Below are positions 1 through 64,000 of a stretch of DNA of 64,000 nucleotides, in pieces. The DNA is from Tubiluchus corallicola (lineage: Eukaryota > Animalia > Priapulida). The notes under the pieces are model-generated. The model was not told where the DNA came from. It worked only from the letters and a program-made list of their open reading frames with translations, and searched no databases. The position numbers and the translations under genes were made by a program. Each line of letters opens with the position of its first letter. Within the stretch, counting starts at the first letter, position 1. The stretch lies in the NCBI GenBank assembly GCA_030141605.1, contig JAQGDQ010000007.1:731173-795172 (forward strand), in the 5' to 3' direction.

Positions 1-436
1 AAGCAAAATCGCATTATTTACAATAATTATAATTTCGATGATGATGATATATTTCAGAGCAAAACTGACATACACACTTCATGAAATCGAGATTTATATA
101 CATGATGGCATACACAATGATAAATGGCAGTGACAATTTCATGAAGACAACATATTTAATTAGATCTTACGCAATTATAATTTATATATAACTTCATTTG
201 ATTAATAAAACTTGCTAGGCCATCTAAAACAGTAACAATATCGTGCCAAGTAACATGCCAACATTCTCACAACCATACATCACAGAATGAGTGCTATAGC
301 ACTGCTAATTCCAGTAAAGAATAAACAGCATAGAATAGAATAAAATTTGTTGCGAATTCGTAGTCTAAATTGCTAAACTTTTTTTCTAGCAACATTAAAA
401 ACTGAGATTCTTACAAAAATGTTGTGGCAAGATAAA

Positions 437-561
437 TTTATTCAATGCTAATTTATATAAAAAACTCACAGATATACACATATATTTGTCAATAAAAAAG
501 CTTAAACATTATGGCAAAAGGGGTGACTAAATAAAAAAAGGAAATGGGGAAATCCTTTATT
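437..561 (-). promoter_or_regulatory. Candidate polyadenylation signals (AATAAA at 556-561 and 437-442, minus strand)
   Basis: TTTATT on the + strand downstream of the stop codon. The background is AT-rich, so chance matches are likely. Confidence 0.3.
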
Positions 562-772
562 TGGTGGTTGACAGACTGGAATGAACAGACTTAGTTGATC
601 TGGCTCTACGACTTAAAGCAGAAACCGACATCATAAACAGTTTGGATGGCAAAAATTTACTTGATTGTGAATTTTCTGACCTTATTCGAAAATAAACTGA
701 TAACAGTACTATGAGCTCATGGCAACAGACAGGGAGGATAAAGCCTTTAACTGCTAAGTTTTACTAGAACAT

Positions 773-910
773 TTACTCTTCGTCTCCACCGTACATGTCG
801 GCAAGCTTGTGAAATCGTGGTCCCCAGTTACTTAGTCCCTCAAATTCTAAATCTTCATCATCTGTGCCGCTGGCCAGCGAACTGAGTGATCCTGCTGTGC
901 TGCCACACCC
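773..910 (-). CDS. CadN: Coding exon 37 (C-terminus and stop)
   Basis: Hand translation [15 protein letters not shown]...[17 protein letters not shown]. Confidence 0.94.
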
Positions 911-3900
911 CTGAAACACAACAATTCATGATCAAATAAATGTAAAATCAACTTATGTTCGCTTTAAAAATGCTCGAACTACACAATAAGAAAGAAATGA
1001 CGCTTACAACAGTTAGCCTAATGGCTAATTAAATGAAGCCTTATTTGAAAGAGATGCTGAAGAACTGTGAGTCAGCTCGCATAGGATTTGAATGTAGAAC
1101 CTGTTCTTCCACGGCACATTCTCTAGCATATGAGCTACTGACTCAACATGGCAACGCTGGTCTGAAACCTCACCTAGGAGTACACTATCAATCAGAGCCA
1201 GCCACCAATATGCTGCTAGTGACATATCACTATATATTTCACTATAGCTACTAAAATGGTGAAATTTAGCTGCTTTCAATGCAAAGATGTAATTCTCATT
1301 GTAATATAGAAGCATTAAAGAATATATTTGCTTAGTTTTTTTATCGTGAGGCAGCTTTTCAACACGGTCCATATTTCCCCTGACTCTCTTTCAGTTAGTT
1401 TTTTCTTCAAGGTTCACTTTTGCCTTGGCTTTCATGTTACTTGTAGTTAATTTTGTAACAAAATTTAAATCTTAAACGTTGAAGATAAAAGCTACTTCAA
1501 GTACAGTAGGCGCTACTTAATAGACTCACTTTGGGATAGAAGTATTTTGACCCAATAAACTGACTGATTTAATTAGCCGACGGTTTTAGTATATTACTAC
1601 TATACAAGTATGAGTCATCACTCGTCACCTTAGTATGCATTGAAAAGGCTCTAAGTGAATTTTAGAAACGAATTAATGTCAAAATTCCTATGTGCAATTA
1701 TTTAAGACTAATTTCTATAAGTGAAGTAATAATAAAAGAAAATAAAAAATCGCACAAATCTGATTATTACCACTAAAAATTACAAAAATTCATGCAATTT
1801 TGGTTGCTTTTTTTACGAAGAATTTGGTTTATGAAATTCTCATAATGATAAAGACACTGAAAATCTGTTGCTGTATGATGCACATGTTCAGACAAACACA
1901 TAGTCACCTAGTGCCTGAGCTGCAGTTGGTGATTACCATTGGGCAAGTGATTAAATGTTTAGCTTCGAAAAACAATGAGGTTAATGGCAGCGGATAAGCG
2001 GGTGACAGATTCAAAGCAAAACCGCTACGCTAACATATTAGCACATAAGATAAATGTACTGCACCTGCTTAAAACAAAGCTTACTTAACAGCACTGTTTC
2101 TACGTATATTAGTGCACAAATTCAAAGTAAAAGCAATAAAAGTTCTTTTTTGTTACACGAAAGTATCTTATTTTAAGCGCGTGAAGGAAAAATGTCGAGT
2201 CAATTATGCGGTGTTATTTGAGTCAATTACCGACAGTTTTCATATACACTTAAATAGGAGCAGCCTATACCAGCTGTTTTTGAGTCAATAAAGCGACTGA
2301 TTCTATTAACCACGAGTGTTTACCTCATACGCATAGTTGCGGACATCATCCCTAGGCGGTGCTCCAGGGTCATCATCAGCTTCATCTTTACGGTTTTTTA
2401 TGAAATCTTCAATGTCTGGATGCTCTCCTGGTGCTACAAAACAGAAATCTAGTTAACAGAGCTCACCACAGCACTGCTGCTAACCGAACTCATGCTGTTC
2501 TCACTACTGTGTCTAAATTTTGCTTTGAACTAAGATTTAGTTTAGTTACAACTTGTATTTTTTTCTCACGTGTCAAGCTTACTCATTGCATGTTGTATAC
2601 AAGTAGCTTAAAATTTTTTTGACCTCATGTGTGCTTAACATTTGTACAAACATTCAATTTTTATTCATGTTATTCGTGTAATTCTTTTGACTATTAATCT
2701 AATTAAATATAATAAACTTTACATGTGTATTTATAATATACATTTGTGAATGCACCTTTACAATATATAATTTTTTCTTCAAAGAACATTTTTACACAAA
2801 AAATAATGGGAGTTTTAAGATTACAGACTTTCCATGTAGATTTTACTTCTGTCAATTTACAAAAAACTTACGATAATTCTGCGGTGGTGCTCGCTGTACT
2901 GGACGATCTTTCCGCTGTGCTACAGGTGGAGGGGGTGGCCGTTTGGCTGTAGAATTCTGACTATGCATGTCTGGATCAACAGGTTTGCGTAATCGGCTTA
3001 TGTCATAAGCGTCTTGATCATCTTCACCACCGCCTTCATCCTGTTAAGCAGCAATAGGAATCAAAGTAATTAACTGAGATACTAAGCAAGAGCTGTTGTT
3101 TTGACCAGAACTATAGTAGAATAAAATAGGGCCACTAGTAATAAGTTTCATATTAATAATTTTTTTGACAACCAAACAAAAATTTTGCTTATGTTTATTT
3201 TTCACTGCCATGCTTCACCAAAAAGCCAAGAGAAGCATCTAATTTAGTTTTAATTACATTTGCTTTACATTCACTGAAAACTCACCTGATAATTAATGAT
3301 ATTTTCTCGAATGTCGTCATCGGGATCGATGTCATATGGATATTTCTCCTTCGTACGTCTTCGATTGTATAGTATAAAAACGAGCACCAATACTGAAACA
3401 ATAGTGGGAGGTCAGAAAAGACATGAAACTACCAAGTTCACTGAAGTCTTAGTATTGTATAGCAACAGCAGAAAATGAATGACTGATTTGTAAATTTTAC
3501 AGCCACATCATTCAAACAAGCCAACTGATTATATTAACTAAAGTTAGTCAATTTCTTAATTATTTAATAAAAACAGTTGCTTAAGCTAGAATGGCACTCA
3601 GTAGGAGACAAATCTCCGACCACTCCTACAGACAATGGAGTGTGATTTATTAAACTATACAGTCTTTAACGTTATTACATCATCAGACAAGATTTATGAC
3701 TTGTACCACTACTTTTTGCAATAAAAATAGAATTTCTACCGCAATTGTTAATTAATCATTTTCAAAATTGATAATGTTCTTCCTGGCTCCACACCCCATT
3801 TTTCCAGAAGGTTTTGTGGAGGCTGGTGAAGTAGACGTAATCTTCTTAACTAATTAACTAAAAAATCAATGGTAAAAAACATAACCTTCTCGGTGGAGGT

Positions 3901-6900
3901 AATAAAATGACAACAACAAAAAACTTACTGAGTAAAAGGAGAAGACAGACTAAAATGGCTGCCAGCGCCCCGGTGCTGAGGTTAAGCAGCACTTCTTCAC
4001 GTTTAATGCCACACGTTTTACCCTCCCAGCCACCGATACAATCACAGGTGAAGTCGCCAAGGAGGTTTCTGCAGACTCCACCATTGAGGCAAGGGTTACT
4101 GATGCTGGTCAAACACTCATCAACATCATGGCAGTTAGAATGCTCATCTTGTGAGAATCCCGATGGACACCTGTCGGGTAGAAATTTAGAACTGATGTTA
4201 ATCTACTAGTCTGGAAAGCAAAGCATTGTGTTACCCGCTTAGTTAGTTATTTAACAGCCCTTTACAATGATAAGCAAAACCTAGGAAGTTTTGATCTCTT
4301 TGATGTTTACATTGCCGCTAGCTACATTCGCAGGCTGATGTCAGTCAAGATGCAACTTTTCCCTACTCCTTTCCCACTCTCTCCATTCCTCCATCTTTCC
4401 CCTTCTCTATTTCTCTCCTCCCTCCTTTCTGCTTTGCCTCTCTCCGTCTCTGCCCTTCCAGTCAAATGACTGGAAAGCTATTCAGTAAACATGAATGAAA
4501 ATGAGAATTTTGATGTTAAATTTAGTGATGAAAGACTTCATTTAAGAATCACATACTGCACTGAAGTTACAAACTAATATTGTATACCTGCATTCAGCAA
4601 GATTCCACAAATCCACACACACATGCATTGGCATGGTGCATGCTGGAAAAGCAAGACAGTCATTGCCGTCATGGCAACCATCTACAATGTTCTCTTCATG
4701 AGTAATTTTAGAATACTGTGAGTTGGCTTCACTGATGGACAGATGAAAGTCATCGTATCTCACGTCCTTTATACAACCTGCATGAAAAAACATTGATATA
4801 TACAGCCAAACCTCATTATAACACCCACTCCTCTTATGCCAACCTCGCTTAATGGTTAGTGAATTAAAATATCTATATATGCATAGATATATATGAACAC
4901 ACCTCATTATAACGCCAAAGTCTATATAATACCAAATTTTTGCAGTCCCAAAGTAGGCAGTATAAAGAGGTTTGATTGTACGAGAAAGGGACATTATAAA
5001 AGTGATATCACAGAAGAAAAAACATGATACTTTGGTTCAGCACTATGGATGAAATTCAGACCTAAAGATAGTGAACTGCAACTCATGCTTTTTCTTTGTG
5101 ATGTAATTTTTTTATTAATTAGCTTACCATTAAAATCTTTCTTAGCAGATGCAATCTGATAAATTCCTGTACTCTCAAATGTAATGGCAGTGATAGATGC
5201 TTCAGCACCAATGTACACCTCTTGCTGGTCTATTTCAATCAACCGATGATGCTCTAAATTAAAGTAAAAGCAAACACTAATGATGTCAAATTAAAAATGC
5301 ACTTGCTTCACTTTCATCAGGCAATGACAAATGATCAATAACACTACTGCATTGTTTGGCAAGACGATGAAGTGACAAATTATCAATAACACTAACGCAA
5401 TGTTTGGCAAGATGATGCAGTGGCAAATTATCAATAACACTAATGCTATGTTTGGCAAGGTGATACAATGACAAATAATCAATAACACTAATACATTGTT
5501 TGGAAAGATGATGCAGTGACAAATGATCTATAACACTAATGCGATATTTGGCAAGAAGATGCAAAGACAAATGATCAATAACACTAACAAATTTAACTGA
5601 ACTCTAAAATAAAAGATGGTAATATCATTGGATACAGAGATTTGCTCGTGCCATTCATATAATAAACATACCTAGCAATCCTAGTGTCTCGTTCTGTCTT
5701 CTACCACCACCGCCATCTAGTGACATGAAAACATCAGAACCAAAACGCTCTACCAGAATTGTGTGCCATTCTCCGTCTGATATGGTGACATTATTCAGAC
5801 TCAAAACTCGATTCTGGCTGCCAAGGTTGTATCGAAAATGCACACGGCTATCCTCTAGCTGTGCAAAGAGTTAAAGTAAATGTTCAATTGACCGAAGTTC
5901 AGTAATGGACGTTTTTAGTTTTAAAGGGAAGGCCAAGCCCGCTGGAAAGTTAGGCTTATTGCAACGTTTGTGAAAAATGTTAGAAGGATTTACTAATAAA
6001 AGTGTGATAAGCACCTCGAGTAATTACTAATAACACTTTAAAATTGTGATCATTTCATGTGTGGATGCTCCCTTTTGAATGCCCATTTTTTTTCATCGGC
6101 TGAAGAAAAGCAGCTTAATTTTCAAGTTAATGGTGGCTGTCACTGAGTCTAAAAATTTCTGTATGGTGGTAGCATAAATTAACTTTTTGCTTTATGGACA
6201 GCTTTTTACAAACTTCTTTGTTTTATTTGTCTATATTTAAGTGATAACAGTGAGATAAACCCAACACGCTAAGTGATTTGTCCTTTCCTTTAACATTAAA
6301 CTGACGGTTTCCCACTATACTTGCAGTAAACATGTTTTTGCATTACCAAATTATTCATTCTTCATGTAAATAATGCAAGAGAACACATCCATCCCACATT
6401 TATATTTTATATCTGACCATATTTGCTTAGCTACATGTTAAAGAATTTGAAATTTAACCGAAAAATAATCAAAATGTTCACATGAAATAAGACTGGCAAT
6501 AAGACTAGGTAAACTGGTTGTAAGTTTGCAAAACGTCAAAGGTATTTAGTATGATGTTGGGCATGGAGCAGAATTTTGCTTTGCTAATTGACAGATAAAA
6601 TACATCTTGCAATATGCCATGCCTAAAGCTCTTAACAAGTGAAGTTGTCACTACAAAGCTACTTTGACATTTTTAGTGTGGGGATAGATTTAGGTGAGGT
6701 TTTATGGGTGGAGGTGGGAATGGGTATAAATAAGACTCACACATCTTGAGGAGCATCTTAACCACTGTCAGTTTTCTGGCCACCTCCACCATAGAAATTT
6801 CATTTCAATAATAGCTGTAGATACAGACCAAGGGTACCCATTTTGGCCCTGAAGATCTTATCTTGTGAACAGTTCTCTTTACATATAACAGACATGCACA

Positions 6901-9900
6901 CCAATTGAACCTACGATACAACTGTCACCAAAGGTGATTTTTCACTTCCTCCTTTAAATCGCGCATCAATTTCAGATGACTCTGAAGATCAGGAAAACAA
7001 ACAAGGAAATTTACACTGCGTGCAAGGTAAACCATACCTCTACAGCCATATAGTCAAATCGGGCACCGGCAACCCGGAAGAGCACTCCATCTGGTTTCTT
7101 TGTTCTAAACATGAGATGAATTGTGGATTTGCGCTTCTTTAAAGGTAGTTTCTTCATTTGTAAGTGAATAAAGCTGTCTTTCTCAAAAAGTCTAGCTTCA
7201 GCTTCTAAATTAACAAATATAAAAAATTACATACCTTGGCTAAAGCATATTTTAAACCACAACAGTAACATCGTCATCATTATTAACATCATCACCATTA
7301 TCTTTCTGGATTCATTTTCATAATTATATTATCAGCATAAAATCTGACTAAAATTGAGACTCATTCAATTTTAATCTGATTTTAGGTCGATGATACAGAA
7401 AAAACTTTGTAAAATGTTCTGGGATTATAAAAAATGATTATAGGCTAATCACAAATCTTATCCAGTTTTTATTTAGCATTTCCAGAATTGAACACAAAAG
7501 AATATAGACTAAGTTATCAACTTATACGGGTTATGCATCAGCCTAAGAGCAGTATCCAAACCACAAGATATAAGAAAACTTTTTGTTAAACTTTCAAGGA
7601 AAATACAAAATTTAGCTCAATCATATTTATTACAAGTGCAGCATATTACCAAATTCACAGCTATGGCCATAGTATCCCGGATAGCACAGACAGTATGCGT
7701 CACGAAATGATCCGACACAAGTTCCATGTTCACACCGCAAACTGCGCGCCATGCACGTCTCATCCGTTCGCGAGCATCCGGGGGAACTGTCCTGTGCACT
7801 GCCTGGATTACCCAGATCATACATCTAAAATACATTTCACTGAGTAAATAATTAGAGAAGTTACATTCCCAGTATCTTGATTTCCTTCATTTTATAATAT
7901 ACTATTAAAGCAAAAGTACATTAATTTTATAGACAAATCAAAACTGCAGAGTCAAACAGACATGTAAACAAGCTTACCCTTCCATCTTGCACCACGTTTT
8001 TGATGCACCCTGAAAAACCGCGCCGCGTTTTGATCCTGGGGTAGCGTACTTCAGGATTAGACATCCCTCCAAGTTGCAGTGGCGTGTTCACATTAAGGAA
8101 TTTGTTACGTCCTGGTGTCTTGCCGGTTGCCTCGCAAATGGATTTGTCATAGTCTCCTCGTTCTGACATGCTCACCTTGCTGCATCGGTCCACCACAAGC
8201 ATCACTCGCTGAAATTAATTTTCTAACTTACTTGCTCTTGTTTAGTAATAACTAATAACTTGTATTTAAACTAATTTATCTAATTACGTATAACTAATTA
8301 TTATGTAAACAGTGTTGTTTTCATTAAGGTTTGCAAAAAATCAATAACTGTTTAGATTGTAAGGGACTTTATTAAACATTTAAAATGCATTGCTACTGCA
8401 AACGATCATTCCACATGACAAAAAAGTACTTTTTGGAATCATTTATCTTTTCCATACGCTCTTACAGCTTATAGAATTTGATAAGATAATTTAAACTTGT
8501 AAACACAATTAATAACAAGGTCAGGTTATATTCAATCTTTTAGTGAGAGTTGGCAGTCAAAAAACACAAATTGTTTGCAACTTATGATTACAACAAGTTT
8601 TCTATACTTTTAAAAGGTCATATTACAATTTACATACAAATTAAATCACTAAACAACAAAGTCTTTACTCACCTTATTTTTAATAATGATATCAAGTCTG
8701 TGCCATTCTCCATTGTTAAGTGTCTCTGACTTTTTCACGGAAACAGTAATAGCACCAGTGCCATGATCTAATGTGACCCTGGGCCGTCCGTTTATTAGCT
8801 CTACAGCTATGTAATCATTCTCGACATATTCTACACCATCGGAGTCGCGTAGCGGTCCATTGTACAACAACAGAGCCTCTGGCTGTTCAGTGACAAATTC
8901 GAAACTTAGACGGGTGCTATTGCACTGTTGTAGAGGTTCAAACCATGCCCAACCACCACCGTGGAAACTGCGTGTTGTCTGCTGACACTGAGGACCATCA
9001 AAACCTCTGGGACAGTCGCAACTAAAAAATAAACAGAAAGATAAAATCAAACAACAAGAAACGATAATAAAAAATTATAGATAAAAAAGTTTTCTTCCTG
9101 ATATCACTACTTTTGTTTTTTTATTTACACTGTTAGTCATTTTAGTCATATTAGTCAGTTATTAATCAGTTGTACATAAACTAATTGGGATACACAAGTG
9201 CCAAAATTATTTTTGTTAAAGTGAACTGTCCTGATGTTGACATACATGGTGACATAAAATATAATTTGTTTTGAAAATTATACAAAATCTTTAAAAACAA
9301 CAAGTTAAAAACACCATCTAAACTGCCTTTCCATAATTTCTAACAAGTTCATCAATTTCGTTTAATTTTTTTGGCTTATGGAGCTGATTTGACACACATT
9401 ATGATCTCACACAAAAATATGAGTTGGCAAAATGTACCTCTAAAATGAGAAACATTGAATCTAGCCTTACCGAATTCCATTAGGAGAGTCAGTACATGTT
9501 CCTCCATTCCCACACAGTACAGCATCTGGTGTGTTACACGTATCAACACGGCTGAAATCTTTTGCGGCACAAATGCACTCAGCCTCCACCTTGGTGGTCA
9601 CTACGACGATGGATGTCTTGTTGCTATTGACGATGGTGGGTTCCATGAAAGCACGTAGTCGATTGGCACACCCTCCTGTTTCGCAAGTCTCTTTGATGCA
9701 TTCGTCAATGTGTACCATTGTTATGTTAATACCAACATTCCTCTCAATCTAAATCAATAGGAACCAGTATGTCTTAATGCAACATGTTATGAATTATCTG
9801 CACAGTAAATATAAAAACAGACTACACGACTTTAATGTTCGAGAACAGCATAAATGTAGGCTACCCGAACTCTAATTTTGAGAACGGTTACATGTAGTTT

Positions 9901-12900
9901 CACACACATATCTAGCGGGCAATCAGTGCAAGAGCTGTCACACACAAAAAACAAAGCAGTAGCAAATAAAACAGTTGTTCCATTAATTTACATTTTGAAA
10001 ATGGGCAACTGGTTCTTTCAAAGACAGTTGACACAGATGTTCCAAGGTTTTATATGCACACCACTATACAAATATGGTATAATTGTTTCATGTGAAATGT
10101 CCAGAGTCATTTTAGTGAAACTGGCTGTAAATGCCGAATTTTTGGCATTCAGTATTTCACTGCGACTGTGGTTCCAAAAATTTCCATTAGTATAAAATTC
10201 TTACTGAACTGCAAGTGCTGTACAACATTTAAAATTATATATAGAATCATGCAAAATACTCAGTTTATATGTGCTATATAAAATATTAAATTGCTTAGCT
10301 AAGATGTGGCTAAAAATCACTAAATAGTGCTGCTTACCTCAACTAAATTAGCCTCCACTGCACCATCTAATTTGACAGCTTTATAGTAAGGCGACCCGCT
10401 AGCGGCAAATCTAACATCGATTTCCGGCGGCTCTTTTTTATCGACCGGTTTATCCATAATACTAAACACCTCCACTTTGTCCACCCGAGCTCCAGTTACT
10501 TTAGCTACCTCCTCCCGAAACAGCTCATATTTACTGACTCCGCCCGGACCTGGCGATACAAACTCCTCTGCCGTAATTCCGGATATCCGCACAGAGCCGG
10601 AGTTGAACACTGCATCGTCCCAGATGGCATGCACCTCCACGTTAACAGTAGAGACAACGCGATGATCGTGGTAAGTGTCATAAACTTCCACTTGAAAGCT
10701 GTACTTTCCTTCAGGTGTGTTTTCTTGGATGATGATTTGACCACTGTCTTCGTCAACTGCAAAGCGAGTAGGCTCCTCGCCAACAATGGTAAACTGCTTG
10801 TCCTTAAAATCCCAGTCATCTGCATCTTCAGCATAAACGGTACCAATGGGAGTCTGTGGAATGTTATCTGAAGAGACAATGGTCACTGGTGAAAAGATGT
10901 TCAACAAGTGATGCAACATGATGAAAATGTATTAAAGGTGTTGGACTTTCATAACCCAGATGGGAAAAAACGACAAAATAAACAACAATACCACACAACA
11001 GTTGAACAGACAAGTGAAAGTAACGTGACAATTATTAATTTAATAATATATTTAAATATTATTACAGTCATACCTCCGTTTTCGAACGCCTCCGTACTCG
11101 TACAAATCGGCTTTCGACCAGAAAATTCGAGCTGAAATTGTCTCCGCTTTCGACCAGAATTTCGGTACTCGACCAACCGCCAAACACGTGATGAACAAAT
11201 GCGCGGTGAGCCGAAGAGAGTCAGGCACAACTGACCGCGCCCGAGAGTGGTCACGCACAAGATTTAAATCGCCTAACATTGCTAAGTGCTTTCTACTCTT
11301 ATTTTTCTCTGCTTCTTCAAGCAGGAACAATTATGTTTTTCTTTCAAAGTAATTCTATTGTGTTTTTCTTATCAATTGTACCATATCTACAGTTTGAATA
11401 AACATTTTTGCATTATTATATTTCGTTTTAGTAATACTTTACAGTTGATTTGATGCTTGAGAACGGATTATTTGCTTTTACATTATTTCTTACGGGAATA
11501 AATGATTCGGTACTCAACCAAATCGGTTTTCAAACACTTTTCAGGAACGAATTATGGTCGAAAACAGAGGTATGACTATATATAAATACATATTAAGTAT
11601 ATAACTATACATAATACCTTTTACATTAAAGAAAGGCAAAATCATTGTATATTTGTCCATTGCAAAATTGGTCGAGTTAATGTACCAAATTTAGTGAATT
11701 CACTAAATGATGTCAACAGTTCTAAAAACTTGCTGTTTTCTGTCAAACAATGCTGTTCTGGCCAGAAAATGAAAAAAAAAACACTAAAATTTATCACAGA
11801 AATACAACTCCATGCATTATTTAAATCTTTCAACTCACTTTTGTAATTGTAGACAAAAATGTCTTTCGTTCCCGGATAATGAAGATTGTCGTTTTTGTCT
11901 CCGATCGTGATCGTGAGAATGTTTGTACCAGTCTGCGGTGGCTTCCCAGTGTCAGCCATTACGATGGGAACAAAATACTGCTTTTGTTTTTCACGATCAA
12001 ACTTTTGAAGAGGCGTGATTCGCACAGCACCGGTCAAATCTTTACCACCCCCTAAAATAAACACCACAGAAACGAAAACATAACAAACATTTTAAAAGAA
12101 TTCTACTGCTATTAGAAGTAACATATCACAGTATGTAAACAATCTTACATTTAAAAATGATAAAATTTTAGACAAGAATGAAGATGATGCTACTGATGAT
12201 GATGATGATAATGGCAACAGTGGTGATGATGATGACAATAACAGTAATACCAAGGATAATGATGACATTGAAAGCGTGTGAAGGAAACTTCAAAATATAA
12301 GGGACAACTTACTTTGAAGAAAATCGACTTTAAAAAACTCCCTAGTTGGATTGTTTTTCTTTGGAGACCACATCTTGAATGGAGCACCTCCAATGTCAGG
12401 ATCAGTAGCACTCACAAGTGGGGACAGAGCTTGAAATGGCGGCTTTTCATTCTCGTAAACAATGAAGTTGTAATCTTCGGCAAACTGTGGAAAATTGTCA
12501 TTGATGTCCTCAACGGTAACGGTGAGCTGAGCTGTACCCGTGTTGTATGGATATGCTAGAAGAGAGAAAACATAGAAATTAGAAGTAAAGTAAGTTTATT
12601 TAAATATTCACATTTTGAAGGAAACTGCAACCAGGTAACAAACTACTTAGCCATGCAGTATTGTTCAACTATATGAAAAAGCCGGTGCTTGTTTCACATA
12701 ACTTTAATGGATGGAACTAGCCTATTATAAAATATCACAAAGTAGTTTTACCAACAACTTCTATCAGACAAATTGCTTCTGAACAATTTTTCCCTTATTA
12801 CGACATAAACCCTGAGGCAGAGAAACTAATGAAAAGTATACAGCTAGATAAATTTAATATTGTAAGCAAAATTAAATGGTTTACTGGACATCTCACCTCC

Positions 12901-15900
12901 ATACATGTTCATAATAATAGCATAAAGAAAACTAGCTAGCAGCATGAACAAAATCAATAATTCAACTTCATTTGCTTTTGTTCACACACTAAGTGCTTCC
13001 CTTTGTTGCTTTATTGTAAAATTTTAGCTACATCATACCTTCATCGATAGCTAATATTCTAACCAGGTGAGTCTGAACCTTCTCTCTATCCAGTGATTTG
13101 TTGACATATACTACGCCCTCTGGATCAATGTGGAACAATTCGTCTGGGTCGGAATCAGAAGCATGATCAATTTCATATCTGCAAGAATTCTATTTACTGA
13201 CTGATTGTTTGACTATGCCTGACATTTATACACGAATCACTTGTACAGAGTAATCATACACAAGAAACAGGTAATATTGCATCACAACAAAATAAAATTC
13301 TGCAATTAGTAAATGCATTTTATATAACCATTTATTTATTTATAGCGGTGATATAAGTTGAAATTCTGATCATTTAAAAAAGCAGCCATAGCCAGGTGCT
13401 TACAAACACATATCAACTATGTCAAATAATCATGGGATAGATTCAAAACTTTGATTTTATGGAAAAAAACCACAATTGTAACTGCTCTGCATTGTAGTAA
13501 TGCTCAAAATTAAAAATTAACCAACGTTTCAATTAAATTTTGAAAACATATACATAGCCAGATTTCAGGCATAAGTACATATAACTAACATCCCTGCAGC
13601 TTAAAATCTCCACACTCACTGAAAACCTTAATTAGATCTCTCGAGATGGATGCTTCAAGAACTATAACAAATGGATTGGAAAATTGCAAAAAACCATCAA
13701 CATTATAATAAAATAATGCAAAGACACTAAATTGTAATTTTCAACCGTCCTGTTTTAATGAACGTTAATCACACTAAATCATCACCTACACCGATATCAC
13801 ATTATTAACAACAACTCACACTAGAGTAAGACAGCCTGTTTAAAATTTCCTCTTTATCATCTCACTAATGGATGCAGTGAACGATAATGGAGGATCTAGT
13901 AAATGAAATGATTGAAAATTTTCCATTATTCAGTACACAAGCATTATTGTAGGATAGGCACACAGAGCTTGCTACACAATGCCTGAAATGTTCTCTACTC
14001 TACAGCATTTTGATGTATACATTCATCTAGATAAGTGCTAGAGAGTAGCTATTTTAGGATAAGGGCCAAAAACCAGTTAAAAAAGCTGCAACATAAAACT
14101 ATCAGTTTTATTAGCCAAATAACTTTTTGGAGACAGTGTATTTAGTTTAACAGAAGCATTAATTGCTCAACTCAGCAAAGAGAACCTATCTACCAAACAT
14201 AAAATGAACCTGCTCCTTACCTGAATTTACCATTGATGCCGGAGTCTTTATCTTGTGCCCGGAACTGCACCAGCTGGGTTCCCGGAGACACGTCCTCCTT
14301 CACATTCTTTTCTTGATGTTTAATGAGAAAATCGGGAGGGTTGTCATTGTAGTCAGTGAGTGTGATCATGACCAAAGCAAAGTCGCTATGAGACGGCATG
14401 TCGTCTGTTACCTTAATCGTCAGATTCAAGTGCCGTTGCGACTCGTCTTCATAATCAAGGCCCTGAACCAAATATTTGATTAGTGATGGCTAGTGATAAA
14501 ATACGGAAGAAGAAAATACAAAATTCATAAACCAACGAGCAAAAAATGTTGGCACATTTTTCCTTAGCAAAATGACAATTAATTCAATCAGTTAAATCAA
14601 TAAGTGTAAATAAATTTCACTATATAGCAGAAATGGAGCTGATATCATTTAAAAATCAATATCTAAGTGCAAATAAATTCGATTGTAATAATATATGTAG
14701 CAGAAATAAGCTGCTAAAATTTAAAAATCAATAACCAAATCAATAAAATCAATAAAAATCAATCATTAATCGTTAAAATAAATTCCATTTTAATGACATA
14801 CATTGTGGCAAAAATAAGTCATGTTATCATTTTATAAATCATGCAGTTTCACTTTTTTATTCAAATTACTCACAGTTCCGGTTTGTCCGGGTTTTGGAGG
14901 ATCATTTGCTATTCGCAACACTGCACTGTTCGTCTCTGGATCATCAGTCAAGCTAAAGAACCTCTTTCCCTGCTCATCATTCAAGAAGTACCTCAACTTG
15001 GAATCCTGGTCCTTGTCTGTGGCAGAAACTGAAAGGACACTGGTATCCTTTGGCAAGTTTTCCGCTATCGTAGCCGTGTAGATTTTCTTCACAAACTCTG
15101 GCTTTTCGTCGTTTTTGTCCCCCACATGAATAATTGCTGTGCCAGTACCTTTACAAAAAATAAAAAAATCCGAATGATGGCTGTGCCAGCAAAAGCGGCA
15201 AAATTAAAAAATTAGTTAAAATTAGTTAGAACAGGCAGAGGGCAGGCAATACAATGTTTGCAGACTGTTGTCAGAATATTATCTCGGAAAATCCAATGAT
15301 ACTCCCAACATTAGCAAAATACATGTAAAATCTAACCGAAGGCTCTGATTGGAAATAGCTGCTATGTTTCCCAAGTAATTATATGCATGGCATATTCATG
15401 TTATTCATGCGATCTCAGATTTGAGAGTAGAAAAAGCGACCGAAACGTAAACCCTGGCTTACTCAATCAAAATAGTTTAAATTAATTATTACTGTGTTCC
15501 TCCCAATGACTCCAAGTGAGGTTGTGTTATGTATTGTACAAACCATACGAAGTGTTGTCTTGACAAGTTTGTATTTCTTTTGATAAGAAGTACAACAGAA
15601 AAGGCACAACATGTTTTCAGCACAAAACAACAATACCATACACATTACCTATAGAGTTTCATGTCCCATTCTACAAGCATGCGCACAGAAATAACGTCAC
15701 TTACCTGTCCTACCACCAGCGTCTTTGGCTTCCACGACAATTTTGTACTGATCGATACGTTCCCGGTCCAGATAGCCAACCCGTGTAGTAATGCGACCAG
15801 ACTTCGAGTTGATGTCAAAGATGTTAAGACCAGTGGCATCGTCGATCACATTCTCTGTGATTCTATACGACAACAGAGCATTGTCTCCGGCATCGTAGTC

Positions 15901-18900
15901 GACCGCGGTCATACGCATCACCTCTTTACCTAAACAATCAAACATTATGGAAACTGCAGATACTAAGAAAGAAAACGAAAATGTAGACACAGGATTTTAG
16001 ACATACTATCTTTAGCTGTGTTTCAAAACTTTGAACAAATCCGTTTTGAATATCAATTTTCAATTTTTCAAATTGCATTGATCATTAAGTTAAAAAACAG
16101 AATTACAGTAAACAACATATATAATTGAATTCTTAGTTATCTTGAGCAGATCTCGTGGAACGGGTCTTTCCCCATTCATTTTTCCCATTGATAAACAATG
16201 TATAACTGAAATTAGTAACTCGAATTTTTGCGTAACTTGAACCGAATTACCGGTACATTTCTTAAGAATCTGACTGAAATTACCTTGCCTATCTCGAACA
16301 GCTTCAAAAGCGAGAAATCCTACTTGAAATTGTGCACCAAATTATGATTTTAACTGCTAGTTTCAGCAAAAATGCTAAGATTTCTTATACAGCACTGGGC
16401 ACAACATGGCTTAGCGAAGATAGTTTAATGTAGATCACAATATTATTACTGCCGAATTCTATTAACCATGCTACTCAGACTATAATAGAGGTGAACAGTC
16501 ATTTTATTTTTCATTATCCATAAAAACTATTGTTTGATATTTGATTAAAGGATCAGTTTCTCATTTTCACAGGCTGTAGTGTATGTCCGATGTCGAGGAG
16601 CAATTCAATCTTTTTTTCTTATGAACATCGTTTAACTGTACTTTCACATAACTCGAACAAATTTCCTAGTCCTGAGGTGTTCGAGTTAGGTAGGACGTAG
16701 TTTACGTAGTAGGCAAATGACAATAACTTCTCAACTGTCCAAATCAAGCATACTTTTACTAAAGCAGCTACTATCTAACAAACCATGAAGTCCGAGAAGA
16801 AGAAAACAAGGGACAACTTTTTTATTACCTGGATCTTCATTTTCATCCACTGTTCCTTCAAAATTTCCTTCAAACACTGGATCATTGTCGTTAATGTCTG
16901 TGAGCTTGATCTTCACATCAGCGTAACCATAGTTACCGCGTCCTTTGTCATCTGTAGCGAGGGTGAGCAGCGTGTATACTTCCTGGCCAGCTGGTGGGTC
17001 TCTGTTCAGTGGCTTGTTCACATAGATCTGTCCAGTTTTGGCATTGATCGTGAAGATGCTGCCAGCACCCTGACCGCGAAGGGAATAACGAATATCATCG
17101 GGCGGAGCTCGGTCTTTATCAGTGGCACTTACCTGAAAGAAGAGAATTACTGATAAAGCTTAAAATTGTGTACCCTTTGCTTATGTTTTAAAAAAATACA
17201 AGCTCATGAAATTCGTATAATGCAAGATTAATGTTGGTGCTTTTGTTAATGCTTTATTTGTTTATTATTCTCACTCAACTATGTTACTGTAAACAAAAGT
17301 AAAGTTTGTTTATTTTTGTTTATCTTATTTAGTTTTCTATATCACCTTGAATGATATCTGCAGTACAAACAAGTTAAACTGACAAGTTATATGTTACTCC
17401 TGGCAGTTATACATGTATGTGTTTCATACATTACAACAATCTGCTTCAACTAAAATCAGTCAGTTCTCAAATATCTTTAAATTTTGCAAAATTTAAAGAA
17501 ATTCTCTTGCAGAAACATTATAGATAATCTCCATCATGATCATTTGTTTAGTTAGTGGTTAAGCAACACTAAGCATAGTTAGTAACCTCAAAAATCCTCA
17601 GAAAGGCCCTACAGATTCATTCATTAGACTCACATCTAGTATCCGCTTCGGCAGCTCATCAAGTGGCTGCTCCTCTGCGATGCTTGCTTCGTAATTAGAT
17701 GTTAGAAAGATAGGCCGGTTGTCATTGACGTCTCGCACGTAGATGCGCACCATGGTGTCATTCTCATTCTTGCCATCAGACGCAACAAGTGTCAGGTTGT
17801 AGACCTGGAATAAACAGTCCTAGAGGCTTACGGTCAGTCAACTCGCGAGCCAGCTAGTCTTGTTAGAAGCAAATAAATGCAAAGGCAGAAAAGAAAAAGT
17901 ATTCAATGTCATATGCAAGTCAGTAAATACCATACAGGGACAAAGTGGTGTTAGACATACTTATGACAAAACAGTTAATTATTGTAAATTAATTTCATAG
18001 CAGCACTTTCGATGCCAAAAAGTGTTAGTAAAAGTGCCTAGGACGGTGGTGGTGCCAGAAAACATAGGTTTAATACAGAACAACAACTCAAACGATTATT
18101 AATAGAAGTGACAAACTGACATAAATTAACCAAATTCTTTTGGGTAAAGCCAGAACTTGATATAGTTAAGAAGCAAGGCATGTAACTGCATTTCAAAAGG
18201 GCAAAAGTGTAGCAGACGCAAGCAAAAAATGTGAAATTTATTGAGTTCGCACAAATTACTGAGAGTATTGCACAGAGACCAATCCCTACAGCTGTCAAGA
18301 TTCTGCAAAATGATTTTAAATGAGAGCAAAACCTCCCAAGAGTGAAGAAAAAGTTTGTATCATCAGCTAGTGAAGTAGAAAGATAAAAGATTTTTAATCC
18401 ATTTTGCACCTAAACAACAAATGTTCTCTTATCTTTAGAAGACAATCACGCAGACACATATAATAAAAGTAAAGATGATATGCCATCAGACAAAAAGCTT
18501 CTACGGCTGTTAACAAACCATTTATAAAGGTAAAGTATATATATATATATAGTATATATAAGGTATATAGTAAAGCACATAACATTTGATCCCTGAAATA
18601 CATCTTATAGAGTTTTTAATCCTAAAAATCCACCTCAGACAGGAACTAGTTTTAAAACAGTATCACGATAGCCTGAAATAAATCAGAATCAGTCTTTTTT
18701 AATTTTTAGACCTTATATTTTTGCGCAGGATCTCTAAGCTATAAAAAGACTGAGTATGAGATAGCAACAGCAGATATAGCAGAGGTAAAAGTGATAGAAA
18801 AAGCAGAGAGAAAGCGAAACTCGCAGCAGCAAAGAGTTGATTGAAAGCAAAAACAGTCTGAGGAGCAATTTTAGTACTAAAAATTTAGTTGATGTAAGCT

Positions 18901-21900
18901 ATATTAGCGTATTTGAAGTTCTTTGAATCCGCACTCTTGAAGAAATGACCCACTCTATTCCAATAAAAAACACGTTTACAAAAACAAATTTCGATCACAT
19001 AAACGAGGTGAATTATACAGAATAATATACACATGCATTTAGTTCAAATAATTTCATTTCCTAACAAATCAGCCCGAGCTTTAAGCAATCAAATATTTTT
19101 GCCAGCAGGAAATAAACATTGCAAACTGCCTATAATTGAAAACAATGTTGTATTCTGGTAGCCAAACTTGTGCAGTAAAAGAAAGTATTAGGTAAAAAGT
19201 AAGGCAAAGCAGTTTGTCATAGTCGTACAACAGTTCAGTCATAGCATTGTTGCGTTTGATGCGTAAACGCCAAGAACGTAACAATGCCTTTAGCACATCA
19301 CTAACACATATAACTTCTCACTAAAATATGTTAGTAACTTGTTCGTAATCTTAATTTCAAGACTGCCAGTGAATGATGGAATAAACTCACAACTATTTGA
19401 TGCCAAGCTTGGCCAAAACAAATGAAAAAAGTGAGAACTGATCCTGAATTGATCCATTGGATTGGAAATGGGACACAAGATTTTAATTAAATGCTGATGA
19501 ACTTCAATTCCAAAATTGCATCCAGGATGAGTCTCAATTTTTTAACATTTTTCACATGGCAAAGTTTGGCTGTAAAATTCTCAATCGTGGGCTGATTTCA
19601 TCGCTGACAGTCACATACATAAAAGCAAACATTAGTAGCAATGCGCTTTTACTTGAAGGAGAAAAATTTCTGTGAAAGCAGCTTGCACATGTATTAAAAT
19701 TTGCAGAAATTTCGCAAAAATGGAACTCAGATTCAGAGCAACAGCTGAAATGCAAAGGCTGTAAAAAATGGAAATTTCTCTGTCCATTTCTAGCCTGTTG
19801 TTATCAACAAGCTGCAGCAGTCTTAATTACTAATCCCATTCTTCCAATTATTTGTAAATTCCTCAGAAACATACTTGGATATGTACTGGAGTTCATTAGG
19901 TGTTGTACAAGTAATTTTCTATACACTGTCACATATGTTATAATTCCAAGCGTTTCACTTAGCTTAAGGAACTATTACTTCAGTGTGCTATACTGTCATT
20001 AAGACTCGTTATAATTCACAAAAAAATCTTCCTTACCTGGGCAAAAGTTTTTCCATTCATCTATTTAATTAACCTGTAATGAGCTCAAGGAATAGCAAAT
20101 GTATAAAAAGCAATCAGAAAGGAGGGACCTTAAAGGTTTTGCATTTTCTGACAATCTTCAGAAAGCAGGACAGATCTAATTAAATGATTGTGGAGAAGTC
20201 AGAACCTAGCTAATTATGTTGTTTATTAAATTGCAGAGACATTTGCCTTTTCAGATTGCATGCATCGACTTTAGGCAATTCTTGGAAGAGTAATGATTTG
20301 CACGGGAATTATAATTGAAGACAACCATTTTAATAGCAATAAAGCATAAAACAAATTAAATTTTCATCACTGCCAAAACTAGCAATTGAATAATAAAACA
20401 TTTTCAGAAAAACAGAAATTGTGTATTTTTTATAAACATATTTCATTTATTATAAATTGGCTATTATCGCTGCATGTAGCTGTGAGTGTTATTAAACATA
20501 ATTGCGTATACTTTCTGTTTAGCATTTTTATGATGTTTTTTTGTGTTTACTTAAGTTTACAGAATTAAAATATAATATTAATAATGTCAAATTTCTTGAG
20601 TAAGGTTGTCCCTTATGACCAAGACAATTGTTTTCATGTTGTAAATGAGAAATGTAATCTGACACAAGAACAAGGTAAGAAAATGAGTGCTAATGTTATT
20701 ATTGTAGGACACTGCTGTGTATGGTTGCCATAGTAACATATATTATTAATCACTGGGACATAATGCAAATGTTCAGCTTGCCAGCACTTAACACCGCAAA
20801 TGGAAGCCAAATGATTCGCGTAAATGGACTAGCGATACTCACTTGTATGCCCTCGTCATAGTCGAGTTCTCCCTGCACCCGAATCTCTCCGGTTTCATTG
20901 TTGACATCAAAAACGCCACCAACATTTCCTGTGGTCAACTGATAACGCATGTTTGTAACTACAAGAAAAAAACGTCATTAATACTCCTGTAAAACAAACT
21001 AATGCGTCACACTTTTTCAATGGCACAGATACTGAAGTAAAGCGCAAACAATGGCAGCAGACAAAAATGGGAAGTTAATTATAGTAGTCATGAAGAGGAA
21101 TCAACTACAGACGATTTCTGCAACTTGCTAAAAATCATTCTGAAATGAGTAAAAAACTACAGACTAAACCTCATTTCTACAGTGATTACAAAATCTTTTA
21201 ACTGAATGACAGATTCTGTTGTAGCTTTTTTTAAAGATGTGTTCCAAATTCCAAAGGAAAGTTAAGATTGCAATGTAAGAAACATTAGCTTTGAAACAAA
21301 GATTCCAATTTCTACTGATTTGGCATCTTACGCTTCTCAGTCAGAATATTATTTAAACAAGCCTTGCAAGAGGTGTTTATTGAAATAACCGGCATATTAC
21401 TTTATGTGCCATTTTGTGATTTCAAAATAATTAGTCTAGCTTAGAGTGCCCCAACTAGTTAATTTCCCAAAGTTTTTCTTGCAAAAATGGCAGAAAAGCT
21501 CTGCAAGTCTACATACACCTGTGTTACTAGGGCCACTAAAGCAACACTGCACAGTATAAACCTTTCTCACAGACAGTAGATACACAGTTATACATACACA
21601 GTTATAGAATACTGCATCATAAACAATGTGAAAATTTTTTAAAATGAGCAGACCTTTAAAAAATTGTAGACCTGTTTTATAGCACATTTAATGATAATAA
21701 TTGTTGATTTATGCACTTTATAAATAAATTATCATTAAATAAGTTATCATTAAGTGGGAACGATCGCCAAAAATATCAAAGAAAATAACTCAAGCACAAC
21801 CAATCTGCAACTGTCAATAACTTCAAGTTTCCTCGAAAAAGACGTAGTTAGACATGAAGCTTATTTTCCAGTGCTGTTTCATAATACCGTAGGTTGCAGA

Positions 21901-24900
21901 TAGTTGTTAACAAATTGTAACAAACAATCACTGATATCAAATGCCACCCCAGGCACACATTAGTATGAACAACATTTTCAAATCTCAGTAATAGAATATT
22001 CCCAAATGGGATTTTCGATAACTGTTATTTTATCGCTCTTCTAAAAGTGCCTGTTGGTATTTCATCTGACTTACATGCAGCTTACACAGTACATTCTTTT
22101 CCTATTCTGACTGAAATTTTGCACAAATTCCTACCGACAAAAATTACTTTCTAGGGGCCAAGTCAAGTGTCTCCTGTGTGATAATCACAGGAGACCTTAT
22201 AAATCGTGAAAGCGAAAGGCAGAAACTAAACTAAATTTTATTGGCATAGGTAAACAATAATTATTAAGAAATGTGTGCTTAGCAGAAAGTTTGCTCAGAA
22301 GTTTCAAGTTTATGGGGTCTGACTCCATATGTCTGATTACCCCATTTAAAAAAAAAACTTAACAAATTTTTGCCATTGTTTGTGCTTTGCTTTGCACAAC
22401 AACTAAATTATGTTCGCTAATCTGTTATTAATCAAACTAGCGTTTATATTCTAATAATGTAGCGAAAGATGTTTGGAAATTTCTAGCAAATATTACTCGA
22501 CCCATTGTAAAATAGTGTTGTCACTGCAAATAAATTTTAAATATTCTCCTTTTAAGTTTCACTTTTGAAACTTAATTCTGATCAATCAATTTTGAAAAGT
22601 ATTTCAATGAATTTTAAAAAAAAATAATCAGTTTTGCAATATGCAAGAACTATGGTTTACCAACCGTTACATTAATAATGGAATTTGCCTTTATGCACCA
22701 CATCTATATGAAAGAATCTAAGATTCGTTGCACACCACAATCAAACAATAGTTTCAATGATTCTGCCACGTCTGTTCAACTGAGTTTATTCTACGGTGTC
22801 TAACGTTGAACAGAATTAAGTTTAGAATTCAAATTTTTTTTATTATAATGAATCAGATATCAGCTACAAATGCTTCTAGTCTGCAAAAAAAAACTCAAAA
22901 TGCCATGTAAGTTTTTCCAAGTGCTTTGAAGTCGATTGATTGAGACGGAGTTCAAAATCATGAAAAGCAGTAAGAGTAGATGCATATAATTTTTTCAGGT
23001 TCATGTTTTTTTCAGGTATGTATTGTTAACAGTTTAGGTGGCAATGATGAATATTGCTTACGTTCACAATGGGCTAACCAAGTGCAAATATACATGCAAA
23101 AACTTGGGCGAAAATGTGAAATTTAACTGGAGACTTGCCAGTCACATGAGAGAATCTTGTGTCCTGATAAATTTTCTTATGAAAGTTTCTAAAGAAGATA
23201 CCGCAGATTAAACTGAAGCTAGAAAGTATGATGACATAATCATTGAAACGCAGCAAATCTACTTAATGTGAATATTAAGTCAACAAACTAAATGCGTTCA
23301 CTAGCGCAAGTGCATGTCTATAGAATAAAATTTTAAAATACTAAGTCTACCAGAGTTAAAGACAAAAGTTGGACCTTTGTGTTGCCATCTGCCAAAACTT
23401 CATTATCAAAATTTGCAGTTTTTAAATTCTGGTAACCCTGGCAAGACTATTTTCTGAGTTATTCCACTATAAGCAAACAATGCGTTTCGAAATATTGCTT
23501 GTGCAGTATAGTGCTGGGTGTATGCGGGGCACACGTTCATGCAGTTCAACACCGTGTTCATGCGTCGCCCCAACTTGCACCCATGTTCAATAAACGACAG
23601 GAGATGGAAAAAGCCGTGAGCAGCGAGATTAGAAACAAATATGTCATCACATACGAACATGCCGCAAGACACGTAACATAAAGTAAATGTAATAATATAA
23701 TAATAATAATAATGTAAATATAATGTAAATATAAAGATAAATAGATAAAAACATGTAAAATAACTAATCGTACTGCAGCAGCGTGATCGGCATGATGCAG
23801 CCGCGATGCTAAATCAATTAGAACAATGATTAAAAAGTTCGTAAAGTCAAACAACTCGATCAATCAATCAACAAACAATCATAGTAAAAAATTCGTAAGA
23901 GATTCGTCTAAAAAAGTAGCAACTCACGGCAGTGACCACTTTCCGAATTGCACACGTCCATCCCTAACCCCAAAAAGAAAACCAAACAGTGGATTGTACA
24001 GATGCGAACTAACACAACTCCTCATATGTAAACACAACACTGTGCAAGCCGTACCAGTACGGTACCACTGTTTAGTGAGCGACATAGTGACACATGTTAC
24101 ACAATTTACAACAGTGATCTTAGTACCTTAATATTAGTTTTAGTAGTAGGTCACTCACTACCTAAACTGTGCTTACACAAAAAAGATAATTAAACGGGTG
24201 CGAAAATATAGTCAACAGAACTTTTGGCATGAAATTGTCTTCTACCAATTGATAGCATGCCTATTAATTAATTATGAACAAATAAAATGCAATAAAGAGC
24301 ACACGTAGCGATCTATATCAAAACCCCTTGGCATTAAGTGAAATACAAATTCGCATCGCGGAATTGGTGGTGATGACAGCAGTATCGTTACTATTGTGTT
24401 AGTCTTGTCTAGAGATGCTGCAGTTTTGTCGTCTTAGGTTTGAATGTTGTTGCTTTAGCTTATCTTGGTGTTTATTTTGGGCTTGGATGCAGCTGTCTTG
24501 ACTTTGTCTTTGTTTTGAAGATTATCATCTTGTTTTGAACATTGTGGTCTAAGTTTTATCTTGATTAACAAAGTCTTGTCTGGTTATAAACATAGTGGTC
24601 TTGGCTCCATCTTGATTTATTATGACTTCGAATGTTATCATATTGCTTTTCTTTTGGCTTATAATGTTGTCACCTTGGCTTTATGTTGGTTATGAACAGT
24701 ATCGTCTTAGTTGTGTGTTTATTTACAATGTTGTCACCTCGACTTTATCTTGTTTTTTTTTGGCTTTGAATGCTGTTGTCTTGATTTTGTCCTGGCTTTG
24801 ATAAAATATCTTTTTGGGCACGTCTGCTGTTAATTCATGCAGTGACCAAAACTGTCTCGCAGAAATCGACTTTATCTTGTTTTTTTTTGGTTTCGAATGC

Positions 24901-27900
24901 TGTTGTCTTGATTTTGATTTTGTGCTGCATTTGATTTTTAAATAGTTCATCGCTACTGAATTTATATTAAATGATAACCACTAATAATTTAATGTGTAAG
25001 CACAATTCTGGCTCAGCACTCAGTATTATAAATTATGAAGTTGTTAAATGTACAAAACCTCTGCAATAACCATGCTGCAAACGTATTACAGGTGGGTCCC
25101 AAACAGTGTGCATTGTATCTTATCATTATCATCTAGCAAGTGTTATGCCCCAATTAAATGATGCACACATCCAGCTACAGACTGCCACAATGATAAAACA
25201 TTTCTTGTCAACTTTACCACTCAAAGGTGACAGAAGTTTGAGACCCACCATCCTGTACTCACTCCATCAGCAAACATGATGCAACAGAGAGAGAGACGAC
25301 TGCTAGTTCCACAGATAACAATTCTGCGCTGACAGAAGAGTTCTAGAGATAACGGTGCACAACATGCCGCATGCACACGGCCCCCGCTAAGCACACCGGG
25401 CCACGCTCCTCGGAGGAGCTATCATCTCAAGAAGCATGTCTGCTAAGGCACAGTTTCCCTTCACAACATTATTGAACATGATGCAAACATCAGTGCAAAC
25501 CATGCAGTTTTATCGGCTCAAGATCTGATACAGTGGCTACTAGGGTTTAGACTGAAACCGTAATTGCATCTACAGGGAAGAGTAAGCTCACCTATTCAGG
25601 ACTATACATAACAATCAAATATGACGGTCAGATTGCATTGAGAAAAGAAGCCTATAGAGTTTACACTTCAACTTATACACTACAAACTCTACAGAATTAC
25701 AAATAAAAATTGCGCTTCATTATCAAATCTCTAACCACATGTTAAGAAGTCGGCAATATATTGTTGACATGAGATGCCTGTACCGATGAACACCTATACC
25801 ACTATCCACAAAGCACATCAAGAAAAAATCATACAGACTCGTCATAATGCTTGAAATGCTCACAATCATTTATGGGTATCTAATTTTATGATTATGCACT
25901 GTGAGAATGTTTACGCTGTGAACTTGAGATATATCCAATACAGAGAATCACAATTCACACAGCATTCCTAATACAGCACTATGAACTAATATAAAGGAAC
26001 AGCTATGATTTACTAAAGCCACTTTGACGTATTTGTATTATCTGTGAACTACGTAACGGGTTTTTGGGGTATAGATACGTAACCACTGTTTTTGATCTCT
26101 GGCCACGAGCTCGATCAGCATTCTTGTGCAGCACACTTTACAGCAAACAACAAATACGTGATAAGCAAGAGTGGAAATCTTGGCTTACCTTCGTCGTTGT
26201 CTTTGGCCGTTACCTCGATGACCACTGTTCCCTTCTCTGCATCCTCGTTTACTTCTGCTTCGTACAGTCTCTTATCAAAGTACGGGACGTTGTCGTTAAC
26301 GTCCTCTACTTTAACTCGTACATATGCACCACCTGCAAAGTAACAAACTGATTGCACATCGCACATATACTTACACCTTAATGCATTTTGGAATCCTGAG
26401 AACACAAACATGATAATATCTTCAAATGTATATATCGGGTGGCACAGAAAAATGTGCGGAAGTTTACAGTACAATAGTTTGAGAAGCAAGGATATTTCTC
26501 CACTCTTCATTTCAACTTCAAAATTTTGTTTTTTTTATAATTTGCTGTCGCATGCCGATTTCCTAGCTTGCGCAGATAAACAAGTAAGTGTAATTATTTG
26601 TAAACTGTAAGCAAGAAACTGTAACAACAGTGCGCTGTATTTACCAGACTTGCCAGTTCTTATGCATTAGGTGTGTGTCACACTCATTTTAAGTCTTTTA
26701 CACTCGCACACGCATCAAATTTCAGTTCTCACGCATTCCATAACTTCACATACAAGCTTGCAAATCTACTAGCTTGAATGGCTAACTTTGCCACTAGCAC
26801 CCAGCACAACAGAATTAGCATAATACTATTGTCAATAATACAGTAGCGTTCATGAGTATCTCGATGTATATAACACTGAAGGATATTACAATTATTGAAA
26901 ATTAAGCACTATTGGGTGCTATTAAGCTTTTTTATGGGGGTAAAAAAGAATTTATTTATATATAAAGCATGAAAGCATGGTAAACTCCAATAACAGCATA
27001 CGAATGCTGCTGACTGGTACCCAAAAATTATGTTAATTTTTTATTTTCTGCCTCAATTTTTTGATAATTTGATTTTGATACACAAAAAGCAGAAATTGCT
27101 GGGGCATAATCTGCCCTCCTACCAATGGTGAAATGAGCCCTGGGCCTTCTATGTTTTACACTCATTTTTACTACAAATGGTTAGCAGCTCTGCTTCTCTA
27201 TATGTTTTTTTAAACTGAATGTAATACTTAAAATGTAATATTCTGTATATTTTACCTTGTAAAGATTAATAAGCATTTAGTGAAACATTAAACAAATTAG
27301 TGCAATTAATCAATTTTCTCTCTGTCATCCAATTATTAACAATGCCGTTTGTTCGGTTAAGATGTTACTATCTGTTTTGCACATCACCATATGCATAGTA
27401 TGATAAACTTATTACTCATATCACCAACAAATTACGAGCATTGTGCCTACCTTCATTAGGTTCACCAGGAGGGCGATTTGGCCAAGTAGAGGGTGCTCCA
27501 TCCTTTGCAATTACCCGAATCAAGTATAGCTGTTTCTTCTCCCGGTCAAACATGGATGCCGTGCGCACCACCCCGGTGTCCGGGTCAATGCTGAAAGCCT
27601 TCCATTCATGATTGGTCGAATCTTTCTTGATCTCGTAAGTAAGCTAAAACAAAGCAATGTACAGTGAGCACTGTAAGATACATGTGCAGAAAACAATGCT
27701 CGATTGAGACTACTACATTTCAATACTAAACCCCAAAAGATAAACATGATTTTATCGACACATCAAACTCTTACATAGCTACAAAAGATGGCAATCGCTC
27801 ATTGCTGAATTATTATATAAACGTATCACAACTGCTGCCTATTACAGTGCCACCTGTTGAAAAAAATATGCATAGTTTTCTGTTGAGGCTGGCAGTACAG

Positions 27901-30900
27901 AATGATACAAAAAATACCATACTTCGTAAATTTACGTACCATACCTACAAAACTGAATCACACCGTATGGTACGATGACATGCTGCACCATTTCGTACTA
28001 AGTGCACAAAGGATCTACTACATTAGTTGTAAAAACGACTAATTTATCAATTTTATTATGACTTTATGCATAATATAAAAACAGAATATACTGCTATTCA
28101 AATTTCCATATTATTTATTTTAGGTTACAAAGACTACATATCTTTGGTTACAAAGAATAATTATGCACGAGATATAAATTTATTTTGAGCTAGTTTTACT
28201 TAGTTAATAATAAAGTGGCAGACACGATGAGTTAGGACTATTAACGAGTTTTGATTGTTGTCTTAAATTACGTGCTCAAAAATGAAAAATTAAATTGTAA
28301 CATATTTGTATACACAAAAATAATTATAGCTTTTATAAGAACAATAAGTCTACCGTGAGTAAAACAAGCCATCACACTGAGTTGCTGACCAACAAACCAT
28401 TATAAGTTGAGTAAATGGTACGGAAAAGGTAAGATAAAGGCCACGGAAAAAATACAGTAATTCCGCACCACACTCTTTTAAGAATTTTTTCGTACTGTAC
28501 TACAATGCCATACCGTATCGTACTGTACTGCCACCCTTGGTTACTGTCACTTAAATAGTGGCAAACTACTACCTTTTAAGACATCACAATGTTTGTGTAG
28601 TGTGATTAAGTATTTGAAACATTTCAGAGTAGCTGTCAGATCACTGTTACTCAGCATAAAATCACAGTATTAGCTACTTAGCTACAGAAACTCAGCATGT
28701 ACTTACTTTGCTATTTGGACCAACGCTGTCGAGATCTTCAGCCTTGACTTGTATTACAGATGTCCCGATTGGTGAGTCCTCGGGTACGCTAGCTGGATAT
28801 GGATCGAGGGTAAACTGCGGCGCGTTGTCGTTTTCATCTTTTAGATTGATGATCAGATATGTGACATTAGACAACTGTACTGGTGCATTATTCTAAACGT
28901 TAAACAGACATGTGAACCAAATAATTTAATAACATAGTCACATAAATTGTTTAACACTATAATCAACACCTAAAAAGAAACAGTTGTGAACTATGCAATA
29001 TGACTGTTAAATTATACTTCAATTACGTACAGTCGCATACATTTATAACATAAACAAAAGTAATTGGTATTCAACAACTCCCTTATGGTAGGCACTTAAC
29101 AGTGATAAATAAGTAAGCACAAATGTTTTCCCCAGTTCTTTTGTTGAAATCTTGTTTAGCAATTCGATAAAATTTACTTTCACCAAAATGGTTAAGTAAT
29201 TAATATACCTTAGCCCGGAGTGTGAGGTTGTACGTTGGCGTTTTCTCGTAATCTAGCGGTCTTTGCACGACAATGTTCGCTACATTTTCATTTTGAAAGT
29301 CTGGTTGAATGCCAAAATCATGATTCGAATTCTTATCCCTAAACGTAACAGAAAAATTATGATACACATACTTTTTGAGTGGCCTTTAAACTTTAAATTT
29401 AGATAATACCTAACAAACAGTCACATAATCGGAAATGCTTTCAACAAAACTCAAGTTTGTAGAAAAAAATAAAAACGAAAAAAGAAACATTGAAATAAAA
29501 TCAAATTTCTGGCGCACATAAGTTTATGTGCATACAAGATTGCTGTTAGTATTAGAAGAAAAAACACTGTTTTCAGCTTTGTTCTAATGAAAATTGTTAC
29601 ATCAAAACTTAGTAATTACTAGAATACATACCCTGTGCTGCCTGGGACAATATCATACAGCACACGTTTATCATTAAAGTAATCCGAAAAAGCTTCTACC
29701 CTTGCAATAATGCTGCCGATAGGCTTGTTCTCTGAAATAGGTACAGGCGGATAGGGGGTGCCGATCCACTGAGGTGGGGAGCTACCCGTCCTGTCCGTAA
29801 TCACAATTCTAATGTTAGCAGTACTGGAACGAGGAGGCACACCCTTGTCAGTTGCTACAGCCTGGGCAGCTACCTCAGTCACCTGTACATACAAAATTAA
29901 ATTTCAAATTTTAGTTGAACGATGAACAACGCTAGTGTTAAAAAAACCATGCTGTATAGTATATTCAAAATGATACATTTTTAAACCATGTCATATCAGT
30001 GCGATGTCTAAAATCCCTCATCTGGCAAAACTCTCACAGCCACTGATAGCCAATTAGTATAATTACAAGCTTAGGAATACTAACAAAGTTTGCAAAATGT
30101 TTTTATTACAAAAATGCATTGTGTCATCCAAAAATTTGACAGTTCTAAACCTGAAAAATAAATATTTATTTCAGAAAACGAAAAGTCTCACCTGTTTTTA
30201 TTAACTAAAGGAATATTAGTTGATATAAAACAGTGTTTAGCTTTCAAGTGTACAAGTGTACACTAAAAGTCACAATTTCCCCCAGTCTCTTACATGAAAA
30301 AGATGTTCACTCAGCATCACTTTTACGACAGGTAATATTACGATGAAGTATTGGGTATTAAATGAAGGTGTACCTCAAATAAATCAAAATAAATATCAAA
30401 TAACTTCTATGTTAATTAAGAACTTTTGTACAGTTATCGATCTCTGGATTTGAACCTGGAATACACGAGTTATAATTCCCAGACAAAAACGACAAAGATA
30501 CATGCACATTCAAATCGCTGCTTACATACCATGGTCAATGGTCGCTTGACAAACACCCATCCTGTCTGCTTGTTGATGTCGAAAAACCCAGTATTATCAT
30601 TTAACGAGTACTCGATCTCCGCGTTCTGGCCAACGTCCGCATCCTGAGCGGCGACACGCAAAAAGCTGCGACCAGTCTCTGCACGCTCTGGGACAGACAC
30701 ATCATATTCCGTAGAGGAAAACTTCGGTTCATTATCATTCTCATCTGGAATATTAATCAAATCAGTTTGTTGCTATAAATGAATTAATAAATATTTATCA
30801 ATTTTGATGAAAAGAGTAACAGCATACTGATCTTATGAAGGAATTTATTCATTATTCATTGAAAACGGTTTTCTGGATAGGGTAACTTCTATTATAATAG

Positions 30901-33900
30901 TTCATACAAGACTTCAAAGAAACTCAAACATCAAATAGGTTTGTTAAAAGTTTACATCTTTAGTTACATAAACCTGAAAATATTAAACAGCTTGTATCAC
31001 GAAAGTTCAACCACAATAATGCTTGTAATGCCTCAGATGGCACCACAAGACAAAACAAACCAACAATTTTTATTTTCAAGAAGCAGATAATTAACATCAT
31101 ACAGTACACAGAACATACCAGTTATCCGTACGGTGAAGGTGCAAACTCCTATCAGTTCTCTCGGCGCCCGATCCGTAGCCGTAACTGTGATCTGACGCTC
31201 GCTCCTCTCCTCGCGGTCAAACGGAATGCGCGTTTTAATTAAACCCGTGTCCTCGTCAATCCGGAACGGCTCCTGTGCAACAGTGTCGCGCGATTCAATC
31301 TTGTAACTGACACGCCCATTGTCTCCAGTATCGTCGTCCGTCGCCGTTACCTAAGCAACAAAGTCGATTAGCTGATCGGTAAGCGAGAGATGTACTTAAT
31401 GACACCAGGGAGTCACGCAAATGGAAACTAAACTTTCAGAAGAATCAAGCATTCACTGGGGAGGAAAACTCAAAGAAATTGGTTTGATTAACAGGCAGTT
31501 CAGCAAAGAGTGATCTCAGTGAAACTGTGTAACAAGGAATTAGTTCTTACAAGTAAAAAGTAACATACAGAATAATTTCAATAAAAATAAGGTTTGCATG
31601 TAAAAAGAGAATGTCCAACAAAATCAGCATTTTTCAATCTAATCTAAAGCTACACAAGCATCTATCGTTACAAAAATTCTTGCCTCTCCAGTTTTTCATA
31701 CAGTTTAACACACTGCACACCATAAAGCACACAAAGGCCTGTTCAAACAGATGTTTGTGACACGGCCAGATCCTAGCTCATTGTCAACGATTATAGCAGA
31801 GGTAACTCAGCAATTCGGGCCTACATACATCCTCCCTCCACGAGTTAAATAGTTTAGTTTTACGCATGATGCTATCTGAGGCAAGTATTGAACCTATGTG
31901 ACTCGCACAAAGCGTTGGAGCTCTACCACTAGGCTACAGAACTTGTCATGTCGGTTTAACGGTTCAAACAAAATGGTGAGTTTTAAGATTTACGCTAATT
32001 TTTTATGAATGAGAGTGGCAAACACTCCCTTCACATTTGTAACAACATTTGAAGCCCTTGAAATACTTATAAGACTGTATAATATATATCAGGCTTGCAA
32101 AATATGTATTTCATAAGGCATACTGTTATATATCATACAGGTTCATACAGGTGGACCATTTAAGCATATGAACAAATGTGATCAAACAAAAAGACTGCAT
32201 CTCAATTGTATGAAAAAAAGAATTGTCAGAAACACAAAATATTTATTTTCACAGTAAACTACGCATAACCCGAACACCTCGGAAATGGAAAATTTGTTTG
32301 AGTTATATGAAAGTACGAGTTAGACAATGCTCATAAGAAAACAAGATTGAGTCGCTCATCAACGCTGGACAATACACTAGTAACACTACAGCTTGTGAAG
32401 ATAACAAACTGAGCCTTTACTCAAATATCAAACAACAACTTTTATGAATAATTAAAAGTAAAATGACTGCTCCATCTCTACTGTAGTCTGAGTAACATAA
32501 TTAATAGAATTTGGCAGTAATAATATTGTGATCTAGTTATTAAACCACATTCATTAAGCCATGTTGTGTTCAGTGTTCTGCTAAAATCCTAGAATTTTTG
32601 CTGAAATTAGCAGTTAAAATCGTGATGCGGTGCCTACTTTCGCATAAGATTTCTCTGCTAAGGTTTGGGAGGCTGTTCGAGACAAAGGAGGTAATTTCAA
32701 TCAGATTCTCAAGAAGTGAACCTGGAATTCTATTCGAGTAAGGTGATAATTCGAGTTACACGATGTTTGTTAAAGGGAAAAATGAAAGGGAAAATCTATT
32801 CCACGAGATCTGTTCGAGATACGCAATAACTTGAGTTATACATAGTGTTTACCAGAGAGGTGAGCAGTGTTTGCTATGCTGGAAAAGGCTGCAATAACAC
32901 TAAGTAAATATATAACAAGCACACTGAACACAGGCAGCAGATTCCGCTGGAAACTAATATCCATTACCCTGCACTAAAACAAGAAGAACGAGTAAAACAA
33001 TTCAAAATAAAGCAATATTCAGCTAATGGCCAGAACACGTTGACAATGAAACCATAGCAACTGACTCCAATATGGTTTTATTATCACTACCGGAATATTG
33101 CATAAGCAACAAAAATAGCAAGGCAGGACTAGCGTTCTTTAAAGTTGAGAGGAAAAAAATTGAAATCTAAATAAGCTTTACCTCTACTTATATTTTCACA
33201 CTTTTTACAACACTCAGCTTCAGCAAATTGCTTAATTAATGTGAATAAACAGACTAAAAATTAATGATTAAAAAAAATAAAAATATCATTTATCATTTTT
33301 AGATCTACGCTTCCCTCACTGTAGGCTACAATAAAATGACCTTTGTATTATTGCGATTACTTGACTAATAAAATGGCTTTGTTTCCCAAAAGGGGGCACA
33401 CGATTATGGAAAGGACAAGGGAGTATGACCAAAGTTAACAATCGCTGAACGGATGGGTGATTATCTAGGTTCTGGTCCCTCTGCAACTAACTGCAAAAAG
33501 TAAATCTGCCACTTACTGCTGGATTCCAGCTTGCAGACACTTAGAATTTCCGGACCTTGAAAGTCGAGGAAGTAAAATACAAAAGCTCACCTGGATGACG
33601 TTATATCCTGCAGCTGCATTCTCCGGAACAGAAGGTGAATATTGGGAACAATTTGGAAAAACGGGTTTGTTATTGTTTACATCAATAACCCGCACGGTAA
33701 CCAGTGCCTCTGAATAATGTTCCGGAGATTCCCCAGGACAACACGATCCGTCATCTTTTGCAGTCACATTTAACGTATAATATGGCTCCACCAGGTGGAC
33801 ATCATGGTCTTTAAGCCGGAGCACTCCAGTGTTAGGGTCAATCTTAAACTCTCTGGACACAAGCTGACCGTCCTTGAACTGATAAGTCACTTTGTCTCCA

Positions 33901-36900
33901 TCTGGATCTATGGCATTTAGGGTTGTGACTAGTGCTCCAGGTTTAGCATCTTCTGCCACATTTGTCATGTAAACATTTTGAGAAAACCTGAAATGAAACA
34001 AAAGTATCAGTTCAGTAAGATAAGAAATAATCACTTCCCGGTTTTTTCAAATAGTTAAAAAAGCATTTTCAGCCCTGCAGAGTATAAAAACATTAATGCC
34101 AGAAATAGCGGATGAAGGTGGCCTGCCACAAGAAAAAACTTAGGACAAAAGAAATATCAACAGCACTCAGGAAAACAGCTGCTATCGTCAATGCTTTTCA
34201 GTAATCTAAAGAGGCGATTTTTATCAGCGAGGAAGCTGGTTGCCTAGCAACACCTAATGATCCAGAGTGCAACCGCTGGCAACTAGAGTAATTAACACCA
34301 ATTACGAGAATGTCACTAAAGACGACGAGACTGGCATGTCAGTTTAACACACAATGTAAGTTTACAGTTTAAACGCAGAAACTTAGTTCCTAAAATCATT
34401 TTCAAAATAATGACTTCCATTCACCAGTCTCATTATTACTACTAATTTTACTTCGTTTAAAGACTCAGAATGTCAAAATGTTAGCATTACTACAGGTTCC
34501 AAAAAATTACTTCAACTATTTTGTCTTCTGGAATTTTCTATAACAGACAAAAACGCTGTCCAAGAAATTGTATACAAAAAGATAAATAGTTGCACAATGC
34601 AAATAGCTGGACGGGAATAAGACAAAGCACTTGCATTACGTACAGCTGTTAAAAAAGTCAATATACTCCCATAGCATCCAAATGATTTCTTATACCAGGC
34701 TCACCGTTGTCAGGCAGTGTCCCAGACATTACATCAATACATTTGCTAGTTTCCCACCATCATCATACAGAAAGTTTAATGAAGATTTTATAAGGTTGTT
34801 GCAATGATTTACGATGAAAAAATAAGTTTACAAACAAAAACAAATAAATTTTTTTGTTATTCTGTTCTAAAAAACTTAAATTACATGGCACTTGTTTATT
34901 TTTTGGTTTTCTGTAAGCATTCATTTCTAAAGTTAGGGGAAGCAAGCACATAAAAAGGTGCAGTGACACATACCAAACAATTTTTGCACACTGATTATAC
35001 ATTTTAATTTTGTGTTTATAATCAAAACACGATAACGTACCTTACAGGAAGAACTTAAAATATGTGTATTATTTAACTGTTTTAATTATAAGTTTAAATG
35101 AAGAGCTAAAAAATGTTGAAAGGATGCTAATGTGCTTGGGGGAGTGGATACCCCCCCCCTTGTTCCCCTATTAGCTACACCAATAGATATATTTAATCAT
35201 GTCATTACAAAAACATACAATGTCAAAATGTTTTCATAGAAAAATACATGAATCTGATTTCATATTAGTACAGAGTTTTTGAGAAAACACATTACGTGTT
35301 GTTTTTATGTAGAATACATGTATCTTGGACAAATTCATTTTTCCACTTTATTCAAACTTAAGAAAAGCTATATTTAAAAAATGCTTATCAATCAGAGCAT
35401 TGTTTTGAATTGTATTACATATTTTAACCAGCTAAAGTTTCCAATTCCCTGCACACAAGCAATTAGTCATGAAGTGGATTAAGATTAGGGTAAGGGTTAG
35501 GGCTAGGGTCAAGGTTAGGATTAGGGTAATTAAATTCAGTGGAAAATTGAATTTAACAACATCAATGAAGCAACAGAGTGCAATGTAACCATAGCAACCT
35601 ACCTTGGAGCCTCATCATTTTGATTCTTCATGAAAATCCTTACCACAGCCTCTGACTTCAGCTGCGGGTCACCGCTGTCCCAAGCCGTGACACGGAATTC
35701 GTATTTCCGACCTGGAATCTCGTAGTCCAGCTTGCGCTTGCTGAGGATGGCTCCATCTTCATTTCGAATAGTGAAGTTTTGATTGTCAGTAAGTTCGTAT
35801 GTGATGCGACCATTCTCGAAGCTATCCGCATCCGTTGCCGTTACTAAAATCAAAACAAATTAAAATCTTAACCATGTCTATTATGAACCAAAGAAGGCAA
35901 GTACTTATCTTAGTAACCTACCTTAAAAAAGAAAACTTAATGACTAACTTTTGTTTAAAAGAGTTCGCTTACTAGAACCTCAATATTTAGGGCTTAATGT
36001 TTAAATTTTCAAAAACACCTTATCCCCAGTGGTAGTTTTATGGCTTCTAAAGCTAAGAGAATGTGACCACAGATGATCTCTTAAACCCTCCAACCACCCA
36101 TAGCATAAGAAGTTCACAACCAAATGCTTCTCAATTAAAAAAACTGATTTGCAAATAACGAATCTTTGATTACTTAACAACAAGACAGTCTCAAAACTAT
36201 CAGCAATTCTTTTTGTGACTGTATGGTATTCACTAAAAGAAACAAACGAAAATGAAACTTTGCTACAAAGGACTTCATGATAAAGCAAACAGCTATGAAG
36301 AGTAACCATGGTTTGTAAGTTTTTGAGGATTTGACTTAAAGTTCAGCTCTGTAGTCTGCATGGCATTCAGCGGTAAATCATGTACAGTTGTGCACAAACT
36401 CGGTTAAGCCAAACTGATTACCACCAGCTTATCACTGCCTGACATACTGTCGAGAACTACGCCAGTATGGCACATCTCGAGTTAAAGTGTTTTTCACTCT
36501 GTTTGCACAAATTTGCCCTTGCAAATTGGTTCTTGAGTGTAAACATAATGTTAAATTTGTATCGTAATCAATCAAGTCTTTCAGGTGTAATTGTCATTCA
36601 AGTCTATAGTATACTGGCATCATGCCCAATTGGCCATGTAATTAGCTGAATTAGGCTTCTTTCATAGTTCTATATACACACACACACATATATATAGTAA
36701 TTTTTCTGTGCCGAAGGCCTAGCTAGCCAGGAGTGACACAGCGCTGACAATCACTATGTTGCTACTTTGCTCATTATCAAGGATGGCCATGGGCACAGTA
36801 TAATAGGTATGTCTAAAGTTTTTCTGTATTAGACTTAACGTATGCATTTAATGAAAACGTATCGTAATTCAGTCATTTTGTAATTTCTTTTCTCTTTACT

Positions 36901-39900
36901 AAAACGTAGAACTAAAATGTAGGTCTCTTATAATAGACCAGTAAACCTTTATTACTAAACATTTACTAATTATTCTTGTTTCATCGCCATTGTAAATATC
37001 ATCTTTGTAAAAATGTAATATTCGTTAACAATTATGCACATACTTGTTTTCGATATAAAAGTAAAAGTACGTACATTTAGAAAATTGCTACAAATTAAAC
37101 TCAATTCAATATTTGTTTGCACCGAAAATGCAAAAGTAATTGAATCTTGGGCATTCAGTCGCCCAAGTTTTGCTCTCCCGCCTATTTTTACAAAATTCAA
37201 ACTTTTTACATAAAGTTAAAAAGTGTGTGGAAAAAGCAGTCAATTAAACTGTTAAAATCAGATAAAATACTTTCGAAGAATAAAAACCAACCATTCATCA
37301 TAATAAAATTAAGCGTTTTTGACATGATGCCTAAACCCCCTTCCGCTTGATTTTATGTTTCAAGTGGTAAAATTAAGCGTTTTCAACAAATACTTTCTAA
37401 TAGTTCAAAATGAATCACCCTTCTTTGAAAACGGTGCTGTAGCTTACCAGCTAAGATCATGCTTCCAACGGGTAAGTTTTCATCAACATTTTCTTTAACG
37501 TATTCGGGAAGGTTAAACACGGGAGGGTTATCATTCACGTCTTCAACTTTTACCGTGAGCTGAAAAAATAATTTACACATAATGAAAAACCAGCATTTTT
37601 CTACATTTAACAAGGTGGGGCTTTTATTTAGAAATTAGTATACAAAGTATGGCATATACAATATATGCTATATGATTATCGATTATACGTTTTCAAGCAC
37701 TTTCCTTAACATTTCATTACAGTTTTCATGAACCTGGGACTAATGTTGAAAAGATCTTTAGTACTTATAACCACTCAAAAATTGTGCCATGGAAAAAAAG
37801 CAAATTTGAACCTTGAGCATTATTTGTAGAAATGCTTTTGTAGAAATGCTAAAATGACTTATACAATTATTACTTCCCAATTGAATTTTCATATTTTATT
37901 CCAGTTTTGAATTATAGTGCTGCATATGGAAACTTATAAGAATATTTTCTAAACTTTTCTAAAGCAACTAATGCATGCAAGCAAAAATGATACATATAAA
38001 ATGATAGGGCTGTTTATAAAATATAAAAACTGATTTAATTCAATCTAATCTAATAAAAAATTGCACTGTCTACTCAAGAAATTATTTGAAGTCCACAAGA
38101 TCCAAACCGCCATTTACACCTGTCACAGTAGCACAAACACTAGTCGACATCAACAAATGACATCAAAATACTATGGGCAAAAAAGTTTCAGTAAGCTGTA
38201 TTAAAAACATATATTTCTAACATTAATTTATACAGGCACTTCAAAGCACTTATTATTAAAACAACACAACTTTTATTAAAACTTTAATTTACAACTGTTA
38301 AAAAATGTTGTAATGTTTGGAGATGTTTTTTAATACAATTGTAAATTCAAGTTTTAATAAAAGTTGTGTTGTTTTAATAAGAAATCTTTGAATTTATTAC
38401 TATTTACAATCTTGATTTTTAAAAAATAAATGTAGAAAAATTAACTCGGCTACGCAGTACATGCAAATTAACGAAAACATAAAACCAGAATTGAACATGC
38501 CACTAAAGTGTGGTTTCTCGGAGAGTAGAACTACATTTTTTTAATTAAGAACATTCTATATACTTGAACAAACTCATTACTACTTAGTTAAATCAGCCTT
38601 AATATTATATTCCCCAGTCCCGACAGATTCAGTACATTTCTTTTCCTCTGTTAACATGCAATTAAAAATTTACACGACATGCTTTATTGCATGCTTGGAA
38701 TGGATGGAAGCATGCTAATAGCTTTTAACCTCTTTAAGGGCAAAGAAAAGGCTATTTTAAAGTATGCTCCAAAAAACTTCCCACACAAAGTTATATTAGA
38801 AAAGAAAATGTTTAATAATTTGAGATATTCGCGCCACCTGAAAAAACGGCACTGCACTGCCATCCCAGTGTGCACCACTGATTCAGCAAAAAACATGTTA
38901 TTGATGTTAACGACAATATAAAGTAATTACAACTTTTTCTTAGTCAGTTTACTACTAATGGTCTGATTATTTCTTCAAACCTTATGCAATAATATCTAAA
39001 CTTATTCGAAATGACTTACCCTCAAAATGGCTGGGCCTAACGGGAGTTTAAATTTTCAAGTTTTATAGAATGTTACTGTTAACACAAGACCTGTATGCAA
39101 TAAGGTAGCAAGCTTTATTTATGAAAGCGTGTTTTCTTGTGCTTTAAAATAGGCTTATTTGAAATAAATGATCCACAGCAGTATTTAAAAGAAATACTTC
39201 TGTTCATATAACATTTATTTTCAGATTTATATTCACTAGCACGTTATTAGTTACTCAATGGCTAGAGTCCAGCATTGTGCACACTGTAGGCTCTAATGAC
39301 TGTGGCTTGTTTACATGTCTATAAACTAGAGAATACTAGTCTTGTTTACCATGTGCATAGATTTGACTTCAATAAATAAGCCACCATACCAGCCCATAAA
39401 TAATTACAGGAGAGTAGGTAGAGTGGACCAATAATAAATGGGAGATATTTTAGGCACTTGATAGAAATCGGCAAGTCTTATACATTTGGCCTCACTGATT
39501 TGCTGGATGGATACAAAATTGGCCTTTGAGATGGCATTGTAAGCCATGTGACAAAGTAATTTAACCCTGAAACAAAGAAGTTCTAAACTCTAATTTTCTA
39601 TATATGCAAAAATAAAAAAGAGAAGGTATCTGGCTATTCAGACGCAAAATATTTTAAGCACAAAACAAAAAAATATGTATTTCCTAAACACTGACGATTA
39701 AGGACACAGCCAAAATTATTTTTTAGACAAGTGAATTTGATATAACACTCTGAAAACAAATCAGATCACTATAAAATGAACTTTTTAGGAACTTATTATC
39801 TCAACTAAATCAGAACCCTACAAGTTGCCATGCTAGTCTGTCCTGCAAATCTTTACACAAAAAGGCATGTATATGTACAAATCTTTCTTGATTCTCAAAA

Positions 39901-42900
39901 TAACAAAAAAAAATGCTTTTGGTGCACTTAGCTGCATTCACATAGTAAACTGATGTATTTTTAATGTGCTTCATAAGCACAGTGCAAAAACCTTTATCAG
40001 GAGTTTAAACCACAACAATGATGTTAAACTTAGAGGGTATTGCTCGCGAAAAAGTATTAAAAAAATTAATAATAAAAAAACTGCAAAAAAGATAACCCAA
40101 TTTACTCATCAAGATATACTTCAAAAGTTGTGCCAAGTTTTTACTGCTGGAAAACCAAGTTAACACGCTTTAAACATGAATTTGCAAGGCATAAATCAAA
40201 TTAGCATAGCAGGATTACTGTGAAATTCTTGCCATGACAGCTTGCAAAATGAGGAGATGATATTGCATTCAAATGAGCTTGCATCCATTTCATACACTGC
40301 TGAACACAAATTATAAACGGTAATGGGATGAATAATTGAGGGAAGCTGAGGAGCACAGCGAGATTGAGTAACACGTACGAACGAAATGCAAAGAAATTCA
40401 AAAGCCTGCATCCCAAACTCAAAAATTTAAAGGCCTATATAATTCCAACAGACTCTGAAGTTTCTTTAACACATTATTATGATTATACAAGTAATTACAA
40501 AAAAGACTTATAAAGTAAATAACTTACCTTTTACTCACAAATTTCGCACAAGCGCATTGCCATAAAGATTGCCATTATTTGCAATTTTGTATCTTTGGTA
40601 TAAGTGAGTGTGAACGATGTGTGTAAAACAGAAAGCGCCTTTGGTTACCGATCTTTCTTTACCAATCTTTGGTAACCTTGTGATTGTATTTATCACGTCA
40701 TTCGTCTCGCGCAACTAAAAATGGCGGTTTTCCAAATTTAATACCGCTAACAACGAAGTAATAAAAACCAAAAGAAACAAGTTTTACAGTAAGTTCATAA
40801 TAAAAAAATGAATATTAGTAATGAAAGTGGGATTTTAAGTTGTAAAAGCTTATATTATAGTGAGAGTTAGTTTGACTTTAAATAATAGATTTTTAATGAT
40901 TTATGAAATATGGATTTACAAAAAAAAAGTCTGAAACTGGAAAACGAAAAACGAAATTTGTTAAAAAAATCCAAGAATGGAAACCTTTTATATAACACCA
41001 AAAAAGGAAAAGGTGCTACAAAAACCCAAAAGACTAAAAGGCTGTTAAATGCCAAAAATGAAAAGTTAACATGAAAAATTCCAGAAATGAAAGGTTATTA
41101 TAAAAACATCTACATTTTATAAGAAGAATAAGCTCCTGTAAAACTGTAAAATGAAAAGCATATATACAAAAACTCCACACAAATGAGATGCTATTGTCAA
41201 AAACTTCTAAGAAAATAGCTATTAAGAAAAGCTTTTGAGGATAAAAGACTAATATCCAAAACTTACAGAGAGACGAGATACAGATTTTTTGCACAAAAAA
41301 TATTCAAAAATTAAAATGTTATAAAAAAACTTCAAAAAAAAAACTGTATAGAAAAAAATGTTATAAGAAAAAAAACTACAAAGAAAATGGATATTACAAA
41401 AAACATTAATTAGAATTAATGAGTCAACAGAGAAAAATCAAATAAGACATGACATTCTCAATACAAAATTACGTACTACCATACAGAATACCAAATACCT
41501 GCTAAAAATTAATTTTTTTTACATTTTGCATTCCGAAACATTAATAAATTTAAATGTGAACAGAATAGCAATGACGGTTTGATATTCATTGTTAGAAAAG
41601 AAAGTTTAACTTACCAGCGTGCTAGCAGATAGACCTCCTTCCTCCTCTGCATGGACCTGCAGTCGGTACGTCTTTGGTTGGTTAAAGTCGTCAAAGTCCA
41701 GCTTCTTCAACAGCATCACCTCTCCAGTCAGCGGCTTCCGAATAGAGAACGCGTCCGAAGTGTGACCGCTCTCGGTCGTCACCTTGTACTTGATAGGTTT
41801 GCCAGAAAATGACTTGGCCTTGACCTTGGTGACACTGCAACGACACAAAGGTCACATGTGCACAGGAGATATTCTAGCAATGGTGGCTTGTTGGAACACA
41901 ATGTTCAAGAACTGAACAAAAATTGGGAAGAAAACAACAGGAAACAAAAAAGATCACTGCGGGAGTTTTTTCATCATGTTGCATAATACGAGTGTCTGCA
42001 GGCATGTGGTGTTATTATCACCACAGGCTCTTTTAGAAATTATCTAAACGTCAAAATGACAACAAAAAGAAACTACATCAATGAAAATGACTGGGGAAAA
42101 GCAACAATAAAAGAATGTAGGAAGTAAGAAAGCTGGATGGCCAGATTAGCATGCTCGCCATCAAAATAAGAAACTCAGATTTGCAAATGTAATTATGCAT
42201 GCAAACTGTTCTAATAATTTCAAATCGGTTCCGTTACCAACTCCTGAACAAGTCAATATTGTCGACACAAGCAGAAATTAATGCAATGCTTGCCATGCTG
42301 ATTTAATTCACTTTCAAACAACTCGGGGGATAATTAAAGATTATTTCAAATTTCACATTTCTTTATTTCCAAACTTCAGTGATTGCAAAACGGCGATACT
42401 GAAAAATATGCCACCACGTCAGTGAAAATATCACCAGTTTTCACAATTGAAAATGCTTTGTTTATTCACAGTAATAAATTGAACGTGTTTTAAGATGCTC
42501 AACCATGTTTCAAGTATGCTTCAAAGTGCAAATTAAACTTGCAAAATTACTGCTTATATCGACTAGTAAGCACTTAACCAATTCAGCACAGAAAATACCA
42601 CCATCAAAATCACAGTTAGCACAAAGAAGGCAAGGGCTATTAAGTAAAACACTCACACAAGGAATCAATATATAGCATATATACATAAAATACGCGATAT
42701 ACAGTGAACATATATCGCACGCTAAAGGCAGCAGCCTTTAAGCAGTAGATGCGTTTGTTTTCGAATAGTAAGCTGTCTTCCATTTCATGACCGGCCCACG
42801 TGTTTTGTCTGCGGATGCTAACACAAGGGGGCACCAGGGTAGCAACACCGCCTACACCGCATAAAACTTACCTCGAGGAAAGTTGCACGTTGTTGCTGAA

Positions 42901-45900
42901 AAACAATGACAGCAGTTAGTGGATGGGTGTGGGGGGAGGGGCGGTGTGGGCGGTGCCACACTAGACAAGCTTGCACGCGAGTCGGTCAGTAAAATGAAGA
43001 AGCTACTATTGCCACCAACAGTACCTGAACTGGTAGTCTGTCTCAATGGGAGATCTTTGCAAAAAATAGAAAGAGACGAAATTAAAATGATGATGCCAAA
43101 AACAGTTTGCCAGAACCAATACAGTCATGGTGGCACGTATGACTATACATGGTCGATTACCGGGTGCATTGTGGTCAGGCGGGAGAAAGGCTGTTGAACA
43201 AGCATCGCGGCAGAGCGAATCGACTCGAATTTTACATACACACATCTAAGTCTCAAGCTGCTCTCGCTTAGGAAATAATTTCTGATGGTAAACATGCTGT
43301 ACTTATTAGTAAAAAACTGTTAGTAGCAAACAATGCGGTGCAGCGTGCACCTCAAAGTTACGTTCCATTGCATACTCATACAGTACCTACCATGTAGTTT
43401 AAAAATAGTTAACAATAAAAATAACCACATTAAAACTTAGTAGTTGCAATTTCAGAAATATAATCTATCACATTGATACCACAATAGAAATACCACTTGG
43501 AAATCACAATAGAAGATAATGTCCTACATTTAGAATGCTATTATTTCAATATGAAAACTCGTGCATATTTTTAATTTAAATCTACTATTTTTACATAAGT
43601 TTTAATGTAAACTGTCTTTTCATATCTGTTTTAAAGATTAATTGTATTTAGTTTAACAAATGAAATTTTTTGCATGTATATAATTAATTTATTATCAACA
43701 TAAATACCTTTTTCTAGATAAAGCTACCACAAAATTACATTTCTTCTACCAAAAAAGGAGCTTTCAATTTTTACCTGAAATTCTAAACTTGCGAACAAAT
43801 AACAACAGAAAGTTAACGTTTACTATTTTAAATCAATTGTCAAAATGAGTCAAAATTGTAATGAACGTTTCAAGCAAATTTTGACTATATTCATATCATC
43901 TGAAACTACAGAATTTTCAATGACTGCAGAATTTTCAATGAATAAGTGACTAACAAACTTACAGTGACTGAGAAGGTGCATTTTCTGGAACAGTCTGGTA
44001 ATAATCGACCGAGTAAAACTGCGGAGGCCGATCACCGACTATAATTGAAAGGGTCTCCAGGTCGGACTTCTGTGGTACTCGATGACCATTTTTATCAAAT
44101 GCCACACCGTTTTTGTCAATGGCAACAACCCGCAACGCGTACTCCATCGGTATACGGAACTGTCCTGGACGACGTGTGCGGACATTTCCATTGTATTCAT
44201 CCACTTCAAACGCATCTTCGCTACCTTTATATAAAGAACATACATGATACAATGAACCCATGAAACTGATTTAATTACAGTGGATGGATTCTGAGAGATT
44301 AACACGCCTTGAACCACTTGAGAACAGGTTGTCCCACTCACTTAGATTAATGAGTTTATTTGATTATCTACAAAACTGCAGCAATATAACAAACAACACT
44401 TTATGCAACTAGAAAGAATGGCTAAAATACGAACTAGATGTACCATATATAGGATTGGCTAAGATGGCATTTTTAACAAGAGTTATTGGCAGTGAAAGAA
44501 TCCATGTACATAAACATGGTAATCTGTTGCCGTAGCATCATAACAAACGAATTTATAGCTTTTTGTCGGAATTATAACACGATAATTCAGAAAAATTATA
44601 TAAGAAGGGCATAGGTAAATTGTTATTCAAGCAAATGTGAATTATAGCTCATTTTTGTGTTCAGTCTAGCAACAAAATTTTCTATAGACCAGACCAGACA
44701 CTAGAAATTGGTGTTTATGTAAAAAACTAGTTATCATAATTTAGATAGGGCAGATATGTAATGACCTCTGTTTGCTGAACAATAGTTATTGAAGTGTAGC
44801 TACGCTGTTCGTATCATTTTGAACAAGTTAGCTGAATTGTTCATGGTGTATAAGTGTCACACAAAAACGGAAATTAGGTACTTTAAAGGTCCTAGGAGAG
44901 TGAGTTAATATAATACAAGTAATTTTCATTTTATTTCTCAAAAATAAAACAGGCCACATTATTATGGTATAAAAAGAAAACTTGAACTATCACCCACAGT
45001 CCCTCTCTCTCTTTCTCTCTCACTCTCAAAACAGAATTTTAACATTTCAGCCTTGTAAACAATTAAGCTTGCACTCAAAAAACTTAGGTCAGCCCCAGAG
45101 ATACAGGGTTTGATTAAGTTTTGTTAGGTTGGGAAAAATGTATCAATCTCATCATGAATGTCTGTATTGCCTAGCATTGCATTGCCTTTTAACTTGTGAT
45201 CTTAATGATCATAATGATTTATTAGCTAACCGTAATGATTTTATATATTGTGACTATCATGTTTACTGCTAACTTTTCATACCTCAATACCGCTAAGATT
45301 GTTAACATTTAAAACATATTGCCACAAATATACGGCTACCAAACATGGAGATTAGATGAGAAAATTAACACTCTTGCTCTTTTCATGCAATACAGAAGTC
45401 AGAAAACTGTGACAAAATTACCAAATCTCCTTTACAGAACACACACACACATATATATATACATATATTACGTTTATAGCTGATATGTTGCCTCCTCACA
45501 AACAGTTCCAGAAGCGATTTATTAAGCTTTATTTTTAGTGCTTAAATAACAGTAATCACAATATTTTATTTATTTTGTTCAGCAAGCTCAGTATTGTTTC
45601 ACTTCAATTATGGGATACGATTTAGTGACAATCTCTAACCAATATGGAATTGACAGTTCTTGTCACGAGTTTATATCAAAAGTGCTGCATCTCATTACTG
45701 GTAAAATGCTTAATATCAATGACAATTAGCTGGCAGTTGTTACATTTATAAAAGAAATTTCATGAAGTACAGAAACCAAGTATTTTTATTTCTTTAGAAA
45801 GTCTCAACTATAGGAAATTTTAAATTATTGACCACTTGTTGAGACCAAAATGCTAACATAATTGAAGGCTATGGTTTATTATTATTTTACTTTACTTTTA

Positions 45901-46952
45901 ACAAATTAACAAACTTTTTTCCTTTAACATGTACAGCTTGAACTAATTTATTATTATATTATAAACAACACCTTTTGTTGTTTTTGCCTGTGTATTTATT
46001 GTACCATTTATGAGTACGAATAAATGGTATAAATAAATAATAAATAAAAACGCAGCTACTAAGACAAAGAAAATAAATTAAAGGCCGTTGTCTATTAAGA
46101 ATGTCACCTCTCAAGTACTGTACTTTCATACAGCATAAAGAATGTTTCCACAATTTTATATTTCAACCATCTTATGATCACTCTACTTCATAAGTTGTTT
46201 GAATATGCGAAAACGAGTATAGCAGTAATACATACTCAAATCCAACTCAATCTTATATCTGATGTCCGCATCTTTGTCCGCGTCCGTGGCTTTGAGGACA
46301 TACACCAGCTCCCCCTGTGGCGCATTTGCACTGACGACGGTCTGAAATGGTCGCGGTGTGTTGATGAACACGGGCTTCTCGTCGTTGACATCTCGGACAT
46401 TGAGGACAACGGGTTGAACTTGCTCGACTGCAATAAAAACACACGTTCGTAATGAGCACGACTGAAAACGGAATTACAGGAAGGGAAAATAGATAGGATA
46501 ATTAGGGGTCCAAGTTCCTGCGCGTGGCGGTAAATGACTCTCCGGGGAAATGAAAACTTGTGAGCAGATTCTGCTGAGCTGCACGTCTGTTTCAGATTCC
46601 TACGGAATGTCACCAGACATCATCCGAGAAGCTGAAAAATGAGCAGGGAAGTAAATTGCATCGAGTGCTTTCCACAAGATAGGAGGTTTAGGGAAAATGT
46701 TTTCGAAGGACTTTCAATCATGATAGATAAAAACAGTAATAAAGACGCCAGGAAGAGAATTTTATATTTCTCTTTCCGAAATACAAATTTCCAGTGAAAA
46801 ATGGTAATCAACCAAGGTTTAATTAACAATATGTTTTTAAGTACAGTAGATTGTTATTAAAAATATCTGTGATCCGTGTGCCCACAGAGAGCATTAATGA
46901 AGGCTTATGTAATGGAACAACTTTTCAACCCACTGTTCTAAAGTTAGTAAAA

Positions 46953-47051
<99 letters not shown>

Positions 47052-50000
47052 TAGGTACGTAAGTATTTTATATATCGCCTATATACAATATATTCAATAC
47101 AAAAACCAAAGTTATTAGTTACAAAAAACAAAGCAAAATGACACGGCGATTAATAATTTAATACAGGGTTGGTTGGCGAAAAATTCTATGCGCTTGCAGA
47201 TTGGATAGATGTAACGTAACTGGTAGATAAAAACATCTGATGATGTCTGACGAACTATTAAAGAGAAAGTCTCACAGCCAATGGCATTCAGTTTAACTAA
47301 AAATACCACGGATATCATACAAAAATGTCAAGTACAGGGCAACACAAGAATAAGATCTGAAAAAAGAACCCCAATTCAAATTATTTCAATAACAAATAAG
47401 CTATTAAACTTCGGGTGCAAAAAAGGCTATTGGGTTATCAGCATTTGCCTGAAAACTGTCTTAAACGACTTTTTCAATTCTGTCGTCTTCGTGCCGTGTG
47501 TACATGATGTACAGAAAGAAAAACAGACAAAAGAGAAGCCCGCTCTAGACGTGAAACAGCTTTCCTCCACCCGCCACGCCAGAGCTAATCGATCAACAAG
47601 AGAAGACGTTGCCTCTACTCATGAGTCATCGCTTGGGAAGCCAGAGTAAAACCAGCAACAACAATAACCTTTCTGAGAATAGCCAATTACACTTCACAAA
47701 CATCGACGATTAGAAGAGCGTGGATCGATACCCATCAAAGGAAAATAAGAAACCATAACAAGAATTTGAAGGAGCGAGTAAACAACCAAGTATAATTAGG
47801 CGGCTGCCAAACGGCTATAATTCTAGATTTTTCGGATTCTACAGCCCTGGTATTTTCGCACGTTTTTGTGAAACGAGCAGGCGGGGTGCGAAGGTAATTC
47901 ACATGGGTCATAAAATGCCTGCAAAACATTTAAACACCAGATATTCCCAAAGGAATAAAAACCGCGAGGGAATCGTCCACAGACATCTGGCGACAACGAA
48001 AGAAAATTTTCAGGCGATAATTGCATTTTGTGAGCGACAGGTCTTAGCTCTATGAGTGATGCTGCCGCTGAGTCACGTACTTCTGAGTAAATAATGAACT
48101 TTAAAGGTGAAGAAACAGCATCAGACAGCATTTCTACTTCCTAGCAGCAGTACATATTATCAATAAGTAGTGTTTGTACACTAGAAACTATGAAGTCGGT
48201 CTAGAACCTCTAGGTGATCAAGACGCTAGAGGGTTAAAGAGCTTGAAGCAAGAGCTGAAAGAGGCTAGAAGACTAATTAAAGTCATGCGCATTGCACACA
48301 GTCATTTGTCCAATTTCACAATTTTTAAAAAGTATCTCCGGATATCCATTCCTAGCAGTTAATTTTTAAAAAGAATAACCTACTTAGGTGGATGAAATCC
48401 AAACATTCGTTCAAATCAGACGTTTCTGCTTGATCTATTTTCCCATCCTGAGTAGAAAGTTGGATCTGGTGTAACTAAATTTTAGTGGAACACTGAAGCG
48501 GAAGGTCAAAGGCCACATATAGTTTAAAAAAGGTGGCATCTAGACAAATGTAAAGTGATTTATTTAAAAACTAGGCACTTTTCACGAAGAAACGAGGACT
48601 TTCTAGAGGCTGGTTTAAGACTAACGAACGGCGAAAGATTGGGAATGAAGAGAGAGAAGGAAACATTGAACGTCAAGCTATTATTTCCAAACGTCGCAAG
48701 CCTAATTCCGGAAATAAGTCGTTTTAAATATACACTGCATTTACAGCTTAGACAGAATTATGAAAACTAGTAAGCTAATGGGGTACAAATCTGCCAAAGC
48801 ATACGAGTTTAAACATCGATTTTAAAGCAACGCCTAGAATAGTTTCGTAAAGTGCACAGAAAACCAGCAGCGAAAAATTCTGAAAAATAACATCTTCAAA
48901 CGAGCTAAGCATAACGACACTTACATATGATACTTTAATATAGAACCAATCATTGTCTATATCACAAACTTATGTAGCGTTTATGTAGCGTCCGGAATGC
49001 GGAGGTGGATAACGCATTCCGGATGCTACATAAGCGCAATTTTAACTTGTATTCATGGAATGTTGATGATTGGACAATGTGACGTATGTTTGTCTGTAGC
49101 TTTCATTTTCTTATAAGTGGGTAAAGATAGCTCCTAGTAAGGGGGTACTTAAAACAAATTGCAATAGAATTTTTCTCTTCAGATTCTGTTAGAACATGGT
49201 TTTAGGTGCCCTCAGCAAAGATCGGCCAAAATCGGCTTTGGTATTTTCGAGATATACGCATAAATCCAAGATGGCGCCCACTATAATCGCCTTATAATAG
49301 TATTGTGACGTCATCGTGACGTCACATTTGAAAAACGATCCTATTTTTGGAATCCCCGAGTGTCCTATCAGTCGATAATACATATTTTTCATCTCGGCTC
49401 GATGGTTTAGGAGATATAACTGATTTTTGGCCCTAGTATGCGCCATCTTGGCTTTATACATATATCTCAAAAATACCAAATCCGAGTTTGGCCGATTTAT
49501 TGTTGAGGGCACCTAAAACCACATTCTAACAGAATCTGAAAAGAAAAATTCTATTGCAATTTGTTCTCTATGTTCCTTGTTATCTTTACCCGCCTGTTAG
49601 TGGACTTTACTCTCTTTTGTTATCAGTGCCTCTCATCACTACAACAGATGTTTCATCAATGATTAGTAAAGTATCATGGCTTACTAACTTACATGGCTGA
49701 CTAAATAAACCCGTACGAAACACATATATCATAAAGACTGGATAAATTTTGAATAAATGATAATTTGGAGTAGTTTCAAAAATGTAGCTGGCTGAACTTA
49801 ATTGACAAATCACATAATAAAGCTGGTAAAGGAAATTAAAGAGTTCGTCAAAATGGAGTGAATTTTGTTGTAAGGTTAGGCCAAGCCTTATAATGCCACT
49901 GGCTTGACAAAAATCTTAAATACTGAATGTAGTTATCAAGGAGAAAAACCTCTCTCGAGTCTCGCATTCATCATTTCACAGAATAGAACCCCCGTATGAA

Positions 50001-51650
50001 AGAGCTAGATACAATTACCTCAGTGTATGCAAACTCGATTCTCAGTTGACTGAAAAGGGTTGCCAGCTTTGACAGCAGTGCGTGACGTCAATACAAAGAG
50101 TTGCTTCGCTAGCTGACAAGTCACCACAGAAACTTTATACAGACACCGTGCAGTTGGGTAAACAGAACGCCAAGTCAGCCCCAATAATTCGTGCTAAGAA
50201 AGCACTGGCAAGAGTAGATAAACAGGATTTTATAAAATCCGTATGACCGGTTGGAGGAAAATTGAATGGAACTCAAAGCAAATAACGAGGCTACTTATAG
50301 ATAAAAAGTTTTCACGGGGGTTCAGCGGAGTGAAAAAATAAATTGGACGAAGTAGCCGCTTTTAAATTCGTATGGACGAAATGCTTTGCTATGAGTCCAT
50401 AACATGCCAGGACTAGTGTAGGAGAAATAAGTACGGTGATAGAGAGTAATGAGTCCGATGAGTGTGGTGACAAATAATAATGTTGGTGTTATTTTTGTAC
50501 ACTTAGGAAGTGCTAAAAGTACTTAAACCACAGTAAACGGTTGGAATACGACATTAGTGTACACTTAGGAAGTACTTAAACCACACCAAACGGTTGGAAT
50601 ACGACATTAGTGTACACTTAGGAAGTACTAAAAGTACTTAAACCACAGTAAACAGTTGGAATACGCATTAGAAACACAAAATTTCGCAACTTTAAAAATA
50701 CTAATTTTTTTCACACTGGCGCACTAATACGCTGCGGCACGTTCACATAGAAAATAAGAAGCTGGCAAATATGAACTGTTAGTAGTGCAGCTGCACCTGA
50801 GTATTAAGCACCTCCACATTAAGCTGCAAATGACACTGCAAAATTAGTATTAGACCAAATATGACAAATTATAAAGAAGAAATGTATCGCTTCAAATTTG
50901 ACCTGCGATGGAATAAAACTAAAATTATTATTGATTAATTTCTGAAACTAAAACCGTTTTTCCCCTTATCATTCTTTTGCAACTTATTTATTTCCTCTTT
51001 CGTTTTTTTCTCACAACTACTACATCCTTCTCTTTAGCAAGATTGCCCCTTCCCCCACCAAAACAAATCAAATCCTTCACAAAATTTTAAATTCGATCTC
51101 GTTGAGCCGCGCTTGTTCTCTTCTACTCGACCGAGTTGCTCCCTAGATCTCATCAGAGATATGAAGCTACTTCCTGTCTCTCTCCGCCTTATATCAAGAT
51201 GCACAGAATCCTTGTGGCTCTTCGTGTATCGATCCACAGCCTCATTTACTGACCAGCAATTTCATACACTTCACTTCCACACCCCGGATTACATTCGATA
51301 TTACTAGCAATCGAGTGCTGTTCAAGAACACTTCGCTGAGCCAGTGGCATTCTGCATGGTTTAATGCTTGCGCCCATGCTTTTATTCAAGTATACATCAT
51401 TATACTGGACATCGATATTAAACTAGTAAGTACAGTGGCTTTCAGGCATAAATCATTGGACCTGCTGAGTTTAGTTGAATATAACACATATACAAAATTA
51501 ATTATTATCCTTCATGCTAAGACTTCAGAGAGTTCAACACAAGGATTATTGTTGTTGTTAAATGAATTAGTTGCTTCACTCAATCCTTCCCTCTCTCTCG
51601 CCCTTCCTCTCTTTGTCTCATTACTCAACCCTTCCTCCTTTTCTCTCTTG

Positions 51651-51712
<62 letters not shown>

Positions 51713-54700
51713 ATGAAGCCCACGGCACTTCTTTCAATTTTCTCGTTTTCAGCAACATTATTAATTCATAAAATTTCACGCATTTTCTCTGAGGTGCTCC
51801 TAATACCAGATAAAAGCATCGTAAAACATTTAAGCGTCAACGACAAGTAAATTCCGGATAGATATTTAATGAATTTTTAAGGAATGACGACGTCCAAAGA
51901 CAGCAGACAAAACATCCCCATCCGCTAATAGCCCGTACATGTAATCAGCTGCTCCAGTACATGACAGCTTCAATCAACAACGCTCCATCATCAACGACGA
52001 AAGCAAGAGTTACAGTGTAAGCAAATGGACGGACGGCAGAAAGTTTATTATCGTTATGCCTGCCCTAATGGCTGCCATGGCATTACTGTAGCAATGCATA
52101 TTATACTCACTGAGGCCAGCTTCTGTACTGTTGCTGCTGCTGCTGAATCTCGTGCTCAGTGGTATTGATTCTACAAAGGAGGCAGCATGGGTATTGATTG
52201 TTGAGTTTACAGACACGGTCGGTCGGTCGCAACTCACACTTCCCATACGACACGAGATAGCAGAGCCGTTCAACGCCCGATCCACTTTAATTTCACACAC
52301 TGATGAATACGAGGCTTACGATCACGTTCTTTGGTTACAAGACAAATAATACGGCCACGTAATTAAATTCAGGGATAAAAGTATGGGCTGGCGTCTGCAT
52401 TCCCGGTGTGTTGGAGCTCAGTGTATGTTGAAGACGGAAATAATGTTCAGGGCAACAATATCAGGTTATTTTCATTATTTTGAAAAATTTTCTGATAATC
52501 GACATAAAGCAATTCTGAGCAATGTTTTGAAAAGGATTACCGTAAGTGACAAGGATGATTTAAACGCCCAAACAACAACAGCAGAGGTTTTGAGAAAGCA
52601 AAGGCAACAGCAAAACGTTGACCAAGTGCACAATGAAAAATAGTGAAAAGTACTAGAGTAAGGGATTAGTAGTATCCTCGACATGCAGATAGCTGTGTGA
52701 ACAAATTGTAAAGTGACTACTGATAGTTAGGAACACCAAGCCTGATAAACAAATGGATAGATGAACGCCAGTACTTCACTTCAGCGTGTTTTCAATGAAT
52801 TGTCCTGGCATAGTCGCTTCTGCTTTGTGTGTTAAATATCAGCTTAACCACAACAAGTAAAAAAAACTACTATTATTGAAATTAGTTTACAAAAACCCAT
52901 CTCCCAGTGCTTCTTTGTTTAGACTGGAGCTGTTTTTGATGCTCTTTCTTCATTGACTTAAACATAATAGCTTCTGCTTTTCACTAGGCTTAAAGGACAA
53001 GTAAACCTTTTACTCACATAAAGCCAAAAAAATCGCCTCGATATTTTGTGTCACCTACATAAACCCTTTACTTACATAAAGCTAAAAAAATTCGCTTTGA
53101 AATTTTGTGTCACCCACATACTACTGCATTATTGTGAGCAGAGCTTTTATCTCCAGCAACGCTGTATAAAACTTAAAAGTTTAAAGTCCCGCGATGACCG
53201 TTAGGCCCAGCCATTTTGACGGTAAGTCATTTGAAACAAGTTTAGATAAAAATTTGGTAAGGTTTGAAAAAATAATCAGAGCATTCGTAGCATCTAATTA
53301 TGCAAAAGTATAACTTACTTTATCTTGTTAATAAGTTTAATAATGTTTTTGGCGAATCAGCAGTGACTCGGAAGTTGAGTCAGTGACATTTTACCAGTTG
53401 GCGTGAACAATAATTTTTTTTCCTAGTTATAAGACTTTGCAATAGGTAAGCGTACTGTAAGGTACAAGAAAACTTTGTACAGAACGTGTTTTGGACATAT
53501 TCTAAAATTAATTTCCATCCTTTAACTTGCAGAGAATACTATTAACCTATGTGCACTTTGATTTGCCGCTAATTTTCACAACAAAAGTTGAAAACTATTT
53601 CTGCATATTATTTGGTGATTCATTCCACCAATGAAATTTATACTCGACTAAGTTAGTAAAAACATCTGAAATTTTGATAATAAATGTGGACACGTAGCAT
53701 AGTATGAATAAAACGATTTCAAATGGAATGTTTATGCATTCATAAACGTCAGTAAGAAATTAATTACGATGCACGTCAAAATAAATTATAATTCTTATTG
53801 ATTATGAAGGTGATGACTCTCAGATGACTTTATACGCGCAGTTACGAAAATGATGGCTGACCTAGGATGATGATACACACGGGACATCTGGGAAGTCACT
53901 TATCCCTCTTCCCTCATTGCTTAAATAGCTGACTGCAATCTATCAGGAAGTAATGTATTTTTTTTCAGAGAGATCTAAGCCAAAAACCTTTTCACTGGAA
54001 AAGCTAAAGACAAGGCTTTATGCAAAAAATATATACATATTGCTTTTGCATTTTATTCTTAATGAGCAATGAAAAAGCATTATAAAGTTTTCATTTTTTG
54101 CGAAATCACCTACGTCTCTAAAACGGGGTTTTCATTAATGTAATTAGGAATAGTTAGCCTCTGCGAAGTTCATCATGTTGTCGCCCGGTCTCGATCATCA
54201 TACTCTAAAATATGATGGATGGCAATGATAATGATAAAATCACGATGAATTTTCAATCAATTTCGTATTGTCTACCAAACATGGACACTCTTATTTTTGT
54301 CTATATTGCCTTTTTTACTTTCTCGTATTCTGAGATCTTAGACTATGTAGTAAAATATTATAAAATTCACCAAAGTATGAAAAGTATTCTCTTACATGAT
54401 CTGATTGGAGGTTGCTTTGTCGGTGCCACCCACGTGGATCCGCCTAAACACTCTCTGCAGAGATGCGCCATTACAGACGCGCCTACACCACCTATGCAAT
54501 GATGCGCCATGATAGATCCACCTACACCCCTGTACGGTGATTCGCCACTGTGAATCCGCCTCAACCCCCTGCGCAGTGATGCGCCACTCTCTCTGTGTGA
54601 CTTTCCAACGCCAGGCCGGTTTGTTTGCAACAAGAATGCTAATCCGAACAAAAACTAGCCAATTCGTAGCTAGGAAGAAAGCAATAGTATGCTGGCAAGT

Positions 54701-57700
54701 CAAACAAAAACATTTTACAGTATTATGCTAAGATGTATGGGCTGTGCAGCGTACATCCTCTCTCTGCTTGCCAACTGTAGCAAAAAACGACGACAAATTT
54801 CTGAAGAATAACAGGCGTGGAGCTAAACGAATAATTCTGGCTAAAGAAAGTAGGCGATAAAATATAACGCCCGAAGGTTAAAAATCCTCTCTGAAAGGGA
54901 AGAAATCTCACAAAGTACCAAGTTACAAATTATTCAAATGCTGGTTCAAATAAAATTAATTAGATTTATGACTAATAAATATAAATAAAAATGACTGTTC
55001 GACAAGTAAAAATATTTCATCAAATATCATCAAAGTAAGTCGGTAAAGAATCAATAAAATTATCGAAAAAGCAACTTGACACATTTTCTCCTTGTTGACT
55101 ATATAAGTATATTTTGTAGTCCAATAAAGCTAAATTGTAATTTAGTGTAAATAATTAATTAACTGTACTTAATTGTGAAATACTACTAACCGACATTGGT
55201 ATACTGACTTGTTAATGTTTGATTATTAAAGGAAAACCGGACGATTGCTTAGACTCAATCTCATTTTATTTTACTGTCCAAAACATACATTTTCTTGCCT
55301 ATAAAAGTTAGCAATTGTTTCTTATATTTGAATAATTAGCTCAGAAAGTTTATTAACGGCAACCGAACACAGCTATTGCATACGTCAGAAACTAACCACA
55401 GTTTGTGCAATGACAGGCATCTCCCTTGCGCGTCAAGCACGCTAGCGTAAGTGTTACTGCTTAAACGCGTGATGCCCCGAAAATGGGCTCTACGTTACAT
55501 CACGTCAGAAACTAACACTGCAGTTATGGTTATCACGGTACCACCTTCTAGTTATTGGCCACGCGAAGGTGACAAAAGGCGCCGTTGCCAATCTTAGTAG
55601 ATTCACTGAGTCGCGCGTAGCTTTGAAAGTTTAACGAAATTTGAGTATCCAAGGTAACTATTATTTAATCTAAGCTTTGATTAAAAAACTATTGTAGTTT
55701 TCAATATTTTAAAGCATTCTTTATTCTTTATAATGTTTACACAATCATCCAGTTTTCCTTTAATTATGATGTGTTACATTGTTTTGTATTGATGTACTGC
55801 TTTGTAATATGGACTTTGTTCCGAAATAAAAGTAGTCAATAAAATATCAACCCAAGTAAATAAAAACGTCATTCTCTTTAACGTGTATTGTAATTTTGAA
55901 ATATATTCACCAGTTATCGCCCGATGTATAAGTTTATTACGATTAACCCATACAATCAACCATATCACGCATACAAAGCCATGCTAATGAAATGTCAAAT
56001 ACATGTATAGACTTTTGGCCAACTCAGCGTAAATGTAGTAGATACTGACTCGCCTTACAAGTGCAAAAATCGAAACAAATAATTTCACAAAGAATTGATT
56101 TCGTGAAAACTGCTGCTTTCATATATACAATTTCAAAGAACAGCCACGTTTTAGCTGCAAATCTAATGATCTTGATCAATCAAAGTTTTAAAATAGGCTA
56201 AAAATGATACAATGTGTTGTAATTCGACTTAATCAGTCTTTATCACCAATAAAAATTCTTTTATTGTACATCCGAGAGAAAATTTCTGAAGACGAAATTA
56301 CTGCAGTGCAGAGAAACTTATTTAGCTTTGGCTTTACATAAAAGCTAAACCTGAACAGAACACGTTACTTATTAAAAACTGTAAACTACACAAAAGTTTA
56401 ATGTCTCTAATAACTGTACTTCTCGTCTACAGCGTTACACTGCAGTCAATCCGTCCCACCCACAGCCCACACGTCTGATGTACCCTATTTTTACGAGTAA
56501 TAACTCTTGAAATGTGATAGGCCTATAACACGACCGCTTCAGTGCGGACAGAAAATCGTTTGACTACCAGACGTCTAGGCTAAATGAGATGTTGCAAAAA
56601 ATTAATCTTCCGTTGGAAGTGTTCTTGTCAGTTTCAATTTGATAAATATTTTGTAATCATTTAACATGTATAACTGCATGTATCTGAGCACAAGGCAGGC
56701 AAAATGAGGTTAAACGATTTTCCAAGCTAAATAGTCTGCTAAATTATGGCATTTTAATTCAAACAAACAACAAAAGTTTAGCAATTTTTTTAAATGGATT
56801 TTCATTTAGACTGTGACACAACAAGATTTTAAATGACGCTAAAGAGCTGACAAAGTAATGCTCGAACAAGTTCTACCTCTAGTTGTTAAAAAATTATGAC
56901 AAGCTTTTTTCAGTCGTTTAGACGAGTGTATGCCACATGCTCATGAATGTATTACAACGCGTGAAAGTTATTGTCAGTCTTTCTTTTCTTTTTGTTCTTT
57001 TAGCTTCACATATATGATCAAAGAACGTTTAACGAAGTCAGCGAACTCGGCTCGTTTGTATTTAACTTTTGAATTAAATTATTAAAGTTTCAAGTGTAAC
57101 AGCAGTGACTCACCACTCTCAGAATTTGTTACAGAAAAGTCGAAAATAATCATTTTACACAAAAAGATGTCACATGCTTTTAGCTTTTCACAGAACTGTT
57201 TCTCTGTGAACATCTGCTAGTTGTTTGATTATTTATACATGTATTATGACCACGTAAAATTAAAAGGAGCATCAAAGGTCATTTTCATTTATCTAGAAGC
57301 CACAATTTCCTGAATTCTATCATCCTCCTCAATTAGCTTATTTCTTGTTGAAACTTCCTCAATATAATTTGTATTCACCTTTTGAGAATTTGTAACTTTT
57401 AAAAGAAATACCTCTTTTAATTGCCCACCTTGATACTATGTGGGTATTGTAGTACTCTAATACAGGATAATGAAAAAATAATGTTTTAGTGCCTTAATCT
57501 ATGTCAAGATTTAGATGGTCTGTCATGGACTGGTAGGAATTTAATGGCAAAACAACCTAGGTAAGTATCTTTTAATGATGCAGTCTAGACAGACTCCAAA
57601 AATTTCATTCTGATCAAGAAACTATTGAAAAAAGCAACTTACTTTAAAACAAGTGTTTTTTCCGAGTTCAATCTGACTGCCAGTGACTAATAATTACTCA

Positions 57701-60700
57701 ATTTCAGACAATAAATTTCTTACGAATAAAAATGGCAAAAGCAATTACATGGCATCAACTTAATACTAAATAAATTTACAATTCGCACAAATCACGTTTA
57801 ACGTAAAGAACAGTTCCCGTTATTTGGAAAATTTTTGTGCCGGCATCACAACATATTTCAAATGTCATCACAATGTTCATGAAATTTCAAAAAATGAATT
57901 TCTTTAATATCTTTTTAAAATTTTATTTGTATATTTGTTAAAAAATCCAATAAAAGAAAACAATAATTAAGACAGACTTAGGCAACATATATTTGCACAT
58001 TTTTTGCACAAACATATGAATTCACGCAATTTTCTGCTATTCTTAATATTCTGTTCTATTCTAGCCTATTCTGACTTATGTCTTTTTCCACTGCATTCCA
58101 TTCTGTGCCAACCCAGTGTACTCTATTCAATTATAACTGTATCACACAATCTCACAATGCGGTGTTGTGAGCTCTGGCGTACTTTTTCAATCGTCTAAGA
58201 GTACCATTTTTTACATATTACACTCCACGCAAATTATACATCAACGCCAAAGAATTCAACAATATTCTGCCACGTATTCAAGCGGTAAAAAGCTATTATA
58301 CTGGATTACTGCCACACAACAAGGCAAGAAATTCACGCTGTGGAATTGTGTGCAGCAAGGAGGAAATCTTAGGCCTTCAGGTCTCGGGTTCAAAATCCTG
58401 ACTGGTCCAGTTTTTCAGTGTCTCATTTGTATAAAGTGTCTCCTTTTTGCAACTCATTATCCGCAATGGGTAATAATTGGTAAATGAACCGAATAGTTTA
58501 TAAAAATTCTGCCAATCACAGTCATAATTAATTAATGATATCGTTAGTTGCCAGCTAATTTGAAAAAGAATTTAGTTTCAGTTGCTTTAGTTTTGCTAAG
58601 TACTGCTTAAAACGGAAGCTACAGATTTGTAAAAATAGCTCTAACTCTATAACTATCACATTTACTTTTAAAAATTACAGGTGTCAGGTGCTACAACACG
58701 ACAAAGACCTCTCTCTGAGTGTGTACAATACCCAATTTTTCAAGAAGAACTGTCTTTTCCTTACCCAAGGGGCATTGGGTGACAAGTTGATTAGTGTGAA
58801 AATACGACAGCGTACAAAACGCCGGGCTCAAACAAAGTTGCACAAAACTACGAGCGCAACCACTTTGATCAACGATTCCCAATTTTCTGCCACACTGTTT
58901 AATTCAACAACTAACGTAATTACTATTATATAATTTATGAGTATTTAGCTAGGAGTAATTCCCAGTAATTAGGCATGACTGTACCAGACAATTAACAATG
59001 ACGAATGATAATCATATGGTAATGGCGTTATACAAATTTACATTGATAATTCATTACCAGTGTTGTGATTTTCACCACACCTAGGAGAAAACGTTCGTCA
59101 GCTTAATTACACTGAGCATTCCCAAATGAACTAGATCTGTTTCTTGATAATTATTAATAATAAATGTTACCTAGAAGAAATGACTATTTTATAAATACGT
59201 ATCAAAAGTTTGTAGCTATAAGACTTAGCAGAACCTTTGACGCCTAGAATTATAACAAGCAGAACCTGTAGCAGGCAAGCAGCTAGATTATAGCAAGCAG
59301 AACCTGTAGCAGGCAAGCAGCTTCTTTATAGCAAGTAGGACCTGTAGCAGGCAAGCAGCTAGAATTATACCAAGCAGAATAAAATTTTGGGCACATATTT
59401 ATGATAAAGAATGTGATGATGCCAGTGTTCTAATTAATGGCTCCGCCATTCAAACTCAGAGAGATCACAATGAATGACTTTATGCCTTGGAAGAGCATGG
59501 TAAATGTGCATTATATTTAAATTTCAAAATGGTTAGACACCATCGAATCAAGTTATGAAACAGCTCTTACCAATATACTTAAGTATTTAACAAACAATAG
59601 ATGTAGTACAAACATTCTTTCCAAATTTATGGAGGAAAACTATTCAATCAGCTCCCTCAAACTATCCCAGCTCTAACTGTCATGAATTTTAAAAAAAAGG
59701 GTGCTTCAAATACAATATTGAAGAATTTTTCTCGAAATCTGCAAATTAACTTCTCACATGTTTTAATCTAGGATGTGTTTTTAAACTTATAGGCTTACAA
59801 TGATATTGTAACTTGTATATTCAAAGATTTAGTTTTAATTTGTTTTTTATGCTTTATTTTTTCATTTAATCAATTTGTGCTCATTTTATCAGCTGAATTT
59901 AAACCCAAAATCTTTTATTTACTGGATAATTTTGTACATGCATGTAAAATTTATATATATGATGTACTTTTAAAAATTTTGTATTTCGCATTTTGCATTT
60001 TTTATGTTTATTTATACTATGTATTGTTTTAGTATCGACCTGGATGTAAAGGGGATGACTCATTCTAGCTACCTAGTTTAAATAAAGCTCTTATCTTATC
60101 CTATCTTATCTTATCTAGTTATAATTTATTTATCAGCGATTTCCTGTTCAAAAAAACCTGAAGGCATAAGAAATGCTCTTGTGAAGTGCAACGTTTTGAA
60201 GTAGAAAGATTTTGAAAAGATCGTGTGGGAGTTCAAAAGGTATCTTGCCGCTTATTAGAATTCCACCTATATTTACAAATCAAAATACATGTAGCGTTGT
60301 CATTTCTCCCACACCTTCCGACTGTGAACCATTACAGGACCACCCCTCCCCCAGGTGTGACTAAAAACAACCTCTTCATATTACATTCTGTCCCCAGGCA
60401 TCATTGAAACATACTTTACAATCATAATACTGCCATTGTAATGGCACTAATGCATGCCTTGGACAATATAACTCTTGTTAGTACACCCCCTCCCCGCATA
60501 AGACCACTCTGAGTAGATATAATAAAATATTAGACATGTAATAAATGAAGATACTAAATCAGCTGATGCGGCAAACTTGACGCCATCCATTTATGACATT
60601 TATAAAATACTTAACTGTATAAAAACTAAAAATATGTAAGTTTTAAGTATTAAAAAGTGATTTAAATACATGAAACAGAAGATGAAAATGAGACAGAACA

Positions 60701-62788
60701 GTTTTCCAAAAATGACAAAGACGCCACCTGCAGCTCGAGGGTAAAAAGATCTGTAATTACAGACGCCACCTGTCAAGACAGGACCCGACAAGTGTTCCAT
60801 TTTTCTTATATCCTAATTCAAATTTTTTGACTTTGTAATTGAAATATATACCAAGCTGTACTTTTTAATGTCACCAGTAGTTTTAGCTTCTGCAGAGCCA
60901 TTTCTGCCTGCAGCCTTTTTTTGCAAACAAAACTAACATCAACGGCTTATATACACTGTGACAGAATTACGAGTGCACTTAGTTTGTTTGCACCTTCACA
61001 GGTATGGATATGCATATGCTCAATCTCCAACTTACGTTTGAAATTTATACAAAGCAAAGCAAAATGTTCATAAGGCTGATTAAAAGACCCCAATCTATAC
61101 TATGCAATTGTTATATCAACAGTTTAATTTTTAAGAAACTAAAATTAAAAACTAACTGATTAACTCCAAAACAACTTAGACAAAAAAATAAAAATTTGAG
61201 ATTGGATGAGCAGATATAATAAAATCATATAAAATTTTGAAATGTAATATTATGCAAAGCAAAACATTCATAAGACCGATTACAAGGACACAGAATACTC
61301 TAAACTATACTACACAATGTATAATATTGACAGTTTAGTTTTTAAGGAACTAAAATTCGAAACTAACTGATTAATTTCAAAACTACTTGGATGAAAAAAT
61401 AAGAATTTGACATACTTACAAAACTATTTGGATATGAAAATAAAAATCTGAGATACTTACAAAACTACTTGGATAAAAAATAAAAATTTGAGATACTTAC
61501 AAAAGTCGTCATTAACGTCATGAACCAGTACGTTAAACGTGTGCACCTTCTGTGTCTCATAGTCGAGTTTGGCATTGTAGTTGAGGTTAATCTGTCCAGT
61601 TGTAGGGTCCACGCTCACAAAGTCATTCTCTTCCTCCATCTGGTAACGATGATTTTCGCTCCGCTGTGGAATCATGCCAATTATACCCGTTTTGTCTTCT
61701 GGAACATCTATGGTGATGGTTGACAGTGTGGTTGCTGCTCGACGGAGACGACTGTGACTGACTTCCACCGAATTGACTATGTCCATGATACGTTGTACGT
61801 GAGCTGGTTGTTGAATTACATTGACTAACACTTGTGCAGGTAGACTGGTCAAAGGTGGATTACCATTGTCTACAGCATAAATGTCTAATCGATGACCGCC
61901 TTCGTTTACACCAGCAGCAACAAAAATACCTCCAGTTCTAGGAGCAACAAAGAAAAATTCATTCTCAGGTTCTAGGTAATACTGAAGTTGTTGGTTTTCA
62001 TCTGCATCTTTGGCAGTGACGGTAATGACTTCCGTCATTGACACGACATCAGTATACAGCGTTGCATTCAACAGCGTCTCCTGGAAGTACGGAGCATTAT
62101 CGTTTTCGTCGAGTACTTTTATAGGAATAATAATTCGCGTCAAATCGGAATGATCTTCGTATTGTGCAATTATAGTCAATTTGTACATGGATCTCGATTC
62201 TCTGTCAATGTCACCATTTACAATCAACGTGGCACCATATTTACCTTGATTATTAATATCTTTTAATTTAAAAGCGTCACCATAGTTTCCAGATGCTATT
62301 TTGTATGTCACTGGCTTTTTACAAGTTTGAGCACAAGCCGTAATAAATGTTAGACCATGCACGGTTTTACCGAGTGGTGCATTTTCCCTGATTTTACCGC
62401 TATAATGGGAAGAGAATCGCAGTAAGTCGTTCGTGTTCAGCACATTGACACGTAGCGTTTCTAAGTGCACATCGGGCAACAAGTCATCAAAAACTTCTAG
62501 AGCTATTGGTTTGTCTATTAGATGTGACACATTTCCTACAGTTATTAAGCTACCATCATGAATTAATTTAAAACTGTTCGAATAACTGTCGCCTTTTAAT
62601 CGCACACCACTGCAGTGCACCCTGTGCACAAAGTATCCTGGTGGTGCATCGTGTGGTACTACCACCATGCGAGGCACGCCAATCATATCCATCATCCCTA
62701 TATGGGAGTTGATGCCGACGGCGAGGAGCAGAAGTACAAAAATGCACTTTAGTACAGTTGATAACGGACAGCATTCAGCAGCTGCCAT
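773..62788 (-). CDS. CadN: Type-III classical cadherin (neural/DN-cadherin-like), 37 coding exons, predicted 2996 aa
   Basis: Phase-consistent GT-AG exon chain totalling 8991 nt. Repeated DxNDNxPxF, LDRE/LDYE and AxDxD motifs, NC domain, EGF and LamG domains, TM helix, and cytoplasmic DEGGGEDD and [10 protein letters not shown]...[13 protein letters not shown] motifs. The symbol is by architecture (CadN-like); orthology was not tested. Confidence 0.95.
1503..2312. mobile_element. Possible decayed pogo-like MITE
   Basis: TA-CAGTAGGCGC start; repeated subterminal motif ttga..caataaa..gactgatt..atta.cc at ~1546 and ~2278; right TIR not intact. Confidence 0.4.
2324..2433 (-). CDS. CadN: Coding exon 36 (beta-catenin-binding region)
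   Basis: Hand translation [31 protein letters not shown]; phase 1-0. Confidence 0.93.
2872..3040 (-). CDS. CadN: Coding exon 35 (p120-binding core, Pro-rich linker)
   Basis: Hand translation [20 protein letters not shown]...; phase 0-1. Confidence 0.93.
3286..3392 (-). CDS. CadN: Coding exon 34 (end of TM, juxtamembrane region)
   Basis: Hand translation [13 protein letters not shown]...[12 protein letters not shown]; phase 1-0. Confidence 0.92.
3929..4170 (-). CDS. CadN: Coding exon 33 (Ca-binding EGF and first part of TM helix)
   Basis: DVDEC...PCLNGGVC...[12 protein letters not shown]...[17 protein letters not shown]; phase 2-1. Confidence 0.92.
4588..4777 (-). CDS. CadN: Coding exon 32 (end of LamG2, EGF)
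   Basis: GCIKDVR...[10 protein letters not shown]; phase 1-2. Confidence 0.92.
5128..5253 (-). CDS. CadN: Coding exon 31 (LamG2)
   Basis: [10 protein letters not shown]...KDFN; phase 1-1. Confidence 0.88.
5322..5588. repeat. 48-bp minisatellite, ~5.5 copies
   Basis: Unit ~gatgatgcagtgacaaatgatcaataacactaatgcattgtttggcaa. Confidence 0.9.
5672..5858 (-). CDS. CadN: Coding exon 30 (LamG2)
   Basis: FRYNLG...ISDGEWH...ERFG...LDGGGGRR; phase 0-1. Confidence 0.92.
7038..7204 (-). CDS. CadN: Coding exon 29 (start of LamG2; absent from ORF track)
   Basis: Hand translation ...[15 protein letters not shown]...YMAVE; phase 1-0. Confidence 0.9.
7650..7824 (-). CDS. CadN: Coding exon 28 (EGF)
   Basis: MYDLGNP...CEHGTC...[12 protein letters not shown]; phase 0-1. 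Confidence 0.92.
7978..8208 (-). CDS. CadN: Coding exon 27 (end of LamG1)
   Basis: [11 protein letters not shown]...FSGCIKN; phase 0-0. Confidence 0.92.
8673..9021 (-). CDS. CadN: Coding exon 26 (end of EGF, LamG1)
   Basis: [12 protein letters not shown]...LLLYNG...LNNGEWH; phase 2-0. Confidence 0.92.
9471..9748 (-). CDS. CadN: Coding exon 25 (Cys-rich/EGF)
   Basis: [14 protein letters not shown]...CGNGGTC; phase 0-2. Confidence 0.92.
10338..10867 (-). CDS. CadN: Coding exon 24 (last cadherin repeat and NC/SEA domain)
   Basis: DADDWD...[10 protein letters not shown]...FAASGSPYY; phase 1-0. Confidence 0.92.
11065..11578. mobile_element. MITE, Tc1/mariner-pogo (Tigger-like)
   Basis: TIR CAGTCATACCTC(C/T)GTTTTCGA at both ends, flanked by TA; ~514 bp; no transposase ORF. 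Confidence 0.85.
11839..12051 (-). CDS. CadN: Coding exon 23
   Basis: FDREKQK...IGDKNDN...IFVYNYK; phase 1-1. Confidence 0.92.
12313..12555 (-). CDS. CadN: Coding exon 22 (absent from ORF track in this frame)
   Basis: Hand translation [20 protein letters not shown]...; phase 1-1. Confidence 0.9.
13039..13178 (-). CDS. CadN: Coding exon 21 (absent from ORF track)
   Basis: Hand translation YEIDHASD...[19 protein letters not shown]; phase 2-1. Confidence 0.92.
14221..14462 (-). CDS. CadN: Coding exon 20
   Basis: GLDYED...DYNDNPPDF...AQDKD; phase 0-2. Confidence 0.92.
14874..15148 (-). CDS. CadN: Coding exon 19
   Basis: [11 protein letters not shown]...SATDKD; phase 1-0. Confidence 0.92.
15705..15929 (-). 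CDS. CadN: Coding exon 18
   Basis: TAVDYD...LDRE...AKDAGG; phase 1-1. Confidence 0.92.
16106..16708 (-). mobile_element. Degenerate pogo-like MITE, copy A
   Basis: CAGTAAAC-type termini. Both ends match 32252-32855 in reverse complement (cgaacacctc...aaatttgtt.gagttat; ccacgagatctg.tc.agat). Confidence 0.7.
16829..17132 (-). CDS. CadN: Coding exon 17
   Basis: VSATDKD...LNRDPP...DINDNDPVF; phase 0-1. Confidence 0.92.
17634..17804 (-). CDS. CadN: Coding exon 16 (absent from ORF track)
   Basis: Hand translation [14 protein letters not shown]...[11 protein letters not shown]...RILD; phase 0-0. Confidence 0.92.
20843..20958 (-). CDS. CadN: Coding exon 15
   Basis: [14 protein letters not shown]...LDYDEGIQ; phase 1-0. 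Confidence 0.92.
23928..23963 (-). CDS. Candidate 36-nt alternative microexon (inserts [12 protein letters not shown])
   Basis: ttggttttctttttggggttag|GGATGG...CACTGCC|gtgagt; phase 1-1, no stop. Confidence 0.6.
24400..24940. repeat. Degenerate T-rich tandem repeat
   Basis: Recurrent gttgtcttg...ttt.tcttg...tttgaatg units. Confidence 0.6.
26189..26332 (-). CDS. CadN: Coding exon 14
   Basis: [11 protein letters not shown]...TAKDNDE; phase 1-1. Confidence 0.92.
27451..27643 (-). CDS. CadN: Coding exon 13
   Basis: Hand translation LTYEIKK...FDREKKQLY...AKDGAPS...PNE; phase 0-1. Confidence 0.92.
27886..28537. mobile_element. MITE-like element (possibly hAT-type)
   Basis: Imperfect TIR AGG(C/G)TGGCAGTACAG.A.GATAC with TACCGTAC-like subterminal repeats; TSD not clear. 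Confidence 0.6.
28707..28892 (-). CDS. CadN: Coding exon 12
   Basis: [11 protein letters not shown]...AEDLD; phase 0-0. Confidence 0.92.
29209..29338 (-). CDS. CadN: Coding exon 11 (absent from ORF track)
   Basis: Hand translation DKNSNHDF...[18 protein letters not shown]; phase 2-0. Confidence 0.9.
29632..29882 (-). CDS. CadN: Coding exon 10
   Basis: ATDKGVPP...ISENKPIG; phase 0-2. Confidence 0.9.
30530..30744 (-). CDS. CadN: Coding exon 9
   Basis: DENDNEPKF...[10 protein letters not shown]; phase 1-0. Confidence 0.92.
31119..31350 (-). CDS. CadN: Coding exon 8 (absent from ORF track)
   Basis: Hand translation [16 protein letters not shown]...PFDREE...CTFTVRIT; phase 0-1. Confidence 0.92.
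31740..31940 (-). mobile_element. tRNA-derived SINE-like fragment
   Basis: Minus strand gTAGCCTAGTGGtagagc (A box) ... GGTTCAATAC (B box). No clean cloverleaf; 3' extent uncertain. Confidence 0.55.
32252..32855 (+). mobile_element. Degenerate pogo-like MITE, copy B
   Basis: Starts CAGTAAAC, ends GTTTACCAG; homologous to 16106-16708. Confidence 0.7.
33591..33987 (-). CDS. CadN: Coding exon 7
   Basis: AIDPDGD...DDGSCC...DVNNNKPVF; phase 2-0. Confidence 0.92.
35485..35526 (+). repeat. Degenerate (TTAGGG)7 tract
   Basis: ttaggg taaggg ttaggg ctaggg tcaagg ttagga ttaggg. Confidence 0.75.
35603..35843 (-). CDS. CadN: Coding exon 6
   Basis: VTATDAD...LDYE...NQNDEAP; phase 1-2. Confidence 0.92.
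37448..37559 (-). CDS. CadN: Coding exon 5
   Basis: [15 protein letters not shown]...VDENLPVG; phase 0-1. Confidence 0.92.
38240..38392. repeat. AT-rich inverted repeat (~65-bp arms)
   Basis: ttattaaaacaacacaacttttattaaaactt mirrored by aagttttaataaaagttgtgttgttttaataa. Confidence 0.85.
41615..41834 (-). CDS. CadN: Coding exon 4
   Basis: VTKVKA...KKLDFDD...; phase 2-0. Confidence 0.9.
42872..42895 (-). CDS. Candidate 24-nt alternative microexon (inserts NNVQLSSS)
   Basis: actaac-tgc-tgtcattgtttttcag|CAACAACGTGCAACTTTCCTCGAG|gtaagt; phase 2-2, no stop. Confidence 0.65.
43963..44224 (-). CDS. CadN: Coding exon 3
   Basis: AFEVDEYNG...VGDRPPQF...VPENAP; gtaag donor; phase 1-2. Confidence 0.9.
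46236..46427 (-). CDS. CadN: Coding exon 2 (cadherin repeat)
   Basis: ttgcag acceptor, [11 protein letters not shown]...KATDAD, gtatg donor; phase 1-1. Confidence 0.92.
   Translation of the reverse strand, partial: SSKFNPLSSMSEMSTTRSPCSSTHRDHFRPSSVQMRHRGSWCMSSKPRTRTKMRTSDIRLSWI
46953..47050. repeat. (AAGT)n microsatellite, ~24 copies
   Basis: Perfect tetranucleotide run. Confidence 0.97.
48978..49036. other. Compact hairpin, ~21-24-bp stem with 11-nt loop
   Basis: ttatgtagcgtccggaatgcg / cgcattccggatgctacataa. Confidence 0.8.
49117..49593. mobile_element. Foldback/MITE with long (~130-160 bp) terminal inverted repeats
   Basis: acaaattgcaatagaatttttct.ttcagattctgttagaa...ggtgccctca...caagatggcgc is mirrored at 49434-49565; outer gggtaaagata/tatctttaccc. 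Confidence 0.85.
50496..50671. repeat. Tandem repeat, 3 copies of ~53-62 bp
   Basis: tgtacacttaggaagt...acttaaaccac...aaacggttggaatacgacattag. Confidence 0.9.
51652..51711. repeat. (CT)n microsatellite
   Basis: Near-perfect dinucleotide run. Confidence 0.95.
53002..53120. repeat. ~58-bp tandem duplication
   Basis: taaacc.tttact.acataaagc.aaaaaaat...attttgtgtcacc.aca, two copies. Confidence 0.85.
54423..54590. repeat. Diverged GC-rich ~39-bp tandem repeat, ~4.5 copies
   Basis: gatgcgcca...atccgcctacacc recurring at ~38-39-bp spacing. Confidence 0.7.
59228..59378. repeat. ~37-bp minisatellite, ~4 copies
   Basis: aagcagaacctgtagcaggcaagcagctagattata. Confidence 0.88.
61054..61410. repeat. 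Diverged ~150-200-bp tandem duplication
   Basis: gcaaagcaaaa..ttcataag...aactaactgattaa at ~61054-61200 and ~61254-61410. Confidence 0.75.
61379..61500. repeat. ~40-bp tandem triplication containing the exon-1 donor site
   Basis: aaaactacttggataaaaaataaaaatttgagatacttac, three copies. Confidence 0.88.
61501..62788 (-). CDS. CadN: Coding exon 1: signal peptide, ~3 cadherin repeats, RLRR site, start of next repeat
   Basis: 447-aa ORF: MAAAECC...[32 protein letters not shown]. Acceptor tttcag just upstream (exon begins 62835); donor T|gtaagt, phase 1. Confidence 0.92.
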
Positions 62789-63008
62789 TGCTCTTATCAC
62801 AGCTACACTACAGCAACCGCTTCTACTATAGAAGCCTGAAAGTAAAAATTAATATTTACCAGATAACATAAATGATATTAAAGCTATAGTAATTAGGTAG
62901 CTCTACATAAAATTAGAAGTCCAAAATTAGAATCAGAATTAAAACTTAATGTTCAGTCACTACAAATCTTTAAACTTTATGAAGATGTTTTGCAACCTAA
63001 ACAACACT

Positions 63009-63722
63009 GCGCTATTACACTTTCGCACCGCCTAGCTTTTCCTGGCCTATTGGTAGTTTTCACGCCTGCAGGCCAGAAAGCAGACCAACAGGCGTAATAT
63101 ACACCATATTCCCATAATATTATAGGTTCTTAGGCTTTATAATACCAGATTAAAATCATACATTACTTACTGCCGCCATTACGCAAAAAACTCCACGCGA
63201 ATAACCGTGTTTACACCACTAATGCGCAATCGCTCTCGCGCAGTGACGATGTGGCCCTTAACCTGTATTTTTAGTTTCTTCGCATAATTTATGATTATTA
63301 GGGTTGCAGCCACGGGACCAAGCTGGCATATACGAGGAAATTATTTTAGACGACTACAGTTATTTATCATTAATTTTATTTATTACTGTAGTATTATTAC
63401 TATTAGATTATAAAAAAAGTAAATGTTTTTTCTTTATTTCGTAAATGCGGTGAAGATGAAAGTGTGTCACGTGCTTTTAAGCTAGGCCCTGATAATGCAT
63501 AAACTAGTACGAAATTCGTCACGTGACTACACACACAAACAAGATGGCGATACTGTGTAAAACTGTGAATACAGCGTAATTATACCTAAATATATTATTA
63601 AATTACAATTAGATTAGCGGAAACATTCACTGATGACGTAAAAATAATAGAATGATGACTTACGAGCCTAAAAACGAGTAATAACCTAGAAAAAGCTAGG
63701 CGATGTGAAAGTGTAATAGCGC
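63009..63722. mobile_element. MITE-like element with ~43-bp TIRs upstream of first coding exon
   Basis: GCGCTATTACACTTTC(G/A)CA(C/T)CGCCTAGCTTTT inverted at both ends. Confidence 0.8.
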
Positions 63723-64000
63723 CCAAAAGACCTGCCGCTCATATTGCCGATTTTAATCAAAGAAAAACAACTGATAATTAATACTAGACAATAAACTGGC
63801 GTTCGAGATCAGTATCAAGTATTTGGCAACATAAACAAGAATGTCAAATATCAAACAATAATTAGTTTACATATGAATCAACTTAACTCCCTCCCCCAAG
63901 TTTCATGAAACCTAAATCATTGTTTTCTTAATTAGTAGCGTAGTACGCTACGCATAATCAAAATAAACAATCGAAAGTGATAACAGTCGTAGCAGTTTAA

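What the first reader, a model, noticed from the sequence alone, without database searches (positions are those of the whole stretch)
42872..42895. 24-nt candidate microexon with neural-microexon-like architecture in intron 3
Seen: the minus strand reads ACTAAC (ideal branch point)-TGC-tgtcattgtttttcag|24 nt|GTAAGT (consensus donor). It is phase 2-2 and stop-free, changing [13 protein letters not shown] to [21 protein letters not shown] just after the PE calcium-binding motif of a cadherin repeat. The flanking intron is GC-richer than background, and (T)GCATG motifs lie downstream at ~42150, ~42198 and ~42295. Established: bilaterian neural microexons regulated by SRRM3/4 (eMIC) have a nearby UGC and a strong donor, and GCAUG is the Rbfox site. 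Inference: a tissue-specific loop insertion that may tune adhesion. The ORF track does not show it.
Basis: partly seen in the sequence, partly recalled or inferred. Interest (0 to 1): 0.8.

Follow-up and report, generated by a model that had tools for sequence, protein, structure and literature searches.

The report
Hairpin-caged microexon in neural cadherin
An intron of an invertebrate's nerve-type adhesion gene (N-cadherin) holds a 24-base stretch with strong splice signals, sitting in the loop of a long predicted RNA hairpin; it is likely a normally skipped mini-exon that nerve cells would splice in to add eight amino acids, a new example of a known kind of regulation whose inclusion has not yet been seen in RNA.

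Summary
Segment 42895-42872 (minus strand) is a stop-free, phase 2-2, 24-nt AG..GT unit in intron 3 of a full-length type III (DN-type) cadherin. Its donor outscores all 32 of the gene's own donors. It has a CTAAC branch point (0 of 32 ordinary acceptors do), UGC right behind it, and a 63-nt AG-free zone.

New here: it lies in the loop of a long, GC-rich, apparently single-copy intronic duplex (arms 43010-42941 and 42860-42764). This is the second-strongest such pairing in 26 introns, behind one obvious MITE.

Inclusion is not shown. The one RNA-like run (a relative, about 90% alike) joins exon 3 straight to exon 4. No insert was found in 120 arthropod orthologues, and no like element in 33 distant orthologous introns. 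The Rbfox motifs are not enriched.

Best reading: a lineage-specific, default-skipped cassette microexon, looped out by RNA pairing and likely switched on in neurons by an SRRM/eMIC factor, adding 8 residues at the start of strand B of EC3. About 75% a real exon, about 50% for the whole mechanism. It is a new member of known kinds. The scan had not noted it before.

The parts
42872..42895 (-). 24-nt candidate cassette microexon, phase 2-2, stop-free, adds 8 residues
   Evidence: inclusion not observed
42896..42919 (-). 3' splice region: CTAAC branch point (A about 20 nt before the acceptor G), UGC at 42914-42912, short U-rich tract, CAG; AG-free for 63 nt
   Evidence: acceptor score above 16 of 32 of the gene's acceptors; exact CTAAC in 0 of 32
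42865..42871 (-). 5' splice site GAG|GTAAGT
   Evidence: score 11.6, above 32 of 32 leave-one-out donor scores
42941..43010 (-). 5' arm of the predicted intronic duplex (C-rich inner helix 42955-42941)
42764..42860 (-). 3' arm of the predicted duplex (G-rich inner helix 42860-42846, 14 of 15 complementary; bulge about 42841-42813)
43963..44224 (-). exon 3: C-terminal half of EC2, the EC2-EC3 linker lacking the DxNDN motif, and EC3 strand A with the PE motif
41615..41834 (-). exon 4: EC3 from strand B onward
41835..43962 (-). intron 3 (2,128 nt), at a phase-2 position shared with arthropod-type and annelid-like orthologues
42150..42298 (-). three GCATG motifs (one TGCATG); not above chance
776..62848 (-). 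host gene: full-length type III (DN-type) classical cadherin, about 33 coding exons

Best explanation
The 24-nt segment has strong splice signals and sits in the loop of a predicted intronic RNA duplex; it is likely a real but normally skipped cassette microexon that an SRRM/eMIC-type splicing factor would switch on in neurons, adding 8 residues to cadherin repeat EC3. Shown: the splice signals, the open frame, the complementary arms, single-copy depth over the element, the skipped form in a relative's RNA-like run, and the insertion point at the start of EC3 strand B. Inferred: (1) the arms pair in the pre-mRNA and hold branch point, acceptor, exon and donor in an 80-nt loop, which favours skipping despite the strongest donor in the gene; (2) eMIC acting at the UGC next to the branch point overrides this in neurons, where the branch point itself is predicted unpaired; (3) the 8 polar residues lengthen the A-B turn that follows the calcium-binding PE motif at the EC3-EC4 junction (cadherin anatomy recalled), and would alter the stiffness or surface of the membrane-distal part of the adhesive region rather than its known specificity site. 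About 0.75 that the exon is real; about 0.5 for the whole chain.
For: Donor above 32 of 32 of the gene's donors, median acceptor, CTAAC in 0 of 32 ordinary acceptors, 63-nt AG-free zone. It is the only one of 7 candidates in 47,446 intronic nt with both branch point and TGC; 0 of 2 on the antisense control. Null rates are 0.17 and 0.03 per intron set. The signature matches eMIC targets. Duplex: z -3.4, 0 of 200 shuffles; arm against arm -76.8 kcal/mol, 1 of 1,000 shuffles, second-ranked locus in 26 introns after a MITE, with the third at -56.8. The arms lie outside the splice signals, so this evidence is independent of them. No second copy in the window. Run X1 gives single-copy depth (4-10) over 42018-43349 while repeat-bearing bins reach 200-900. 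The only X1 difference in 314 nt turns a predicted U-G pair into U-A (a single event). GC-rich stems looping out skipped exons are known.
Against: No included form was seen. X2's contig joins 43963 to 41834 directly, although contigs drop minor isoforms, X2 is about 10% divergent and its tissue is unknown. 0 of 120 listed arthropod orthologues carry an insert (the best 120 of 551, ranked with an insert-free query). Of 33 partly redundant orthologous introns, 1 had a loose candidate and 0 had branch point plus TGC. The antisense strand folds as well as the sense strand (z -3.6), so nothing singles out RNA-level selection. In an untailored whole-window fold scan the locus ranks only 11 of 981 windows; the arm geometry was chosen after seeing the locus. 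The small hairpins that would hide UGC/acceptor and donor are not significant (328 of 1,000 exon shuffles). No UCUC-type long tract. The known fly CadN microexon is classed 'ASE', not eMIC-dependent. No genome is held, so Srrm234/eMIC could not be looked for.
Confidence: 0.5

Rival explanations
1. It is a real cassette microexon, but its control is not eMIC/neural. Inclusion would be set by the duplex itself (folding kinetics, a helicase or ADAR) or by other factors, in muscle, epithelium or a developmental stage.
For: The duplex is the most distinctive feature. The fly CadN 12-nt microexon is not eMIC-dependent in the published table. A TGC lies within 30 nt of 11 of 32 ordinary acceptors here, so UGC alone says little.
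Against: The branch point-UGC-AG layout and long AG-free zone follow the eMIC signature closely. GCATG motifs are not enriched.
Confidence: 0.22
2. It is a pseudo-exon: chance or relic splice signals in the middle of an old foldback element or an unrelated structured RNA, spliced at noise level or never.
For: No inclusion and no conservation seen. Both strands fold alike. The window holds real foldback elements. Loose candidates occur at the chance rate (7 seen at up to 51 nt, 5.2 simulated at up to 30 nt).
Against: No second copy in the window and single-copy depth in X1 at 80% likeness. The arms are broken into several helices with a 29-nt bulge and are the GC-richest intron sequence but one, unlike the near-perfect MITE. 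No target-site duplication seen by eye. No Rfam match. The frame is kept, and the signals sit exactly in the loop.
Confidence: 0.21
3. Only one of the two splice sites is used. Either the acceptor starts an alternative last exon (the frame stops two codons past the exon, giving a secreted EC1-EC2 fragment), or the donor ends an alternative first exon from a GC-rich internal promoter.
For: Read-through gives Arg then TAA. AATAAA lies at about 42466 and 42367. The region 43330-42700 is GC-rich.
Against: Both sites are good and 24 nt apart in frame. The nearer AATAAA is altered in X1. An in-frame stop lies just upstream, with no ATG or signal peptide for a first exon.
Confidence: 0.07

Closest known systems
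eMIC (SRRM3/4, Srrm234)-dependent neural microexons (bioRxiv 10.1101/2021.02.24.432780 = PMC8797185; bioRxiv 10.1101/2024.09.17.613571)
   Same: Short and frame-preserving, UGC between branch point and AG, CUAAY branch point, long AG-exclusion zone; strong donor as in mammalian targets. Targets turn over fast between lineages, which fits its absence in distant orthologues.
   Different: Neural inclusion and eMIC dependence are untested. No UCUC-rich long tract. Fly targets have weak donors. An enclosing duplex of about 55 pairs is not part of the published signature in the passages read.
Arthropod N-cadherin micro-exon 7a' (12 nt; PMC2655722; DmeEX0003665)
   Same: A frame-preserving microexon that adds a few residues to an EC repeat of the same gene family.
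   Different: Different intron: a 4-residue indel, likely 7a', lies about 498 residues after the EC2-EC3 linker in an ant's isoforms, this one 21 residues after it. 7a' is tied to mutually exclusive exon 7a and is classed ASE, not eMIC-dependent.
Exons looped out by GC-rich intronic complementary regions (Miriami 2003, seen second-hand in PMC7404189; PCCRs in PMC8052449; AGAP1 microexon stem-loop in PMC12871342)
   Same: Complementary intronic arms on both sides of a cassette exon; looped-out exons are included less.
   Different: Here the pairing is only predicted, with no covariation data. The loop is very tight (80 nt) and holds just the splice signals and the exon.
Drosophila DN-cadherin / type III classical cadherins (PDB 3UBF, 3UBG, 3UBH; PMC8325961, PMC5473995)
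   Same: Host gene colinear with arthropod CadN from prodomain to cytoplasmic tail; same EC2-EC3 linker without the calcium motif; same intron position.
   Different: About 45% identity in EC2-EC3; no arthropod orthologue examined has an insert here.

Membership tests
eMIC-dependent neural microexon | 3-27 nt and frame-preserving (size limit recalled) | tested here: met
   24 nt, phase 2-2, no stop
eMIC-dependent neural microexon | UGC between branch point and AG | tested here: met
   TGC directly after CTAAC, 19 nt from the acceptor end (criterion)
eMIC-dependent neural microexon | strong CUAAY branch point and long AG-exclusion zone | tested here: met
   CTAAC (0 of 32 ordinary acceptors); 63 nt, longer than 29 of 32 (criterion)
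eMIC-dependent neural microexon | long pyrimidine tract with alternating UCUC (an enrichment, not an absolute requirement) | tested here: not met
   short U-rich tract after UGC, C-rich run before the branch point, no UCUC repeats
eMIC-dependent neural microexon | actually spliced in, with higher inclusion in neurons | tested here: inconclusive
   only the skipped joint, in one RNA-like run of a relative kept as contigs; no raw or neural RNA available
eMIC-dependent neural microexon | inclusion depends on an eMIC-bearing Srrm234/SRRM3/4 | not testable with these tools
   no genome held; needs knockdown or minigene
eMIC-dependent neural microexon | conserved in close relatives | tested here: inconclusive
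   only distant orthologues reachable: 0 of 33 introns, 0 of 120 proteins
Orthologue of arthropod CadN micro-exon 7a' | same intron position | tested here: not met
   +21 against about +498 residues from the EC2-EC3 linker
Exon looped out by an intronic duplex | stable complementary arms on both sides of the exon | tested here: met
   (prediction only)
Exon looped out by an intronic duplex | pairing conserved by compensatory change or shown by probing or mutation | tested here: inconclusive
   one structure-consistent allele in X1; no homologous arms found
MITE / foldback transposon | many genomic copies | tested here: not met
   no second copy in 64 kb; single-copy depth in X1 at 80% likeness; whole genome not available
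MITE / foldback transposon | near-perfect terminal inverted repeats with target-site duplication | tested here: not met
   best ungapped arms 27 nt at 74% and 15 nt at 93%; no clear duplication by eye; contrast
Type III classical cadherin (host gene) | long EC array, NC/Ig-like domain, EGF and two LamG domains, transmembrane segment, cytoplasmic cadherin tail, colinear with CadN | tested here: met
   best PDB hits are DN-cadherin 3UBH/3UBF

The most novel reading that the evidence does not exclude
A neuron-specific microexon is gated by a two-key switch: a long intronic RNA duplex cages an otherwise optimal exon in an 80-nt loop, and eMIC acting at a UGC (predicted, weakly, to pair with the acceptor itself) releases it, giving neurons their own N-cadherin with a remodelled EC3-EC4 junction. 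It would be an independently evolved third microexon site in type III cadherins, in a lineage where neural microexons have not been studied.
Probability: 0.25. Interest if true: 0.62.

Novelty: new member of a known kind. Interest (0 to 1): 0.4.

Why it matters
If real, it extends the eMIC microexon programme to the ancestral-type adhesion cadherin of a poorly studied, likely non-arthropod invertebrate, and supports the idea that certain genes are hotspots that gain microexons repeatedly at different sites. More usefully, it is a compact 250-nt natural test case for an open question: whether RNA structure around a microexon sets its default skipping and its sensitivity to SRRM/eMIC. A 2026 preprint (PMC12871342) found no general conserved structure around 13 vertebrate microexons. 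All ingredients (eMIC signature, cadherin microexons, looped-out exons) are known separately, and inclusion is unproven, so interest is moderate.

Tried and rejected
No whole genome is held, so copy number of the arms and the Srrm234 gene could not be checked there. No RNA holder was listed for the stretch; the only RNA-like run came in by species label, so this blank is no evidence on expression. Two homologue searches with exon 3 alone found nothing (30 and 1 candidates, none scored). The third, with a springtail protein region, listed 120 of 551 hits, arthropod wherever named, so no lophotrochozoan, priapulid or deuterostome full-length isoforms were inspected. The ESM Atlas gave only generic cadherin clusters. 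Rfam gave no match at E<=1. Look-ups of earlier scan notes near this place, by words and by sequence, were empty. Recursive splicing was rejected: the segment starts with CAAC, not GT. Rbfox control is unsupported. CpG retention in the arms does not discriminate (o/e 0.74 against 0.67). Lower polymorphism over the element (1 in 314 nt against 13 in about 1,380 nt in five neighbouring X1 contigs) is too small a sample. The inner hairpins are not significant. Alignment A2 had one row in the wrong frame and was not used; A3 was folded instead. The included and skipped EC3 of this animal were not modelled, so the structural effect of the insert is open.

Full report
Observation. The minus strand at 42895-42872 is exactly as described: ACTAAC, TGC, a short U-rich tract and CAG, then 24 nt, then GTAAGT. 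Joined in a script between the flanking exons, both the skipped and the included form read through without a stop, and inclusion adds 8 residues after PENAPSQSL. A contig of run X2 (RNA by guess, about 90% alike in exons) joins 43963 to 41834, which confirms the intron ends and the skipped form. Further X2 joints confirm the neighbouring introns and put the start of exon 3 at 44224.

Host gene. The window holds one complete minus-strand gene from 62848 to 776. It is colinear with a 3,108-residue springtail neural cadherin and carries cadherin, DE-cadherin Ig-like, two LamG, EGF and cytoplasmic cadherin domains (6 of 8 exon frames submitted gave Pfam hits, the two around intron 3 did not). Exons 3 and 4 match Drosophila DN-cadherin EC1-4 crystal constructs best (3UBH residues 158-233 and 240-307). 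The gene is therefore a type III classical cadherin. Identity to arthropod orthologues in this region is about 45%, whereas the 120 listed hits are 78-98% alike to the springtail query, so the animal is likely not an arthropod; I did not place it further. In an AlphaFold model of a sea-spider orthologue (P0041, mean pLDDT 65, about 85-90 in this part) the insertion point falls between residues 265 and 266, at the start of strand B of the third repeat, after the turn that follows the PE motif. By recalled cadherin anatomy that turn lies at the EC3-EC4 calcium site, at the far end of EC3 from the calcium-free EC2-EC3 kink. DN-cadherin EC1-EC11 is the adhesive unit and EC7-EC9 holds the main specificity determinants (PMC8325961, passages). 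The insert is thus inside the adhesive unit but outside the known specificity site.

Is it more than chance? I built weight matrices from 32 donors and 32 acceptors of the gene, assigned by hand from alignments (a few acceptors are uncertain). The candidate donor scores above all 32 leave-one-out donor scores, and the acceptor above 16 of 32. None of the 32 ordinary acceptors has an exact CTAAC in the scanned upstream stretch (7 have CTRAY), and the 63-nt AG-free zone is longer than in 29 of 32. In 26 introns (47,446 nt) 7 frame-preserving candidates pass loose thresholds, and only this one has both branch point and TGC; the antisense control gives 2 and 0. In 200 Markov-simulated intron sets, loose candidates averaged 5.2 per set, so the other six are what chance gives. 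Candidates with branch point plus TGC averaged 0.17, and those with both sites about this strong 0.03. Thresholds were set after seeing the candidate. The features agree with the eMIC signature: long AG-exclusion zones, UGC near the acceptor and CUAAY branch points (10.1101/2021.02.24.432780, passages and section 15), and UGC between branch point and AG in about three quarters of SRRM3/4 targets (10.1101/2024.09.17.613571, passages and section 10). The three GCATG motifs are not enriched (3 against 1.05 expected, P about 0.09).

The GC-rich flanks are complementary. Folding 42760-43020 gives a long imperfect duplex between 43010-42941 and 42860-42764 (-89.5 kcal/mol, z -3.4, 0 of 200 shuffles), with most pairs at probability 0.9 or more. 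The inner helix pairs 14 of 15 bases, C-rich upstream and G-rich downstream, and neither arm recurs in the window at up to 2 mismatches. The 80-nt loop holds precisely the branch point, UGC, acceptor, exon and donor. With the same geometry slid along 26 introns, 2 of 1,995 positions reach the target's -76.8 kcal/mol. Among distinct loci the first is a near-perfect MITE at about 49170-49560, the second is this locus (-74.7 at the nearest grid point) and the third scores -56.8. Less favourable: in an untailored whole-window scan it ranks 11 of 981 windows, the opposite strand folds equally well, and the geometry was chosen after the fact. Against a transposon: no other copy in the window, and run X1, which covers introns and piles up to depth 200-900 on repeat-bearing bins, stays at depth 4-10 across 42018-43349 at 80% likeness. 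The single X1 difference in 314 nt (42812) converts a predicted U-G pair into U-A; this is one event and weak. Inside the loop the branch point is predicted unpaired, the UGC pairs with the acceptor and the exon end with the donor, but these small hairpins are matched by 328 of 1,000 exon shuffles. Rfam has no match.

Inclusion and conservation. No included form was found. X2 shows only skipping; contigs drop minor isoforms, the tissue is unknown and the source is about 10% divergent, so this shows that skipping occurs and nothing about absence. None of the 13 spliced orthologues among 88 representatives has an insert at the site, 12 aligning across it without a gap and one (P0066) with a deletion, and 120 of 120 listed full-length orthologues have the insert-free spacing (the best 120 of 551, ranked with an insert-free query). 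The intron itself is old: 33 of 72 metagenome loci hold the complete intron at the same phase-2 position, in arthropod-type and annelid-like genes (many are redundant; the other 39 lack the intron or stop short). One of the 33 has a loose candidate and none has branch point plus TGC. The element is thus lineage-specific as far as tested, which is usual for eMIC targets outside vertebrates but removes conservation as support.

Mechanism. The most likely reading is a default-skipped cassette microexon. The duplex would hold it in a tight loop, as for exons flanked by GC-rich complementary sequences (Miriami 2003, seen only as cited in PMC7404189, passages) and for looped-out human exons, which are included less (PMC8052449, passages). 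That would explain why an exon with the gene's best donor is absent from the RNA seen. An eMIC-bearing Srrm234 would promote inclusion in neurons through the UGC beside an accessible branch point. The protein would gain a polar 8-residue loop by the EC3-EC4 calcium site. Signals, frame, complementarity and position are shown; pairing in vivo, inclusion, neural specificity, eMIC dependence and any effect on adhesion are inferred. I put 0.75 on a real exon, 0.5 on the whole chain, 0.22 on a real exon under other control, 0.21 on a pseudo-exon and 0.07 on an alternative first or last exon.

Comparison and novelty. Microexons in N-cadherin are known: the 12-nt exon 7a' of insects (PMC2655722, one passage), classed ASE rather than eMIC-dependent in the fly table (PMC8797185, supplementary Table S2, the five CadN rows). 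Isoform comparisons place arthropod small indels about 125-141 residues before and 498 residues after the EC2-EC3 linker, against 21 after for this one, so this is a different site. A stem-loop around a neural microexon was suggested for AGAP1, without a general structural rule (PMC12871342, abstract and section 19). PMC5473995 (passages) documents ancient intron positions in type III cadherins and does not use the word microexon. My literature searches (listings only unless named above) showed no microexon at this site. The 2019 eMIC paper and Jin et al. 2012 were not read, and bioRxiv supplements were closed, so a catalogue entry for a related animal could have been missed. Earlier scan notes on this genome mention RNA-pairing control of Dscam exons; these are unchecked AI notes used as context only. 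Verdict: a credible new member of known kinds, with an enclosing duplex that makes it a neat test case; interest 0.4.

Noticed in passing
window 49170-49560: Near-perfect inverted repeat with arms of over 100 nt in intron 1 (z -15), a typical MITE; used as a contrast to the microexon duplex.
   Followed up: partly
window 38130-38520: AT-rich foldback sequence in intron 4, among the top folding windows; its bin has raised X1 depth (71), so likely a repeat.
   Followed up: partly
window 32888-32853 (minus): 36-nt candidate exon in intron 7 with a very strong acceptor (13.1) but no branch point or TGC, and an in-frame TAG in phase 0: a poison exon or chance.
   Followed up: partly
P0095/P0097, P0146-P0156, P0151/P0178, P0164/P0165: Arthropod CadN isoforms differ by 2-13 residues at the end of EC1, the position of the window's 15-kb intron 1, which suggests further small exons or shifted splice sites there; no convincing counterpart in the window's intron 1.
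   Followed up: partly
L016, L031-L033, L035-L038, L067-L070, L072: These orthologous loci read straight through the site of intron 3 (intron lost, or spliced sequence), while 33 other loci keep it at the same phase-2 position.
   Followed up: partly
L054 about 2370-2570: The acceptor and first codons of the exon-4 orthologue are tandemly repeated three to four times at the end of the intron.
   Followed up: no
L007 about 750-830: A decayed duplicate of the end of the exon-3 orthologue, with its donor, lies just inside the intron.
   Followed up: no
window 44225-44221 (minus): Exon 3 has two AGs 4 nt apart; frame and the X2 joint favour a start at 44224.
   Followed up: yes
window about 47010-47065 (plus): A (TAAG)n microsatellite that creates many false donor motifs.
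   Followed up: no
window 5289-5603: Intronic tandem repeat of about 39 nt that gives a repetitive 105-codon open frame.
   Followed up: no
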